Below, piece after piece: positions 1-64,000 of a stretch of DNA of 64,000 bases (position 1 is the stretch's first letter; every line of letters starts with the position of its first letter). This stretch comes from an uncultured Roseibium sp. (GTDB lineage: Bacteria; Pseudomonadota; Alphaproteobacteria; Rhizobiales; Stappiaceae): NCBI RefSeq assembly GCF_947496995.1, contig NZ_CANMFD010000001.1, forward strand, positions 242,692 through 306,691. The letters run 5' to 3'. The notes below the pieces were generated by a model, which made no database searches, was not told the DNA's origin, and saw nothing but the letters and a program-made list of their open reading frames with translations. The position numbers were made by a program, and so were the translations under genes.

Positions 1-104
1 AGAAGATCATTCCGGCCGATCCCCTGGAGTTGCCGAAAGTTGCAGGTTCCCGGCTCGTGGATGTGAAGGAAGGCCCGGTTGCACCGCTTCTTGTGGCGGA
101 GTAA
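1..104 (+). CDS. 3' end of an unidentified CDS entering from upstream (…KIIPADPLELPKVAGSRLVDVKEGPVAPLLVAE*)
   Basis: Frame 3 is open from the window edge to TAA at 102-104. 33 aa is too short to assign a family. Confidence 0.3.
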   Translation, partial: KIIPADPLELPKVAGSRLVDVKEGPVAPLLVAE

Positions 105-144
105 CGCGCTAAAAGCTCCGGATGGTCACGACCGTTCGGTGATC

Positions 145-1326
145 TCAGACAACATTTCTTTCAAGGATCGGCCTTTGCGCCGCGAGGCGCTCGATCGACA
201 GGGGCGACAGATCCAGGGTCTGATAGGCGCCTGTCGCGATCAGCTCCGCCAGGCCCCGGCCGACGGCCGGTGACTGCTGCAATCCGTGGCCGGAAAAACC
301 CAGCGCCAGATAGAAGCCTTTCAGGCCGGGGACTGCGCCGATGAAAGCGTTGTGGTCGAAAAGGTTCATGTCGTAGCTGCCGGCCCAGGAAGGCCCCGGG
401 CGGATGGCCTCGAAAGCCGGCACACGCGCGGCAAGGGCCGGCCAGATATGCTCTTCGAAGAGGCTATGGTCGACCTCGAAATCGGAACAATCCGGATCCC
501 GGTCCTCAGGCGGAGCCGATCCGCAGATATAGCCCGCTCCTTCCGGGCGCACATAGGTGCCTGTCGGATCGATCAGCAGCGGAAAATGGTCGAGTTTCTC
601 CCGGCAGTCGAAGGTGAAGACGCAGCGCTTGCGCGGCACGACCGGAACCTCCAGCCCTGCCTGCCTGCAGATCTCCGTGCCCCCGGCCGCCCCCGCGCAA
701 TTCACGACGACCGGTGCCGTCAATGTGTCTCCGTTCGACAACTTTATCCGCCAGTCCCCGCCGCCGGCAGCGTCCACCGAGGCTTGCGCAGCGATATACT
801 CTACACCGAGGGCGCGGGCTTTTTTCCGGAAGGCCTGCATCAGGCCGTAGCCGTCGAACCAGCCCTCTCCGGTCAGTCCGTGACAACCGGCGGCGAGGTC
901 CGAGACGTCCAGCCAGGGGAATTTTCGCTTGAGCCCGGCGGAATCGAAAAATCCGATATCCGCGCCAAGCTTTTGCTGCAGCCGGTGGTTCTCTTCAAGG
1001 ATGTCCACCTTGTCCGGCGTTGCCAGAAACAGGTAGCCGCCCTCGTGCAGGTCGATCGCGGGGCGCTCCGCGTTCACTTCGAGCCTCGCGCCGATCTCCC
1101 TCAGGAACCGGATACCGTACAGCGAGATTTCAATGTTGATGGCCGTGGAGAACTGCTGGCGGATGGACGCCGCCGATCGGGCAGAAGCGCAGGTCTCATA
1201 CGCAGGATCGGCTTCAACGACAAGGATGCGGCCGGTAAAATCCTTTCGCCCGGCAAGGTGACAGGCAACGGAGGAGCCCATGACGGCTCCGCCAATGACA
1301 ACGACATCCGCAGTCCGCTCTGCCAT
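145..1326 (-). CDS. FAD-dependent oxidoreductase (DAO / FOXRED1-like family)
   Basis: 393 aa ORF with an N-terminal Rossmann dinucleotide motif VVVIGGAVMGSSVACHLA. C-terminal GFSGHGLQQSPAVG is typical of the DAO family. Substrate unknown. Confidence 0.85.
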   Translation of the reverse strand: MAERTADVVVIGGAVMGSSVACHLAGRKDFTGRILVVEADPAYETCASARSAASIRQQFSTAINIEISLYGIRFLREIGARLEVNAERPAIDLHEGGYLFLATPDKVDILEENHRLQQKLGADIGFFDSAGLKRKFPWLDVSDLAAGCHGLTGEGWFDGYGLMQAFRKKARALGVEYIAAQASVDAAGGGDWRIKLSNGDTLTAPVVVNCAGAAGGTEICRQAGLEVPVVPRKRCVFTFDCREKLDHFPLLIDPTGTYVRPEGAGYICGSAPPEDRDPDCSDFEVDHSLFEEHIWPALAARVPAFEAIRPGPSWAGSYDMNLFDHNAFIGAVPGLKGFYLALGFSGHGLQQSPAVGRGLAELIATGAYQTLDLSPLSIERLAAQRPILERNVV

Positions 1327-1424
1327 GCAGCCTCCGTGGCCAGCCCGCGTTCAGGAGAACGCCGATAAAGGAGGGCGGACGGACATCAGGTCCGCCCGCC
1401 GGGTGTTCCGGATCCGAAGCCGGA

Positions 1425-2642
1425 TCAGAAGAAAGCCTGCAGGCCGGTCTGGGCGCGTCCGAGGATCAGCGCATGGACGTCATGCGTGCCTTCGTAGGTG
1501 TTGACGGTTTCCAGATTCTGGGAGTGGCGCATGACATGATATTCTTCCTGGATGCCGTTGCCGCCGTGCATGTCACGAGCCTGCCGGGCAATATCCAGCG
1601 CCTTGCCGCAATTGTTGCGCTTGATCAGCGAAATCATTTCCGGCGAAGCCTCGCCTGCGTCGAAGAGCTGGCCGACACGGAGTGCCGCCTGCAGTCCGAG
1701 CGTGATCTCGGTCTGCATGTCGGCAAGCTTCTTCTGGAAAAGCTGTGTCTGCGCCAGCGGGCGTCCGAACTGTTCGCGGTCGAGACCGTACTGGCGGGCG
1801 CGCATCCAGCAGTCCTCCGCCGCGCCCATGGAGCCCCATGAAATGCCATAACGGGCGCGGTTGAGACAGCCGAACGGCCCCTTGAGACCGGAAACATTCG
1901 GCAGCAGCGCATCCTCGCCCACCTCGACGCGGTCCATGACGATTTCGCCGGTGATCGAGGCACGCAGGGAAAGCTTGCCGCCGATCTTCGGGGCGCTGAG
2001 GCCCTTCATGCCTTTTTCCAGCACGAAGCCGCGAATGGCGCCGTCATGGGCTTCCGATTTCGCCCAGACCACGAATACATCGGCGATCGGCGAGTTGGAG
2101 ATCCACATTTTCGAACCGGTCAGCCTGTAGCCGCCGTCGATCTTTTCCGCACGGGTGCGCATTCCGGCCGGGTCGGAGCCCGCATCCGGTTCGGTCAGGC
2201 CGAAACAGCCGACGAATTCTCCGGAGGCCAGTTTCGGCAGGTATTTCTGCCGCTGCTCCTCGGAGCCGTAGGCATAGATCGGATACATCACCAGCGAGGA
2301 TTGAACGCTCATCATCGAGCGGTAGCCGCTGTCGACGCGCTCGATTTCCCGGGCAACGACGCCGTAGGCGACATAGGAAGCGCCCGCACAACCGTACTCC
2401 TCCGGAAGCGTGACGCCCAGCAGGCCGAGCGCCCCCATTTCGTTGAAGATTTCCCGGTCGGTCTTCTCCTCGCGGTAGGCCTCGATAATGCGCGGCTGCA
2501 GCTTTTCCTGCGCATACGCCCGGGCAGTGTCCTGAATGAGCTGCTCGTCTTCCTTGAGCTGATCACGCAGGTGAAACGGGTCCTGCCAGTCGAATGTGCC
2601 GCCGCCGGAGGGCGAGGATTTAACGTGTGCCGAAGCGTTCAT
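1425..2642 (-). CDS. gcdH: glutaryl-CoA dehydrogenase
   Basis: 405 aa acyl-CoA dehydrogenase. Strings [43 protein letters not shown] and [14 protein letters not shown] match the GCDH subfamily as I recognise it. A divergent LysR regulator lies alongside. Confidence 0.9.
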
Positions 2643-2798
2643 GAGTCTCTCCCGGGCCGGTTGCCTCAGCCCATCTCTGTCGGCCTGTCATCAGCCGGGG
2701 TCATTCTTTATTCTCCAGTCTTGCCGTAATTTCATTTGCGGAAAAGCGAAAGCTGCTCCATCATTCATGACAAAATGGAATGAAGTGGAGGAGAGTTC

Positions 2799-3722
2799 GT
2801 GCGACGTGCCTTTGTCCCGCCAGCGGACACCCTGATCGCTTTCGAATGCGCCGCCCGGCATTTGAGCTTCACCCGGGCAGCAGAGGAACTTCATCTGACG
2901 CAAGGGGCGGTGTCCAAGCAGGTGCGCCATCTGGAGGACCGTCTCGGCGTCGAGCTGTTCCGACGTGTGCGTCAGCGCATTGTGCTGACCGATGCAGGCC
3001 GTATCTATCTGCACGACATCCGTGGCGCGCTGGAACAGATGACCTCCGCGACGCGGCAGGTGATGTCCTATGCCGGCAGCGCCGATGTTCTGAATCTGGC
3101 CGTGCTGCCGACTTTCGGGACCCGCTGGCTGGCGCCGCGTCTGGCGGATTTTGCCCGCCGTCATCCGGACGCCGGATTGAACCTGAGTGTTCGTCTGCAG
3201 CCCTTCGATTTCGAGGAGGAGCCGTTCGACGGGGCCATTCATCACGGCGATCCGGTCTGGGCCGGAGCCATTGCGGAACGATTGTTCGACGAGGAAGTTA
3301 TTCCTGTAGCCTCGCGCGCTTTCAGGGACAGACACGAGATCCGCACGCCGGCTGATCTGGCGCGTGTTCCGCGCCTGCAGCTGGCAACCCGGCCTCTTGC
3401 CTGGCGCCACTGGTTCGATCTGGCGGGCGTCGAAACGGACACGGCGTTCCAGGGCGCGCGGTTCGAGCAGTTCGTGATGATCTCGGAGGCTGCGATCCAT
3501 CACGCGGGCGCGGCGTTGATCCCGCGGTTCTTCGTTGAAACCGAACTGGCCTCGGGACGCCTCGTGCGCCTGTTTGACCTGTCGCTGGACCAGCAGACAG
3601 CCTATTATTTCGTTTATCCGGAGGGGCGGACCATCCGGCCCGTGGTGGCGGCCTTTCGGAAGTGGCTTATGGAAGAGGCCAGAATGGCCCGGGCAGATCG
3701 CGAAGCCATGCTGCCGGGGTGA
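2799..3722 (+). CDS. LysR-family transcriptional regulator (GcdR/GcvA-like)
   Basis: N-terminal HTH motif FECAARHLSFTRAAEELHLTQGAVSKQVRHLE, followed by a LysR substrate-binding domain. Divergent from gcdH. Confidence 0.9.
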   Translation: MRRAFVPPADTLIAFECAARHLSFTRAAEELHLTQGAVSKQVRHLEDRLGVELFRRVRQRIVLTDAGRIYLHDIRGALEQMTSATRQVMSYAGSADVLNLAVLPTFGTRWLAPRLADFARRHPDAGLNLSVRLQPFDFEEEPFDGAIHHGDPVWAGAIAERLFDEEVIPVASRAFRDRHEIRTPADLARVPRLQLATRPLAWRHWFDLAGVETDTAFQGARFEQFVMISEAAIHHAGAALIPRFFVETELASGRLVRLFDLSLDQQTAYYFVYPEGRTIRPVVAAFRKWLMEEARMARADREAMLPG

Positions 3723-4696
3723 TCGATCTGGAAGTGAAAGAACGTCCGCTGTTCATCCGAGCGCGGGACTTTCCAAGGGAGAAGCAATTGGACAAGCAGC
3801 ATCTGCGCCTGATCCTCAACGGCAAGTCGGCGGGCCGGGACGATGTGCGTGAGGCCGTGAACGAGGTGCGGTCCATGGGACACGAAGTGTCCGTTCGCAC
3901 CACCTATGAGCCCGGCGACATTCCCCGTCTCGTCAGGGAGGCCCTGAGCGATCACGCAAGCGAACGGATCGACACGCTTGTGAGCGGCGGCGGCGACGGC
4001 ACCTTGAACGAGGTGGTCGATGCGACGCTTCATGAACTGGCCGAGGATGAAAAGCCGCCATTCGCCTTCGCGGTGCTTCCGCTCGGCACCGCCAATGATT
4101 TTGCCGGCCAGATAGATCTGGATGCCGACGACATTCTGTCCTGCCTGCGCTTTGCCGCGCGTGCCGAAGCCAAGCCCACGGACATCGGCAAGGTCAACGG
4201 CTGCGTGTTCGTGAACATGGCCACCGGAGGTTTCGGGACCCGCGTGACGTCAGAAACCGATCCGAACCTCAAGAAGGTTCTGGGCGGGGCCGCCTATCTG
4301 TTCACAGGCCTGCAGCGCTTTTCCGAACTGGCGGCCTGTGAAGCCCGGATCGAGGCCGAGGATTTCACCTGGGAAGGTGCATTCCTGGCCCTTGCCGTCG
4401 GCAACGGGCAGCGCGCCGGAGGCGGTATCCGGCTGTGTCCCCACGCCAAACTCGACGACGGCTTCCTCGACCTGACCATCCTGCCTTTCCCCACCTCAGG
4501 CCGGGCGATCGACCTGTTGACCATGCTGCTGGACAGCGGCGCGGAAGGTCTGAACAACGCCCTTATTCAAAAGAAGGTGCGCAACGTCACCATCCAGACC
4601 GAGGACAGCGTGCAGTTCAATCTGGACGGCGAGCCGATGAACGGCCAGTCCTGGGAAATCGGCATCAGGCACCACCAGATCAACCTGCGGCGCTGA
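3719..4696 (+). CDS. YegS/DAGK-family lipid kinase
   Basis: Contains LILNGKSAG, the SGGGDGTLNEVV signature and LPLGTANDF. The start is uncertain. GTG at 3719 overlaps the LysR stop (GTGA); alternatives are GTG 3734 or ATG 3662. Confidence 0.75.
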   Translation: MIDLEVKERPLFIRARDFPREKQLDKQHLRLILNGKSAGRDDVREAVNEVRSMGHEVSVRTTYEPGDIPRLVREALSDHASERIDTLVSGGGDGTLNEVVDATLHELAEDEKPPFAFAVLPLGTANDFAGQIDLDADDILSCLRFAARAEAKPTDIGKVNGCVFVNMATGGFGTRVTSETDPNLKKVLGGAAYLFTGLQRFSELAACEARIEAEDFTWEGAFLALAVGNGQRAGGGIRLCPHAKLDDGFLDLTILPFPTSGRAIDLLTMLLDSGAEGLNNALIQKKVRNVTIQTEDSVQFNLDGEPMNGQSWEIGIRHHQINLRR

Positions 4697-4728
4697 CGCG
4701 GATCCCTCTGTCTGTTTCACCCGCCCGC

Positions 4729-5520
4729 CTATTTTGCCCGTTTCAGCCAGCCGTCGGGTGCCGCCGATATCAGCAGCTTGTTGTTGATGCTCTGGTCGAT
4801 TGAAAATTCCGGATGCGATTTCAGAAACTCGTGAACAGCTGTCTTGGCATTGTTGCCTGGCGCCCACGGCCGGTCCGGAAAAGTGCCTTCCGGCAGATCC
4901 TCAATCACCGTATCGAAGACGAGACAATAGCTGTCTTTCGTAGCCAATCCGGCATAGGCATTCAACTCGGCCAGCACATGGTCATGGGTGTGATTGCTGT
5001 CGAGGCACACCAGGACGCGCTTGTAGTTTCCGGCATATTCGGCCACCCGCTGGATCATCGCGTCTTCAATGGAGGATCCTTCGAACATGTCGATCTTGGA
5101 CGACATGGGATGGGCCTCGATCACCTCCCTGTTATGCGACCTGATGTCGATATCGATTCCGAGTACGCGCCTTTTGACGGCTTTGGGATCGACGACACCG
5201 CCGGTTTCAACCGCCTCGCAATAATCCAGCATCGCCAGCAGCGAGGCGCTCATGATCAGCGAACCGCCATGTGCGATCCCTGTCTCGATGATCAGATCCG
5301 GTTTGGTCGCCCAGACGATTTCCTGGAAGACGACCATGTCCGTCGGGAGCTGTATGATTGGCCGACCGCCCCAAGCGAAATTGTACATGTATTTTTCGTC
5401 GAAGGCGGTCTTCATCCAGTCGCGGGAAAGGGTCTTCCACTCTTCCTGTCCGGCATAGCCGGAAATCCGGGTTTCCCGCTCGCTCTCGAATTCTGTGACC
5501 GGATTGTTGTTGTTGTTCAT
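4729..5520 (-). CDS. CmcI ('cephalosporin hydroxylase') family SAM-dependent methyltransferase, probable sugar O-methyltransferase
   Basis: 263 aa with WGGRPIIQLPTDMVVFQEIVW..KPDLIIETGIAHGGS, typical of the CmcI family. Last gene of the CDP-sugar operon. Its start overlaps the upstream stop (ATGA at 5517-5520). Confidence 0.8.
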   Translation of the reverse strand: MNNNNNPVTEFESERETRISGYAGQEEWKTLSRDWMKTAFDEKYMYNFAWGGRPIIQLPTDMVVFQEIVWATKPDLIIETGIAHGGSLIMSASLLAMLDYCEAVETGGVVDPKAVKRRVLGIDIDIRSHNREVIEAHPMSSKIDMFEGSSIEDAMIQRVAEYAGNYKRVLVCLDSNHTHDHVLAELNAYAGLATKDSYCLVFDTVIEDLPEGTFPDRPWAPGNNAKTAVHEFLKSHPEFSIDQSINNKLLISAAPDGWLKRAK

Positions 5521-6344
5521 TGTTCAACTCCTGAATAGGTCGGGCCGTTGCCCGCCATGCGTAGCAGCGAAGGCAGGTCCTCGATGAGTTTTCTTGGCGA
5601 GAAATCAAACTCGCTCTGAAGTCTGGCGATGTTGATCGCGGGAAAGGCTCTGCATGCGCCACCGGGCCGGAAGGAGCACGAATAGCCTTCCTGCTTGAGT
5701 GTGCGGGCAATGTCGCCGTGACGGGTCTGCGTGCAGCTGGCGATATTGTAGATCCGCTGCCGGCCCGATTGCGCGATCCTCTCGGCCATCGCCACGACGT
5801 CTTCGACGGAAACATAGTCCTTTGAAGATCCGGCGGATTCCAGAATCTCCGCACGTCCCGCCGTTAGCAGATCCCGCAAAAGGGATCCGAGGAAAGTGCT
5901 CTGGCTCTGGTCCGGTCCGTAAACATTCGACAGACGGACAACGCGAACCCCCGGCGTAGCAAGGCAAAGTGCCTCGCCCAGCATTTTCGAAAGGTCATAG
6001 GTCGTGTCGGCCGACGGCGTCACGCCGATCGGGGCGTCTTCCGCGGTCTCTTCGCATCCGCTGGCCTGGCCGTAGATCCGGGTGCTCGAAAAATACAGGA
6101 ACGACTCAAACGACGTCGTTTCCAGCAGCCTTGCCAGAAGACCCGCATGGGCCTCCACCGTTGCGAGAGGGTATTTCCTGAAATTGCCGGTCATACCGAT
6201 GCAGTAAAAGACATGGCCCAGATCGCCTGCGAGCGTTGCCAGCTCCGCCCGTCCCGGCATTGTCACGTCATAGCTCTTCCCCCGAAGATGCCGGACGATA
6301 TTTCGGCCGATGAATCCGCTCGCGCCTAAAACAGTAGCCTTCAT
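5517..6344 (-). CDS. NAD(P)-dependent epimerase/dehydratase-family SDR (probable NDP-4-ketohexose reductase)
   Basis: Start chosen at MKATVLGASGFIGRNIV (Rossmann GxxGxxG). The longer 323 aa ORF adds an Arg-rich, non-protein-like extension. ATGA overlaps occur at both ends. Confidence 0.8.
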   Translation of the reverse strand: MKATVLGASGFIGRNIVRHLRGKSYDVTMPGRAELATLAGDLGHVFYCIGMTGNFRKYPLATVEAHAGLLARLLETTSFESFLYFSSTRIYGQASGCEETAEDAPIGVTPSADTTYDLSKMLGEALCLATPGVRVVRLSNVYGPDQSQSTFLGSLLRDLLTAGRAEILESAGSSKDYVSVEDVVAMAERIAQSGRQRIYNIASCTQTRHGDIARTLKQEGYSCSFRPGGACRAFPAINIARLQSEFDFSPRKLIEDLPSLLRMAGNGPTYSGVEQ

Positions 6345-6832
6345 GTCCTCGTTCCGATTGTGCGCATCGGATTGCCAGTGACGATCGTATAGGCCGCAAC
6401 GGTGCCCCTGACGACGGTTCCCGCCCCAATCACACATCCGCTGTTGACGACGGCGCCGTCGAGAAACACGCAGTTCGCACCGATCCATACATCGTCGCCG
6501 ATCGTAATGCCGCCCCGGCTCGGCTGAAAGCCCTGCTCGACAATCAGTCGGCTCCGGTCCGCAAAGGCATGATTGACCGGGGCGAACGTGCAGTTGGCCG
6601 CGATGGCGACATTGTCGCCGATCCTGAGGCCATGGCCGGAATAAATCACACAGCCGGAATTGAGGGTGACATTCTCGCCGATCTCGACGTCACCGGAGCC
6701 TCCGGCTGGTTTGATCTTCACGAAACTGTCAACTGTGGAACGGGCGCCGATCCGTATGACCGAGCCGCGCACGCTGTCTTCGATATCGGCCAGTTTCGAT
6801 ATTCGGGCTGTCGGGTCGATCTCTAGGGTCAT
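6341..6832 (-). CDS. left-handed beta-helix (hexapeptide repeat) acyl/acetyltransferase
   Basis: Repeated [LIV]G-x4 hexapeptides (IGENVTLNSGCVI, IGDNVAIAANCT, IGDDVWIGANCVFLDGAVVNSGCVIGAGTVV). Start taken at MTLEIDP. Confidence 0.8.
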   Translation of the reverse strand: MTLEIDPTARISKLADIEDSVRGSVIRIGARSTVDSFVKIKPAGGSGDVEIGENVTLNSGCVIYSGHGLRIGDNVAIAANCTFAPVNHAFADRSRLIVEQGFQPSRGGITIGDDVWIGANCVFLDGAVVNSGCVIGAGTVVRGTVAAYTIVTGNPMRTIGTRT

Positions 6833-6931
6833 GGGACGGTGTTGCCAGTTTCTTTCAGGAGGTCTGTGTCTGTCGCAGCAGCATGCCGGAAGTCCGCGCC
6901 CTGTCAAAGGCGCTTGCCGCAAACCGGTGCG

Positions 6932-8173
6932 TCAGGGGCTGCCTTCAAGCACCCGGACTTCGGGAATAAAGGTGACGAACCTGGTGCCGGAGGCGGCAAG
7001 ATCCGCGTTCTGCTTTTTGATTTCCTCCGCGATGTTCCACGGCAGTATGATCAGATAGTCCGGCCGCCGGTCTTTCAGCGCCTCCGGCGGCAGGACCGGA
7101 ATGTGACTGCCCGGCAGGAACTTTCCCTGTTTTGCCGGTGCCCCGTCGCAGACGAATGGCAGCAGATCAGGTCTGACGCCCGCAAAGTTCAAAAGCGTGT
7201 TGCCTTTTGCGGCCGCTCCGTAACCGGCCACGGTCCTGCCGTCCCGTTTGGCGTCCAGCAGAAAACCCAGGAACTGGTTTTTCACCCGTTCCGCGCGCTG
7301 CTGGAAAGAGGCGTAGAATTCCGGTGTTTCCATGCCCCGCCGCCGTTCTTCCGACAGCACGTTCGCAACCGCGCTGCTTTCCGCATGCGGGGCGTCCTCG
7401 AGGCAGCCATAGACCCTCAGGCTGCCGCCATGTGTCGGCAACTCTTCGACATCGAAGACCCTGAGGCCCGCGGCGGCAAAGATGCGGGAAACGGTTCCAA
7501 GGGCAAGATAGGAAAAATGCTCGTGATAGACCGTGTCGAACTGGCAGAATTCCACCAGACGCATGAGATGCGGAAATTCCAGTGTCACAACGCCGGAAGG
7601 TTTCAACAACTGGGCGAGGCCGCGGGTGAAATCGTTGATATCCGGAACATGGGCATAGACATTGTTGCCGATGACTAGGTCGGCCTGCTTTCCGCTGGCT
7701 GCGAGCTCTTTGGCAAGAGCCGCACCGAAGAATTCACGCATCACCGGAACGCCGAGAGCTTCCGCCGCCGTGGCAGTGGAAGCGGTCGGCTCGATGCCGA
7801 GACAGGGGATGCCGTCCGCGACGAAATTCTTCAGGAGGTAGCCGTCGTTCGAAGCGGTCTCAACCACTAAGCTGTTGTCGTCAAGGCCCAGCCGCGCGGT
7901 GATCTTGCGGCAATAGTCGGCCGCATGCGCCAGCCAGCTTTTCGAGGTTGACGAGAAATAGGCATAGTCCTTGTCGAACAGGCTGCCGGCGTCGGTATAG
8001 TCCTGTGTCTGCACCAGAAAACATCCGTCGCAGACCATCAGGCGCAGCGGATAGGTCAGTTCCGGTGCCGAGAGATCCTCTTCCGCAAGATAGGCGTTCG
8101 ACGGCGGTGCATAGCCGAGGTCGAGGAATTGCCGGGTCAGGTCGCGTCCGCAATGACGGCAGGTCTGGTTCAT
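6932..8173 (-). CDS. NDP-hexose C-methyltransferase (TylC3 class; zinc-ribbon + class I MTase + C-terminal C-methyltransferase domain)
   Basis: 413 aa. N-terminal Cys4 motif (CRHCG…CDGC). SAM motif VVETASNDGYLL. Overall architecture is that of sugar C3-methyltransferases. Confidence 0.75.
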   Translation of the reverse strand: MNQTCRHCGRDLTRQFLDLGYAPPSNAYLAEEDLSAPELTYPLRLMVCDGCFLVQTQDYTDAGSLFDKDYAYFSSTSKSWLAHAADYCRKITARLGLDDNSLVVETASNDGYLLKNFVADGIPCLGIEPTASTATAAEALGVPVMREFFGAALAKELAASGKQADLVIGNNVYAHVPDINDFTRGLAQLLKPSGVVTLEFPHLMRLVEFCQFDTVYHEHFSYLALGTVSRIFAAAGLRVFDVEELPTHGGSLRVYGCLEDAPHAESSAVANVLSEERRRGMETPEFYASFQQRAERVKNQFLGFLLDAKRDGRTVAGYGAAAKGNTLLNFAGVRPDLLPFVCDGAPAKQGKFLPGSHIPVLPPEALKDRRPDYLIILPWNIAEEIKKQNADLAASGTRFVTFIPEVRVLEGSP

Positions 8174-8715
8174 GAAATCGGGTCCACATTCTTCAGGGGC
8201 GGCAGGGTTCGGTCACGTTCGGAAAGCGTGCCGATTTCCAGAGGCCAGGCGATGGCGACGTCCGGATCTGCGTGATGCAATCCGCCTTCATTTTCGGGGC
8301 TGTAGCTGTCCGAGTGGAAATACAGCAGCTCCGCATTCGGTGTCAGTGTCTGGAAGCCATGCGCGCACCCGGCAGGAATGTAGATCATCTCTCCACCTTC
8401 CGAACTGAGCGTCACCGAAGTCCATTGCCCGAAGGTTTCGGAGCCCTTGCGAAGATCGACGATGACATCGAAGACAGCGCCTTGCATGCATTTCACCAGT
8501 TTTGCATCCGCTTTCGGCGGCCGCTGGAAATGCATGCCGCGCAGGGTGCCCTTCTCAGCGCTGTAAGACACGTTGCACTGTTCCCAGGTCCCGGCCAGTC
8601 CATGCCGCTGGAACTCTTCACGGCAGAACATCCGGGCAAAAAAGCCCCGGCTGTCGCCCCTGCGCTCCAGGCCAACCTGATAGGCGCCGGCAAGGGAAAG
8701 AGGCGTGAACTTCAT
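8170..8715 (-). CDS. RmlC-like cupin, NDP-4-keto-6-deoxyhexose 3,5- (or 5-) epimerase family
   Basis: Start at MKFTPL. Contains GDSRGFF, LRGMHFQ, KLVKCMQGAVFDVIVDLR and GCAHGFQTL, as in RfbC/RmlC. ATGA overlaps on both sides. Confidence 0.8.
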   Translation of the reverse strand: MKFTPLSLAGAYQVGLERRGDSRGFFARMFCREEFQRHGLAGTWEQCNVSYSAEKGTLRGMHFQRPPKADAKLVKCMQGAVFDVIVDLRKGSETFGQWTSVTLSSEGGEMIYIPAGCAHGFQTLTPNAELLYFHSDSYSPENEGGLHHADPDVAIAWPLEIGTLSERDRTLPPLKNVDPIS

Positions 8716-9764
8716 CTGTCGGCCTCGAAAGTGGCGATCTGGTCGCGGGTAACCTGAAGTGGGTCGGCGCCTTCCGCAACCTGGCGGTACCAGGTGACCG
8801 TTTTTTCGATCGCGTTCGCGAACCGCCAGGCAGGCGCCCAGCCGAGGTCGCAGCGTGCCTTGTCGATCGACAGCGAAAGACGGCCGGCTTCGTGGACGGC
8901 ATGCGCGTCGGACGCGTCGGTCCATTTGCCGGGCCAGTGTTGCAGGATGGTATCGGCCAGGTCCCGAACGGAAAACACATCGGCCGGCTCGGGGCCGAAA
9001 TTATATCCGCACTGGAACCGCGCATCTGCCGCCAAATGCACGCGTTCGGCCAGAGTGAGATAACCCTCGAGCGGATCGAGCACATGCTGCCAGGGACGGA
9101 TCGAGGCGGGATTGCGGATTTCTGCCGGATTTCCGGCTTGCAGGGAGCGGATGATATCGGGAACCAGACGATCCTCCGCCCAATCCCCACCACCGATGAC
9201 ATTGCCCGCCCGGGCCGTTGCTATCTTCAAACCGCCGCCGCCGAAGGACCGGCGCCAGCTGGCGGACACGAGTTCGGTGGCTGCCTTGGAGGCCGAATAC
9301 GGATCGTATCCGCCGAGCGGATCGTTCTCGCGGTAGGCATACGCCCATTCGTGGTTTTCATAGACCTTGTCGGTGGTCACGACGATGACCGTCACCGGTC
9401 GATCCAGCCTGTGCAGCGCGTCCAGAAGATGAACGGTGCCCATCACATTGGTCGCCCAGTTTCCGACCGGATCCTTGTAGGAACGGCGGACCAGGGACTG
9501 GGCCGCAAGATGAAGAACGATTTCCGGCCGGGTCGCGGCAACTTCCTTCTGCAGCGCATCCGCATCGCGGATGTCGAGAAGGGCGTTTCTCATCCGGGTG
9601 TCCAGTTTCAGGCCGGCATATAGGCTGCTGTCTCCCTCGGCGGGAAGCGCGATGCCGGAAACCTCGGCACCCCGTCCGATCAGCAGTTCGCTCAACCAGG
9701 CTCCCTTGAAACCCGTATGCCCGGTCAGGAGAACCTTTCTGTCTTGCCAGAAGCTCATCGCCAT
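8712..9764 (-). CDS. rfbG: CDP-glucose 4,6-dehydratase
   Basis: 350 aa. LLTGHTGFKGAWLSELL with YSASK catalytic motif. Directly downstream of the cytidylyltransferase. Confidence 0.88.
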   Translation of the reverse strand: MAMSFWQDRKVLLTGHTGFKGAWLSELLIGRGAEVSGIALPAEGDSSLYAGLKLDTRMRNALLDIRDADALQKEVAATRPEIVLHLAAQSLVRRSYKDPVGNWATNVMGTVHLLDALHRLDRPVTVIVVTTDKVYENHEWAYAYRENDPLGGYDPYSASKAATELVSASWRRSFGGGGLKIATARAGNVIGGGDWAEDRLVPDIIRSLQAGNPAEIRNPASIRPWQHVLDPLEGYLTLAERVHLAADARFQCGYNFGPEPADVFSVRDLADTILQHWPGKWTDASDAHAVHEAGRLSLSIDKARCDLGWAPAWRFANAIEKTVTWYRQVAEGADPLQVTRDQIATFEADR

Positions 9765-10529
9765 CTACCAGATCTTCCAGGGCGCTGTTCCGGACTGCCA
9801 TAGATTTTCAAGCTGGTTCTTGTCGCGCAGCGTGTCCATGGCGGCCCAATAGCCTTCATGCCGGAAAACGCCCAGTTGACCGTCCTTCGCAAGACCTTCC
9901 AGAGGGCCCGCTTCCCAGGGAATATCGTCGCCGACGATACGCGAGAGGACGGAAGGCTCGCAAACGAAATAGCCACCATTGATCCACTGGCCGTCGCCAA
10001 GGGGCTTTTCAAGGAAGTTGACCACACGGCCATCCGATATTTCCAGAGATCCGTAGCGTCCCGGCGGCTGAATGGCGGTCACGGTCGCTTCAAGGCCGCT
10101 GGTCTTGTGTTGCGCGACCAGCCGGTCGACCCGGATGTCGGCGACGCCGTCCCCGTAGGTGAGGCAGAACGTGTCATCGATATAATCCGCCACCCGCTTG
10201 ATGCGCCCGCCCGTCATCGTGCTTTCGCCGGTATCGACCAGCGTGACCTTCCAGGGTTCCGCCTGACGGCGATGCACTTCCATGCGGTTCTCGTCCATGT
10301 GGAAGGTGACGTCCGACATATGCAGGAAATAGTTGGCGAAATACTCCTTGATCACATAGCCTTTGTAGCCGCAGCAGATGACGAATTCGGTGATCCCGTT
10401 GGCCGCGTAGATCTTCATGATGTGCCAGAGAATGGGCCGTCCGCCGATCTCGATCATGGGTTTGGGTTTGAGATGCGATTCCTCGCTGATGCGGGTTCCC
10501 AATCCACCGGCCAGAATAACTGCTTTCAT
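9765..10529 (-). CDS. rfbF: glucose-1-phosphate cytidylyltransferase
   Basis: [41 protein letters not shown] matches RfbF/DdhA closely as I recognise it. Confidence 0.9.
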
Positions 10530-10626
10530 TTTTATACACCGTCAAAGGACTGAAACAAGCACGCCGGCCCGGTTATTGTTTGCGACGTATCTATCAAGGT
10601 AGGTACCGGCTGCAAACAGGTTTGGC

Positions 10627-11505
10627 TCACTTTCTGAGTCTCATGGCTTTCAGAAAATGATCTTCCAGATCGTAGCGGGTCTTTATCCTCGAGTCGCGCC
10701 AGAGCCTCCGGAACAGTTTTATCCGGGTGCGCAGCGAAACGTCCGGCAGCTTGTGGACGACCTTGTAGCAGCCAATCGTGTAGTTCAGCCGCTGCTGCAG
10801 TTTGCCAAGGAAGGTTTTCGCGCCGTATTTTTCGAACGATCCCGAGCCCTCGACAAAGATGAACTCGGCATCCTCGGCCCAGACAGCCAGATCGCGCATC
10901 ACGAATTCCGCAACCACATAGGATGCGACGCACCAGGCATGCGGATATTCGCTCCAGCGCCGGATGAGTATATCCGCGCCGCCCTCGGCACGGCAGAGCC
11001 CGTAGCACCATTCCGAAGGATAGGCGAGGCTGCGCGGCACAACGCCTCCAGCGAGTGACTCGGTATATCCGAAAATGATCGGGTCGGGCCGCAAAACGCG
11101 TTCGACGTCGCCATTGACCCTTCTGACGGTCGGAGCGGCGAGCAGCTTGTCCGGATTGTCATCCAGCGCTTTCACCAGCTCGGACAGGAAGTTCGCGCTC
11201 GACAGGTCATCGCAGGCGCGCAGGCAGAAATAATCCGCGTGCTCCTTGCCGTATTTCATGCAGAAAATGAAATTCTTCACCGCGGAAAGATGCTCGTCCT
11301 GCGTCAGCACCTCGAAGCGGGGATCCTTTTCGCAATAGGCCCGCGCAATCTCCGCGGTTCCGTCCGTCGACTTGTTATCGACGATGATTGCCCGGAAGTC
11401 CGTGAAGTCCTGATTGGCGATGCAATCGAGGCTTTCCCGCATGGTTTTTTCGCCGTTGTAGATGGGAAACAGGACTAGGACTTTGGGTTTGCTCAACGGT
11501 TCCAT
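10627..11505 (-). CDS. family 2 glycosyltransferase
   Basis: VLVLFPIYNGEKTMRESLDCIANQDFTDFRAIIVDNKSTDGT is a classic GT2 N-terminus. Confidence 0.85.
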   Translation of the reverse strand: MEPLSKPKVLVLFPIYNGEKTMRESLDCIANQDFTDFRAIIVDNKSTDGTAEIARAYCEKDPRFEVLTQDEHLSAVKNFIFCMKYGKEHADYFCLRACDDLSSANFLSELVKALDDNPDKLLAAPTVRRVNGDVERVLRPDPIIFGYTESLAGGVVPRSLAYPSEWCYGLCRAEGGADILIRRWSEYPHAWCVASYVVAEFVMRDLAVWAEDAEFIFVEGSGSFEKYGAKTFLGKLQQRLNYTIGCYKVVHKLPDVSLRTRIKLFRRLWRDSRIKTRYDLEDHFLKAMRLRK

Positions 11506-11771
11506 CCGTAATTCGTCGTCTGGCGATACAGCCGCAGCGATCCCGATTCAGGAAAAGCGTGCTGTTAATTAGACTCGCTGACTTGTGCGGTCAACGAAAC
11601 GCGAAATAGCGCGGCCGAGCTGACCCGGCTTCCCGTTTGAAAATTGGACAGGCTCTGCGCTTTCCGATAAGGCACCACCGGGTCGGTCGCCGCGATGAGA
11701 TACTCGAGTTAAAGTGTTCCGGATTTGCAGTCGCGTTCCGGGAGGCGGGGCCAGATGGTAGCACGGAAAGC

Positions 11772-12512
11772 ATGGACGAATATCAGCTCAGGAATTTTCT
11801 CAAGTTCGCACCCGCGCGGCTAGGGCTGACGCCCAGGAAACACCTCTTCATCCATATTCCCAAAAATGGCGGGATGGCCATTCGCGAAGCTCCCCAGCTC
11901 CAGGGAAAACTGGTGCTCGCCAACCGCAGGCGCCTCAAAAGCAAGGCCTATGCGGATGGGCTCAAAAGCCACATGGAGCAAAAAGGCACTAACCCCGGAT
12001 ATGAACACGCCAGGTTGAGGGATGTTGACCTTTCGGTCCGCAAGGCCACAAAACCTTTCGCGATCGTGCGTAATCCATGGTCTCGCACGGTCTCAAGGTT
12101 CAAGTTTGCGCTGCAGACGCGGAAATATTCCGGTTTGGCGCCGGACTTTTCGAAAGAGGAATTCGAAAAATTTCTGGAAGAGCGTCACCAATGGGGCGCT
12201 GAGCCGTATTTCTGGCACCGTGCGGTCGGAGGTTGGTATCCGCAGGAGGACTATGTGCTGGACGAGCACAATGAAGTTGCCGTTGATGTCCTGCGCCAGG
12301 AGCGGCTCGGCGTAGAACTGAAAGACTATTTGAACTTCGAAAGTGAGCTGGAAAGACGCAATATCAGCAAGGCCTCCCGCGCGGACTACCGGGACATCTA
12401 TAGCCCCCGGACGATTCGCATCGTCGCCGACTGGTACGCAGCGGATATCGAGCGCTTCGGTTTCGATTTCGACACACCGGCGTCGAAGAACACGTATTTT
12501 TCGGACAATTGA
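11772..12512 (+). CDS. sulfotransferase (Sulfotransfer_2-like)
   Basis: LFIHIPKNGG is a 5'-PSB-like loop and AIVRNPWSRTVSRF a 3'-PB-like motif. Start taken at MDEYQL (ATG 11772). The upstream ORF extension looks non-coding. Confidence 0.65.
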   Translation: MDEYQLRNFLKFAPARLGLTPRKHLFIHIPKNGGMAIREAPQLQGKLVLANRRRLKSKAYADGLKSHMEQKGTNPGYEHARLRDVDLSVRKATKPFAIVRNPWSRTVSRFKFALQTRKYSGLAPDFSKEEFEKFLEERHQWGAEPYFWHRAVGGWYPQEDYVLDEHNEVAVDVLRQERLGVELKDYLNFESELERRNISKASRADYRDIYSPRTIRIVADWYAADIERFGFDFDTPASKNTYFSDN

Positions 12513-12544
12513 AACCAGGTGAAGGCAGAACGTTGGTGAACCAG

Positions 12545-13681
12545 ATGAGCGAGCGGTTGAGGGATGCGTTCGGCACGCCGATCGCTGACAGTTTGAAGCT
12601 GCCCGCGGATGGAGTGATCGCGGTGATCCTCGCTTATAACGAGGCGCTCCGGTTTCCGTATTTCCTGGAGCACTACCGGGCGTTGGGCGTTCGTCATTTC
12701 ATCGTCATTGACAACAATTCAACGGACGGAACGGACGCCTTGCTGGCGAACCAGTCCGACGTCAGCGTCATCCCGACGAAAAAGCCCTACAAGGACCACA
12801 AGTCCGAATGGCGGCAATTGCTTTGCGACCGGTACCTTGAGGATCGCTGGGTTCTCTTTCCCGATGTGGACGAGCTTTTCGTCTATCCGGGATGGCCGGA
12901 TCTTCCGGTCGGAAGTCTCGCGGCCTATCTGGACGAAGGCGGGTTCAGGGCGCTCTTCTGTCCGATGGTGGACATGTATCCGCAAGGCCCGCTGAAGGAG
13001 CTTTCCTACCGGGCGGGCGAGAGTTTCCTTAAAACATGCCCTTGGTTCGATGCCGAGGGTTACCGCTACAATCCGCTGAAGGGCAGTCACGCCAAGCGCT
13101 ACAGGACGCCTGAAAGGCACGTCTTCGGCGGCACGCGCGAGCGGTTGTTCCACCAGGCCGCCAAACGGCCGAAGACCCTTCTCGATAAGCTGCTGCTGTC
13201 GACACTCTTCTCGCTTCGCGCCACCGCGCCTCAAGGTGGGGTTGGCAGGAAGCTCGATCATCTGCTGTTCAAGCCGGTCAAGAACGCTCTCCCAAGCCCG
13301 GCGGCCGTGCAGAGCAAGATCCCTCTGCTCAAATGGGAGAAAGGTTACAGGTTTTCCGGTGGTGTCCACGGCATCGACAGGCAGATCGCGGTTGCCCCCG
13401 ATTGGGGCGCCCTGTTGCACTTCAAATATCTCGACGACTTCGAAAGCAAAGTTTCCGAAGCCCTTGAGCGCAAGCAGCACACCGACAATGCGGGGCATTA
13501 TGTCGATTACAATGCCCAGATGAGCAGATTGCTCAATGAAGGGCTGCATTATTCCGGCAGTGCCTTGTTTTCCGGTACTCAATCGCTTATCGACTGTGGC
13601 CTGATGCGGGAGAGCAGTGGCTTCCGGCGCTGGATGGCGGAAAATTCGAGCGGTGCCGATCAGGACAGCTCAAAGCCGTAG
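12545..13681 (+). CDS. glycosyltransferase (GT2-like, Glyco_tranf_2_4 type)
   Basis: VIAVILAYNEALRFPYFLEHYRALGVRHFIVIDNNSTDGT … FPDVDELF. An alternative TTG start at 12509 would overlap the sulfotransferase stop (TTGA). Confidence 0.7.
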   Translation: MSERLRDAFGTPIADSLKLPADGVIAVILAYNEALRFPYFLEHYRALGVRHFIVIDNNSTDGTDALLANQSDVSVIPTKKPYKDHKSEWRQLLCDRYLEDRWVLFPDVDELFVYPGWPDLPVGSLAAYLDEGGFRALFCPMVDMYPQGPLKELSYRAGESFLKTCPWFDAEGYRYNPLKGSHAKRYRTPERHVFGGTRERLFHQAAKRPKTLLDKLLLSTLFSLRATAPQGGVGRKLDHLLFKPVKNALPSPAAVQSKIPLLKWEKGYRFSGGVHGIDRQIAVAPDWGALLHFKYLDDFESKVSEALERKQHTDNAGHYVDYNAQMSRLLNEGLHYSGSALFSGTQSLIDCGLMRESSGFRRWMAENSSGADQDSSKP

Positions 13682-13799
13682 CAAGTGTGACTGTTCAGGT
13701 TTCATCTCAACCTCTGCATTGAAATTCAATCAGATAACGGTCGTAGCGCCGCGACGGGCCCGATGCCCGGATGCTCCGAGTCGGTTTCTGAAACAGGGA

Positions 13800-14507
13800 A
13801 TGACCCATATGCTCGGACATTTCGGACGCCGGCTCGCCTACAAGGTCAGGCGGAAACTCGCGCCGAAAACAATCAAGCTTAACGGCATCACGCTCACCGC
13901 AGACCTGCAGGACGTTCCCAAGGGTATCCGCAAGCAGCTCTACCAGAAGAACTACGAGAGTCAGGAATTTCTTCTGGTGCGCGAGGCCCTGATGCCGGCG
14001 GACCGGGTTCTGGAAGTCGGGGCGGGGATCGGCTTTATCGGCATTGCCTGTGCCCGCATATGCGGGCAGGACAACATCCTGTCCTATGAACCCAACCCGG
14101 CCATGAAGCCCGTCATCGAAAAGAACTATGCTCTCAACGGCATGCGGCCGAATTTGCGCAGCAAGGTTCTGGCGACAGCGCCGGGCGAAGTCGAGTTCTT
14201 TTTTGACGAAGAGGTGCTGTCGTCCTCGCTGATCGACCGCAAGCATGGCTGTGCCACACGCGTGGCCGCCGACGCGATTTCCGAAGTGATTGAAAACTAC
14301 AAGCCTTCGGCTCTTGTCATGGATGTGGAAGGCGCGGAGATCGATCTGCTCAGAAGCTGCAATCTGCGCAAGATAAACAAGATCATCATCGAGATGCATC
14401 CGCACGTCGTCGGCGCGGACAAGATCGAGGACCTTTGCGGGTTCCTGGATGAGAGTGGTTTTTCGATCGTAAGGCGCATCGGCAAGAGCTATTATTTCTC
14501 AAGGTGA
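13800..14507 (+). CDS. FkbM-family methyltransferase
   Basis: VLEVGAGIGFIG (SAM motif I) and VMDVEGAEIDLL, characteristic of the FkbM family. Start at MTHMLG. Confidence 0.75.
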   Translation: MTHMLGHFGRRLAYKVRRKLAPKTIKLNGITLTADLQDVPKGIRKQLYQKNYESQEFLLVREALMPADRVLEVGAGIGFIGIACARICGQDNILSYEPNPAMKPVIEKNYALNGMRPNLRSKVLATAPGEVEFFFDEEVLSSSLIDRKHGCATRVAADAISEVIENYKPSALVMDVEGAEIDLLRSCNLRKINKIIIEMHPHVVGADKIEDLCGFLDESGFSIVRRIGKSYYFSR

Positions 14508-14548
14508 TGGACTGAGTCCCTACCCTGGACCGATCGATCCTGAAGCCG

Positions 14549-15613
14549 TTAGCGCGAAACGCCCTGCCTGAATAGTTTCAGGTACGAATCCGCGATGGCG
14601 TCTTCGGAATAATTGCCTTGGAGAAACGCGCGCGCGTTGGCCGCAAGGTCCTTTCCAAGGTTTTCCGTCTCCAGAATCCTGAGAACGGAAGCGGCCAGTC
14701 CATCGGCATTGCCGCAGGGTGACAGCAGTCCTGTGTTTCCGTCTTCAATCAGCCAGCTCGGGCCGGGGGAGGCCGTTGCGACAACGGGCAGGCCCGCGTT
14801 CCAGCCTTCCAGGACGACGTTACCGAGCGGCTCCGCGTCGGTCGGGCACAGCAGAATGTCGGCGGCCTTCAGGAAGGGCGCGGGGTCGCGCTGCCAGCCC
14901 AGGAAATGAACGCGTTTTTCGATACCTCTGGTTTTTGCCAGCGCTTTCATGTCGTCCATAAGGTCGCCGTCACCGATCAGCCAGGCATGCACATGCTCCG
15001 GCAGGCGCGCCACTGCCTGGATGGCCAGGTCGAAGCGTTTGCGCTCGACAAAGCGACCCAGGTGGATCAGCACGGTGGCATCTTCCGGGGTGTTGTAATC
15101 CGCGCGTTTGACCGGTTTGAGATCTTCCGGCAGCGGATCGACGAAATTGCTGATCATATGCGCCCTGTCCGCGGGCCAGCCCATCTCGACCGCCTGCCGG
15201 ATAATCTCCGGCGTGTTGCCAATCAGGTCCTCGACATTGCCGTAGGTGTGAAAGCCGTCCGGCCAGTCGCCGAGACGCAGGAAGGTACGCATCGACGGGC
15301 CAGGTTTCGGCATCCATTTGCTTGCCGGGCTCATCCAACCCAGCGTGGTGGTGGCGCCGAAGGCGCGGATCTGCCGGGAAATGCTCCAGCGGACGAAATG
15401 GCGCTTCAGATGGGAACGGCTGAACCTGATCTCCCGCACGTCGCAATGCCGGGCCAGTTCGTCCCGCCAGGGCCGGTCCTTGCGGATGAAGGCAACCTGT
15501 TCGACGCCCCGGCGCGCAAGGGCACCCGCAAGGCGTACGAAAAAACGCTCCGCGCCTCCGTCGACACCCAGATGAATATGAGCGAGTTTTCCCGGCTTGC
15601 CGTCAGTGGCCAT
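14549..15613 (-). CDS. GT-B glycosyltransferase (family 4 / group 1)
   Basis: C-terminal GDG..…FLGW…AADILLCPTDAEPLGNVVLEGWNAGLPVVAT…GNTGLL carries the E-x7-E signature region. Confidence 0.85.
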   Translation of the reverse strand: MATDGKPGKLAHIHLGVDGGAERFFVRLAGALARRGVEQVAFIRKDRPWRDELARHCDVREIRFSRSHLKRHFVRWSISRQIRAFGATTTLGWMSPASKWMPKPGPSMRTFLRLGDWPDGFHTYGNVEDLIGNTPEIIRQAVEMGWPADRAHMISNFVDPLPEDLKPVKRADYNTPEDATVLIHLGRFVERKRFDLAIQAVARLPEHVHAWLIGDGDLMDDMKALAKTRGIEKRVHFLGWQRDPAPFLKAADILLCPTDAEPLGNVVLEGWNAGLPVVATASPGPSWLIEDGNTGLLSPCGNADGLAASVLRILETENLGKDLAANARAFLQGNYSEDAIADSYLKLFRQGVSR

Positions 15614-16553
15614 CGATCACGTCGTAGTAGTTATGGGCCCGGCCGAAGAGGCCGCGCAGGTTTCCCGATCCCTTCATCAGACGGATCAGGCCGTAATAGA
15701 ACAGCTTTTCGCCCCGTTTGCGGGCAAAGGGTTTGATCACGAACCCGATAACCGTCGCCAGCAGCCCGAAAAACATCCGCCGTGTGCTCTTGGGGATGAA
15801 ATGCAGCGCGGCCTTCAGCCGGCCTTCGCGCAACACCATGTTGAAGGCGCCCGAGGTTGCCGCCATGTGCATGCGGCTCAACAGTCTGCCGGTGGTAACG
15901 CGCGACGCCGGGATATCCTCTTCCACGAAAGCGTCGTCCACCCAGATCATCTTCGCGCCGGCCGCATGGGTGCGGCGGAAAAAGTCGATGTCCTCGCTGC
16001 CGAAGGTCAGGCGCTCGTCGAAACGCAGGCCCAACCCGTTTTTCGAGATGATCCGGGCACTCAACAGGATGTTGTTGGTCGGCGCCTCGGTGATCACCGT
16101 GCCCGTGGGGCGGGATTTCAGGAGCTGGGATTTCCACCAGTGCGGCGCGGGCTTTTCATAGATCCGCCGCACGGGCCCGTTCGCGACCTCGGCTTGGTGC
16201 TGTGTGCAGGCCGTCAGAAGCTTTTCGATCCAGTCCGGTTCGGCGCGCTCGTCGTCGTCGATCAGCGCGACCCAGTCCGGATCGTGTTCCAGCGCTGCTT
16301 CCAGGGCGGTGTTGCGGGCAAAGGGAATGCCCCTGCGGCTTTCATGATGGAAGAATACCGGCAGCGATAGCCGGGCTTTCAGCTCATCGGCGGCCTTGCC
16401 CGTGAAATGCGGCTGCGGATCGTTTTCGACAACGACGATGGACAGCTCGGAATTCTCCGGCTGGATCAGATTGTCGAGGCTTTCAAGGCAGGACTGCAGC
16501 ATTTTCGGCCGCTGCGCCGTGCAAACGGCAATGACCAGTTTCTGGGTCATCAA
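15603..16553 (-). CDS. family 2 glycosyltransferase
   Basis: VIAVCTAQRPKMLQSCLESL…IVVVENDP…LIDDDE (DxD). Overlaps the downstream GT4 gene by 11 nt. Confidence 0.8.
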   Translation of the reverse strand: MMTQKLVIAVCTAQRPKMLQSCLESLDNLIQPENSELSIVVVENDPQPHFTGKAADELKARLSLPVFFHHESRRGIPFARNTALEAALEHDPDWVALIDDDERAEPDWIEKLLTACTQHQAEVANGPVRRIYEKPAPHWWKSQLLKSRPTGTVITEAPTNNILLSARIISKNGLGLRFDERLTFGSEDIDFFRRTHAAGAKMIWVDDAFVEEDIPASRVTTGRLLSRMHMAATSGAFNMVLREGRLKAALHFIPKSTRRMFFGLLATVIGFVIKPFARKRGEKLFYYGLIRLMKGSGNLRGLFGRAHNYYDVIDGH

Positions 16554-16730
16554 GGGGTCTCGGTCTCTTCATTCTGCTGCGGATCGGATCGGGACCGGTT
16601 TGGCGCAAGACCGGCGCGCTGTCAAAGGGTTTCACGGAAAGGGACCTTTCCACGGCATGGCAGCCGCGCTACGGTCCGTGTCTCACCCTTTAAAGGTCTG
16701 CGCAAGCAGCCGTGTTCTGGGAGGAAACAC

Positions 16731-18353
16731 ATGAAGGGAATGATGATGCACCGTCCGCTGAAAATCGCGGACCTGATCACGTTCGCAGCAGAAAAATATC
16801 CCTCGGGCGAAATCGTCTCCGTGCGCACGGAAGGCGATATTCACCGTACGACCTACCGGCAGACAGCCAAGCGCATCGCCCGGCTCGCGCACGGGCTGAA
16901 GGCGCTTGGCGTGAAGGAGGGCGACAGGATCGCAACGCTTGCCTGGAACGGCTACCGGCATTTTGAACTCTACTACGCGATTTCCGGTATTGGCGCGGTC
17001 TGCCATACGATCAACCCCCGCCTGTCGGCGGCGGAGATGACGTATATCGTCAACCACGCGGGGGACAGCCTGCTTTTCTGCGATCTCACCTTCGTTCCAA
17101 TTCTTGAAAAACTGCGTCCGCAGCTGCCGGACAATCTCCGCATCATCATCATGGCCGATCCCGGCCATATGCCGGAGACTTCTCTGCAGGATGTGTCGTG
17201 CTACGAAGATATTCTCGAAGGCCAGCCGGAGGAGATCGACTGGCCGGATCTGCCGGAAGATCAGGCGGCGGGGCTCTGCTACACCTCCGGGACCACCGGC
17301 CATCCCAAGGGCACGCTCTATTCGCATCGTTCAACGGTGCTGCATGCCCTCAGCATGTGCGTGACCATTCCCGATGCACTTCGAGAAGGCAGGCGGATCC
17401 TGCCGGTCGTGCCGCTGTTTCATGTCAACGCCTGGGGCTTGCCTTACGGCGCGCCGCTTTCGGGCGCCAGCCTGATCTTTCCGGGTGGAGCGCTGAACGG
17501 CACAAGCCTGTTCGAGCTGATGGACAGCGAGAAAGTCTATTCCGCCTGGGGCGTGCCGACCGTCTGGATCGGACTGATGGCGGAAATCAACCGGCGCGGC
17601 CGGCTGCCGGAAGGTTTCGGCGACGTCGTCATCGGCGGCTCCGCCGCACCGCGCTCGCTGATCGAGGCCTTCGAGACGAAAGGGGTCAATGTCTGTCATG
17701 CGTGGGGCATGACCGAGATGAGCCCGCTCGGAACCCAGTGCAACCTGTCGCCGGACCTGGCTGGCCTTCCTCTTGAAAAGCGCATCGACCGCAAACAGTC
17801 CCAGGGCCGCCGGATATTCGGCGTCGATATGAAAATCGTAGACGACGCCGGCAACCGTCTCCAGCATGACGGCAAGACACCCGGGCATCTCCATGTGCGC
17901 GGCAACATGGTCACCTCCGGCTACTACGAAAACCCCGAAGCCTCGAAGCCGGCCTTTGACCAAGATGGCTGGTTCTGCACCGGCGATATCGCGTCCATCG
18001 ATCCCGACGGCTTTCTGACCATTACCGACCGGTCCAAGGACCTGATCAAATCGGGTGGGGAATGGATCAGTTCGCTGGCTCTGGAAAACATCGTCATGTC
18101 CCATCCGGGCGTCGCCAATTGCGCTGTGATCGCCGTGTCCGACGCCAAATGGGATGAACGCCCGCTGTTGGTGGTGCAGGCGAAGGACGATGAGGAACCG
18201 CCCAAGGAAGACCTCCTGAATCTGCTGGCGGAGCATGTCGCCAGGTGGCAATTGCCGGATGACGTCGTCTATGTGGATGCGCTGCCGCTGACGGCGACCG
18301 GCAAGGTGTCCAAGCTGACCTTGAGAAAAGAATTTACAGGGACGTCCGCATGA
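16731..18353 (+). CDS. acyl-CoA synthetase (AMP-binding, medium/long-chain type)
   Basis: Start at ATG 16731 behind GGGAGGA. Contains the YTSGTTGHPKG AMP-binding motif, GMTEMSP and GEWISS. The 648 aa ORF in the track carries a spurious N-terminal extension. Confidence 0.88.
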   Translation: MKGMMMHRPLKIADLITFAAEKYPSGEIVSVRTEGDIHRTTYRQTAKRIARLAHGLKALGVKEGDRIATLAWNGYRHFELYYAISGIGAVCHTINPRLSAAEMTYIVNHAGDSLLFCDLTFVPILEKLRPQLPDNLRIIIMADPGHMPETSLQDVSCYEDILEGQPEEIDWPDLPEDQAAGLCYTSGTTGHPKGTLYSHRSTVLHALSMCVTIPDALREGRRILPVVPLFHVNAWGLPYGAPLSGASLIFPGGALNGTSLFELMDSEKVYSAWGVPTVWIGLMAEINRRGRLPEGFGDVVIGGSAAPRSLIEAFETKGVNVCHAWGMTEMSPLGTQCNLSPDLAGLPLEKRIDRKQSQGRRIFGVDMKIVDDAGNRLQHDGKTPGHLHVRGNMVTSGYYENPEASKPAFDQDGWFCTGDIASIDPDGFLTITDRSKDLIKSGGEWISSLALENIVMSHPGVANCAVIAVSDAKWDERPLLVVQAKDDEEPPKEDLLNLLAEHVARWQLPDDVVYVDALPLTATGKVSKLTLRKEFTGTSA

Positions 18354-19186
18354 CGACACAAAGCATGACGCCGGACAATCTGTTCGGCCTTTCGGGCAAG
18401 ACCGCGCTGGTGACCGGCGGAGCGACGGGCATCGGCAGAATGGCTGCCGAGGGCCTTGTGGCCGCGGGCGCCCGGGTCCTGATATGCAGCCGCAAGGAAG
18501 ACGCCTGCAAAACCGCCGCGGATGAATTGAATGCCCTCGGCCATGAGGGAAAAGCGGAAGGCTTCGGCGGCGATGTCGCCAGCGAAGAGGGAATTGCCGC
18601 GCTGGTCGAGGGTGTCGGCGGCCGCTGCGATCGCCTCGATATTCTGATGAACAATGCCGGGACCAGTTGGGGCATGCCGCTCGGCGAATTTCCCTATGCC
18701 GCCTGGGATAGGGTGATGCGTGTCAACGTCACCGGGCTTTTCCAGCTGACCCAGGGACTTTTGCCGCTGCTTGAGCGGGCGGCAAGCGATGACGATCCCG
18801 CACGGGTGGTCAATGTCGGCTCGGTGATGGGCGAAACGCCGCATGGTGACAGGGCTTACAGTTATGCAGCCTCCAAGGCCGCCGTGCACCACCTCACCCG
18901 GATACTCGCCAGCGAACTCGCGCAAAGACGCATCACGGTCAATGCGTTGGCCCCCGGGCCGTTCGTCAGCAAGATGACCGCCTTCGCCACCGCGGACGAG
19001 GAAGTCCGCTCCCGGGTCGGAGCACAGGTGCCGCTCGGCCGTGTCGGGCGGCCGGAGGACATTGCTGCCGCGATGCAGTTTCTCTGTGGACGCGGCGGCG
19101 CCTATGTCACCGGCGCGATCCTGCCGCTTAGCGGCGGGATCAATGTCGAAACCGGGCCGGACCTGTTCCAGGAAGCCTATGAGTGA
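18350..19186 (+). CDS. SDR-family oxidoreductase
   Basis: LVTGGATGIGR, NNAG and the YSYAASKAAV (YxxxK) motif. ATGA overlap with the synthetase gene. Confidence 0.88.
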   Translation: MTTQSMTPDNLFGLSGKTALVTGGATGIGRMAAEGLVAAGARVLICSRKEDACKTAADELNALGHEGKAEGFGGDVASEEGIAALVEGVGGRCDRLDILMNNAGTSWGMPLGEFPYAAWDRVMRVNVTGLFQLTQGLLPLLERAASDDDPARVVNVGSVMGETPHGDRAYSYAASKAAVHHLTRILASELAQRRITVNALAPGPFVSKMTAFATADEEVRSRVGAQVPLGRVGRPEDIAAAMQFLCGRGGAYVTGAILPLSGGINVETGPDLFQEAYE

Positions 19187-19295
19187 GCGCACATGCCGCA
19201 ATCCGGATGCCGTGTCTGTGTGAAAATGCATGCCCGCCGGGATCCGGGGATGCGGCAAAGATTCTTTTTGAAGGGACAAGCACTTGGGAGAAAAC

Positions 19296-20531
19296 ATGGA
19301 TCTGGGTATTTCGGACAGGGTGCGCCCGCTTGTCGAAAAGGTCCGGCATATGGTCGAGACCGAGATCGCACCGCTGGATGTCGAATTTCACCATGAGGTG
19401 GGCCGTCATCCCTCCGGGGACCGCTTCCAGCTGACAGATAGGCAAGTGGAAATTCTCGATGGGTTGAAGGCGAAGGCCAGGGAACGCGGCCTGTGGAATT
19501 TCTGGCTGACCGGCAGCGAACACGGCTACGGACTGACAACCGTCGAATACGCCTATCTTGCGGAGGAAATGGGCAAGGTCGGCATCGCAGCGGAGATTTT
19601 CAACTGTAACGCGCCGGACACCGGCAACATGGAAGTGCTGGAACGCTATGGCACCGAGGCCCACAAGCAGCGCTGGCTGAAGCCTCTGCTCGAGGGGGAG
19701 ATCCGCTCCGCCTATCTGATGACCGAACCCGACGTTGCCTCGTCCGACGCCACGAACATTTCCCTGACTGCGGTCAGGGACGGCGGAGACTGGGTTCTTA
19801 ACGGCGAGAAATGGTGGTCGAGCGGGGCGGGCGACCCGCGCTGCAAGCTCTATATCGTCATGGCCCTGACGGATCCGCAGGCACACAAGCACAGCCGTCA
19901 TTCCATGTTCCTGCTGCCGGCGGGCACGGAGGGGATAGAGGTTCTGCGGCCGATGCAGGTCTTCGGGTCGGACGATGCCCCGCACGGCCACATGCATATC
20001 CGCTTCACCGATGTCCGCGTGCCGCAAGAGGATCTGGTCCTGGGCGAGGGCCGGGGCTTTGAAGTGGCGCAGGGCCGGCTCGGCCCCGGCCGCATCCACC
20101 ATTGCATGCGCGCCATCGGCCAGGCGGAAAAGGCGCTTGAGATCCTGTGCGCGCGAGCATTGAGCCGGGAAGCCTTCGGAAGGAAGCTTGCCGAGCTGGG
20201 GGGCAATTACGACATCATCGCCAATGCACGCATGGAAATCGAGATGGCCAGGCTGCTGTGTCTGAAGGCCGCCTGGGTGATGGACACGCAGGGAACCCGC
20301 GCAGCCCAGCCCTGGATCAGCCAGATCAAGGTGGTGGCGCCGCTGATGGCGCTGAAAATCGTTGACGAGGCGATGCAGCTTCACGGCGCGGGCGGCATCA
20401 GCCAGGACTTCCCGCTGGCGGCCATGTGGACGAATTTGCGCACGCTCCGTTTTGTCGACGGGCCGGATGCGGTGCACCGCCGCCAGGTGGCCCGCATGGA
20501 GCTGCGCAAATATGCAAATTCCGAGACCTGA
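19296..20531 (+). CDS. acyl-CoA dehydrogenase, ACAD10/ACAD11/FadE2-like clade
   Basis: ATG 19296 follows GGGAGA. Contains LMTEPDVASSDATNI, GEKWWSSGAGDPRC and LRFVDGPDAVHRRQVAR. Followed 3 nt later by a kinase gene. Confidence 0.85.
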   Translation: MDLGISDRVRPLVEKVRHMVETEIAPLDVEFHHEVGRHPSGDRFQLTDRQVEILDGLKAKARERGLWNFWLTGSEHGYGLTTVEYAYLAEEMGKVGIAAEIFNCNAPDTGNMEVLERYGTEAHKQRWLKPLLEGEIRSAYLMTEPDVASSDATNISLTAVRDGGDWVLNGEKWWSSGAGDPRCKLYIVMALTDPQAHKHSRHSMFLLPAGTEGIEVLRPMQVFGSDDAPHGHMHIRFTDVRVPQEDLVLGEGRGFEVAQGRLGPGRIHHCMRAIGQAEKALEILCARALSREAFGRKLAELGGNYDIIANARMEIEMARLLCLKAAWVMDTQGTRAAQPWISQIKVVAPLMALKIVDEAMQLHGAGGISQDFPLAAMWTNLRTLRFVDGPDAVHRRQVARMELRKYANSET

Positions 20532-20533
20532 CC

Positions 20534-21565
20534 ATGACAGCAGGCGCGGTGGATCCGGACCTTGAGGCTCTCGGTACCTGGCTCGAAGGGCACTTGCCCG
20601 GGTTCCGTGGCCCGCTGCGGGCGGAAAAGTTCGATCGAGGCCAGTCCAATCCGACCTACAGGTTGCGCGCGGCATCCGGCGACTACGTCCTGCGCCGCAA
20701 GCCTCCCGGCGTGCTGCTGAAGTCCGCCCATGCTGTCGAGCGGGAGTTCCGGGTGCAAAAGGCGCTGGCCAGGTCGGACGTTCCTGTCGCCCGCATGCAT
20801 GTCCTGTGCGAGGACGAAAGCGTCATCGGCTCCGCCTTTTACGTGATGGGCCTGGTTCAGGGCCGCAACTTCGAAGATCCGCGTCTTCCGGACATCGGTT
20901 TTGAGATGCGTGCTGCCATCTATGAGGAGATGAACCGCGTTCTTGCGGCCATTCACAGCGTGGATCTGCAGGCGCGCAGCCTGTCGGATTTCGGACCTGC
21001 GGGCAACTATTACCGACGGCAGATTGATCGCTGGACCAAACAGTACCGGGCGAGCGAAACCGGAGAGATTGCGGCCATGGACGACCTGATCGCCTGGCTG
21101 GATGCCAATGTCCCGGAAGAGGATGGCATGCGGACCCTGGTTCACGGCGATTACCGCATCGACAATCTGCTCTTTGCCGAAAATGGCCCGGCCTGCGTTG
21201 CCGTTCTCGACTGGGAACTTTCAACCATCGGCCATCCCTTCGCCGATCTCGCAGCGCTGATCATGCAGTGGCGTCTCCCGCCCGGTTCGGAGGGACGCGG
21301 CCTCGCCGGGGTCGACCGGAAAGCGCTGGGCCTTCCGGAGGACGAAGCCTTCATCGACAGCTACTGCGCCCGCACGGGTCTTCCCGGTATTCCGGATTTC
21401 GGCTTCTATCTCGCCTTCTGTTTCTTCCGCATGGGCGCGATCCTCCAGGGGGTCGGAAAGCGCGCGCTCGACGGCAATGCCTCCAATCCGGAGCAGGGCC
21501 TTCGCCTCGCGGCCGCCGTTCCGCGGTATGCAGCGGGGGGGCTGGAAGCTGCGAAAAAGGTCTAG
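20534..21565 (+). CDS. APH-like phosphotransferase (ACAD10/11-associated kinase; LvaA-like)
   Basis: GQSNPTYRL, YVLRRKPPG and the catalytic loop HGDYRIDNLLF followed by VLDWELS. Start at MTAGAV (ATG 20534). Confidence 0.85.
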   Translation: MTAGAVDPDLEALGTWLEGHLPGFRGPLRAEKFDRGQSNPTYRLRAASGDYVLRRKPPGVLLKSAHAVEREFRVQKALARSDVPVARMHVLCEDESVIGSAFYVMGLVQGRNFEDPRLPDIGFEMRAAIYEEMNRVLAAIHSVDLQARSLSDFGPAGNYYRRQIDRWTKQYRASETGEIAAMDDLIAWLDANVPEEDGMRTLVHGDYRIDNLLFAENGPACVAVLDWELSTIGHPFADLAALIMQWRLPPGSEGRGLAGVDRKALGLPEDEAFIDSYCARTGLPGIPDFGFYLAFCFFRMGAILQGVGKRALDGNASNPEQGLRLAAAVPRYAAGGLEAAKKV

Positions 21566-21787
21566 CCGCGGGCATGCCTTTAAGAACAGGCGCGATCAGA
21601 AATCCGCCGAGTATCTCTGAACAAGTCGGCGATGAAGATCCGGAGAACATTGTTTGTCCGTCTTGCCATGGCTTGACCATGGCATCCATGCCGTTTCGGT
21701 ACCACGAGTTCCAGTCCGGCCTGAAATCCCTCGCACCGGTAATGCATGGCACAGAGATGAGAACCGCCGGGAAGGAATTTGCGCCTG

Positions 21788-23965
21788 TCACCCCCTGTTG
21801 TTCATATCCGCGAAGTTCTCGCCGCTTTCGGCCATCTTGCGAAGCAGGTCCGGGACGCGCCAGTAGTAGGAATCCTCCACCGCGTAGGCCTCGATCCGGC
21901 GCACCAGTTCGCTGGCGCCGATAAGGTCGGCGGTGTGCATCGGGCCGCCACGGAAGCGTGGGAAGCCGTAGCCGAAGAGGAACACCGCGTCGATATCGAT
22001 GGGCCGCAGAGCGATGCCTTCTTCCAGAACGCGGGTCGCCTCCAGGATCATGGCGGTCATGAAACGGCTGACGATCTCGTCGGAGGTGAAACCGCGCGGC
22101 GTGATCCCTGCCTTGGCGCGTTCCTCGCCGATGATCTCGAGCGCGGCCGGATTGGGGCGGCTGCCCTCCGCATCGTAGATATAGAATCCCTGGCCGCTCT
22201 TGCGGCCGAACCAGCCGTTTTCGCACAGCCGGTCGGCAATCGGGATATAGCGCTCTTCCGCAGGACGCGTGGCCGCGCGGCGTTTGTTGGCCGCCCAGCT
22301 GATGTCGAGGCCGGCAAGATCGGCCACCTGGTAAGGGCCCATTGCAAAGCCGAAACCGGTCATCGCCCGGTCGATCTCTTCCGGCGATGCGCCGTCCATC
22401 ATCATGTAGTCTGCAGACTTCTTGTAGAAGGTCATGATGCGGTTGCCGATGAAGCCGTCGCAGACGCCGGAGCGAACGGCGATCTTCTTCAAGGCCTTGG
22501 CAAGCGCAAAGCCCGTCGCGACCGTCTCTGCGCTGGTCTTCTCCGCCACAACGACTTCCAGAAGCCGCATCACATGCGCAGGAGAAAAGAAATGCAGGCC
22601 GATGACGTCTTCCGGCCGGTTCGTCATCGCCGCGATCTCGTTGATATCGAGATAGGATGTGTTGGACGCCAGCACGGCGCCGGGTTTGGCGATCCTGTCG
22701 AGGGTTTCGAAGATCTCGCGTTTGACGCTCATCTCCTCGAACACCGCCTCGATGATCAGGTCCGACTGTGACAGGGCGGCAAGATCGGTTGACGTCACGA
22801 GTTTCGACGCGAGGATCGCCTCGCGTCCGTCCGGCGAGAGTTTGCCGCGCTTCACGGCGCCATCCAGATTGCGGCTGATAGCAGCCGTGCCGCGATCCAG
22901 TCCTGCCTGATCCCGTTCGCTCAAGGTGACCGGAAAACCGGCCAGCAGCGCCGCCGTCGCGATGCCGGAACCCATGGTTCCTCCGCCGATCACGCCAATG
23001 GACGCGATGTCCCTGGGCTTTACGCCTGCTTCCGGGATCTTGGCAACAGCCCGTTCGGCGAAAAACGCGTGGATCAGGCCCGCGCGCTGGGGGCTATCCA
23101 TACACGCGTCATAAAGACGGCGTTCTTCCTTCAGGCCTTCGGCAATGGGCAGCCTGCTCGCCTCGACGGCGTCCACGCATTTGTGCGGCGAATAAAGAAG
23201 GGGCTGGGATTTTGCGAGCTTCTCCCGCATCGCCTGGAGAGCGGTATCGTCCGGCACCACGGTCAGGTCCCCGGTCTTGCGCACCTTCAGCTTGCCGTCG
23301 ATCAGGTCCTGCGCCGCCTGCAGCGCGGCCTCGCGCGGATCAGCCTCGCTCAGCCTGTCGACAAGGCCGAATTCCAGGGCATCCTGCGCGCTGACCTGCT
23401 TGCCGCTGGTGATCATGTCGAGAGCTGCCGGTATGCCCGCCAGCCGTGGCGCTCTCTGGGTTCCGCCGGCGCCGGGCAGAATCCCGAGCGTTACTTCCGG
23501 AAAGCCGACTTTCGTGCCTTTGAGGGCGACGCGGGCGTGGCAGGAAAGCGCGACCTCGAAACCGCCGCCAAGCGTCGTGCCATGAAGAACGCAGGCGATG
23601 GGTTTGCCCGAATTCTCCAGAAAATTACAGACCTCCGGCAGCCACGGGTCGAGCGGCGGCTTGCCGAATTCCCTGATGTCGGCACCGGCAATGAATGTCC
23701 GCCCCTTCGCGTAGAGCCCGATGGCCGCGATATCCGTGTCGTCCTGCAGGCGTTCGACCGCCTGACACAGGCCCGTGCGCAGGGCATGAGAGGCGGCATT
23801 CACCGGTGGATTGTCTAGCGCGACAAGCGCGACCGGCCCTTGCCGTTCAATGGACACGACTTCGTTGACAGCGATCTCGCCGGCTTCGGGACCGGCTTCA
23901 GGAATTGTCTGCATTTTGGTCTCCCACGACCGCTTCGCACGAGCGGTTTCGCCGTCGAGTGTCAT
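21788..23965 (-). CDS. bifunctional enoyl-CoA hydratase / 3-hydroxyacyl-CoA dehydrogenase (FadJ/FadB-like)
   Basis: N-terminal crotonase domain (LDNPPVNA…GADIREF). Central NAD-binding motif IGVIGGGTMGSGIA. Alternative start at ATG 23914. Confidence 0.88.
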   Translation of the reverse strand: MTLDGETARAKRSWETKMQTIPEAGPEAGEIAVNEVVSIERQGPVALVALDNPPVNAASHALRTGLCQAVERLQDDTDIAAIGLYAKGRTFIAGADIREFGKPPLDPWLPEVCNFLENSGKPIACVLHGTTLGGGFEVALSCHARVALKGTKVGFPEVTLGILPGAGGTQRAPRLAGIPAALDMITSGKQVSAQDALEFGLVDRLSEADPREAALQAAQDLIDGKLKVRKTGDLTVVPDDTALQAMREKLAKSQPLLYSPHKCVDAVEASRLPIAEGLKEERRLYDACMDSPQRAGLIHAFFAERAVAKIPEAGVKPRDIASIGVIGGGTMGSGIATAALLAGFPVTLSERDQAGLDRGTAAISRNLDGAVKRGKLSPDGREAILASKLVTSTDLAALSQSDLIIEAVFEEMSVKREIFETLDRIAKPGAVLASNTSYLDINEIAAMTNRPEDVIGLHFFSPAHVMRLLEVVVAEKTSAETVATGFALAKALKKIAVRSGVCDGFIGNRIMTFYKKSADYMMMDGASPEEIDRAMTGFGFAMGPYQVADLAGLDISWAANKRRAATRPAEERYIPIADRLCENGWFGRKSGQGFYIYDAEGSRPNPAALEIIGEERAKAGITPRGFTSDEIVSRFMTAMILEATRVLEEGIALRPIDIDAVFLFGYGFPRFRGGPMHTADLIGASELVRRIEAYAVEDSYYWRVPDLLRKMAESGENFADMNNRG

Positions 23966-24025
23966 TTCCGCCCCCGACTTGTCAAGCGAACCCGCCGCCG
24001 GGAAACCGTCTCGAAGGCTTCGCCG

Positions 24026-24490
24026 TCAGCGAGCAGGAGATGATTTGGGAGAAAAACTGCACCGGTCGGGTTTCAGGTCGATGAGCGGTGTGCCGTCCAG
24101 GCAATCGAGGCCGCGAACGATCAGGTTCGCTCCCTCGACCGAGACCAGCCTGGCGATGACGGTTCCGATCGGATTCGGCCTCACGGGAGACCGCAGGGCG
24201 AAGGTGCCGGAGGTTCCCTCGCTGTGGCCTGGATTCTGGATCACCAGGTCGCGCCGGGACTTGTCGAGCCAGTAGAGCACTTCGACGCGCTCGAATTTTT
24301 CAATGCCCTTGAGCGCCTGGTCCCAGGGTTCGAATATCTCGATCCGGCATTCCGGCCCGTCGATCTTGCCCTGATGCGGACATGCCTTCCTGTCGGTCCA
24401 GGGCGTGTGTATGCGCCCGATGAATTGCAGCCGGGCATCGTCGGGATCCGGGGTCGACACGGAAATTTCATGCGGACGGATATCGCTCAT
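24026..24490 (-). CDS. trmO: tRNA (m6t6A37) methyltransferase TrmO / TsaA (YaeB, UPF0066) family
   Basis: 154 aa. IGRIHTPW, FALRSPVRPNPIG and LDGTPLIDLKP are typical of the TsaA family. Confidence 0.8.
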   Translation of the reverse strand: MSDIRPHEISVSTPDPDDARLQFIGRIHTPWTDRKACPHQGKIDGPECRIEIFEPWDQALKGIEKFERVEVLYWLDKSRRDLVIQNPGHSEGTSGTFALRSPVRPNPIGTVIARLVSVEGANLIVRGLDCLDGTPLIDLKPDRCSFSPKSSPAR

Positions 24491-24935
24491 GCTTGCAAGG
24501 TCCTGTGATTGCTGTTTGCCTCAACTATACGCATGCGATCTGAGTTCACACCCTAGAACCTGTTTCCTTTCACGCCGGAGCACAAGATACCCGCCCCGGC
24601 GAACCTTTTGTAGCAGGAGGTGCCGGTCCGGAATTGTTTTGTGACGATTCCGGACAACTGGAACAAGAAATTATAAGCTATGCTCTTTGTGTAGTTCGCC
24701 GATGTGCAGGGCTCTCGGGGTCTCTGCTCATGGACGAAGCCAGATAAAAGGCGCAGACGCATCTAGATCGGTCAACGTAACTGCTTTTGCTGAAAGCTGG
24801 TTGATTTAGGGATACTTCCTTCCGGGAAAAGTTATTTCTTTCTCCGGAGCCTTTGTCTTGAGTAGAAATCTCGCCATTCAGCTACGCTGCAAAATATTAA
24901 TTCGCCTCCTGATCAAAAAATATTCATTTTTTTTC

Positions 24936-24971
24936 AATGCCCCCTTTCAATGCGGTGGCATTTTTGTTTTT
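24936..24971 (+). terminator. intrinsic-terminator-like hairpin plus T-run inside the leader of the ABC importer
   Basis: AATGCCCCC / GGTGGCATT stem (8 pairs, 1 mismatch) with loop TTTCAATGC, followed by TTTGTTTTT. No + strand CDS lies upstream. Confidence 0.4.
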
Positions 24972-25076
24972 CTATGCGAGTTCGTGTCACTCGATAGCTC
25001 CAAGGGGACGATCGTCACCTGAGGGTTATTGGCTGCGCTTCTAATAATAATGAACGAAACCGGACTTGGGGACAAA

Positions 25077-26171
25077 ATGGCGAACACACGGGGCGCTGCT
25101 GTTAAGTATGACGGCGTTCAAAAGAGCTATGACGGGGAAACCCTTGTCGTAAAGAACCTCAATCTCGACATCCCACCTGGCGAATTCCTGACCATGCTCG
25201 GGCCGTCGGGATCCGGAAAAACCACCTGCCTGATGATGCTGGCGGGTTTTGAACCGGCGACCCATGGCGAGATCTTTCTCAACGATCGACCGATCAACAA
25301 TGTGCCACCGCACAAGCGCGGTATCGGCATGGTCTTTCAGAACTACGCCCTGTTTCCGCATATGACGGTGGCCGAAAACCTGGCGTTTCCGCTTCAGGTT
25401 CGCGGTGTCGGCAAGGCCGATCAGAGCGAGAAAGTCCAGCGGGCGCTGGAGATGGTCGAACTCGGCGCATTCGGCAACCGCCGTCCGGCGCAACTGTCCG
25501 GTGGTCAGCAGCAGCGCGTCGCCGTGGCCCGCGCACTGGTTTTCGACCCTGAACTCGTGCTGATGGACGAACCGCTGGGCGCGCTCGACAAGCAGCTGCG
25601 CGAGCAGATGCAGTATGAAATCAAGCACATTCACGAGAATCTCGGCGTTACGGTGGTCTATGTCACCCACGACCAGACAGAGGCTCTGACCATGTCCGAC
25701 CGGGTGGCCGTATTCAATGACGGCATCATCCAGCAGCTGTCGACGCCGGACGACCTGTACGAGGATCCTCAGAACTCGTTCGTCGCCCAGTTCATCGGCG
25801 AGAACAACAAGCTGAACGGCAAGGTGATCGGGGTTCAGGGGGAAGAATGCCTCGTTGAACTCGATGACGGCACTCAACTCAAGGCGGACAGGGTGAACGT
25901 GTCCGCTGTCGGCGACAAGACGACCGTGTCGCTGCGGCCGGAAAGAGTTGAATTCGACACCAATACTTCGATGGACAATCTGGTCAATGGCCAGATTGAG
26001 GAGCTCATTTATCTCGGCGACCACATTCGCGTTCGCATGAACGTGGCCGGCAATAAAGAGTTCATCGTCAAGGTTCGCAACCGCGGAGAGAAGCGCAAGC
26101 TGAATGTCGGCGAGACAGTCCAGGTGGGCTGGGCGCTGAACGACTGCAAGGCACTCGACGCTGTTGTCTGA
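25077..26171 (+). CDS. ABC transporter ATP-binding protein (PotA/spermidine-putrescine-type)
   Basis: Walker A GPSGSGKTT, signature LSGGQQQRVAVARAL, Walker B LVLMDEP, and a C-terminal TOBE-like domain. Confidence 0.9.
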   Translation: MANTRGAAVKYDGVQKSYDGETLVVKNLNLDIPPGEFLTMLGPSGSGKTTCLMMLAGFEPATHGEIFLNDRPINNVPPHKRGIGMVFQNYALFPHMTVAENLAFPLQVRGVGKADQSEKVQRALEMVELGAFGNRRPAQLSGGQQQRVAVARALVFDPELVLMDEPLGALDKQLREQMQYEIKHIHENLGVTVVYVTHDQTEALTMSDRVAVFNDGIIQQLSTPDDLYEDPQNSFVAQFIGENNKLNGKVIGVQGEECLVELDDGTQLKADRVNVSAVGDKTTVSLRPERVEFDTNTSMDNLVNGQIEELIYLGDHIRVRMNVAGNKEFIVKVRNRGEKRKLNVGETVQVGWALNDCKALDAVV

Positions 26172-26255
26172 AATCGCCCGGCGGCCGGTTTCCGGCCGTC
26201 AGCGACCAAAACGGAAGAGCATCCGTTAAAATCCTAAAAGAGGGAGCTAGAATCC

Positions 26256-27356
26256 ATGAAGCTCAAAACTGTAATTCTTGCAGGCACCGCACTGGCATTC
26301 GCCGGCAGCGCTGCTGTTGCTGAAGACATGACCCTGGTCTCCTGGGGCGGCGCTTATCAGGCGTCCCAGAAGGCTGCCTACGCGGATCCCTACGTCGCGG
26401 ACCATCCGGACGTGACCATCATCTGGGACGAGTCCTCCGCTGAAGCCGTTGCGAAACTGCGCGCAATGAACGAAGCCGGCAACATCACCTGGGACCTGGT
26501 TGATGTTGTTGCTTCCGATGCCATTCGTCTGTGCGACGAAGGTCTGGCAATGGAAATCGATCCGGACACCGACCTTGCTGCTGCTCCGGACGGCACTTCG
26601 GCGGCTGACGATTTCGGCGACCTGCTGGTCTCCGAGTGCTTCATTCCGCAGATTGTCTACTCCACCACCTTCGGCTACCGCTCCGACGTTGCGGACTGGG
26701 GCGGCAAGGAGCCGGACGACATTTGCGACGTTTTCGATCTGGAAGCATTCCCGGGCAAACGCGCCCTGGAAAAGCGTCCGATCAACAACATGGAATGGGC
26801 GCTGCTGTGTGACGGCGTTGCAAAGGAAGACGTCTATGACGTTCTGGAGACCGATGAAGGTCTTGACCGTGCCTTTGCCAAGCTCGACACCATCAAGGAC
26901 AGCGTCGTCTGGTGGTCCGCAGGTGCGGAAACGCCGCAGCTTCTGGCTGACAGCGAAGTCGTCATCGGCTCCACCTACAACGGCCGCCTGTTTGCCCTGA
27001 TCGAAGAGCAGAAGCAGCCGGTCAAGATGCTGTGGGACGCCCAGGTGTTCGACCTTGACGGCTGGATCATCCCGGCCGGTCTTCCGGAAGATCGCCTTGC
27101 CGCAGTGAAGGACTTCGTCAAATTCGCCACCGACACTCAGCGTCTGGCGGATCAGGCGAAGTACATCTCCTACGGCCCGGCCCGCAAGTCGTCCGCTCCG
27201 CTGGTCGGCAAGCACGCCGATCTCGGCATCGACATGGCACCGCATATGCCGACCGATCCGAACAACGCCAAGAACACCTTCCTGTATAACTACGAATGGT
27301 GGGCGGATTACCGCGACGACATCGACGCCAAATTCCAGGCGTGGCTGTCCCAGTAA
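26256..27356 (+). CDS. ABC transporter periplasmic substrate-binding protein (PotD/PotF-like, SBP family 1)
   Basis: Signal peptide MKLKTVILAGTALAFAGSAAVA, then the SWGGAYQ motif typical of this SBP group. Confidence 0.85.
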   Translation: MKLKTVILAGTALAFAGSAAVAEDMTLVSWGGAYQASQKAAYADPYVADHPDVTIIWDESSAEAVAKLRAMNEAGNITWDLVDVVASDAIRLCDEGLAMEIDPDTDLAAAPDGTSAADDFGDLLVSECFIPQIVYSTTFGYRSDVADWGGKEPDDICDVFDLEAFPGKRALEKRPINNMEWALLCDGVAKEDVYDVLETDEGLDRAFAKLDTIKDSVVWWSAGAETPQLLADSEVVIGSTYNGRLFALIEEQKQPVKMLWDAQVFDLDGWIIPAGLPEDRLAAVKDFVKFATDTQRLADQAKYISYGPARKSSAPLVGKHADLGIDMAPHMPTDPNNAKNTFLYNYEWWADYRDDIDAKFQAWLSQ

Positions 27357-27427
27357 GCCTTTGCGGCTCCGGTCCGGGTGGGCAATGCCCACCCGGATCT
27401 TCAAATTGATTTGCGGAAGACTGTTTC

Positions 27428-28693
27428 ATGAGCGATACCACAGCCGGTCAGGTTCTCACCACCAAGGACGGAAAGCCTCTCAAGGCCGCCCTTGCAAGGG
27501 CGTTGCGCCGGGAAAAACTGCGTTCCCTGGCCTTGATCGCGCCGTTGCTCATCTTCGTGCTGCTGACCTTTGTCGCACCGATCGTGGACATGCTGTTCCG
27601 CTCCGTTGAAAACAGCATCGTCGAGGATACGCTTCCCAGGACCGTCGTCGCCCTGCGTGAGTGGGACCCGGCGTCCGGACAGGTCCCGGACGAGGAAGTC
27701 TTTGCCGCTCTTTACGGAGATCTGGTGGTCGCCGTTGAGGAAAAGAAACATACCCGCCTCGGCTCCCGGCTGAACTACGAGGAAAGCGGTATTTCCAGCC
27801 TGTTCCGCAAGACCGGACGGCGCGTCAACCGCATGGACGAGGCCGGTCCGTTCAAGGAACAGTTCATTGACGCCGACGACAAGTGGGACGAGATCGGCAC
27901 TTGGCAGGTGCTGCGGCAATTCTCACCGCCTTATACCGACGGGTATTTTCTGAACGCCTTCGACGCGCAAAGGACGGCCGATGGTATCGAGTTGAAGCCG
28001 GAGGACGAGCGGATCTACATGCTCCTGTTCGGCAGAACCCTGTTCCTGTCGATCGTGATCACCGTTTCCTGTCTGCTGCTCGGCTATCCGATTGCATTTC
28101 TGCTCGCGGCGTTACCGCTGCGCAGTTCCAATCTTCTGATGATCCTCGTGCTGCTGCCCTTCTGGACCAGTCTCCTGGTCCGCACATCCGCATGGAAAGT
28201 GCTGTTGCAGCAACAGGGGGTGATCAACGACTTCCTGGTCTGGACCGGTCTGATCAGTGACGCGAGCCGTCTGGTGATGATCAACAACCAGACCGGCACG
28301 ATCATCGCCATGACGCATATCCTTCTGCCCTTCATGATCCTGCCGCTCTATTCGGTGATGAAAACCATCTCGCCGACATATGTGCGCGCAGCCAAGAGCC
28401 TTGGGGCCAATGACTGGACGGCGTTCTGGCGGGTCTATTTCCCGCAATCCGTGCCGGGGATCGGGGCGGGCGCGGTGCTCGTCTTCATCCTGTCAATCGG
28501 CTACTACATCACGCCGGAACTTGTGGGCGGCACATCGGGCATCTTCATCTCGAACCGGATCGCCTATCACATATCCTCGTCGCTGAACTGGGGACTGGCA
28601 GCCGCTCTGGGTACACTGCTCCTCGTCGCCGTGATGGTTCTCTTTGTTGTCTACGACAAGATCGTCGGCATCGATAACGTGAAACTGGGCTAG
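27428..28693 (+). CDS. ABC transporter permease (PotB-like, with N-terminal extension)
   Basis: Multiple hydrophobic helices. EAA-type loop AAKSLGANDWTAFWRVYFP. Confidence 0.85.
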   Translation: MSDTTAGQVLTTKDGKPLKAALARALRREKLRSLALIAPLLIFVLLTFVAPIVDMLFRSVENSIVEDTLPRTVVALREWDPASGQVPDEEVFAALYGDLVVAVEEKKHTRLGSRLNYEESGISSLFRKTGRRVNRMDEAGPFKEQFIDADDKWDEIGTWQVLRQFSPPYTDGYFLNAFDAQRTADGIELKPEDERIYMLLFGRTLFLSIVITVSCLLLGYPIAFLLAALPLRSSNLLMILVLLPFWTSLLVRTSAWKVLLQQQGVINDFLVWTGLISDASRLVMINNQTGTIIAMTHILLPFMILPLYSVMKTISPTYVRAAKSLGANDWTAFWRVYFPQSVPGIGAGAVLVFILSIGYYITPELVGGTSGIFISNRIAYHISSSLNWGLAAALGTLLLVAVMVLFVVYDKIVGIDNVKLG

Positions 28694-28702
28694 GTCACGA
28701 TT

Positions 28703-29557
28703 ATGAGCGCACTTCCCCCCTATGCGTCCCCGTTGCAGCGGACCTGGTACTATTCCTTCCGGGTGATCTGCGGACTGATCTTCTTCTTCCTGATCTTTCC
28801 GATCCTGGTGATCCTGCCGCTGAGCTTCAATGCGCAGGATTTCTTCACCTTCACCAAGGAAATGCTGGCGCTTAACCCGGCCGGCTATTCCTTCAAGCAC
28901 TATCAGGACTTCTTCACCAATCCGGACTGGCAGCAGGCCCTGACCAACTCGGTGATGATCGCGCCAGTGGCGACGCTGCTGGCGACGTCCTTCGGAACCA
29001 TCGCCGCGGTTGGCCTGTCCCAGTCCCATGTGCCCTACAAGCCGGCCATCATGGCCGTGTTGATCTCGCCGATGATCGTGCCGCTGATCATTTCCGCCGC
29101 CGGCATGTATTTCTTCTATTCGCGCATCGGGCTGCAGGGCACCTACTGGGGTGTCGTGCTGGCCCACGCCGCACTCGGCACCCCCTTCGTGATCATCACG
29201 GTGACGGCAACGCTGGTCGGCTTCGACCGATCCCTGGTTCGAGCCTCGGCAAGCCTGGGCGCCAACCCGGTCACCACCTTCTTCAAGGTGCAGATGCCGC
29301 TGATCGTCCCGGGTGTCGTCTCCGGCGCCCTGTTCGCCTTCATCACCTCCTTCGACGAAGTGGTGGTCGTCCTGTTCCTGGGCTCGGCCGGGCAGAAGAC
29401 ACTGCCCTGGCAGATGTTCACCGGGCTGCGCGAACAGATTTCACCGACCATCCTTGCAGTGGCATCGCTGATGGTGGCGATCTCGATCGTCCTTCTGACC
29501 GTACTGGAGATGCTGCGCCGCAGGTCGGAACGGCTGAGGGGACTTACGCCGGGCTGA
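28703..29557 (+). CDS. ABC transporter permease (PotC-like)
   Basis: Six predicted TM helices. EAA loop ASASLGANPVTTFFKVQMP. Confidence 0.85.
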   Translation: MSALPPYASPLQRTWYYSFRVICGLIFFFLIFPILVILPLSFNAQDFFTFTKEMLALNPAGYSFKHYQDFFTNPDWQQALTNSVMIAPVATLLATSFGTIAAVGLSQSHVPYKPAIMAVLISPMIVPLIISAAGMYFFYSRIGLQGTYWGVVLAHAALGTPFVIITVTATLVGFDRSLVRASASLGANPVTTFFKVQMPLIVPGVVSGALFAFITSFDEVVVVLFLGSAGQKTLPWQMFTGLREQISPTILAVASLMVAISIVLLTVLEMLRRRSERLRGLTPG

Positions 29558-29679
29558 TCCGGCAAGGAGCCGCGACCGGCTCCGCTGCATTCCACAGGAG
29601 CCGGTGGCGGAACGCCAGCCACCGGGGGACGGGTCCGAAGGACTTTCCCGGCAGCAGACAATCTGATTACGGGCCTGGC

Positions 29680-29720
29680 GGGCCGGCTTCTTTTTCGGAA
29701 GCCGGCCCGTTTTGCGTTTC
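29680..29720 (+). terminator. rho-independent terminator after the ABC importer operon
   Basis: Perfect 11-bp stem GGGCCGGCTTC / GAAGCCGGCCC (29680-29690 / 29698-29708), followed by GTTTTGCGTTT. Confidence 0.7.
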
Positions 29721-29809
29721 AGGCCCGAAAACCGGAAGCCGGAACCCTGGGAACCGGCAACGCCAAAAGCAACCCGGGTCGGGGACCCGAAGGAAAAAGG
29801 AGAACTTCC

Positions 29810-31033
29810 ATGAGTGACGACATGATCCGCATCTACGAGATGAACAATGGAGAAAAGGCTTTCTCACCGTTCTCGCCCTCGGAGATGGACCGCCGGCAGA
29901 CAGGGCTCAGAACGCTCATGGCGAAGCGGGAAATCGACGCCTGCCTGTTCACCTCCTATCACAACATCTGTTACTACTCCGGCTTCCTCTATTGCTACTT
30001 CGGCCGCAAATACGGCTTCCTCGTTACCCCGGAAAACGCGACCTCCATTGCCGCCGGCATCGACGGCGGCCAGCCCTGGCGCCGGACGCATGGCGACACG
30101 GTCATCTATACGGACTGGCGGCGAGACAATTATTTCCATGCCATCCAGTCACTGCTGGCGATGCCGAACCCGTCAGTCAAACGGATCGGTATCGAGTTCG
30201 ATCACGTCTCTCTCGATCTCCTGAAGCAGCTTGAAGCGGCGCTGCCGGGTGTCGAGCTCGTGGATATCGCCGCGGACGCCATGGCGCAGCGCACGATCAA
30301 GAGCGCGGAGGAGCATGTGCTGATCCGCGAAGGCGCACGCATATGCGATGTTGGAGGAGCCGCCCTTGTGGAGGCCGTCGCGGCCGGCGTTCCTGAACAC
30401 GAAGTGGCGATGGCCTCAACCAACGCCATGATCCGCGAGATCGCCGGATCGTTCCCTTTCGTGGAATTGATGGACACCTGGACCTGGTTCCAGTCGGGCA
30501 TCAACACGGACGGTGCGCACAACCCGGTCACCAACAAGAAGGTCGAGTCCGGCGACATTCTCAGCCTCAACTGCTTTCCGATGATCTTCGGCTATTACAC
30601 GGCTCTGGAGCGCACCCTCTTTTGCGATCACGTCCCGGACGCGCATCTGCGGCTGTGGGAAGTCAATTGCCATGTGCATCGCGAGGGCCTGAAGCTGATC
30701 CGGCCGGGCGCCCGGTGCCGCGATATTGCGGCAGAACTCAACGACATCTACCGCAGCCATGATCTTCTGAAATACCGCAGCTTCGGCTACGGACATTCCT
30801 TCGGCGTTCTCAGCCACTACTACGGCCGCGAGGCCTCGGTGGAACTGCGCGAGGATGTCGATACGGTGCTTGAACCGGGTATGGTGGTCTCCATGGAACC
30901 GATGATCATGGTCCCGGAAGGCCAGGCAGGCGCAGGTGGCTACCGCGAGCACGACATCCTGATCGTGACGGAAACCAGCGCTGAAAACATAACCGGTTTT
31001 CCGTTCGGTCCGGAGCACAACATCGTCGGCTAG
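29810..31033 (+). CDS. creatinase (creatine amidinohydrolase), M24 family
   Basis: Near-collinear with Pseudomonas putida creatinase as I recall it. Shared strings: FTSYHNI.YYS.FLYC.FGR, DGGQPWRR, YTDW.RDNYF, MDTWTWFQSGINTDGAHNPVT, SLNCFPMI.GYYTALERTLF, FGYGHSFG.LSHYYGREA and EPGMVVSMEPMIM.PEG..GAGGYREHDILIV. Confidence 0.88.
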   Translation: MSDDMIRIYEMNNGEKAFSPFSPSEMDRRQTGLRTLMAKREIDACLFTSYHNICYYSGFLYCYFGRKYGFLVTPENATSIAAGIDGGQPWRRTHGDTVIYTDWRRDNYFHAIQSLLAMPNPSVKRIGIEFDHVSLDLLKQLEAALPGVELVDIAADAMAQRTIKSAEEHVLIREGARICDVGGAALVEAVAAGVPEHEVAMASTNAMIREIAGSFPFVELMDTWTWFQSGINTDGAHNPVTNKKVESGDILSLNCFPMIFGYYTALERTLFCDHVPDAHLRLWEVNCHVHREGLKLIRPGARCRDIAAELNDIYRSHDLLKYRSFGYGHSFGVLSHYYGREASVELREDVDTVLEPGMVVSMEPMIMVPEGQAGAGGYREHDILIVTETSAENITGFPFGPEHNIVG

Positions 31034-31462
31034 AGCGTCGCGTTCAAACGGATAGATGGATTCGGGAAGACGCTCGCGGCAGCACTAGCATTGCGATGCG
31101 TTCGAGCGATTTCCTGAATTCAATTTAGCGCGACATGCTCTGGAAAAACGCCGGCGTGTCATGACGGCTCATTCGCAGATGTCTGCGGCGCAATGGACGT
31201 CCGCCGCAGGATCTGCCGGGCTTCCGCCCCCGACGGGGCTCGCGTATCTGTCCTGCCGGACCCGGGCATGACAGGGCAAGTCAAAGATGAAATCCCGCTC
31301 TCGTGCCGCTAGTGAAAGAAATCGGCGCGAGCGTTGCTGTTGATAATTCTTTGGAAATAGGCGACACCGTATTGTTAAATACACTTATTATCGATGACAC
31401 GTATGATAACGGCTGAATTTCCAGGTTCATCGTAAAACCGTATCTCACCGCATCGGGGTACG

Positions 31463-32011
31463 ATGGACTACGCCAACGGGGGAATAGAAATGCCTGAACC
31501 TTCTGAAGTCTCGTTGCCGGGCTCGGATTTGCCGCAGATGCTTCAGATGGATTTGGATATCGGGGATTTTTGCTCGAACTGGGCGCATTGCGATCTTCTT
31601 TCCGCATATCTCGCCCGGATGGTCAGTCACAACCGCCTCGATTCACTCCTGTTTTCAAATCTTTATTCCTCCGCGCTGAACGAATTGCTGGAAACCGTTT
31701 TCAGGGTTCACGGCAAGTCGGGCAAGCTGGAATGCTCGGTCCGGCGGCAGGGTGGTCTGGACCGGATCGAACTGGTTTTTCCGGCGGACGAAGACACGTT
31801 CCGGGTTTACAGCGAAGCGATCGACAAGCTGTCCGGCAAGGATGCGGAAAAGCTGTATCTGGAAGCGTTGTTTACCGAGGACGAACCGGACGCAAGTCTG
31901 GGACTTCTGGAACTCGGTGTCGATTACGGCGCCAGGCTTGCCATCGACCGGGCCGGCGACGGCCGGATGTGTCTGGTCGCCGAACTCACGCTTGAGGACG
32001 AAAACGAATGA
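31463..32011 (+). CDS. degenerate GHKL (SiaB/RsbW-like, 'slr1658-type') paralogue, probable pseudokinase
   Basis: Alignable by eye with 35571-36116 but lacks the N-box Asn and the Gly-rich lid. An alternative start at ATG 31490 has a better SD (GGGGGA). Stop overlaps the next gene (ATGA). Confidence 0.6.
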   Translation: MDYANGGIEMPEPSEVSLPGSDLPQMLQMDLDIGDFCSNWAHCDLLSAYLARMVSHNRLDSLLFSNLYSSALNELLETVFRVHGKSGKLECSVRRQGGLDRIELVFPADEDTFRVYSEAIDKLSGKDAEKLYLEALFTEDEPDASLGLLELGVDYGARLAIDRAGDGRMCLVAELTLEDENE

Positions 32012-33186
32012 TTGCGGAAAATTCCACCCAGGCGTTTCAGTGGACCTATAACGAAAACGATCAGGAGTTCGCCCTGCACGGCAGCCTCCGCCCGCAGAAG
32101 GCGGAAGAGCTGAGCAACTGCATTTCGGCGCTCGATCAGTCTGTTTCCAACGTCAGCGGCAAATTCTACGTGAATGTCCGCCGCCTGGTGCGCATGAACA
32201 ATGTCGCCTTCCATGCCATCGCCTGCAAGATCCTGGATCTGGTGCGCGGTCGCAGCGACCTCGACGTCCATGTGACCACGTCGAGCGTTGTTGGCTGGGC
32301 AACGCGAAAGTTCGCGGTCCTGGAAACCATGTCCGACAAGATCACGGTGAGCGAATACGACAGCGAGTTCTACCCGGGTCAGTCCTTTGTCGAGGATAGT
32401 GAATTCATCCACGTCCTGCGCACCCAGACGAAATTGACGTGGAAGCATGAAAAGGACCTGCTGCGACAGCACGGCCTGAAGCCCGGCATGCAGGTTGCCG
32501 ACATCTGCTGCGGGATCGGTGATTTCGCGGTCCTTTTGCAGAAGGAATTCAGCCCGGACCGGCTGGTCGCGCTGGATCATTCCAAATCGAGCCTCGATTA
32601 TGCGCGTCAGGTTGCCGCGGACTTCGGCATCAAGGGGATCGACTATGTTTTCGGCGATGCGGCCGACATGCTGCTGGAGGACAATCAGTTCGATTTCGTC
32701 ACCTGCAGGCATTCCCTCCAGGTTTTCGACCGACCCGAACTGATCCTCAAGGAACTCTTCCGGATCTGCAAACCGGGCGGCCGGATCTACGTCACCAACG
32801 AGAAGAACTCCCATTGCCTGGGCGAGCCGCGCGGCGAGTCGATCCAGTGGACCTACAACGAGGTCGCCAAGCTCTGGCATCATTTCGACATGGACATCGA
32901 GATCGGCCCGAAAAGCCGGCGCTTGCTGATCGAAGGCGGCTTCGAGGATGTGACCATCGGCTCCTTCATGGTCACCAGCACCGATGGTGACCCGCAGGGC
33001 TTCGCCGATATCATTGCCTCGTGGAAGAACCTCTTCGCCGGCAAGATGGCAAGCGAGCGCGGTGACGATGCGGCTTTTGTCGAGCGTTTCGCCAAGGGAT
33101 TTGACGACCACATCTTTGCGGCGCTTCACCCCAAGGGATATGCCGGATGGCCGATCTGGGTGGCCTCGGGGCGCAAGCCGCTATGA
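32008..33186 (+). CDS. fusion protein: N-terminal STAS/SiaC-like ('slr1659-type') domain + class I SAM-dependent methyltransferase
   Basis: Residues ~1-115 are paralogous to the 112 aa protein at 36148-36486. MTase motifs present: VADICCGIGDF, ALDHS, FDFVTCRHSL, KPGGRIYV. Confidence 0.7.
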   Translation: MIAENSTQAFQWTYNENDQEFALHGSLRPQKAEELSNCISALDQSVSNVSGKFYVNVRRLVRMNNVAFHAIACKILDLVRGRSDLDVHVTTSSVVGWATRKFAVLETMSDKITVSEYDSEFYPGQSFVEDSEFIHVLRTQTKLTWKHEKDLLRQHGLKPGMQVADICCGIGDFAVLLQKEFSPDRLVALDHSKSSLDYARQVAADFGIKGIDYVFGDAADMLLEDNQFDFVTCRHSLQVFDRPELILKELFRICKPGGRIYVTNEKNSHCLGEPRGESIQWTYNEVAKLWHHFDMDIEIGPKSRRLLIEGGFEDVTIGSFMVTSTDGDPQGFADIIASWKNLFAGKMASERGDDAAFVERFAKGFDDHIFAALHPKGYAGWPIWVASGRKPL

Positions 33187-35567
33187 CGACACCGGCTACC
33201 ACTTCGCCGAGCGAAAAGCAGATCGGCCGCTTTTCGCTGCGCAGCTTCCGCGCCAAGTTCATGCTGGTCGTGGGCGCCGCGGTTCTGTTCGACCTCGCGC
33301 TTGCAGGCGGCATCGGCATCTGGAACGTCCAGCGGCTGTCTAAGGACGCCACCCAGCAGGTCGGTGACGGTCTCACCACGGCGACCGAGGAATATCTCCA
33401 GACCTATATCGACACGACGGCGTTCCGGGCCGATCTGCTGATCGAGCGGGTGCACTCGGAACTCGCGACGCTCGCCACCACCATGCAGACGCTGATCGAT
33501 CATCCTGAAATCCAGGAAGCGGTCGGCGATACCGTGACCGGCAGCCCGGATTTTTCCTCGCCTCTGGCTTATGACGCCAACGGTGGATGGGCCCAGAACG
33601 AGGCCGGCGTGCCCTCGGCCGTCAGCGTCTGGGGATACCTGCTCGACGAAAACAGGCAACCGGTGCCCAAAGCCGCCGAAGAGCTGAAAAAGAGTGCCTT
33701 CCTCAGCCTCGTCGGCCCTTCGATGATGTCGACGGGCGCGCCCAAGCTGCAAATCTATTATGTCGGCCCGAAAGACGCCTCGATCATGCGGGCGACCCCT
33801 TATTCCGAACAGGCGCAGACGTTCGATCTGCTCTATCCGGGACACAACGAAGGCCCGAACTTCTGGGACTTCTTTTTCCCCGGCGTCTATGAAGGCTGGC
33901 AGGCATGGATCGCGGACCCGTCCTCGAAGCCGGTGGACTCCAACATCGTCACCACGGCGCCCTATGTGGACGCGATCACCGGCGAACTGATCGTCAGCTT
34001 CTTTCATCCGCTATGGTCGAGCGACCGCAAGGACCTGGCCGGCATGGTGGCGGTCGACATCACCCTTGAACAGCTCACATCGCTGGTCGAGAGTCTTGAA
34101 ATTTCCGAGACCGGCTTCGGCTTCCTGGCCATGTCCGACGGCAATGTGGTGGCGACCAACTCCATAGGCGAGGAAACCCTGGGTCTCGTTTCCACCGATG
34201 TCAGCGGTCAGGGCGTCACCGGGGTCAACCGGAACCTGAAGGAAAGCAGCCAGGCCGCGATTGCCTCGCTTGAGCTCAATGCGACCCATGAAACGGTCAT
34301 CGAGCATATCTTCCTCGATCAGGGCGGCGAGGAAGTGCCCTATCTTCTCGTGCTCAAGCAGCTCAATCCCACCAACCTGTGGGACGGGGCGGGGATCACC
34401 GGTGAAACGATGACCCTCGGGTTCGTCGTCTCGGAGCGGGAAATCTACCAGTCCCTGATCGACGCGACCGACAATATCTCCGCCGCAACGACGCGCATCC
34501 TGAACTATCAGATCATCGCTTTCTTCTTCAGCATCGTGGTGGTCTTCCTGGCTGTCTACGCGATCTCCGGTCGTATCACCAAAGGCCTGTCGCGGCTGGC
34601 AGATGCTGCCAGGGCGTTGCAGAACAAGGACTATTCCGTCCGCGTCGAGATCCCCACCCGTGACGAAGTGGCGGCGGTGGGCCTGGCGTTCAATCGCATG
34701 GCGGAAGAGATCAGCTATCATACCGAGAACCTGGAAAACCTGGTCGAGGAACGCACCAAAAAGCTGGAGACCGCCAACAGCGAGATCGTCGCGCTGAATG
34801 CACGCCTGAAGTCCGAAAACAGCAGGCTGGGCGCCGAGCTCGACATCGCCAAGCGTATTCAGGAGATGGTGCTTCCGCGCCTCAGCGAGCTGGAAATCAT
34901 CCCGCAGATCGAGATCGCCGCCTTCATGGAGCCGGCGGACGAGGTCGGCGGAGACTATTACGACGTTCTGTTCGACGGCGAGCACATCAAGGTCGGTATC
35001 GGCGACGTGACCGGTCACGGGCTGGAAAGCGGCGTCCTGATGCTGATGGTCCAGTCTGTCGCCCTGGCGCTGCAGGAAAAGGGTGACAGGGATCCTGTCG
35101 CCTTTCTCGATGTCCTGAACCGGGCGGTCTTCAAGAACATCACCAGGACCCGCTCCGACAAGCACCTGACGCTGGCCTTTGTCGATTATCACGAAGGCAA
35201 GGTGACCTTGTCCGGCCAGCACGAAGAGGTTCTGATCATTCGCGCGAACGGCGAAACGGAACGCATCGACACCATCGATCTCGGCTTCCCGGTCGGTCTT
35301 GAAGAGGACATCTCACCCTTCGTCGCCACCCTGGACATGCCCTTCGGGCCGGAGGATGTTCTCATCCTGCACACGGACGGCATCACCGAAGCGGAAAACG
35401 ACAAGGGCGAGATGTTCGGCATCGATCGGCTCAGCGAGAGTGCACATGAAAACCGGCTGAAATCGGCGAAGGGTATTGCGGAAGCGGTCATACTTGATGT
35501 CAAGTCGCATATTGGCGGGCATAAGGTATTCGATGACATCACACTTGTCGTACTGAAGCATAGGTAG
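33183..35567 (+). CDS. membrane sensor PP2C/SpoIIE phosphatase (TM - Cache-like periplasmic domain - TM - HAMP - coiled coil - PP2C), SiaA/RsbU-like
   Basis: TM1 FMLVVGAAVLFDLALAGGIGIW and TM2 IIAFFFSIVVVFLAVYAI. HAMP region (GLSRLADAARALQNKDYSVRVEI…EVAAVGLAFNRMAEE). PP2C motifs GGDYYD, IGDVTGHG and LHTDGITE. Start at ATG 33183 overlaps the upstream stop. Confidence 0.85.
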   Translation: MTTPATTSPSEKQIGRFSLRSFRAKFMLVVGAAVLFDLALAGGIGIWNVQRLSKDATQQVGDGLTTATEEYLQTYIDTTAFRADLLIERVHSELATLATTMQTLIDHPEIQEAVGDTVTGSPDFSSPLAYDANGGWAQNEAGVPSAVSVWGYLLDENRQPVPKAAEELKKSAFLSLVGPSMMSTGAPKLQIYYVGPKDASIMRATPYSEQAQTFDLLYPGHNEGPNFWDFFFPGVYEGWQAWIADPSSKPVDSNIVTTAPYVDAITGELIVSFFHPLWSSDRKDLAGMVAVDITLEQLTSLVESLEISETGFGFLAMSDGNVVATNSIGEETLGLVSTDVSGQGVTGVNRNLKESSQAAIASLELNATHETVIEHIFLDQGGEEVPYLLVLKQLNPTNLWDGAGITGETMTLGFVVSEREIYQSLIDATDNISAATTRILNYQIIAFFFSIVVVFLAVYAISGRITKGLSRLADAARALQNKDYSVRVEIPTRDEVAAVGLAFNRMAEEISYHTENLENLVEERTKKLETANSEIVALNARLKSENSRLGAELDIAKRIQEMVLPRLSELEIIPQIEIAAFMEPADEVGGDYYDVLFDGEHIKVGIGDVTGHGLESGVLMLMVQSVALALQEKGDRDPVAFLDVLNRAVFKNITRTRSDKHLTLAFVDYHEGKVTLSGQHEEVLIIRANGETERIDTIDLGFPVGLEEDISPFVATLDMPFGPEDVLILHTDGITEAENDKGEMFGIDRLSESAHENRLKSAKGIAEAVILDVKSHIGGHKVFDDITLVVLKHR

Positions 35568-35570
35568 GGT

Positions 35571-36116
35571 ATGGTCGAGGATTACGGAAATACGGCTGCA
35601 GTCAACGGCGCCGATGCCAGGCGCTTTGCCCTCAAGCTGATGGCGGAGCCACTGGAGTTGAGCTGGCATCATTGCGGTGTCACCTCCGATTTCTTCGGCG
35701 AGTATTTCAGCCGCGCCTGCGACGGCAGCGTGGATGCTGTGGACGCCCGCCACAGCATCAGCTACATGATCAACGAGATCCTGGAAAACGCCATCAAGTT
35801 CCGCAAAGGCGGCAATATCGACATCACCGGCAGCCTGGAGGACGGGACGTTCGAACTCCTGATCAGGAACCGGATCGATGCGGGCACGGCGGAAAGCTTC
35901 AAGGCACACCTTGCGCAACTGCTCGAGCGTGAGCCGGGCGAGCTGTTGCTGGAGCGCATCGAGGAAAATGCTCTCAATCCGGACTCGACCGGTTCGGGAC
36001 TTGGAATCCTCACGCTCATGAGCGATTACGAAGCCAAATTGGGCTGGTCTTTCGCCTCCGAGCATGTAAGTGAAGGCGTAGAGTTGACGACCTATGCGTC
36101 TTTGCGACTTTCCTGA
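35571..36116 (+). CDS. GHKL-type serine/threonine kinase / anti-sigma-factor-like protein (SiaB/RsbW-like, 'slr1658-type')
   Basis: 181 aa. N-box NEILENAIKF and G-box DSTGSGLGILTL. Starts 3 nt after the phosphatase stop. Confidence 0.7.
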   Translation: MVEDYGNTAAVNGADARRFALKLMAEPLELSWHHCGVTSDFFGEYFSRACDGSVDAVDARHSISYMINEILENAIKFRKGGNIDITGSLEDGTFELLIRNRIDAGTAESFKAHLAQLLEREPGELLLERIEENALNPDSTGSGLGILTLMSDYEAKLGWSFASEHVSEGVELTTYASLRLS

Positions 36117-36147
36117 TCGCTGAAATATTCCAAAGGAAGACACCACA

Positions 36148-36486
36148 ATGGAAATCAGCACGAACGATTACCGCGTTTGGACTGAAGGTTCGACCATCCA
36201 CTATGAAGGTACGATGCGGCTCTCCGGCACGGATGCCTACGCGCCGATCCTGGAAGCCATGAATTCCATTCTGGCCGCCAAGCCGGAACTCATCACGCTT
36301 GACCTGACTAGCCTGCAGTTTCTCAACAGCTCGGGCATCAACCTGCTTGCCAAATTCACCATCGAAATCAGGAAGCAGCCGGAAGTCGGCGTCCGGGTTC
36401 TCGGGTCGAAGTCGATCCCCTGGCAATCGAAATCCCTCCGTAACCTGCAGCGTCTGCACCCCGCCCTGGAACTGACGATTTCCTGA
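36148..36486 (+). CDS. small STAS/SiaC-like partner-switching protein ('slr1659-type')
   Basis: 112 aa. LITLDLTSLQFLNSSGINLL resembles the phospho-acceptor loop of anti-anti-sigma factors and SiaC. SD AAGGAAG lies upstream. Confidence 0.65.
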   Translation: MEISTNDYRVWTEGSTIHYEGTMRLSGTDAYAPILEAMNSILAAKPELITLDLTSLQFLNSSGINLLAKFTIEIRKQPEVGVRVLGSKSIPWQSKSLRNLQRLHPALELTIS

Positions 36487-36684
36487 CCGCAATGCGGTCA
36501 GCCGCCTGAAGGTATCCGGGTGAATTTCCGCCTGGAAAGCCCGCTGCGGTTCGATGTTTTCCGGTGTGCAGCCATGCTGCAGGCGCGGCGCGCCCCGCCG
36601 CTCCGCTGATCTCCGCGCATTTTCCCTAAAGTTGGAACGGATCTTCACTTCAGGCGTTTGCCCCGCAACAGCGGGGTATATCGC

Positions 36685-37644
36685 ATGGAATTTTCTGAAG
36701 AGAACAGGCAGGAGCTGCCGGAGCCGTCTGGCGCCCGGTCCACACGTCGCGTCGGCGTCGAAATCGAATTCGGCGGACTGACCGCGATTGAAGCAGCCGA
36801 AGTCGTCGTTGCGCAGCTTGGGGGCGATATCGAGAAGATCGACAGGCACCGCTACCGTCTCGTTGGTACGGCGCTGGGAGACTTCAAGGTCGAGCTCGAC
36901 AGCAAATACGTGCACAGCGAGGACGACGCCTCGGACCTGGAACGCAAGGTCCGCAGCTTTGCCGGTGATCTGACAGGACCGATCGTTCCGACCGAGTTGG
37001 TCACCGATCCTTTGCCGGTTTCCCGGATCGGGGAAATCGACGCGCTGCTTGACCGCCTCGTCGCAGCCGGGGCGCTCGGCACGCAGCAGCTTCATCTGGC
37101 CTGCGGGCTGCATCTCAATGTCGAGTGGAACGACCGGGATATCCTGCCCATCTTGCGTATCCTGCAGGCCTACCTGATCAGTTCGCCTGACCTCCGCCGT
37201 GAGATTGCGCCCGATCCGATGAGGACACTGCTGCCGTTTATCGGTCACTTTCCGGAGGACTATCAGGACAAGGTTCTGGCCCCGGACTACCAACCGGATT
37301 TCAAGCGCTTTGTCGTCGATTACTGCCGCGCCAACCCGTCGAAGAACCGCGAGCTGGACCTGTTGCCGCTGCTCGCTTCGATTGATGAGGACACCGTCGC
37401 GGAAGCGCTCGGTCACCCGCCGGAGGCCGTGCGCCCCGCGTTCCACTACCGTCTGCCCAACGCCTCCCTTGGCGAGAGCAACTGGTCGATCGAAAAGGAA
37501 TGGGATCGCTGGTTGTCCGTGGAGGCGCTGGCAGTGGATGAGGACAGGCTCAAGGCCGCTCTGTCCGCACGAAAAATGCCCGACACCAAACAGGAAGAGA
37601 CGGGGACCTTTACCCGGATACTCAAGCGGGTGATCGGCAAATGA
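36685..37644 (+). CDS. Amidoligase_2-family (glutamine-synthetase-fold) COOH-NH2 ligase, substrate unknown
   Basis: The N-terminal RRVGVEIEFGG strand motif and size (~320 aa) fit the putative amidoligase family. Start chosen at MEFSEENR (ATG 36685). Confidence 0.55.
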   Translation: MEFSEENRQELPEPSGARSTRRVGVEIEFGGLTAIEAAEVVVAQLGGDIEKIDRHRYRLVGTALGDFKVELDSKYVHSEDDASDLERKVRSFAGDLTGPIVPTELVTDPLPVSRIGEIDALLDRLVAAGALGTQQLHLACGLHLNVEWNDRDILPILRILQAYLISSPDLRREIAPDPMRTLLPFIGHFPEDYQDKVLAPDYQPDFKRFVVDYCRANPSKNRELDLLPLLASIDEDTVAEALGHPPEAVRPAFHYRLPNASLGESNWSIEKEWDRWLSVEALAVDEDRLKAALSARKMPDTKQEETGTFTRILKRVIGK

Positions 37645-38354
37645 AACCGCTGATCGGAGTTTCCACATCCGCGCGCGGCGGCTGGCGGTCCTTTCTGGCG
37701 ATCCGCTTTGCGCTCTGGCGCGCCGGGGCGACCGCAAGGCGCATCACCGCCGGAAAACCATATGATCTGAACGAGCTTGACGGCATCATCGCCGGCGGCG
37801 GCGATGATATTTCCGCGACGCTCTACGGTGGCAGCCTGATACCGGACGTCCGGCTCGATCCGGAACGCGATGCGCTCGAAACTAAGCTCATCCGGTCGGC
37901 GGTCAGCCGCGGGTTGCCCGTTCTGGGCATCTGCCGCGGCGCGCAGATGATCAATGTGTCGCTTGGCGGAAATCTCCATGCCGACGTTTGGGAAGCGTTC
38001 AAGAGCGCGCCCGAAATACGCACTGTGCTGCCGCGCAAGCGGATCACAGTGTCGAAAGACTCATGGCTCGACACGATTCTGGAGTGTGACGGCTGCCGTG
38101 TGAATGCCTTGCACCACCAGTCGGTGGACTCTCTCGGAGAGGGGTTGAGAGTGAGCGCCACAGATGACTACGGCATCATTCAGGCCATCGAGTCGGTCTC
38201 CCGCCCGCAGATACTTGGCGTCCAGTGGCACCCCGAACTGATGCCCTTCACGCGCAATCAACTCGGGCTGTTCACCTGGCTCGCCGACACCGCCAGAAAC
38301 CGCGAAACGAAAACAGAGCATTTCATGCCCGGATTTGAGCGCCAGGCCGGGTGA
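37641..38354 (+). CDS. peptidase C26 / class I glutamine-amidotransferase-like gamma-glutamyl hydrolase (PuuD-like)
   Basis: PVLGICRGAQMINV (nucleophile Cys), NALHHQS and VQWHPE (His/Glu of the triad). ATGA overlap with the amidoligase gene. Confidence 0.8.
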   Translation: MKPLIGVSTSARGGWRSFLAIRFALWRAGATARRITAGKPYDLNELDGIIAGGGDDISATLYGGSLIPDVRLDPERDALETKLIRSAVSRGLPVLGICRGAQMINVSLGGNLHADVWEAFKSAPEIRTVLPRKRITVSKDSWLDTILECDGCRVNALHHQSVDSLGEGLRVSATDDYGIIQAIESVSRPQILGVQWHPELMPFTRNQLGLFTWLADTARNRETKTEHFMPGFERQAG

Positions 38355-38414
38355 AGCTAGAGAGCGCTGGCAAGCTGGAGCTGATCTGGCCACATGGGCG
38401 CACGGCAAACAGTC

Positions 38415-39551
38415 CTACACGACATGAACAGCAAGCGGCCCGAAGCCGTTGAAGCCGACCGAGGCATAGGTCGACGTGTAGGCGCCGGTTCCCTCGATCA
38501 GGACGTCGTCGCCGATCTGCAAATTGTGCGGCAGACGGCAGGGTCTTTGTTCGTAAAGCACATCGGCTGAATCGCAGGTCGGTCCCGCGAGAATATACGG
38601 GACCGTTGCCGTGTTTCCGTATCTGGTCGTCAGCGGATAGCGGATAGCCTCGTCCATGGTTTCCGCCAAACCGCCGAACTTGCCGATGTCGAGGTAAACC
38701 CATTGCAGCGGGTCTCCTGGGGATTTACTGGAAATTAGCACGACTTCGGACCTTATGGTGCCGGCATTGCCGACGAGACCGCGGCCCGGTTCGATCACCG
38801 TGTCGGGAAGCGCGTTGCCGAAATGGGCTCTCAGGGCGCGCCGGATTTCCCGGCCGTAATCGCCCGGTCCGGGAACGTCGCTCAGATACCGCGCCGGAAA
38901 GCCGCCGCCCAGATTGAGGCACCTGATCAGGACGCCTTCGTCGGCCAGCGTCTGAACCACTTTCGCTGCCTGTTCCAGGCTGCGCTGCCAGGCGGCCGGA
39001 TCGGTCTGCTGGGAACCGACATGAAAGGACAGGCCGCAGGGATCGAGACCGCGTTGCCGGGCAAGATGCATGACGCAGATCGCGACGTAAGGATCGCAGC
39101 CGAATTTTCGCGACAACGGCCATTCGGCGCCGGCCCCGTCGGTCAATAGCCGGCAAAACACCTGAGAGCCGGGGGCGGCGCGGGCGATCTTTTCGACTTC
39201 CGCCGGGCAATCGACCGCGAATTGCCGAACACCCATACGGTACGCCTGCGCGATGTCGCGTTCTTTCTTGATGGTGTTGCCATAGGAAATGTCGCAGGCG
39301 GCAGCTCCCGCCTCCAGAACCATGTTCACCTCGGCAACGGAAGCGACATCGAACGAGGCTCCGAGCCCGACAAGCAACTCCAGGATCTCGGGCGCGGGAT
39401 TGGCTTTGACCGCATAGTGGATTCTGGTTTGCGGCAGGGACCGCTGCAGCGCGCGGTAGGTCTTCCGGACGATCTCCAGATCAACGACAAGGCATGGCCC
39501 GTCGGCGAGGTCGCGGCGGTCCAGAAAATTGAGAATCTTTTTCGTGGTCAT
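38415..39551 (-). CDS. ornithine (lysine/ornithine) decarboxylase, alanine-racemase-fold PLP enzyme
   Basis: IHYAVKANP (PLP Lys), FDVAS, LNLGGGFP, and AGPTCDSAD near the C-terminus. Confidence 0.85.
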   Translation of the reverse strand: MTTKKILNFLDRRDLADGPCLVVDLEIVRKTYRALQRSLPQTRIHYAVKANPAPEILELLVGLGASFDVASVAEVNMVLEAGAAACDISYGNTIKKERDIAQAYRMGVRQFAVDCPAEVEKIARAAPGSQVFCRLLTDGAGAEWPLSRKFGCDPYVAICVMHLARQRGLDPCGLSFHVGSQQTDPAAWQRSLEQAAKVVQTLADEGVLIRCLNLGGGFPARYLSDVPGPGDYGREIRRALRAHFGNALPDTVIEPGRGLVGNAGTIRSEVVLISSKSPGDPLQWVYLDIGKFGGLAETMDEAIRYPLTTRYGNTATVPYILAGPTCDSADVLYEQRPCRLPHNLQIGDDVLIEGTGAYTSTYASVGFNGFGPLAVHVV

Positions 39552-39655
39552 TCGAATCTCCTCCGGTTCGGAAAGCCTGTTTGCAGGCTGCGCGCGTCTC
39601 CCTCGATTGTTCGGGCACCCCTTGAACGGCAGCGGTGCCGGCTGGTTCTTTCCGG

Positions 39656-40963
39656 TCAGCGGTCGTTCAGATGATCGAAAAAGGTCGTGCCCCGGTAGTC
39701 CTTGCGGAAGAGGCCAAGATCGCCGAGCGCCGGAACGACCTGTTCCAGGAACAACCGCACCGACTCCACCGATCCGCCCGGGAAGGCTACAAAACCGTCG
39801 ATGGCTCCCCCGGTCGCCCAGTCCTTGATCGCGGCCACCGCATCGGCTGGCGTACCCACAACCAGCCAGTGGGCGGAGCCGATGACTTCCGGTCGCCGAA
39901 GCAGGTCTTCAACGGTCGGCTCATCCCGCTCGATCATGCGCCGCAGCAGCTGGGAATGGGTCCGGCTGCGCACCTTTTCCGGCGGTGGCGGCAGATCCGA
40001 CGCGGTCACATTCCTGCCGGTCGGCCAGTCGGACAGGTCCAGTCCCGTCATCTCCAGCACCGTGGCGAAGGCCCGCTGGCGGCTCATGCGCGCGTTCGTC
40101 TCGGCAAAGAGATCCTGCGCTTCGGCCTGTGTCGGGGCCAGGTAAAGGCTCAGGCCCGGCAGGACGCGGATGTCGTCTCCGTGCCGTCCCTGTGCCTCGG
40201 CGCGGCTGCGCAGGTCGGAGCGCAGGTCGATGGCGGCGGCCATGTCCGGTGTCGAGGCAAAGATCGCGTCGGCCACCGAGGAGGCGAAAGCCCGACCGGC
40301 ATCCGAGGCGCCTGCCTGTACCAGCGGGATCGGGGCCTTGTCATAGCGCGGCAGGTTGAGCGGTCCCTTGACGCTGAAAAAAGCCCCCTGATGATCGACC
40401 GCCTTGACCTCGTCCGGGTCGGCAAAACGGCCGCTCGCCTTGTCCAGCTTCAGGGCATCCTGCGGGAAACTCGCCCAGAGTTGGCGGACGACTTCGGTGA
40501 ACTCGGCTGCCCTTGCATAGCGGTCTTCCGGACTGGGCATTTCGGTGAGCCCGAAATTGCCGTTGCCGTCCAGCGCCGTGACGATATTCCAGCCCGCGCG
40601 GCCGTTGCTTAGCCAGTTCAGCGACTGGATCTGTCGGGCAACGATATAAGGCGGGAAGAAGGTCGTCGACGCGGTCGAAAGCAGCCCGATCCTCGAGGTC
40701 TCGCGGGCAATCGAAGCCAGCAGCAGCGTTGGATCCAGGCTGGCAAACCCCGTCCCCGACGCCAGCAGGTCCGTGTTCAGAAAAAGCGAATCCGGCAAGA
40801 AGGCAAAGTCGAGTTTCGCCCGCTCGGCGCGTTGTGCGATGTCGAGATAAAAGTCACTGCCGTAAAGGCCTTCCACGCCGCTGTCCGGACGCCGCCAGGC
40901 GTCGCCGCTGAGCCATGTCGGGGCGAGCGACATGCCAATATGCAATTTTTTCGAGAGGGTCAT
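39656..40963 (-). CDS. LLM-class flavin-dependent monooxygenase (NtaA/SnaA/DszA subfamily)
   Basis: 435 aa. HIGMSLAPTW, AERAKLDFAFLPD, LNWLSNGRAGWNIVT. Confidence 0.8.
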   Translation of the reverse strand: MTLSKKLHIGMSLAPTWLSGDAWRRPDSGVEGLYGSDFYLDIAQRAERAKLDFAFLPDSLFLNTDLLASGTGFASLDPTLLLASIARETSRIGLLSTASTTFFPPYIVARQIQSLNWLSNGRAGWNIVTALDGNGNFGLTEMPSPEDRYARAAEFTEVVRQLWASFPQDALKLDKASGRFADPDEVKAVDHQGAFFSVKGPLNLPRYDKAPIPLVQAGASDAGRAFASSVADAIFASTPDMAAAIDLRSDLRSRAEAQGRHGDDIRVLPGLSLYLAPTQAEAQDLFAETNARMSRQRAFATVLEMTGLDLSDWPTGRNVTASDLPPPPEKVRSRTHSQLLRRMIERDEPTVEDLLRRPEVIGSAHWLVVGTPADAVAAIKDWATGGAIDGFVAFPGGSVESVRLFLEQVVPALGDLGLFRKDYRGTTFFDHLNDR

Positions 40964-41051
40964 CTCATCCGCTCATGACTGGATTGAAAAACGAGTTGGG
41001 AGCTTGCTTTGGGTTTGCTGGCTCGTTTCGGATAGTATAAAGACTTCTGCA

Positions 41052-41861
41052 ATGCAGAAGGTCAAGAGGTCGATTTTGCTCGAGACACGGCACGTAACCG
41101 CAGCTTATGGAAAACTGGAAGTGCTGAGCGATGTGTCCGTGCTCTTCCGGAAGGGCCGGCTGACGGCGGTCGCCGGGCCGAATGGCTGCGGCAAGTCCAG
41201 CCTGCTGAAAGCCATCATGGGGTTTCTGCCTGTCAGTGGTGGCGAGATCGTCCTGGAAGGCGAACAGGTGGCGCGGATCGGCCGGAAAAAGCTTGCCCGC
41301 CGCATCGCCTATCTGCCGCAGGACTGTTTCTGCCCGGACTATATGACCCTTGGCGAATTGATCGAGCTGGCAGGCTATTCCCGCTACGGGCTGGCCGGTG
41401 GGCCTTCCGAGCGAGACCGCGCGCTTTACCGGGAGGTGCTCGAAACGGTCGGATTGAGCGACAGGGCGGGATTTCCCGTCAACAAGCTTTCAGGCGGTCA
41501 GCGCCAGCGCGCCTGGATTGCCATGGTGCTGGCCCAGGACACGGATATCGTCCTTCTGGATGAACCGGTGAACCATCTCGACATGAAGTATCAATTCGCC
41601 GTTCTTGAACTGATCAGGGAACTGACCGAGATCCACGGAAAGACCGTCGTCGCGGTGCTGCACGACCTCAACCTGACCACCACCTTCGCCGACGACGTTG
41701 TCCTGATGCGCTCGGGCAGATGCGTGACGTCCGGGCCGGTTGCCGAGACGGTGACCACCGGCAACATCGAACGGGTTTTCGATCTCCGGACCCAGATTTT
41801 TCCAAGGGATGGACGCCTCGTCTGCTTTCCGGAGCGCGCGGGACACGCAGCGGTCTCCTGA
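41052..41861 (+). CDS. iron-siderophore ABC transporter ATP-binding protein (FecE/FepC-like)
   Basis: Walker A GPNGCGKSS, signature LSGGQRQRAWIAMVLA, Walker B IVLLDEP. Start at ATG 41052. Confidence 0.88.
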   Translation: MQKVKRSILLETRHVTAAYGKLEVLSDVSVLFRKGRLTAVAGPNGCGKSSLLKAIMGFLPVSGGEIVLEGEQVARIGRKKLARRIAYLPQDCFCPDYMTLGELIELAGYSRYGLAGGPSERDRALYREVLETVGLSDRAGFPVNKLSGGQRQRAWIAMVLAQDTDIVLLDEPVNHLDMKYQFAVLELIRELTEIHGKTVVAVLHDLNLTTTFADDVVLMRSGRCVTSGPVAETVTTGNIERVFDLRTQIFPRDGRLVCFPERAGHAAVS

Positions 41862-42874
41862 TGGAAAGGCGCACAGTCTTCCTGCTTGCGGTTCTTCCCC
41901 TGTTGCTGGTCGCGCTCGCCCTGCATTTGCTGGTGGGCTACCGGCCAGCGGATATTCCGGGCCTCATCGGCGCGGTGCTTCGCTTCGAAGCCCAAAGCTA
42001 CGACGAGGCCGTGCTCCTGTTCCAGCGTCTGCCGCGCAGCCTGATCGCGATCTATGTCGGCAGCATCGCCGCTGCCAGCGGCTTCGTGCTGCAGAGCCTT
42101 GTGCGCAATCCTCTGGCGTCTCCGGCAACAATGGGTGTCAATGCGGGTGCCGCCCTGTTTCTCGTGGCCGGCGCGCTTGTGCTTGATATCGGACCGGCGC
42201 TGCAGGGTGTGGCCGCCCTTGCCGGGGCTCTGGCCGGCTTCGTTTGCTGCATTGCCATTGCCCGCTTTGCCGGCCGCCGCAACGATCCGCGCGGATTGTC
42301 GCTTATCCTTTCCGGAGCGCTGGTCTCCATGCTGTTTACCGGCATAACCAACGCCTTTTTGCTGTCCGACCCCGCACGGCGTTCGGAGTTTCTGAGCTGG
42401 GTGGTCGGCACAATCAATCATGCCTATATCGACAGGCTCGCCATGTTCTGGTGGGTCGGGGCGGGCGCCATCGTCGCCTTCCTCCTGCTCGCGCGGCCCC
42501 TCACGCTGATCCTGTTTGGCGCGGAAAAGGCGGCCTCGACCGGTGTCAATGTGCCCCTCGTCTCCCGCATCGCGATCCTGGCTGCCGTGCTTGGCTCCGG
42601 TTCCGTCGTCGCCGTATGCGGCCCGATCGGCTTCGTGGGACTGATCGTGCCGCATATGGTGCGCCCCTTTGTGGGCAACAATCTGGTCTTCGCGCTGCCT
42701 GCCTCGCTTGCGACGGGCGCCGTGGTCTGCCTGCTGGCGGATGTCTTCGCGCGCGAGGCTCTTTACCCCTATGTGCTGAGCACGGGCCTGGTGACGGATC
42801 TGATCGGCGGCGTCGTCTTTGTCATCATCGTCAAGCGTTTCTATCTCTCTCCTGCCAATCGGGAAGCGGCATGA
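41861..42874 (+). CDS. FecCD-family iron-siderophore ABC permease
   Basis: LPRSLIAIYVGSIAAASGFVLQSLVRNPLASPATMGVNAGAAL is typical of FecCD. Start overlaps the ATPase stop by 1 nt. Confidence 0.85.
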   Translation: MERRTVFLLAVLPLLLVALALHLLVGYRPADIPGLIGAVLRFEAQSYDEAVLLFQRLPRSLIAIYVGSIAAASGFVLQSLVRNPLASPATMGVNAGAALFLVAGALVLDIGPALQGVAALAGALAGFVCCIAIARFAGRRNDPRGLSLILSGALVSMLFTGITNAFLLSDPARRSEFLSWVVGTINHAYIDRLAMFWWVGAGAIVAFLLLARPLTLILFGAEKAASTGVNVPLVSRIAILAAVLGSGSVVAVCGPIGFVGLIVPHMVRPFVGNNLVFALPASLATGAVVCLLADVFAREALYPYVLSTGLVTDLIGGVVFVIIVKRFYLSPANREAA

Positions 42875-43938
42875 TCAGGCGCGGCACCGCGACGGACGGC
42901 AAACGGGTCCTGCGACTGGCGAACGGTCTTCAGATGCGGACCGGAAATCTCCTGGCAGGCTGCGGGCTTGCCGCAGCGGCGCTGATCCTGGCCGCCTGGT
43001 CCACAGGGCTCGGCCTGACGGATGCCGGACTTGCCGATCTGCTACGGGCGCTCACGGGCGGCTCTCTGTCCGATGCCGAAACATATGCGCTCCTGACGGT
43101 CCGGCTGCCGCGGATCCTGCTGGGCTTCATGGTCGGCTGGGCGGTGGCGCTCTCCGGTGCGCTGCTCCAGTCGATTGCGCGCAATCCACTCGCCGATCCT
43201 GGCCTTTTCGGTTTTAGCCAGGGCTCGATGATCATGATCATGCTGCTTCTGGTGATTGCACCGGTCGCGCCGAAAAGCCTGGTTGCGCTGGCAGCCGTGA
43301 CAGGCGGGCTGTGCGTTGCCGGCCTGCTGCTCTGGCTGGTCGGCGGCGAGCGGTCAAGCGGCCTTTCGATCGTGCTGTTGGGGATCGCCGTCGAGACGGT
43401 TCTGTCCTCGTTCGGCTCGCTGCTGATCCTCTACCTGCCGACGGAAACCTCGATTGCCCTGTCCGAATGGCTTGCGGGGTCTCTGTTCCAGGCCAACTGG
43501 AGCGTGATCGCGGCCTTTACGCCGCTGTTCGTGCTTGGCCTTGTCGGCAGTCTTCTCGCCGGGGGCGCGACTTCCGCCTACGACCTTGGCACGGAGATGG
43601 CGCAGGCGCTTGGCGAACCTGTCGCCAGATCGCGGCCGTTGATCCTTCTGTTCGCGGTCGTCCTGAGTGCTGCCGCGGTGACGGCTGTCGGACCTCTGGT
43701 CTTTCTGGGAGTGCTCGCGCCGCATATTGCCGGCTTTCTCTCGCCGGCCGTCGGCCGGGCCCGCTTGTTACTCTCCGGGTTGGTGGGGGGCATGCTTGTC
43801 GTTGCCGCCGACGCACTCACCCGCGGCATTGCCGGTGGCCTCCCCCTGCCGCTCGGTCTCAGTCTGACGATGGTCGGTGTTCCGCTTTTCATCATCGCGC
43901 TGCGTCTTCAGGCGTTGCGAAAACTCCAGTCTCATTGA
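42871..43938 (+). CDS. FecCD-family iron-siderophore ABC permease (second subunit)
   Basis: RLPRILLGFMVGWAVALSGALLQSIARNPLADPGLFGFSQGS. ATGA overlap with the first permease gene. Confidence 0.85.
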   Translation: MIRRGTATDGKRVLRLANGLQMRTGNLLAGCGLAAAALILAAWSTGLGLTDAGLADLLRALTGGSLSDAETYALLTVRLPRILLGFMVGWAVALSGALLQSIARNPLADPGLFGFSQGSMIMIMLLLVIAPVAPKSLVALAAVTGGLCVAGLLLWLVGGERSSGLSIVLLGIAVETVLSSFGSLLILYLPTETSIALSEWLAGSLFQANWSVIAAFTPLFVLGLVGSLLAGGATSAYDLGTEMAQALGEPVARSRPLILLFAVVLSAAAVTAVGPLVFLGVLAPHIAGFLSPAVGRARLLLSGLVGGMLVVAADALTRGIAGGLPLPLGLSLTMVGVPLFIIALRLQALRKLQSH

Positions 43939-43948
43939 AAGGTTTCTC

Positions 43949-44914
43949 ATGCGGTTTCTCGTTTCCTGCGCAGTCGCGGCCGTTCTGACGGCAAGCCCCG
44001 TTTTTGCGGCCGACCGTCTTCTCACCGACGATACCGGCCGGGAGATAACTATCCCGGACACTCCGGAACGGATCGTTGTCATGCACGAACCCCTGCTCGG
44101 CGTTCCGCTGATGGACCTTGGTCTGGAGCTTGCCGGCAGCTACGGCCGCGCGGACGACGGCGGCTTCGTGATCGCGGTGGATTTCATCGACACCGTGCTC
44201 GGCGAGGGCAAGGCCAAACCGAAGGGGTTCGGGCCGGTCGGCCAGCCGGACCTGGAAAAGTTGCGGGCGCTGGAGCCCGACCTGATCCTGGCGAGCGAAC
44301 TCGATGCAGGAAAGGTCGATCAGCTCTCGACCGTCGCTCCCGTTTATCTGCAGAATATCAGCGGCGACAAGGTGCACGGCTTTGACATTCAGGAGAACCT
44401 TGCGGCGCTGCTCGGCCGGGAGGATCTGTTTGAAGCTCGCAAGGCTGGCTATATGGAGCGTGTCGCCGAGTTGCGCGCCGCCCTGCCGGGAGATGCGGCC
44501 GGCCAGACCTATCTGCCGGTCTTCCTGACGGATCAGATCAACGTTGTCGGCGATTCTTCCGGCATGGTGCAGGCGCTGGAGGATCTTGGTTACACTCGGC
44601 TCGAGGTCGCCGAGGCGAGCACCACCTCGGCGAGCGGTGGCTCCATGATGCTGATGCCGCTCAGCGCCGAGGTGTTCGGCAGCTTGAACCCGGATATCCT
44701 TGTCCTGTTGAACAGCTATATGGACAGCAGCCGCGACGAGGCGGGCACGCGTGAAAAGCTCGACAGGATCGTCCCCGGCTGGGACCGTTTTATGAAACCC
44801 GCCCTGGAAAATCGCATTCTCTTTGTCGATCCCGCAACGGTCATCACGCCGACGGTGGCGAGTGCGGAACACATGCTGGACGCCATCGAGCACTGGAGCG
44901 GGCAGGCACAGTAG
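43949..44914 (+). CDS. periplasmic iron-siderophore binding protein (FecB/FhuD-like, cluster A SBP)
   Basis: Signal peptide MRFLVSCAVAAVLTASPVFA. Followed by TDDTGREITIPDTPERIVV, typical of this family. Confidence 0.8.
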   Translation: MRFLVSCAVAAVLTASPVFAADRLLTDDTGREITIPDTPERIVVMHEPLLGVPLMDLGLELAGSYGRADDGGFVIAVDFIDTVLGEGKAKPKGFGPVGQPDLEKLRALEPDLILASELDAGKVDQLSTVAPVYLQNISGDKVHGFDIQENLAALLGREDLFEARKAGYMERVAELRAALPGDAAGQTYLPVFLTDQINVVGDSSGMVQALEDLGYTRLEVAEASTTSASGGSMMLMPLSAEVFGSLNPDILVLLNSYMDSSRDEAGTREKLDRIVPGWDRFMKPALENRILFVDPATVITPTVASAEHMLDAIEHWSGQAQ

Positions 44915-44951
44915 CCGCCAGCTCACCGGACGTTAGAACGCCGCGCAAACA

Positions 44952-44987
44952 GACCACTTGAACCGGGTCGCCGAGGTTCGAGTGGTC
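44952..44987 (+). terminator. 13-bp stem-loop downstream of the importer operon
   Basis: GACCACTTGAACC / GGTTCGAGTGGTC (12 of 13 pairs) with a 10-nt loop. The T-tract is weak. Confidence 0.35.
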
Positions 44988-45247
44988 CTGTGTGTCTTAC
45001 GCGGACTTGCCCGAACCACACCCCAAAACGAAGGATGCCAACAGGCATTGAACAGACATTGTAAAAACATGAGTTTTTGATACAAGTTTAATTGCTCCTG
45101 ATGGGTGCGCCTGCTAATAATTGCAACTGCCATTGATCCGTTTCGAGCGATCCCGTGCGCCGCAAAGATGAACTGTCGGAAGTTCTCGCGGCCTCAGGGC
45201 TCTCGATGACGCGCAACTAGCCCCAAAATGAGTATCAGGAGACTGCA

Positions 45248-48200
45248 ATGACCGGAGGTTTCGACCGCCTGTTGACGGAAAGCGAGCTTGAGCACTTCGA
45301 CGAGATGCTCAAATCCCAGGAAGATCACAACCAGGGTGCCGGGGCAGCTGTCGGGACTTCGGACAATTGGTCTCTTGCAGATCCGCTCGGTGTTACGCAG
45401 CATCAGGAGCGGATCTGGCTGGCCCAGCAACAGGACCCTGCGCTGACATTGCGCCATGCGCTGGCCTACAGGCTGGGCGGCATTCCGGAGATCGCACGCC
45501 TCACGCGGGCCGTGGACAATGTGGTCGAAGCCTTGCCGGAGCTTTCGATGCGCTACCGCTTCAGCGATGACGGCGAGCTGGTGAAACATCAGTCCGGTGA
45601 GCGCGGCGATACTCTGGAAATCGTCAATGTCGACAGCCGGCAGGAAGCCATTGCCTTGATCATGGCACGTCAACAGGCTCCCTGGGTGTCGCAGTCCGAA
45701 CCACCCTTCAAGGTTCTGGTGATTTTCTGCCTCGACGAGGTGATCTTGAGTCTTCTCATGCATCGCATTGTCGAGGAAATCTGCACGCCGGAAGATGTCT
45801 TGAAAAATCTTGCCCGTGCCTATGACCGCAAGCCCTTCCTCCCGCCGGCTACGACCCACGCGGAGGAACTTGATCTGGCGTCTCGCGATGTTGCCCCGGT
45901 CGTCTGGCTGCGCCGGGAGGAGCCGGGTGTGGCGATTGCCGAATTCGGCGCATCCTCCCAGCTCCCCGTGGCGAGCGGACGGTATGCACACCGTTATGGC
46001 ACCGTGATCGAAACCGGGACCTTGCCGCTTCCCTCAGACCTTGCCTCTGACATTTCGGGCGCGCTCGCGTTTTTCGGAACCCGCTTTGCCAGGTTGCTCT
46101 GCAGGTTGGGCGGCCATGAGCGGATCGAAGTCAGCTTTCCGGCAAAGCCGGAAGACCGGCTGGGGGACCATTCCGTGGCGTTCGCCTCCGGGGAAAGTCT
46201 CAAGGTTCTGGTCTCTCGTGAGGCTGCGTTGCAGGAAGATGAAGCCCGGGTGATCTCGATCCTGTCCCACGCGACCGAAAACATGCAGGCAAATGAAGGG
46301 GACCCGGAGGGCGACCTGCCGAAGGTGTCGGTCAAATGGTTGACCGACCCGCATCTCTTTTTCGAGGCGCAGACCGTCACTCTGGAGCGCGTGCCGCTTC
46401 CGACCTTTGAACCGCGCCCGGACTTTGAACTTGCCATCGGCCGGGATGCGGAAGGCCGCATAATCCTGGAACTGGTCACCGGCCAGAAGATCAGCCCGCA
46501 TGCGGGCAACCTGATGCTGGATCTGTTTACACAGCAATTGAATGCAGAGAACGGAAAAGACGCTGAGGGGGAGCGACAGGTCAACCTTCCGGCGTCCATC
46601 GTCGGTGGCACGCCCCTTGCAGACCGTGCCGGAACTCCCGAAGAAGAGCAACGCGCTGATACTGCCGCTATCCAGGCAGCCATTCTGCTGGAGTTCCGCG
46701 AAGCGCTCGCCGCGCCCGACCTGAAGGCCGACGACGACTTCTTCGATTTCGGCGGCCATTCCCTGGTCGCAACCCGGATCATCGGCAGGCTTCTGCACAA
46801 TCATGGCATCGAGCTCCGCTTCAACGATCTGTTCGGCAATCCGACGGCCGCCGCGCTTGCCCGCCACGCCAGACGTGTCGAAAGCGCCAAAGAGCCGGTC
46901 GGCAACGGGCCTGGCGAGATCTCCACCGGCAACACCGACGCTGCGACCGCGCCGTTGGCCCTGGCGCAGATGTCCTTGTGGAAGATCTATTCGGCCCTCG
47001 GCTACAACGAGATTTTCAACCTGCCTTTCGCCCTGGATTTTCTCGACACCGTCGACGAAACGGTTTTCGGTGAGGCGTTTCTGGATCTCATGAAGCGCCA
47101 TGCCGGCCTCAGAACCCGGTTCTTCGAAGATGAAGAGGGGGAGGTGCTGCAGAAGGTCGTTCCCGTTTCGGAACTGGAGAACCACAAGTGGTTCTGGACA
47201 AGCGACGAGAGCACGGAGACCGACCGGCGCACCGAAGCCGGCTATTGCTTCGACCTGTCGAAGGAGCTGCCGGTCAGGTTGCGGTTCCTCAAGGATCCCG
47301 ATACGGGCCGGCAGGTGCTGTCATTCCTGTTCCAGCACCTTGCGCTCGACGAATGGTCGGTCAACTTGTTGATGGACGAACTCGTTGAGGCCTATGCAGC
47401 CAGGGCGGCCGGCTCCGAGCCGGTCTGGTCCGGGCAGCCGGCACCTTTCCACGACTTTGCGCGCAAGCAGGTTCAGGCGGGTGTCAACACCAGGCATCTC
47501 GCCTACTGGACCGACATGCTCGCCGATGCGCCCAGAGAGCTGGTCCTGTTTACCGAAGGCCCCGCACCGGCGGAGCAGCCGGACGGCGAAGGCGTTGCCG
47601 GCGGCTGGGTCGAGATGCGGCTGGAGAAGGAGATTTCCGAAGGCCTTTACGCAATCGCCCGGGAAAACAGCGCTTCCTTGTTCAACGTCGTCTACGCCGC
47701 AATTTCCGCAGCCCTGCAAAGGCTCGGCAACCTGACAGACCTGGTGATCGGCACCTCAGCGTCAGGCCGGACGGATCCGGACTATTTCGACACGATCGGA
47801 TATTTCACCACGGTGGTAGCCCATCGTGTGCGGTTCGCAGGCGAACCGACGGTCGGAACCCTGATCGGCAACGTCAAGGACATGATCAACGGATCGATGC
47901 CCTATACCGACATTCCCATCGACCTTGTGGAATCGGCGCTCGGCATGACATCCGAACGGGATCATCTTTTCGACGTGTTCATTCAGATCCACGCCCAGAA
48001 CAAGCTGAACGGCAATCTGCCGAAGCCCGATGGCGGCCGGATCGCGTTCCGACAGGTCGATCCCGACAAGCACGAATCCCACCTGGGGCTGCAGTTCGAG
48101 GTGATGGAGGAGGTGATCGACGACGACAGGGCTATCCGGGTGTTGATGAGCTACCAGTCAAGGCGTTACAGCCCGCAACAGGTGGATGCAATCCAGGCGG

Positions 48201-48277
48201 CGGTCATGGATACGTTCAGCCGGTTCTCGCAGCCCGGCGTGTCCGCAAGACCGCTGAGTGAGTTGAAGCAGGCTTGA
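45248..48277 (+). CDS. NRPS, C(degenerate)-T-C tridomain (equivalent to VibF C1-PCP-C2)
   Basis: First C-domain core motif reads MHRIVEE (45758-45778) instead of HHxxxDG. T domain is FFDFGGHSL (Ser codon 46760-46762). Second C core is QHLALDE (47333-47353). Confidence 0.85.
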   Translation: MTGGFDRLLTESELEHFDEMLKSQEDHNQGAGAAVGTSDNWSLADPLGVTQHQERIWLAQQQDPALTLRHALAYRLGGIPEIARLTRAVDNVVEALPELSMRYRFSDDGELVKHQSGERGDTLEIVNVDSRQEAIALIMARQQAPWVSQSEPPFKVLVIFCLDEVILSLLMHRIVEEICTPEDVLKNLARAYDRKPFLPPATTHAEELDLASRDVAPVVWLRREEPGVAIAEFGASSQLPVASGRYAHRYGTVIETGTLPLPSDLASDISGALAFFGTRFARLLCRLGGHERIEVSFPAKPEDRLGDHSVAFASGESLKVLVSREAALQEDEARVISILSHATENMQANEGDPEGDLPKVSVKWLTDPHLFFEAQTVTLERVPLPTFEPRPDFELAIGRDAEGRIILELVTGQKISPHAGNLMLDLFTQQLNAENGKDAEGERQVNLPASIVGGTPLADRAGTPEEEQRADTAAIQAAILLEFREALAAPDLKADDDFFDFGGHSLVATRIIGRLLHNHGIELRFNDLFGNPTAAALARHARRVESAKEPVGNGPGEISTGNTDAATAPLALAQMSLWKIYSALGYNEIFNLPFALDFLDTVDETVFGEAFLDLMKRHAGLRTRFFEDEEGEVLQKVVPVSELENHKWFWTSDESTETDRRTEAGYCFDLSKELPVRLRFLKDPDTGRQVLSFLFQHLALDEWSVNLLMDELVEAYAARAAGSEPVWSGQPAPFHDFARKQVQAGVNTRHLAYWTDMLADAPRELVLFTEGPAPAEQPDGEGVAGGWVEMRLEKEISEGLYAIARENSASLFNVVYAAISAALQRLGNLTDLVIGTSASGRTDPDYFDTIGYFTTVVAHRVRFAGEPTVGTLIGNVKDMINGSMPYTDIPIDLVESALGMTSERDHLFDVFIQIHAQNKLNGNLPKPDGGRIAFRQVDPDKHESHLGLQFEVMEEVIDDDRAIRVLMSYQSRRYSPQQVDAIQAAVMDTFSRFSQPGVSARPLSELKQA

Positions 48278-48287
48278 ACCGGTCTAC

Positions 48288-48327
48288 CGGAGCATCGCGG
48301 GTTCAGTTGAACGCGCGCGATGCTCCG
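48288..48327. terminator. 12-bp perfect inverted repeat between convergent NRPS genes (bidirectional terminator candidate)
   Basis: CGGAGCATCGCG … CGCGATGCTCCG with an inner GTTCA/TGAAC pairing. No clear U-tract. Confidence 0.4.
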
Positions 48328-48341
48328 CAAGGACAAAGCGG

Positions 48342-49736
48342 CTACATCGGGAAATGCTGCGCCACCGCTCGAAGGTGTGTGGCAGAAGGGGTTTCTTCGA
48401 CAAGGTCACCAACCGGGCGGCCGAGCATCTCTGGCTGAAGGCTTCGCGACAGAAACGACGGTAGATCTCTTCCATGCCGTTCGAATTCCTTCCTGCCTGT
48501 CAGGTCCGGATCCGCATCCAGGCTGAGGACAAGTTCCCTGCCATCGCCTTCTCCCCGGAATGTGAGATTGAAACCGTCGGCCGGTCCGCTGCCGAGAATA
48601 TGCCGCTGTGCCCGGCAGCCGTTGAAGACCGGCGAATTGAACGGCAGCACGTTAATCAGCGGTGAGAAGAAATACCGGCTTCCTTCCGAAAGTCCCTGAT
48701 CCTTCGAAATCTGCTCGATCCTGAACCGGCTGTGCCGCCTCTGTTGCCTCAGCTCCTTGGCGGACCGTTTGAGAAAATCCGCCAAAGGTTCGGACCTGTT
48801 CACCTGCATGCGGAACGGCAGGATGTTGACCAGAAGGGCCGGCATATGCGCCCCCACGCTGCCCCAGCGGCTCATGAACGGCAGCCAAAGGGTCAGTGAA
48901 TCCGAAGACCGTTCTTGTGTCTCGGGCGCCGTTGCGAACAGGTAAAGACCGGACATCAGCGTGAGCAGATCGGGCCAGCCGAGGTCGACTGCTGCCGCGG
49001 CGGCCTGAAGTTTTGCGCTGAATTCGGACGGCAAGGGTATCCTGCTATGGAAACCGGGCTCGCCGTAGTCCTCGTCTCCCCGCTCCAGCACTTCGATACC
49101 TTCGGCCTTGCCGAAATAATCCGCCCAGTAGGCCCGGTCGGTTCGCCACTGGGCACTGTCCTGATACCGGTTTTCTTCGTCCAGAAAACTCGCGAGGGAG
49201 TGAAACGGAAGGCCGGCGTCACCCGTCCCGCAAAAATGATTGTAGAGCTGGGCGCAGCGCCGCTCGATCAGGGCAAGGCCATAGCCGTCGACAATGATAT
49301 GATGAGCGCGGATGTACCAGAAATAGCGCGCATCGCCGATCCGGTAGAGCGCATGGGCCGACAGCTTGTCGCTCCTGAGGTCGAGTTTTGCATTCAGGTC
49401 CTGTTCCATCAGCTCGATTGCGGCGGTCGGCGGACCATCCTCGCCTCTCAAATCGATGACCTGCAGCTCCGGCACGAGATCCGGATCGCAGATCTGCATC
49501 GGCGCTTCGCCTTGTTTTTCGGTGCGGAATCTCGCGGACAGGATTTCGGCTTCCCTGATGGTTTGGTCTATCGCGCGTTTCAGCGCGGCTTCATCCACGT
49601 CTCCTTCGATTTCAACATAATGTGCCACCGTTGAAACGGGCTGGTCGGGCTGGAAAGTGAATTCCTCCCAGAAATCGAGTTGCGGCAGGGTCAGCGGCAT
49701 CCAGTCGCCGTCGGGGTTGATGTCCGGCATGAACAA
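48342..49736 (-). CDS. stand-alone condensation enzyme (VibH-like amide synthase)
   Basis: 464 aa. PLTLPQLDFW N-terminus. Intact core motif AHHIIVDGYG. Strong SD AAGGAGG before the ATG. Confidence 0.85.
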   Translation of the reverse strand: MFMPDINPDGDWMPLTLPQLDFWEEFTFQPDQPVSTVAHYVEIEGDVDEAALKRAIDQTIREAEILSARFRTEKQGEAPMQICDPDLVPELQVIDLRGEDGPPTAAIELMEQDLNAKLDLRSDKLSAHALYRIGDARYFWYIRAHHIIVDGYGLALIERRCAQLYNHFCGTGDAGLPFHSLASFLDEENRYQDSAQWRTDRAYWADYFGKAEGIEVLERGDEDYGEPGFHSRIPLPSEFSAKLQAAAAAVDLGWPDLLTLMSGLYLFATAPETQERSSDSLTLWLPFMSRWGSVGAHMPALLVNILPFRMQVNRSEPLADFLKRSAKELRQQRRHSRFRIEQISKDQGLSEGSRYFFSPLINVLPFNSPVFNGCRAQRHILGSGPADGFNLTFRGEGDGRELVLSLDADPDLTGRKEFERHGRDLPSFLSRSLQPEMLGRPVGDLVEETPSATHLRAVAQHFPM

Positions 49737-49814
49737 TCCTCCTTGAAATCAGTGCGGATACGGACAGCGCCTGTCCGTCCTTCTTGAACACTCAGCGTCT
49801 CGTCGCGGCCCGGC

Positions 49815-52800
49815 TCAAAGTGTGGCCACAAGCTTTTGCACCTGGTCGGCGTTGCGGCATTGCAGAAGCTGTCTGGGGAGAATCTCGACACCGAATTCCG
49901 CGTTTATCCGGGTCGAGATCGATTTGAGATGCGACGGCAGAAGACCTATCGACAGGAAGTCGGTGGAACCGTCCACGGGGCCGCATTGCCTGTTGCCGAC
50001 AACGCCCAGATAGATATCGAGGACACGGCGGCTTTCCGGCTCCGATTGTGGTTGCTGCTGCGATGGCCGCCTGGCGGCCGGGGTCTCGGCAAAGAAGCTC
50101 CGCGCCTTTCGTCGGTCCGGCTTGCCGTTGGCTGAGAGCGGAATGCTGTCCACCCTCAGGAGCCGCGAAGGAACATGCGATTCCTGCAGATGCTGCCGTG
50201 CAAAGTTGCGCAGGTCCGCATCCGTAAGGCTGCTCCCGGCCACCGGTTCGTAGAGCGCCCCCAGTTCGGTCTCGCCGCTTCGCTCATTGCCCAGATCCGT
50301 CAGCAGGATCCGCGAGATCTCAGGATGTTTCACCAGTTCGTTCTCGACGTCAGGGATCGAAATCCGGACGCCGCGCACCTTGATGTAGCCCTGGACACGG
50401 CTGTCGAACAGAATGATGCCGTCGCGGCCGTACTTGCCCCGATCTCCCGACCGGAAAGCGCGAACACTCCGGCCGTGTTGATCCTCTATGGTGACGAAGT
50501 CATGCTGATGCAGCACGCCGTCCTCCAGGTATCCGAGTGCTGTGCTCACGCCACTGGAATGGATACGGCCGACCACGCCGGGCGGGCAGTGTTCACCGTG
50601 TTCGTTGAGGATGAAGTAGCTGTTGGCCGGCAGGGGGCGGCCATAGGGGATGTTGCCGGTATCCTCCGGGCCGATCCGGTGCCAGATGCTCCAGATTGTG
50701 GTTTCGGTCGGTCCACCGATCGAGCTCAGCCGCGTTCCGGGATTGGTTTTGCGCAACTCCGCGATCACCGCAGGCTTCAGATAGTCACCGCCCTGATTGA
50801 TCAGCCGCAAGGTTTTGAGTTCGTCCCCTTGCCGGCAGGAGAGCAGCATTTCGAAGATCGTCGGTACGGAGGACCAGATGGTCACGCCGTGTTCGGCGAC
50901 AAGCTGGTTCCAGCGCAAGGCGTCCTTCTCCTCACCCTGAACCGGCTGAACCAGCGTGGCTCCGGCGGTAAGACAGCCGAAGACCTCGTAGACCGACATG
51001 TCGTGATAGAGCGGACTGACGGAGATGAAGACGTCGTCGGATGTGATGTTCCATTCCGCATTTGTGCTGCCGACGACGTTGTCCGTAGACCTGTTGGACA
51101 GGACGACGCATTTCGGCTTTCCCGTCGTGCCGGAGGTGTAGAGATAATAGGCCGCTTGCGTGCTGGCCGAGAGGTCCTCAAGCGGCTGGGTCAGGGCAAG
51201 CGGGTCTTGGGTGGCCTCTGCGCCCAGCACGGTTTCGGCGCTGATGACCTCGTGGCCTTCCACGGGTGTGGACCCGATGACCAGATCCGGCTTGCAGTTG
51301 TCATAGAGGTATTTCAGCCGGTCCCGGGGCGCACAGGCATCGACGGGCACCCAGATGATGCCCCTCAGCGCACAGGCCAGGGCCAGCATTGTCTGTTCCG
51401 GTGAGCGCAGCAGCGACAGAACGACGATGTTGCCCTTGCCCAGCTTTCGCTCTTCCAGAAAGGTCATGGCCTTGTGCACGCCTTCGCCGAGGTCCGCATA
51501 GGAAAGACGGCGGTCGCCATAGATGAGGGCAGGGTTCGCGGGGGGCTGTTTGAACAGGTGGTCCGCGATGCGGCTCAGGTAGCCGCAGGCGACATAGTCC
51601 TCTTCCTGCGCATTGAACCGGTAGTGGCCGAAATCCAGAATGTCGCTGCTGGAAAACCGGAACTCTCCGGTCTCGCAGATGGTGGTCACGGCCTTGTCGA
51701 TTGCCGTCAGCATGTCCCGTATGACGGCCCCGTCGACCGCCTCCACGGCATAATCAAAATCGATCAGAAGCGCGCCGCCGCTGCCGGCAGACAGGCGAAT
51801 GTCGATCGCGACCTGCGGGGTCTGGGTCAGGCTGTCCTGCATTCGCACGGCATGATCGGCGGAAAGCGTCGGCCACGAAAGGCCGTTGGTAAGGACGACC
51901 GGCAAGGCGACGCCGCTGTCCGCACCGCTCCTGTCCAGCAGAAAGCGGTTGATGTCGACCCCGGAAAACGAAAGGTGCTCCAAGCCTTCCAGAACGTCCT
52001 TCTGCAGTGTCTGCGCGCGAGCCGGCAGATCGCCCGTTGGAGGCCCGTCCCATGCCACCGCGAAAAAGGTCGATTTGTTCGCGGTGGCGCTACCGGCTTG
52101 AGGTGCCGCCGGGATGCCGACATGAAGCGATCCCTCGCTGAGCCAGTGTGACAGGACTTCGAGGATCACTGCGGCCAAGGTCGTGTTCTGGAAAAGACCG
52201 TTCTTCGCACCCAGGCGGGAGAATTTCCGGAAACGGTCTCTGTCGATAACCAGTTTCTCCCGGTCATACCGGGATGTCCGGATGCTTTCCAGCGGTCGTT
52301 TCCAGGGCAGATGCGGAGCCCCTTCGTAGTCCGAAAGCTTTGTCTTCCAGTAGGCAGCATCCCGCGCGACCATGCTGCGATCCGGTGCCTTCGCGGGCTC
52401 GGTGGGGGCACTGGTTTCAGGTCGTGTGTCCTCGAACAGTTCGACCATCAGGGCTGCGATGGAAAATCCGTCCAGGATCAGGGCATCGAAGCGGAAGAAC
52501 ACCGCACAGGTGTCACCGGTCTTTTCGGCCGGGTCGGGCAGCGTGAAGGCAACGGCGCGCCAGGGAGGGCCGGTCAGGTCGAACAGCTGATGAGTGAATT
52601 CCTGTTTCAACTCGCTGATCTTGCGGTCGGCCTCCTCCAGGGACAGGCCTGACAGATCGATGCTGACGAAATCGACGGACGGGGTTTGCAGGACATGTCT
52701 TGAATAGGTCTTGCGGTCGATAACGGTGCGCAGGCTCTCGTGCCGTTCCGCCAGCAATGTCAGTCGCCGCTCCAGAAGCGACAGGTCGAAACGGCCGCGA

Positions 52801-52898
52801 TATTCGCGGAATTCCTGCATGGCCACGCCGCCAAGCGGTACATATTCGCTCCTGCCCAGGAGATAGGCGCGCTGCAGGGACGTCAGGTCGGTTTCCAT
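49815..52898 (-). CDS. NRPS, Cy-A-T (heterocyclisation, adenylation, thiolation)
   Basis: Cy core FDALILDGFS (DxxxxDxxS). A-domain motifs YLYTSGTTGKPK, GGPTETTIWS and KVRGVRI. C-terminal carrier-like DFLSIGLLPSHL. Start at METDLTSLQRAYLLGR (ATG 52898). Confidence 0.85.
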   Translation of the reverse strand: METDLTSLQRAYLLGRSEYVPLGGVAMQEFREYRGRFDLSLLERRLTLLAERHESLRTVIDRKTYSRHVLQTPSVDFVSIDLSGLSLEEADRKISELKQEFTHQLFDLTGPPWRAVAFTLPDPAEKTGDTCAVFFRFDALILDGFSIAALMVELFEDTRPETSAPTEPAKAPDRSMVARDAAYWKTKLSDYEGAPHLPWKRPLESIRTSRYDREKLVIDRDRFRKFSRLGAKNGLFQNTTLAAVILEVLSHWLSEGSLHVGIPAAPQAGSATANKSTFFAVAWDGPPTGDLPARAQTLQKDVLEGLEHLSFSGVDINRFLLDRSGADSGVALPVVLTNGLSWPTLSADHAVRMQDSLTQTPQVAIDIRLSAGSGGALLIDFDYAVEAVDGAVIRDMLTAIDKAVTTICETGEFRFSSSDILDFGHYRFNAQEEDYVACGYLSRIADHLFKQPPANPALIYGDRRLSYADLGEGVHKAMTFLEERKLGKGNIVVLSLLRSPEQTMLALACALRGIIWVPVDACAPRDRLKYLYDNCKPDLVIGSTPVEGHEVISAETVLGAEATQDPLALTQPLEDLSASTQAAYYLYTSGTTGKPKCVVLSNRSTDNVVGSTNAEWNITSDDVFISVSPLYHDMSVYEVFGCLTAGATLVQPVQGEEKDALRWNQLVAEHGVTIWSSVPTIFEMLLSCRQGDELKTLRLINQGGDYLKPAVIAELRKTNPGTRLSSIGGPTETTIWSIWHRIGPEDTGNIPYGRPLPANSYFILNEHGEHCPPGVVGRIHSSGVSTALGYLEDGVLHQHDFVTIEDQHGRSVRAFRSGDRGKYGRDGIILFDSRVQGYIKVRGVRISIPDVENELVKHPEISRILLTDLGNERSGETELGALYEPVAGSSLTDADLRNFARQHLQESHVPSRLLRVDSIPLSANGKPDRRKARSFFAETPAARRPSQQQPQSEPESRRVLDIYLGVVGNRQCGPVDGSTDFLSIGLLPSHLKSISTRINAEFGVEILPRQLLQCRNADQVQKLVATL

Positions 52899-52914
52899 GG
52901 TGTCTCCGGTGGGG

Positions 52915-54561
52915 TTATTCGGCGGGTTGGGCGTCCAGAGAGGCCCGTTTGCGTGCGTTGACAGCTTCCAGATAGGCGCGGCCAACTTTCTCGGACGCGC
53001 CGCCGGATCGCGCCTTGAGGAGGCCCGCAATCGAACCGGCTGTGCTTGCCGGGCCCATGTCGTCGAGGCTCAAGGCGGCAGCCGGGATGTAGCGGTTGAT
53101 GAACGCGATGAAGCTCGACAGGTCATCCTCCGACAGGCCGAGGTCGCGGATTTTTCCGGTCGCGTGTGTGGCCATGCCGGGCGCCAGCCGTCCCAGCAAT
53201 TCCTTCAACATGCCTTCGGTCGGGCTTTTGTGATTTTCGGCAGCATACGCCGGCGTCCGGCTGGAAAACGCCGGCCGCTCAAGTGCCGTGGGATCGGCGG
53301 CAATCTCCCTGACCAGCGCCACGTAGCTGTCGAAGGCGGCCTTGATCCAGGTTTCGGGAAGGGCGTCGTAGCGGATGTCCCAGTTTATGAGGATACCGCC
53401 GTCCATGTGCGCGACCTGGGCATCAAGAGCGACCTGGGGCCCCTGGGATACTGCCCAGGTCATCGGCCCGAAGACACGGGTTACCCGCTGCGAAAACAGA
53501 TCGCCTCCCGGCAGATCGAGACCTGAGGTGAACACGATCGGAGCTGTCTGCAGGGATCGCCGTGTCCGCGACAGATCCCGCATCACGTTCACGCCCGGAT
53601 AGGCGGAATGCGCCAGCAGATCGACCATCTGTTCCGCCAGGCTTTTGCAAAGCGACCGGAGGCTTTCATCGGGGGGCGGGGCGACCGCAAGAATGAGGAT
53701 GTTGGAAAAGTCTCCAACCGTCCGCTCGACATCCGGTGTGTAGGGCGCACGCCAGAACATTGGCACGTTGAGGCGAAATCGCTCGTCGCCCGTTGCCTTC
53801 GCGATGACCGAGGCAAACAGTCCGAGCATCAGGGCGGACGGTGTGACGCGCAGGTCGCGTGCGGCCAGTTCGAGAGACCGACGCTCCACGGACGTCAGCA
53901 TCGCTGCCAGCCGGCCGCTTCGAACCTCTCCGGAAGTGGCAATCGCCGGCAATTTCGGTTCCGGGGGCAGGTCAGCCAGACGGCTCTGCCACCAGCCTTT
54001 GTCCTCCTGCTGCTTTCGGGCGAGTTCCGCGTCGGAATTTTTTCGCTCAAGCCAGTCGAAAAAGCCCGTTTCGGCCTCTTCGGCATCGATTTCGGGCGTG
54101 TTGTAAAACCGCGCGAGGTCTTCCATCAGAAGGCAAAAACTCGGCGGGTCGATGGCCGTCATGTCCATGTCGACATGCAGCCGGCAGGTGCCGCCGGGCA
54201 GCAGACTGAGCCCGAAGGCGGAGGTTTGCCCGGCCTCGAGGTCGAGTGTCCGGCAGGTCCATTCCTGCCGCTTGCGTTCCAGGTGCCGCTCGAGCGAACC
54301 CGCCTCCAGCTCCCTCAGGTCCTCGACCTCGTAGGAAAGGCTTTCTTCTGCTTTTCCAATATCTTGCCTCCCATCTGGGGTGACGCGCATGCGCATCATG
54401 CCATGGGTTTCGTAGAGCTTCGGGATGGCTTCGCCGAGCCTCTGCGGGTCGATCGATCCACAATCGAATTCCACATAAAGATGGGCCGAGACGTTTCCGA
54501 GGAAGCCGTTGGCTTGCCGGCCCGTCCAGTAGGCTGCTTGCATGGGTGTGAGATTTTTCAT
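52915..54561 (-). CDS. stand-alone heterocyclisation (Cy) domain protein with ~100 aa carrier-like tail
   Basis: LTPMQAAYWTGR N-terminus. Cy core VDMDMTAIDPPSF (DxxxxDxxS). Start taken at ATG 54561 (MKNLTPMQ); the track ORF begins at an upstream TTG. Confidence 0.8.
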   Translation of the reverse strand: MKNLTPMQAAYWTGRQANGFLGNVSAHLYVEFDCGSIDPQRLGEAIPKLYETHGMMRMRVTPDGRQDIGKAEESLSYEVEDLRELEAGSLERHLERKRQEWTCRTLDLEAGQTSAFGLSLLPGGTCRLHVDMDMTAIDPPSFCLLMEDLARFYNTPEIDAEEAETGFFDWLERKNSDAELARKQQEDKGWWQSRLADLPPEPKLPAIATSGEVRSGRLAAMLTSVERRSLELAARDLRVTPSALMLGLFASVIAKATGDERFRLNVPMFWRAPYTPDVERTVGDFSNILILAVAPPPDESLRSLCKSLAEQMVDLLAHSAYPGVNVMRDLSRTRRSLQTAPIVFTSGLDLPGGDLFSQRVTRVFGPMTWAVSQGPQVALDAQVAHMDGGILINWDIRYDALPETWIKAAFDSYVALVREIAADPTALERPAFSSRTPAYAAENHKSPTEGMLKELLGRLAPGMATHATGKIRDLGLSEDDLSSFIAFINRYIPAAALSLDDMGPASTAGSIAGLLKARSGGASEKVGRAYLEAVNARKRASLDAQPAE

Positions 54562-54586
54562 TGCGACTTTTGGTGTTGACAAAACA

Positions 54587-54601
54587 TGAGTCTTATACTC
54601 A
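54587..54601. promoter_or_regulatory. TGAGT-N5-ACTCA palindrome (TGA-N9-TCA form) in the 80-bp divergent promoter between the Cy gene and entC
   Basis: TGAGTCTTATACTCA is centred in the 54562-54641 spacer, next to a TTGACA hexamer (54576-54581). The form matches the RirA IRO-box pattern. Confidence 0.45.
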
Positions 54602-54641
54602 GGTATTCGGACAGGTCAACCTTTTATACAGGAGATGCTCC

Positions 54642-55823
54642 ATGACAATCGGAGCGCGAGTTATGTGCCATGAAGACATGGCCATCCTGCCTGATACCAA
54701 GACAAAATTTCTGTTCACCTCAGGCGAAAATGAGCTGCATGCGGACGGGATTCGCGAGCGAATCACCGTGCCGGTCCGAAACGGAGGAGCGGCTGGAAAC
54801 TTCTTCAAGAAGGCGGTTGACGAAGCCCTGGAAAGAGCGAAATCGGCCGGACAGGAAAACCCGATCGTGGTCGGCGCCATTCCGTTCGATCTGGGAGAGG
54901 TTTCCTGCCTCTATGTGCCGGAAAACCATGCATGGCGGGTTCGTGACGCAGGTGAAAGTCTGCCGGTCAGTCAATTCGGCATGCCGGCCCTGCTCGAGCA
55001 GCGAAGCCTTCCTGACGAATCAGGGTTCAAACGCGCGGTGCGGCACGCAATCGTCAATTTCCAGCACAGCGATGTCCGCAAGGCTGTGCTCTCCGTCGTG
55101 CGGGAACTGCAGTTTGCAGGGCCGATCGATGTCGATGGACTGCTGCGAAGTCTGCGGGCGCAGAACAAGGACGGCTACCAGTTTCAGGTGCCTCTGCCTG
55201 AAGGCGGCGAGCTGATTGGTGTCAGCCCGGAACTGCTGTTGCGCAAAACCGGGAACCGGTTTGTCTCCAATCCGCTTGCCGGCTCCACGAAACGGCTGAT
55301 TGATCCCGCTGCGGACAAGGATGCCGGTGAGAGGTTGCTGATCTCCGAGAAGGACCGGTACGAGCACAGGCTGGTCGTCGAGGACATCCAGCGCATTCTC
55401 GAACCCCACTGTGCCGGGCTCGAGGTGCCGGACCATCCCTCGCTCCTCAGTACGGCAACCCTCTGGCATCTTTCGACCCGGATCGGGGGCGTGCTTGACG
55501 ACCCGTCGGTGACGGCACTGCAGCTTGCCTGCATGCTCCACCCGACTCCTGCCGTTTGCGGCTATCCGACCGAACTGGCGCACAGGCTCATCCGTTTTGT
55601 CGAACCTTTCGAACGCGGACTGTTTACCGGAATGGTCGGCTGGTGCGACGCGCAAGGCAACGGCGAATGGGTGATCACCATCCGCTGCGGCATCGTCGAG
55701 CACGAGACAATACGGCTTTTCGCCGGTGCCGGCATCGTCGAGGCATCCCAGCCGGACAGCGAATGGGCCGAGGTCCAGACCAAGCTGGGCACCATGCTCA
55801 ACGCCTGCGGCATCGCCGCCTGA
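54642..55823 (+). CDS. entC: isochorismate synthase
   Basis: ATG 54642 follows AGGAGA. Contains [10 protein letters not shown]…[10 protein letters not shown] and the C-terminal chorismate-binding GMVGW…GEWVITIRC…GAGIV. Confidence 0.88.
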
Positions 55824-55857
55824 ATTTCTGAATTCTCCAAAAAATCAGGTCTCAACA

Positions 55858-57492
55858 ATGACTATCGACTTTCATCATTGGCCTGCCGAGCTGGCCGGGC
55901 GCTACCGGGCGCGTGGCTACTGGATCGACCGGCCGCTAACGCAAATTCTGGAACAGCATCTGGAGGGAAAACCGTTCGCGCCGGCGGTGATCTGCGGCGA
56001 GCGGACGTTCAGTTACGAGCAGCTTGACCGCCTGTCCTCCAACCTTGCCGCCAGACTGGCCTCCAAGGGCATCGGGCCGGGCGATACGGCGCTCGTGCAA
56101 CTGCCGAACGTTGCCGAATTCTACATCGTTTTCTTTGCGCTGCTGAAAGTCGGCGTGGCACCGGTCAACGCGCTTTACAGCCACCGCAAGCACGAGATGA
56201 CGGCCTACGCACGGCAGATCAGACCGAGGCTTCTGGTGGCGAGCCGTCTGCACGAATTGTTCAGGACCGATGATTTCATCAAGGAGCTGCGCGTCCTGCA
56301 CGATGATCCCCTGGCGGTGCTTCTGTTGGGAGAGGATGCTCCCGGCTCCAGTCTGTCGCAGTGGCTGCAGAGCGAACCGGACGGTGTGCAACCGGAGTTT
56401 GGCCCGACGGACCCCGGCGAGGTGGCCTTTTTCCAGCTTTCCGGCGGCAGCACGGGCACGCCCAAGCTCATCCCGCGGACGCATAACGACTACGACTACA
56501 GCGTCCGGGCCAGCGCCGAGATCTGCGGATTGACGCCTGAGACGCGGTATCTGTGTGCGTTACCGGCGGCGCATAACTTTCCTCTCAGTTCTCCAGGCGC
56601 GCTTGGCGTTTTCCATGCGGGTGGCTGCGTGGTGCTGGCGCCGAGCCCGGAACCGCTTTCCTGTTTCGCGCTTGTGCGGAAGCACAGCGTGACCATGGCG
56701 GGCCTGGTACCGTCGGCCGTGAACCTCTGGCTTCAGGCGGCGCCCGATCACCGCAGCGCCCTTGAAAGCCTGGATCTGCTGCAGGTGGGAGGGGCGCATT
56801 TTCCCGAGTCTCATGCCCGGCTTGTCCCTCAGGTGCTGGGGTGCAGGCTGCAGCAGGTCTTCGGCATGGCCGAGGGGCTGGTGAACTACACACGCCTCGA
56901 CGATCCGGAAGAACGCATCTTCACCACACAGGGACGCCCGATCAGCCCTGATGACGAGATCAAGGTCGTGGACGAGGATGGACAGCCGGTTGCCGATGGT
57001 GAAGAAGGCCGGCTCGCGACGCGTGGCCCCTACACCTTCCAGGGCTACTACCGGAGCCCGGACCATAACCGCGAGGTCTTCGACGACGAGGGCTTCTACT
57101 ATTCCGGCGACCTGGTCTGCCGCACGGAAGGCGGTTACCTGAGCGTGGTCGGGCGGGTGAAGGACCAGATCAACCGGGGCGGGGAGAAGATCGCCGCCGA
57201 AGAGGTCGAAAGCCTGCTTCTGCTGCACCCGGATGTGCGCGAGGCGGCCCTGGTGGCGATACACGATCCGACTCTCGGCGAAAAAAGCTGCGCGGTGATC
57301 GTCTCCGACAATTCCTGCATCAAGCCGCTGGCACTCCGGCGTCATCTGATGTCGCTCGGCATCGCCGATTACAAGCTGCCCGACCGCTTCAGTTTCGCCG
57401 AAGCCATCCCCCTCACTGCCTTCGGCAAGCCCGACAAGAAAAAGCTGCGCGCGGACCTCGCGCAGAAATTCGCTCCCGCACTAACCGCATAA
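55858..57492 (+). CDS. entE: 2,3-dihydroxybenzoate-AMP ligase
   Basis: [16 protein letters not shown]-terminus, [21 protein letters not shown] and QVFGMAEGL, typical of EntE/DhbE/VibE. Confidence 0.9.
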
Positions 57493-57501
57493 AGGTGTGT
57501 C

Positions 57502-58368
<867 letters not shown>

Positions 58369-58387
58369 GGACAAGGGAGAGCCCGCC

Positions 58388-59143
58388 ATGTGGCAGCGTC
58401 AGTTCGGCGGTAAACGTGTGCTGGTGACCGGGGCCGCCAGCGGGATCGGCCGCCGCATCGCCGAGCGCTTTTGCGAGGCCGGTGCGGAGGTCGTCGGACT
58501 GGACCGGCAGCCAGGAGAACCGGGCCTGCCGTTCCGGCTCGTTCAGCTCGATGTCACCGATGCGGAGCAGGTGGCCGATGTCTGCAACGCGCTCAAGACC
58601 GACATTGATCGCCTGGATATCCTGGTCAATGCGGCGGGCGTTCTGAGAACCGGTGCGGCCGAAGACCTGACGCCGGAAGACTGGCAGGCCTGTTTTGCCG
58701 TCAACGCAAGCGGTCCGTTTTATCTGCTCCGGCAGTGGATCCCGGTGTTCAAGGCACAACGCGCGGGCGCCATCGTCAACATCGCGTCGAACGCGGCACA
58801 TGTGCCGCGCACCGGCATGACCGCCTACTGCGCCTCGAAGGCGGCCATGGCCAGCCTCAGTCACTGTATCGGCCTCGAACTGGCGCCTTATGGCGTCCGT
58901 TGCAATGTCGTCTCGCCGGGGTCGACGGATACGCCGATGCTCAGCAACATGGTCGGCGGCAGTGCCGGATATCAGCGGCTGGTTTCGGGCCTGCCCGACC
59001 AGTTCAAGCTCGGCATACCCCTCGCCAAGATAGCGACCAGCGACGATATCGCCGAAACGGCCCTGTTCCTTGCTTCCGATCTGGCCGGCCACATCACCCT
59101 TCAGGACATCGTGGTGGATGGAGGGGCAACCCTCGGAGCCTAG
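58388..59143 (+). CDS. entA: 2,3-dihydro-2,3-dihydroxybenzoate dehydrogenase
   Basis: SDR with VLVTGAASGIGR and YCASKAA. Position after entB. Start at ATG 58388 behind AAGGGAGAG. Confidence 0.85.
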   Translation: MWQRQFGGKRVLVTGAASGIGRRIAERFCEAGAEVVGLDRQPGEPGLPFRLVQLDVTDAEQVADVCNALKTDIDRLDILVNAAGVLRTGAAEDLTPEDWQACFAVNASGPFYLLRQWIPVFKAQRAGAIVNIASNAAHVPRTGMTAYCASKAAMASLSHCIGLELAPYGVRCNVVSPGSTDTPMLSNMVGGSAGYQRLVSGLPDQFKLGIPLAKIATSDDIAETALFLASDLAGHITLQDIVVDGGATLGA

Positions 59144-59196
59144 GGCCCCTGGCCCGCATGAAAAAAGCCCTGTGGAATTCACCCGGGCGCATTCCG

Positions 59197-59211
59197 GAAT
59201 TTCAGAAATTC
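59197..59211. promoter_or_regulatory. perfect 15-bp palindrome GAATTTC-A-GAAATTC upstream of the O-methyltransferase gene
   Basis: Seen directly. Lies 24 nt before ATG 59235, in the 91-bp gap after entA. Confidence 0.35.
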
Positions 59212-59234
59212 ATCAGCCAAAAAGGATTGCGTAA

Positions 59235-60278
59235 ATGTCCGCACCCCAAGCAGTTTCACAAGATCAGTCGGCCGCTATGCCGCCGTTCAAGCTGATGGCG
59301 CAGATCACGGCCTATCGCACGTCCCAATGTATCCGGGCCCTGGTCGAACTCGGCATTCCCGCACTTCTGGAGCAGGACGCAAGGTCGGTGGAAGACCTCG
59401 CGCAGGCAACCGGGACGCAGCCCGGTCTGCTCGACCGGCTGCTGAACCACCTCGTCAACGAGGAGGTCATCGGCAAGGATGACGAGGGCCGTTACATAGC
59501 GCTGCCTGTCACCGTCCACCTGGTGCCCGGACACCCGCGGAGCCTGAGCAACTGGGTCGCCTGTGAACTCGATCCGCTCCTGTGGCGCTCCTGGGAGAAC
59601 CTCACCGAACAGCTGCGGTCCGGAACAACGGCTTTCGACCTGGCCCACGGGTCTGCTTTTTTCGAATGGCACGCACAGGACAGCGAGGCCCAGAAGCGTT
59701 TCGACGACCAGATGAATGGCGCTTCGCGCGGCATAGGCGCCGTTGTCGTCCAGACCCTGCAGTTCGAACCGGGCACGAGGCTGACGGATGTCGGCGGAGG
59801 CAACGGCTCGTTCCTGGCCCAGACGCTGGAAAAAAATCCGGGAACCGAGGGCATCCTGTTCGAACTGCCGCGATCTTCCGAAGACTTCGACCCGTTGTTC
59901 GAGGAGATGCAGCGGCAGGGCCGGGCAACCGTTACCAACGGATCGTTTTTCGAAAGCGTTCCCGGCGGCGCGGATGTTTACCTGTTCAGCCGTGTCTTTC
60001 ACGACTTCAACGATGAGGCGGCGACGCTGATCCTGAAGAACACCAGACGCGCCCTCGCCGGAGGCGAGCGCCTGCTGCTGATCGACATGATGGCCAATGA
60101 TGCGCAGGCCGGAGCACGCGGGTCCTCGCAGGACATCTTCATGCTCACGCAGCTCGGCGGGCGGGAGCGGACGGCAGAAGAATTTTCCGGTCTTCTTGCC
60201 AAATCCGGGTTCGAGACGCTATCCGTCACACCAACGGCAAGCCCGGTCAGCATCTTGGAGTTTCGCCCGGCGGTTTGA
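59235..60278 (+). CDS. class I SAM-dependent O-methyltransferase (Methyltransf_2 / COMT-like with N-terminal winged-helix dimerisation domain)
   Basis: 347 aa. LTDVGGGNGSF SAM motif. N-terminal LVELGIPALL…VEDLA dimerisation-type segment. C-terminal DVYLFSRVFHDFNDE. Confidence 0.8.
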   Translation: MSAPQAVSQDQSAAMPPFKLMAQITAYRTSQCIRALVELGIPALLEQDARSVEDLAQATGTQPGLLDRLLNHLVNEEVIGKDDEGRYIALPVTVHLVPGHPRSLSNWVACELDPLLWRSWENLTEQLRSGTTAFDLAHGSAFFEWHAQDSEAQKRFDDQMNGASRGIGAVVVQTLQFEPGTRLTDVGGGNGSFLAQTLEKNPGTEGILFELPRSSEDFDPLFEEMQRQGRATVTNGSFFESVPGGADVYLFSRVFHDFNDEAATLILKNTRRALAGGERLLLIDMMANDAQAGARGSSQDIFMLTQLGGRERTAEEFSGLLAKSGFETLSVTPTASPVSILEFRPAV

Positions 60279-60384
60279 CACCGGGGTGCTGGTCTGTCAC
60301 GCGACGTCTGGAAACCGGGGCATGCGCTTCTTCGCCTGAAGATGTGGCCGATGGTTCGGCCACATGCAATTTGGACATGGACAC

Positions 60385-61482
60385 ATGATCGAGACCCCCT
60401 ATTACCTGATCGACAAGGCAGGCCTGCTCCGCAATCTGGAGAAGATCGCCTACGTGCGCGAACGCTCGGGCGCCAGGGCGCTTCTGGCGTTGAAGTGCTT
60501 TGCAACGTGGTGCGTGTTCGACTTCATGCGCGACTATATGGACGGAACCACCTCGTCTTCTCTGAACGAGGTCCGGCTCGGCCATGAGCGTTTCGGCAAG
60601 GAGACACATGCCTATTCGGTCGCCTATGCCGACTATGAGATCGACGAGGTGATTTCCCATGCGGACAAGATCATCTTCAATTCGATCAGCCAGCTGGAGC
60701 GGTTCGCCGGAAAGTCCGCGGGCATCGTGCGCGGGCTGCGTCTCAATCCTCAGGTGAGCTCATCCAGCTTCGATCTGGCCGATCCCGCCCGCCCGTTCTC
60801 GCGCCTTGGCGAGTGGGATGCGGCGAAGGTGGCCAAGGTCATGGACCGGATCAGCGGCTTCATGATCCACAACAACTGCGAGAATTCCGACTTCGCGCTG
60901 TTCGACAGAATGCTCACGGACATAGAGGCGAAATTCGGCGCGCTGCTGGAACAGGCCGAATGGGTCAGCCTCGGCGGAGGCATTCATTTTACCGGCGAGA
61001 ACTATCCGCTGGACCTGTTCGCTGACCGGCTGAAAGCGTTTTCGGAGAAATATGGCGTCCAGGTTTACCTGGAGCCGGGCGAAGCTGCGATCACCAACTC
61101 CACGACGCTGGAGACAACCGTGCTGGACACGCTGTTCAACGGCAAGAACCTCGCGATCGTCGATGCGTCCATCGAAGCGCATATGCTTGATCTTCTGATC
61201 TACCGCGAAAGCGCAAAGGTCGCGCCGAACACGGGCGACCACCCCTACATGATTTGCGGCAAGTCCTGCCTTGCCGGCGACATTTTCGGGGAGTTCAGCT
61301 TCCCCGAAGACCTCAAGACCGGTGACCGTGTGTCCATTCAGGATGCGGCCGGTTACACGATGGTAAAGAAGAACTGGTTCAACGGCGTGAAAATGCCGGC
61401 CATCGCGGTGAAGGAACTGGACGGGTCCATGACGTCCGTCCGCGAATTCACCTACCGGGATTACGAACAAAGTCTGTCCTGA
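60385..61482 (+). CDS. nspC: carboxynorspermidine/carboxyspermidine decarboxylase
   Basis: MIETPYYLIDKAGLLRNLE, ALKCFA (PLP Lys region), and ICGKSCLAGD near the C-terminus. An alternative ATG at 60364 lies inside a hairpin. Confidence 0.85.
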   Translation: MIETPYYLIDKAGLLRNLEKIAYVRERSGARALLALKCFATWCVFDFMRDYMDGTTSSSLNEVRLGHERFGKETHAYSVAYADYEIDEVISHADKIIFNSISQLERFAGKSAGIVRGLRLNPQVSSSSFDLADPARPFSRLGEWDAAKVAKVMDRISGFMIHNNCENSDFALFDRMLTDIEAKFGALLEQAEWVSLGGGIHFTGENYPLDLFADRLKAFSEKYGVQVYLEPGEAAITNSTTLETTVLDTLFNGKNLAIVDASIEAHMLDLLIYRESAKVAPNTGDHPYMICGKSCLAGDIFGEFSFPEDLKTGDRVSIQDAAGYTMVKKNWFNGVKMPAIAVKELDGSMTSVREFTYRDYEQSLS

Positions 61483-61529
61483 GACCTGAACCCACACCCC
61501 CTCAAGTTCCAAGGAAGGTATAGGATCAC

Positions 61530-62768
61530 ATGAGAAAAAATGTTCTCATTATCGGCGCCGGAGGTGTCGCACAGGTGGTGGCGCACAAATGCGCACAGAA
61601 CAACGATGTTCTCGGCGATATTCACATCGCCTCGCGCACCGGGTCCAAGTGCGATGACATCATCAAGTCAGTTCATGAGAAGAACGCGCTGAAACAGCCC
61701 GGTGTCCTCGAAGGGCATGAGTTGAACGCCCTCGACATTGACGCCACTGCAGAGCTGATCCGCAAGACCGGGTCCCAGATCGTCATCAATGTGGGCACCG
61801 CTTTTCTGAACATGTCGGTGCTCAGCGCCTGCCTCAAGACCGGTGCGGCCTATATCGACACGGCCATTCACGAAGAGCCGGGCAAGATCTGCGAGACTCC
61901 GCCCTGGTACGCGAACTATGAATGGAAGCGCGCCGAGGAGTGCGAAAAGGCAGGCGTGACCGCCATTCTCGGAGCCGGGTTCGACCCCGGTGTGGTCAAC
62001 GCCTATGCGCGTCTTGCCAAGGACGATTATCTCGACAAGGTCACCGAGGTCGACATTGTCGACATCAATGCGGGCAGCCACCAGCAGTATTTCGCCACCA
62101 ATTTCGATCCGGAGATCAACTTCCGCGAATTCACCGGCACGGTCTACTCCTGGCAGAAGGGAAAATGGCAGGAGAACAGCATGTTCGAGATCGGCAAGGA
62201 ATATGACCTGCCGGTCGTCGGCAAGAGCAAGGCCTATCTCTGCGGCCATGACGAGGTGCATTCCCTGTCGAAGAACATGGACGGCGCGGATGTGCGCTTC
62301 TGGATGGGGTTCGGCGAACACTATATCAACGTCTTCACCGTCCTGAAGAACATCGGCCTGCTGTCGGAAAAGCCGGTCACCACCGCGGAAGGGCTGGAAG
62401 TGGTGCCGCTGAAAGTGGTCAAGGCCTGCCTGCCGGATCCGTCGTCGCTGGCGCCCGAATACACTGGCAAGACCTGCATCGGCGACTTCGTCAAGGGCAT
62501 CAAGGACGGCAAGGAACACGAGGTGTTCATCTACAACGTTGCCGATCACAAGGAAGCTTATGAGGAAGTCGGCAGCCAGGGCATCTCCTATACGGCCGGC
62601 GTGCCGCCGGTTGCGGCAGCAATGCTGATCGCCACCGGCGAATGGGACGTGAAGAAGATGGCCAACGTGGAAGAACTGCCGCCGCATCCCTTCCTCGCCA
62701 TCCTCAACCGGATCGGCCTGCCGACCCGAATCAGGGACGCCGACGGCGACCGGGCGATCGAATTCTGA
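61530..62768 (+). CDS. carboxynorspermidine/carboxyspermidine dehydrogenase (saccharopine dehydrogenase family)
   Basis: VLIIGAGGVAQVVAHK Rossmann motif, 412 aa. Typical pairing with nspC. Confidence 0.85.
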   Translation: MRKNVLIIGAGGVAQVVAHKCAQNNDVLGDIHIASRTGSKCDDIIKSVHEKNALKQPGVLEGHELNALDIDATAELIRKTGSQIVINVGTAFLNMSVLSACLKTGAAYIDTAIHEEPGKICETPPWYANYEWKRAEECEKAGVTAILGAGFDPGVVNAYARLAKDDYLDKVTEVDIVDINAGSHQQYFATNFDPEINFREFTGTVYSWQKGKWQENSMFEIGKEYDLPVVGKSKAYLCGHDEVHSLSKNMDGADVRFWMGFGEHYINVFTVLKNIGLLSEKPVTTAEGLEVVPLKVVKACLPDPSSLAPEYTGKTCIGDFVKGIKDGKEHEVFIYNVADHKEAYEEVGSQGISYTAGVPPVAAAMLIATGEWDVKKMANVEELPPHPFLAILNRIGLPTRIRDADGDRAIEF

Positions 62769-62815
62769 TTTCCTGGTCACCTGTTCCGGCCCAGGCTGAG
62801 GGCCCTCAATAAAAA

Positions 62816-62848
62816 GCGCCTGCATACCCTTGGTATGCAGGCGCTTTT
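62816..62848. terminator. bidirectional rho-independent terminator
   Basis: Perfect 12-bp stem GCGCCTGCATAC / GTATGCAGGCGC with a 5-nt loop. Flanked by AAAAA (62811-62815) and TTTT (62845-62848), between convergent genes. Confidence 0.85.
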
Positions 62849-62869
62849 GTGTTTCAGGTTCCGCCTGTT

Positions 62870-64000
62870 CTAGAAAGTAGCCTTCGCACCGATGCCGAAC
62901 ATGCGCGGTTCCGTCATGATCGCGAAGTTGGCAACACCTGGCCGGTTTTCCATGTAGGTCGGAACACGCTCGTCGAAAATGTTGTTCACGTAGCCATAGA
63001 TCTGGAAGTGGTCGTGGACCTGGAAAGTCGCACGGGCATTGGCGATCGTATAGGGATCCACCTGAAGCGCCGGTGTGTTGAGATCGTCGGAATAATAGCC
63101 ATCGAAATGTTCGACATTCGCCGAGAGCGTCAGCCTTTCCATGACGGTCCAGTCCACTCCGGCACCGATCGTATATCCCGGGGCCTTGCTGAATTCGTTG
63201 CCTTCCACGTTGGGAAGCGTATCGAATTGCGTGATTTCGCTCTGCATCACGCCGGCGTTCGCGTTGACGCGCAGGTTGTCCAGGATCTGGTAGCTCATCG
63301 CAAGTTCAAGACCGTAGGCATGCGCCTCCTCCGCGTTCAGCGTCAGCAACTGGGTCACGCTGCTGCCCGGAAGGGTGGTCTGGAAATACCGCTGGGAGTC
63401 CTGGTAGTCCGTGTAGAACACGTTAGCCGAGACAAGCAGCGCGTCGTCCAGCAGGTTGGCGCGGCCGAAGATCTCATAGTTCCAGGACGTTTCCTCCTTG
63501 AACGGACGCGCCGTGCCGCTGAAGAAATCGAAGCCGACCCCGCCGGGGTTGAAACCGCGGTTCACCAGGCCGCCAACGGTCACGTCGGGCGTGATGTTGT
63601 AGGCAAGCGCGATCTTTGGCAGAAGCGCGTTGAAAGTCTCGTCATAATCGAAACTCACCGGCACGGCGCCCGCCGTCGTCGACTGACCTTCGCGCTTGAT
63701 CCGGTCGCTCTCGAAGCGCAGTCCGCCCGTCAGCGTCCAGGCCTCATTGATGCGGTAGTCGAGCTCGGTGAAGACACCCAGGTTGGTTTTGGAATCTTCG
63801 AAGTCCGGCGACCCGTTGTAGGGCAGCAGCAGGCTTTCATCCGAGTGGGTATAAGAGCCATAGAGACCGGCGACACCGCTGATCGTGCTGTCCGCGCTGC
63901 CGAAATTCACCAGTGTCTCGTTCGACCAGTTCTGCTGGTCGATCTTTGCGTCGCCATTGCCGACGGGATCCAGGCTGCGGTCCACATAGAGATCGGTATA
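62870..64000 (-). CDS. TonB-dependent outer-membrane receptor, C-terminal beta-barrel part (5' end beyond window)
   Basis: Alternating beta-strand pattern with terminal …FGIGAKATF (C-terminal Phe). The reading frame is open to the window edge. Confidence 0.8.
   Translation of the reverse strand, partial: YTDLYVDRSLDPVGNGDAKIDQQNWSNETLVNFGSADSTISGVAGLYGSYTHSDESLLLPYNGSPDFEDSKTNLGVFTELDYRINEAWTLTGGLRFESDRIKREGQSTTAGAVPVSFDYDETFNALLPKIALAYNITPDVTVGGLVNRGFNPGGVGFDFFSGTARPFKEETSWNYEIFGRANLLDDALLVSANVFYTDYQDSQRYFQTTLPGSSVTQLLTLNAEEAHAYGLELAMSYQILDNLRVNANAGVMQSEITQFDTLPNVEGNEFSKAPGYTIGAGVDWTVMERLTLSANVEHFDGYYSDDLNTPALQVDPYTIANARATFQVHDHFQIYGYVNNIFDERVPTYMENRPGVANFAIMTEPRMFGIGAKATF

Follow-up and report, generated by a model that had tools for sequence, protein, structure and literature searches.

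The question raised by this locus is why a cluster for a catechol siderophore should contain a methyltransferase. Catechol siderophores depend on free ortho-hydroxyls, and here a methyltransferase gene lies between entA and nspC, with all three on the plus strand, in a 64,000-nucleotide stretch of DNA from an uncultured Roseibium sp., called the window below. A preliminary description, made from the letters of the window alone, had put the gene at this position and in the setting of a catechol siderophore cluster with polyamine genes. The position holds, with the flanking genes identified by the model scores in Table 1, and the setting, a siderophore cluster combining 2,3-dihydroxybenzoate (DHB), polyamine and NRPS genes, is borne out by the annotation of the cluster and by the loci of orthologues.

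Table 1. Features of the siderophore cluster and its surroundings (positions in the window)
Feature	Position	Strand	Evidence or remark
NtaA/DmoA-family FMN monooxygenase	39656..40963	-	Divergent from importer; pairing with importer conserved
Ferric-siderophore ABC importer: ATPase, two FecCD permeases, periplasmic binding protein	40932..44914	+	Pfam
NRPS C-T-C protein, resembling the C1-PCP-C2 part of VibF	45248..48277	+	
Free-standing condensation enzyme, 464 aa, HHIIVDG, VibH-like	48342..49736	-	
NRPS Cy-A protein, 1071 aa, DxxxxDxxS, VibF Cy2-A-like	49815..53030	-	
Stand-alone cyclisation (Cy) domain protein, 555 aa, DxxxxDxxS, VibF Cy1-like	52915..54582	-	
Operator TGAGTCTTATACTCA, RirA-box type, TGA-N9-TCA	54587..54601	.	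Divergent promoter between Cy gene and entC
entC, isochorismate synthase	54643..55823	+	Likely start ATG 54643 after AGGAG; listed ORF from 54561
entE, (2,3-dihydroxybenzoyl)adenylate synthase	55861..57492	+	NF008192, 869 bits vs 783
entB, isochorismatase-aryl carrier protein fusion	57502..58368	+	Pfam Isochorismatase + PP-binding
entA, 2,3-dihydro-2,3-dihydroxybenzoate dehydrogenase	58358..59143	+	NF006074, 376.8 bits vs 312
Perfect palindrome 7-1-7 GAATTTCAGAAATTC	59197..59211	.	5' of methyltransferase
Methyltransf_2 methyltransferase, 347 aa, N-terminal dimerisation domain	59235..60278	+	Pfam, AF2 model, Foldseek, dN/dS
10-bp stem-loop just 5' of nspC	60342..60365	+	Folded
nspC-type carboxy(nor)spermidine decarboxylase	60385..61482	+	TIGR01047, 407.5 bits, just below 409.05
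Carboxy(nor)spermidine dehydrogenase-like protein	61530..62768	+	Pfam Sacchrp_dh; NF043000 447.7 bits, below the 800 cut-off
TonB-dependent siderophore receptor, 3' part	62870..64000	-	Full gene 742 aa, extends beyond window end

Composition of the cluster

The cluster resembles those of the vibriobactin (Vibrio cholerae vib), agrobactin and parabactin type in its entC/E/B/A-type DHB supply, its free-standing VibH-like condensation enzyme with an HHxxxDG motif, its putative polyamine genes, its TonB-dependent receptor and its FecCD-type importer, a likeness of domains and motifs. The two Cy domains, the A domain and the C-T-C protein together presumably reproduce the domain order of VibF. Unlike in vibriobactin, the VibF counterpart is divided among three proteins, and the methyltransferase is extra. 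According to the preliminary description, the canonical vibriobactin and agrobactin clusters are not known to contain such a gene, and the related clusters without one that are described below fit this.

Several gene assignments in the window need comment. EntC passes the subfamily model TIGR00543 with 309.4 bits against a cut-off of 224.75, and falls below the cut-offs of the equivalog models DhbC and EntC (NCBIfam). The homologue of the stand-alone Cy-domain protein is a CDS of its own in PGAP annotation. Alignment of relatives gives 60385 as the conserved start of nspC, the ORF being listed from 60364, and both R. suaedae and the R. aggregatum plasmid lack the polyamine genes in their cluster. 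The full receptor gene is found as L084:162-2390 (-) and is followed, outside the window, by a gene for an IclR regulator, L084:2641-3435 (+). Two ORFs are rejected as genes: orf323 (53608-54579 +) is an antisense shadow over the Cy-domain gene and orf384 (from 62849, +) one over the TonB-dependent receptor gene, and the tblastn matches to them in relatives are matches to the minus-strand genes opposite. A link between the NtaA/DmoA-family monooxygenase and the methyltransferase was also considered and rejected, since the monooxygenase occurs in one cluster without the methyltransferase as well.

The methyltransferase

The methyltransferase ORF runs from an ATG to a TGA, is present as a single copy in the genome, and has a coding bias like that of the neighbouring genes (GC3 0.76). 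An AAAAGGA ribosome-binding site 8-10 nt 5' of the ATG is retained in relatives. Pfam assigns residues 120-327 to Methyltransf_2 (PF00891; E = 2.7e-41; 141.6 bits, cut-off 22.3; profile positions 1-210 of 210) and residues 17-87 to the O-methyltransferase dimerisation domain (PF08100; E = 3e-10; 40.2 bits, cut-off 25.6), so the family and the N-terminal domain first read from the translation are confirmed, as is the LTDVGGGNGSF motif at residues 183-193. At E <= 0.001 these are the only two Pfam matches, with none to Methyltransf_3, the Mg-dependent catechol O-methyltransferase family. The early label of COMT-like is therefore apt in the sense of the plant caffeate-type, cation-independent enzymes and wrong in the sense of a Mg-dependent catechol O-methyltransferase. 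The Methyltransf_3 enzymes (mammalian COMT, CCoAOMT, SafC-type) would carry out the same formal reaction, methylating one catechol hydroxyl, but they form a separate family and work by another mechanism, in which the catechol is held on Mg2+.

The AF2 model has a pLDDT of 91.8 and a pTM of 0.86, with residues 16-75 helical. Foldseek finds its best matches, at TM 0.83-0.85, in the SAM/SAH-bound structures of LaPhzM, the phenazine O-methyltransferase of Lysobacter antibioticus (PDB ID: 6c5b), and MmcR, the mitomycin 7-O-methyltransferase (PDB ID: 3gwz). Both have the same two-domain fold and share the SAM glycine motif and the His and acidic residues; phmmer aligns them over almost the full length with E ~1e-49 at 31-32% identity. 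The SAM-binding DxGGGxG motif is D185-V-G-G-G-N-G191, which is invariant in 15 orthologues. In the alignment with LaPhzM and MmcR, H256-D257 falls on their HDW motif, and D284 and E311 fall on acidic residues of both. H256 and E311 do not vary across the 15 orthologues, and D284 shows at least 90% conservation. We take the His to be the catalytic base and the acidic residues to support it, as in plant COMT/IOMT and bacterial O-methyltransferases. One difference is at position 237, a Ser (GSFF) in the clade of the methyltransferase but an Asp (GDFF) in LaPhzM and MmcR. Another is the setting, since LaPhzM and MmcR act on polycyclic hydroxy-phenazines and quinones of antibiotic pathways, whereas the enzyme here belongs to a siderophore cluster.

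The methylated atom cannot be read from this homology, because the nearest solved relatives, with some 30% identity, include O-, S- and N-methyltransferases. What can be said is that the gene is under strong purifying selection, with dN/dS of about 0.1 (0.035/0.399; 0.126/1.20). Among proteins of 609-2000 aa, no fused long form of the enzyme was found at E <= 1e-40, which is weak evidence.

Linkage to the cluster

Co-occurrence of the gene with homologous clusters, a point raised in the preliminary description, is strongly positive. All 12 orthologues in reference genomes (52-93% identity) lie inside the same entCEB(A)/VibH/VibF-type cluster, in Roseibium/Labrenzia, Bosea, Chelativorans and Rhodomicrobium, representing four families, and the linkage survives rearrangements. 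Homologues of 28-40% identity have entC or entB at 0 of 68 loci. In a sample of 61 genomes of the genus, EntE and the methyltransferase orthologue are found in the same 7, and the trees of the two proteins, which were the two genes compared, have no supported conflict. Seven metagenome loci with at least 54% identity can be added: four have the full cluster, two end at the gene and show the receptor and the IclR regulator, and the remaining one (L100) has a truncated copy beside an unrelated ABC transporter and a peptidase. Orthologues with 74-76% identity are carried on 11 plasmid records of Roseibium/Labrenzia, and in the one record inspected RefSeq annotates the protein just as 'methyltransferase'. 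Others are found in Rhizobium sp. L1K21 and, at 53-55% identity, in the gammaproteobacteria Billgrantia and Modicisalibacter.

Where upstream DNA is available, L100 excepted, the gene adjoins biosynthesis genes, following entA or entA and then a PPTase gene. It is inside the biosynthetic operon in Roseibium, Chelativorans and Rhodomicrobium. In Bosea it stands directly behind the TonB-dependent receptor gene and co-directional with it (5/5 genome loci), and is convergent with the PPTase gene and entB. The receptor is accompanied by the IclR regulator, which is weakly PcaR/PcaU/PobR-like, at 11 of the 13 methyltransferase loci whose receptor side is available, and no IclR gene was seen in the stretches examined of 3 clusters without the methyltransferase. 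Since such homologous clusters exist (L081 and L082 among them), the methyltransferase is an accessory gene, probably for tailoring. It is no passenger: Roseibium and some few further alphaproteobacteria have it as a conserved part of this vibriobactin/agrobactin-type cluster. As a side observation on L081, bearing on the idea that the methyltransferase might stand in for a siderophore-interacting reductase (SIP), a SIP-like gene, read from sequence alone, follows entA there; the genome bearing the methyltransferase has a SIP gene elsewhere.

Operator and intergenic elements

The operator TGAGTCTTATACTCA has a single exact match in the window and is conserved at 6/6 aligned loci (Roseibium, Chelativorans). 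Elsewhere in the genome TGA-N9-TCA recurs ahead of the receptor gene and of genes for heme and siderophore uptake. The RirA box (IRO) of Rhizobiales was published as the palindrome 5'-TGA-(N9)-TCA-3' (Rodionov et al. 2006, PMC1698941), and the operator before entC and the receptor gene fits it both in form and in sitting before iron-uptake genes. The motif here is longer than the published one, (A)TGAGT-N5-ACTCA(T), and RirA is its putative binder in Stappiaceae. In the 91-nt gap between entA and the methyltransferase, the scan gave no promoter-like or terminator-like site, and from this absence of predicted signals the methyltransferase is probably transcribed with entCEBA from an iron-repressed promoter.

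Behind the methyltransferase, the stem of the hairpin at 60342-60365 is preserved in L002 and L003 even though both of its arms have changed there. No U tract follows it, and it is not among the terminator-scan results. This conserved hairpin was counted against co-transcription.

The preliminary description had also drawn attention to a perfect palindrome preceding the gene. The 7-1-7 palindrome GAATTTCAGAAATTC is there as described, but any significance is lost on comparison, since the window has 15 such palindromes in all (5.8 +/- 2.1 expected from 50 shuffles) and this one is intact in only one of four aligned relatives, the 93%-identical L001. We therefore find no evidence of a regulatory site, reject it as one, and regard the palindrome as probably functionless.

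Acceptor and stage of methylation

The aryl pocket of EntE bears on when a methyl group might be added. Its residues are identical to those of BasE at 6 of 6 positions (Asn242, Phe243, Ser247, Val336, Val344, Tyr346, BasE numbering), one of them being the serine that forms a hydrogen bond to the 3-OH of DHB. Motifs with Asn242, Ser247 and Val336 are also retained in EntE of the clusters L081 and L082. With a pocket equal to that of BasE, EntE probably activates unmodified DHB, and the methyl would be added afterwards.

The reading that we prefer, with somewhat better than even confidence, is that of a SAM-dependent, cation-independent tailoring enzyme of a vibriobactin/agrobactin-type pathway, acting on a hydroxyl of the DHB unit after adenylation. 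EntE would activate the DHB made by EntCBA and load it onto the EntB carrier, and assembly would proceed through the VibH-like amide synthase and the split VibF-like Cy-Cy-A / C-T-C synthetase with a spermidine-type polyamine. In the cytoplasm, the methyltransferase would methylate one of the two hydroxyls of a 2,3-dihydroxybenzoyl unit, probably that at position 3. Its acceptor would be DHB-S-carrier, a DHB-polyamine or DHB-oxazoline intermediate, or the finished molecule, and the product a 2-hydroxy-3-methoxybenzoyl congener (+14 Da). We infer the O-methylation of a catechol, its position and its stage. Counted against this reading were the approximately 30% identity to any characterised enzyme, the Bosea gene order, and the clusters functioning without the methyltransferase.

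A conserved and probably iron-regulated methyltransferase in such a cluster means that an undescribed methoxy variant of a catechol siderophore may be made. Loss of chelation, one of the effects first proposed, is one option among several: a DHB-oxazoline with a methyl on its 3-oxygen could retain iron binding of the phenolate-oxazoline kind. Parabactin and vulnibactin reportedly bind iron in that mode. Passages of a review give their structures, name parabactin, agrobactin, fluvibactin, vibriobactin, vulnibactin and serratiochelin A as the natural members of the group, and mention methoxybenzoyl groups solely as synthetic protecting groups. In the literature searched, in which the structure of labrenzbactin was not seen, no natural O-methylated catechol or aryloxazoline polyamine siderophore was found. 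Labrenzbactin, described as a catecholate, is the only siderophore that we found reported from the genus.

A more ambitious version of the preferred reading is possible, although we would not count on it, namely that these bacteria make a polyamine catechol siderophore that is O-methylated, the first natural one of its kind, with one or more arms switched from catecholate to phenolate-oxazoline and with a private receptor and IclR module. With the methyl on the 3-OH of the DHB-oxazoline unit, or on that of every DHB unit, parabactin-type coordination would then arise without a salicylate pathway. The methyltransferase, the TonB-dependent receptor and an aromatic-sensing IclR would form a lock-and-key module that reserves the iron complex for the producing strain.

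The alternative that survives best, though we consider it unlikely, is that the enzyme serves inactivation, recycling or detoxification, methylating free DHB, imported apo-siderophore or fragments inside the cell, and so blocking intracellular iron chelation or redox-cycling or rendering iron release irreversible. The position behind the receptor gene in Bosea argues for it, as does the pairing of receptor and IclR at most methyltransferase loci with no IclR seen in the examined stretches of 3 clusters lacking the enzyme, and methylation of catechols is familiar as an inactivating step for siderophore-mimic drugs. Placement within the biosynthetic operon in the three other genera speaks for a pathway enzyme instead; moreover, on general chemistry, iron-bound catecholate oxygens are poor methyl acceptors, and no demethylase or dedicated exporter was found beside the gene.

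It is quite unlikely that the protein is a pathway enzyme with another target, be it an N, C or S atom, a part other than DHB, or an RdmB-like use of SAM without transfer. The suggestion comes from the structural and phmmer neighbours at similar scores, which include DtpM (S-methyltransferase acting on a thiol), PhzM and RosA (N-methyltransferases) and RdmB (a hydroxylase). Against these stand the retained catalytic His and acidic residues, typical of O-methylating members, and the fact that the DHB hydroxyls are the sole aromatic hydroxyls made by the cluster; acylation presumably uses up the polyamine amines when a vibriobactin-type molecule is assembled. That the gene is an unrelated neighbour without a siderophore role, for which the bare RefSeq label and the displaced L100 copy could be cited, is very improbable given the linkage across four families despite rearrangements, the exact match to EntE in presence and absence, the agreement of the two trees and the purifying selection.

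The need for free ortho-hydroxyls, taken together with a methyltransferase under selection in the cluster, leads to either undescribed methoxy-siderophore chemistry or an undescribed chelator switch-off. Either outcome would bear on iron competition and on self-protection from own chelators in marine and soil alphaproteobacteria, and on the reason why catechol-based 'Trojan horse' drugs lose activity when methylated. Strains of Roseibium aggregatum with the cluster on plasmids exist in culture collections.

The siderophore cluster

The gene set around the methyltransferase follows, as its predicted proteins read, a vibriobactin/agrobactin-type assembly logic, with the difference that the domain order of vibriobactin VibF is split here into three proteins. 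In NCBIfam, nspC scores slightly below its equivalog cut-off and the dehydrogenase far below its own, so the polyamine backbone may be either spermidine or norspermidine.

Features of the siderophore cluster in the window
Feature	Position	Strand	Remarks
NtaA/DmoA-family FMN monooxygenase	39656-40963	-	TIGR03860, 375 bits vs 279.7
Ferric-siderophore ABC importer: ATPase, two FecCD permeases, binding protein			beside the monooxygenase
NRPS C-T-C protein			after the ABC importer
VibH-like condensation enzyme		-	HHIIVDG; after the C-T-C gene
Cy-A protein		-	DxxxxDxxS; after the VibH-like gene
Cy (cyclisation-domain) protein, 555 aa	52915-54582	-	DxxxxDxxS; after the Cy-A gene
entC, entE, entB, entA, methyltransferase, nspC, carboxy(nor)spermidine dehydrogenase-like gene		+	in that order
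Methyltransferase	59235-60278	+	the gene of the row above; ATG start, 347 codons, TGA stop
TonB-dependent siderophore receptor, 742 aa	62870 to past window end	-	convergent, last in cluster; IclR regulator next

Two plus-strand ORFs, 53608-54579 and 62849-64000, were rejected as genes or cluster markers, being antisense shadows of the Cy-domain and receptor genes. They have no Pfam match, but since tblastn finds strong hits to them in relatives, they may mislead annotators. The monooxygenase adjoins the importer in the window, the Bosea clusters, and also genome G067, whose cluster is without the methyltransferase (L007:5445-6719; L095:8613-9914). As some members of its family break down synthetic chelators, it may act on the imported siderophore. 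A 10-bp stem-loop at 60342-60365, just 5' of the conserved nspC start (60385) and with no U tract after it, keeps its stem despite changes on both sides in the related loci L002 and L003, and may serve in processing or stability of the message between the two genes.

The methyltransferase and its family

The preliminary description of this DNA had placed a Methyltransf_2-type protein with an N-terminal dimerisation domain between entA and nspC on one strand, and both points stand. The protein's only two Pfam matches at E <= 0.001 are Methyltransf_2 over residues 120-327 (E = 2.7e-41) and the O-methyltransferase dimerisation domain over residues 17-87 (E = 3e-10); the gaps are 91 nt to entA and about 106 nt to nspC, with all three genes on the plus strand. 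No specific NCBIfam model fits, the top match, BchU, reaching 51 bits where its cut-off is 276. GC3 is 0.76, in line with neighboring genes, a conserved AAAAGGA ribosome-binding site lies immediately 5' of the ORF, and dN/dS is about 0.09 against locus L001 and 0.10 against L002. The perfect palindrome noted upstream does exist, as the 7-1-7 sequence GAATTTCAGAAATTC at 59197-59211, but we discount it as a meaningful element, as it is one of 15 such palindromes in the window (5.8 +/- 2.1 in shuffles) and is intact in 1 of 4 aligned relatives, the closest one at 93% identity.

The AlphaFold2 model has high confidence (mean pLDDT 91.8, pTM 0.86) and is based on 83 sequences. Foldseek and phmmer agree on LaPhzM (6c5b) and MmcR (3gwz) as the nearest solved structures, with TM 0.83-0.85, E about 1e-49 and 31-32% identity, and next find AlpH, the thiol methyltransferase DtpM, TnmH, CalO1, PhzM, RosA, Plu489x enzymes, DnrK, and NcsB1. 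The glycine motif D185-G191 is in place. In the alignment, LaPhzM and MmcR have their HDW motif opposite H256-D257 and acidic residues opposite D284 and E311, and all of these positions are invariant or nearly so in 15 orthologues. Such residues act in plant and bacterial O-methyltransferases as the catalytic base and its supports and would do so here, and the enzyme looks catalytically complete.

Linkage to the cluster across genomes

The methyltransferase belongs to the siderophore cluster. Its co-occurrence with homologous clusters, proposed earlier as a check, is borne out: entCEB(A) and Cy-A genes adjoin it in all 12 loci with 52-93% identity, and entC or entB is found in 0 of the 68 other returned loci, which have 28-40% identity. 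The 12 are from one-genome-per-species reference contigs (5 Roseibium/Labrenzia, 4 Bosea and 1 Boseaceae bacterium, 1 Chelativorans, 1 Rhodomicrobium), and orthologues of Billgrantia, Modicisalibacter and Rhizobium sp. L1K21 fall outside these counts. Metagenomes add 7 loci of at least 54% identity, at least 2 of which seem to come from organisms already present among the genome loci and are not independent; 4 have the full cluster, 2 are cut at the gene but keep receptor and IclR on its uncut side, and the seventh, L100, is an N-terminally truncated copy. That copy is a 259-aa ORF (L100:6658-7437, 54% identity) without the dimerisation domain, on a short contig, adjoining an unrelated ABC transporter, GntR regulator and M24 peptidase.

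Eleven Roseibium/Labrenzia megaplasmid records carry the gene at 74-76% identity, and plasmids of 270-540 kb carry the cluster in R. aggregatum and the THAF strains of Labrenzia. On the one examined closely, R. aggregatum NZ_CP045623.1 (L092, L176), the gene comes after dhbA, annotated just as "methyltransferase"; the C-T-C synthetase gene is about 170 kb off on the same plasmid, and nspC and the dehydrogenase are absent from the cluster. Within an even sample of 121 genomes of the family, EntE (at least 78% identity) and the orthologue (at least 59%) are in the same 7 of 61 genus genomes, source genome included, which describes a pattern among kin that are not independent and carries no statistical test. 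Between trees of the methyltransferase (14 rows) and of EntE (16 rows) there is no supported conflict, and the methyltransferase has the longer branches.

Homologous clusters without the gene exist, so it is accessory, not universal. These hold VibH-like, Cy-A, Cy, entCEBA, and C-T-C genes, and are found in G439 and G462 of another family (EntE 67-69% identical), in G067 of the same family (65%), and more distantly in G022 and G028. They are interspersed in the EntE tree among clusters that have the gene, which by tree position argues that it is a gene gained or lost more than once. In G067 the EntE gene (L082, C23:80189-81886) has an in-frame TAA, and that cluster, where the methyltransferase is absent, may be decaying.

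Probable stage of the proposed methylation, and alternatives

EntE of the window is about two-thirds identical to BasE and matches it at 6/6 DHB-pocket residues, which in BasE are Asn242, Phe243, Ser247, Val336, Val344, and Tyr346, with Ser247 hydrogen-bonding the C3 hydroxyl of DHB (Gulick and co-workers, PMC12005286). The EntE motif LSSPG, missed by the search pattern in L005 and L083, and a second motif of 10 residues do not differ between clusters that have the methyltransferase and those that lack it. Judged by these residues, EntE is built for unmodified DHB; hence methylation most likely follows adenylation, and the acceptor would be the carrier-bound aryl group, an intermediate, or the finished molecule.

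We lean, by a modest degree, to a tailoring O-methyltransferase giving a 2-hydroxy-3-methoxybenzoyl congener of a vibriobactin/agrobactin-type siderophore. Iron binding could survive such O-methylation, by the coordination mode of the oxazoline arm in parabactin and vulnibactin. Once methylated on its 3-OH, a DHB-oxazoline would be similar to the 2-hydroxyphenyl-oxazoline arm that these two siderophores have (structures in the review PMC9450019). In open-access papers we found neither a natural O-methylated catechol or aryloxazoline polyamine siderophore nor a characterised member of this methyltransferase clade. Labrenzbactin, the one siderophore we found reported from the genus, is described in open-access papers just as a catecholate; should it bear a methoxy group, this chemistry would not be new.

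The main rival, inactivation or recycling of DHB or apo-siderophore inside the cell, is rather unlikely. It draws on the tendency of methyltransferase, receptor and IclR regulator to co-occur and on the arrangement in Bosea, where the gene is directly behind the receptor gene, co-directional with it and convergent with PPTase and entB. In Roseibium, Chelativorans and Rhodomicrobium it is the end of the ent operon, after entA or a PPTase that follows entA. The IclR gene is beside the receptor gene in 11 of the 13 methyltransferase loci whose sequence includes the receptor side (among them L001, L002, L004, L005, L092 and the Bosea loci), and was not seen in the stretches examined of three clusters without the methyltransferase. 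A little less likely again is some other acceptor atom or substrate, still within the pathway; with about 30% identity to the nearest enzymes, in a family also methylating S and N, the acceptor atom is not readable from homology. An unrelated passenger is very improbable for a gene with the linkage described.

Two neighbors deserve mention. The IclR regulator, just past the window end (L084:2641-3435, plus strand), is weakly PcaR/PcaU/PobR-like. A 4'-phosphopantetheinyl transferase (PPTase) adjoins the methyltransferase in several relatives (L005:9109-9810, L008:1330-1968, L012:9044-9772, Bosea loci about 11010-11650), and no homologue of the L012 protein was found anywhere in the window.

A probable iron operator and likely co-transcription

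In the 81 nt that separate the divergent Cy and entC genes stands TGAGTCTTATACTCA, at 54587-54601, which has no other exact match in the window. Around it, the block TTGACAAAAcATGAgT...ATACTCAgGTATT is retained in 6/6 aligned loci, Chelativorans included, and is better conserved than the methyltransferase protein downstream in the operon (56-93% identity, same loci). Some 40 nt 5' of the receptor gene, slightly past the window end, there is a second copy (L084:2429-2445), which L001, L002, L004 and L005 have as well. The window motif, (A)TGAGT-N5-ACTCA(T), fits the published RirA-box consensus, 5'-TGA-(N9)-TCA-3' (Rodionov et al. 2006, PMC1698941).

With up to 1 mismatch, the core occurs 29 times genome-wide. 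Seven of the other 27 sites were inspected, the 3 exact ones and 4 of the 24 with one mismatch, chosen for operator-like flanks; 5 of the 7 precede genes for heme or siderophore uptake (one HemS/receptor pair, one receptor, and three genes of Peripla_BP_2 or FecCD type) and 2 do not. The palindrome thus likely marks an iron regulon in this genome. As a consensus scan of the entA-methyltransferase gap found no promoter-like or terminator-like site, the operator points to a likely iron-repressed co-transcription of the methyltransferase with entCEBA. Operator copies in the source genome are at C3:29464, C3:372479, C1:1180471, C2:435323, and C8:46603, and one copy (L091) is flanked by a Peripla_BP_2 gene on one side and the gene of a Methyltransf_11-type methyltransferase on the other.
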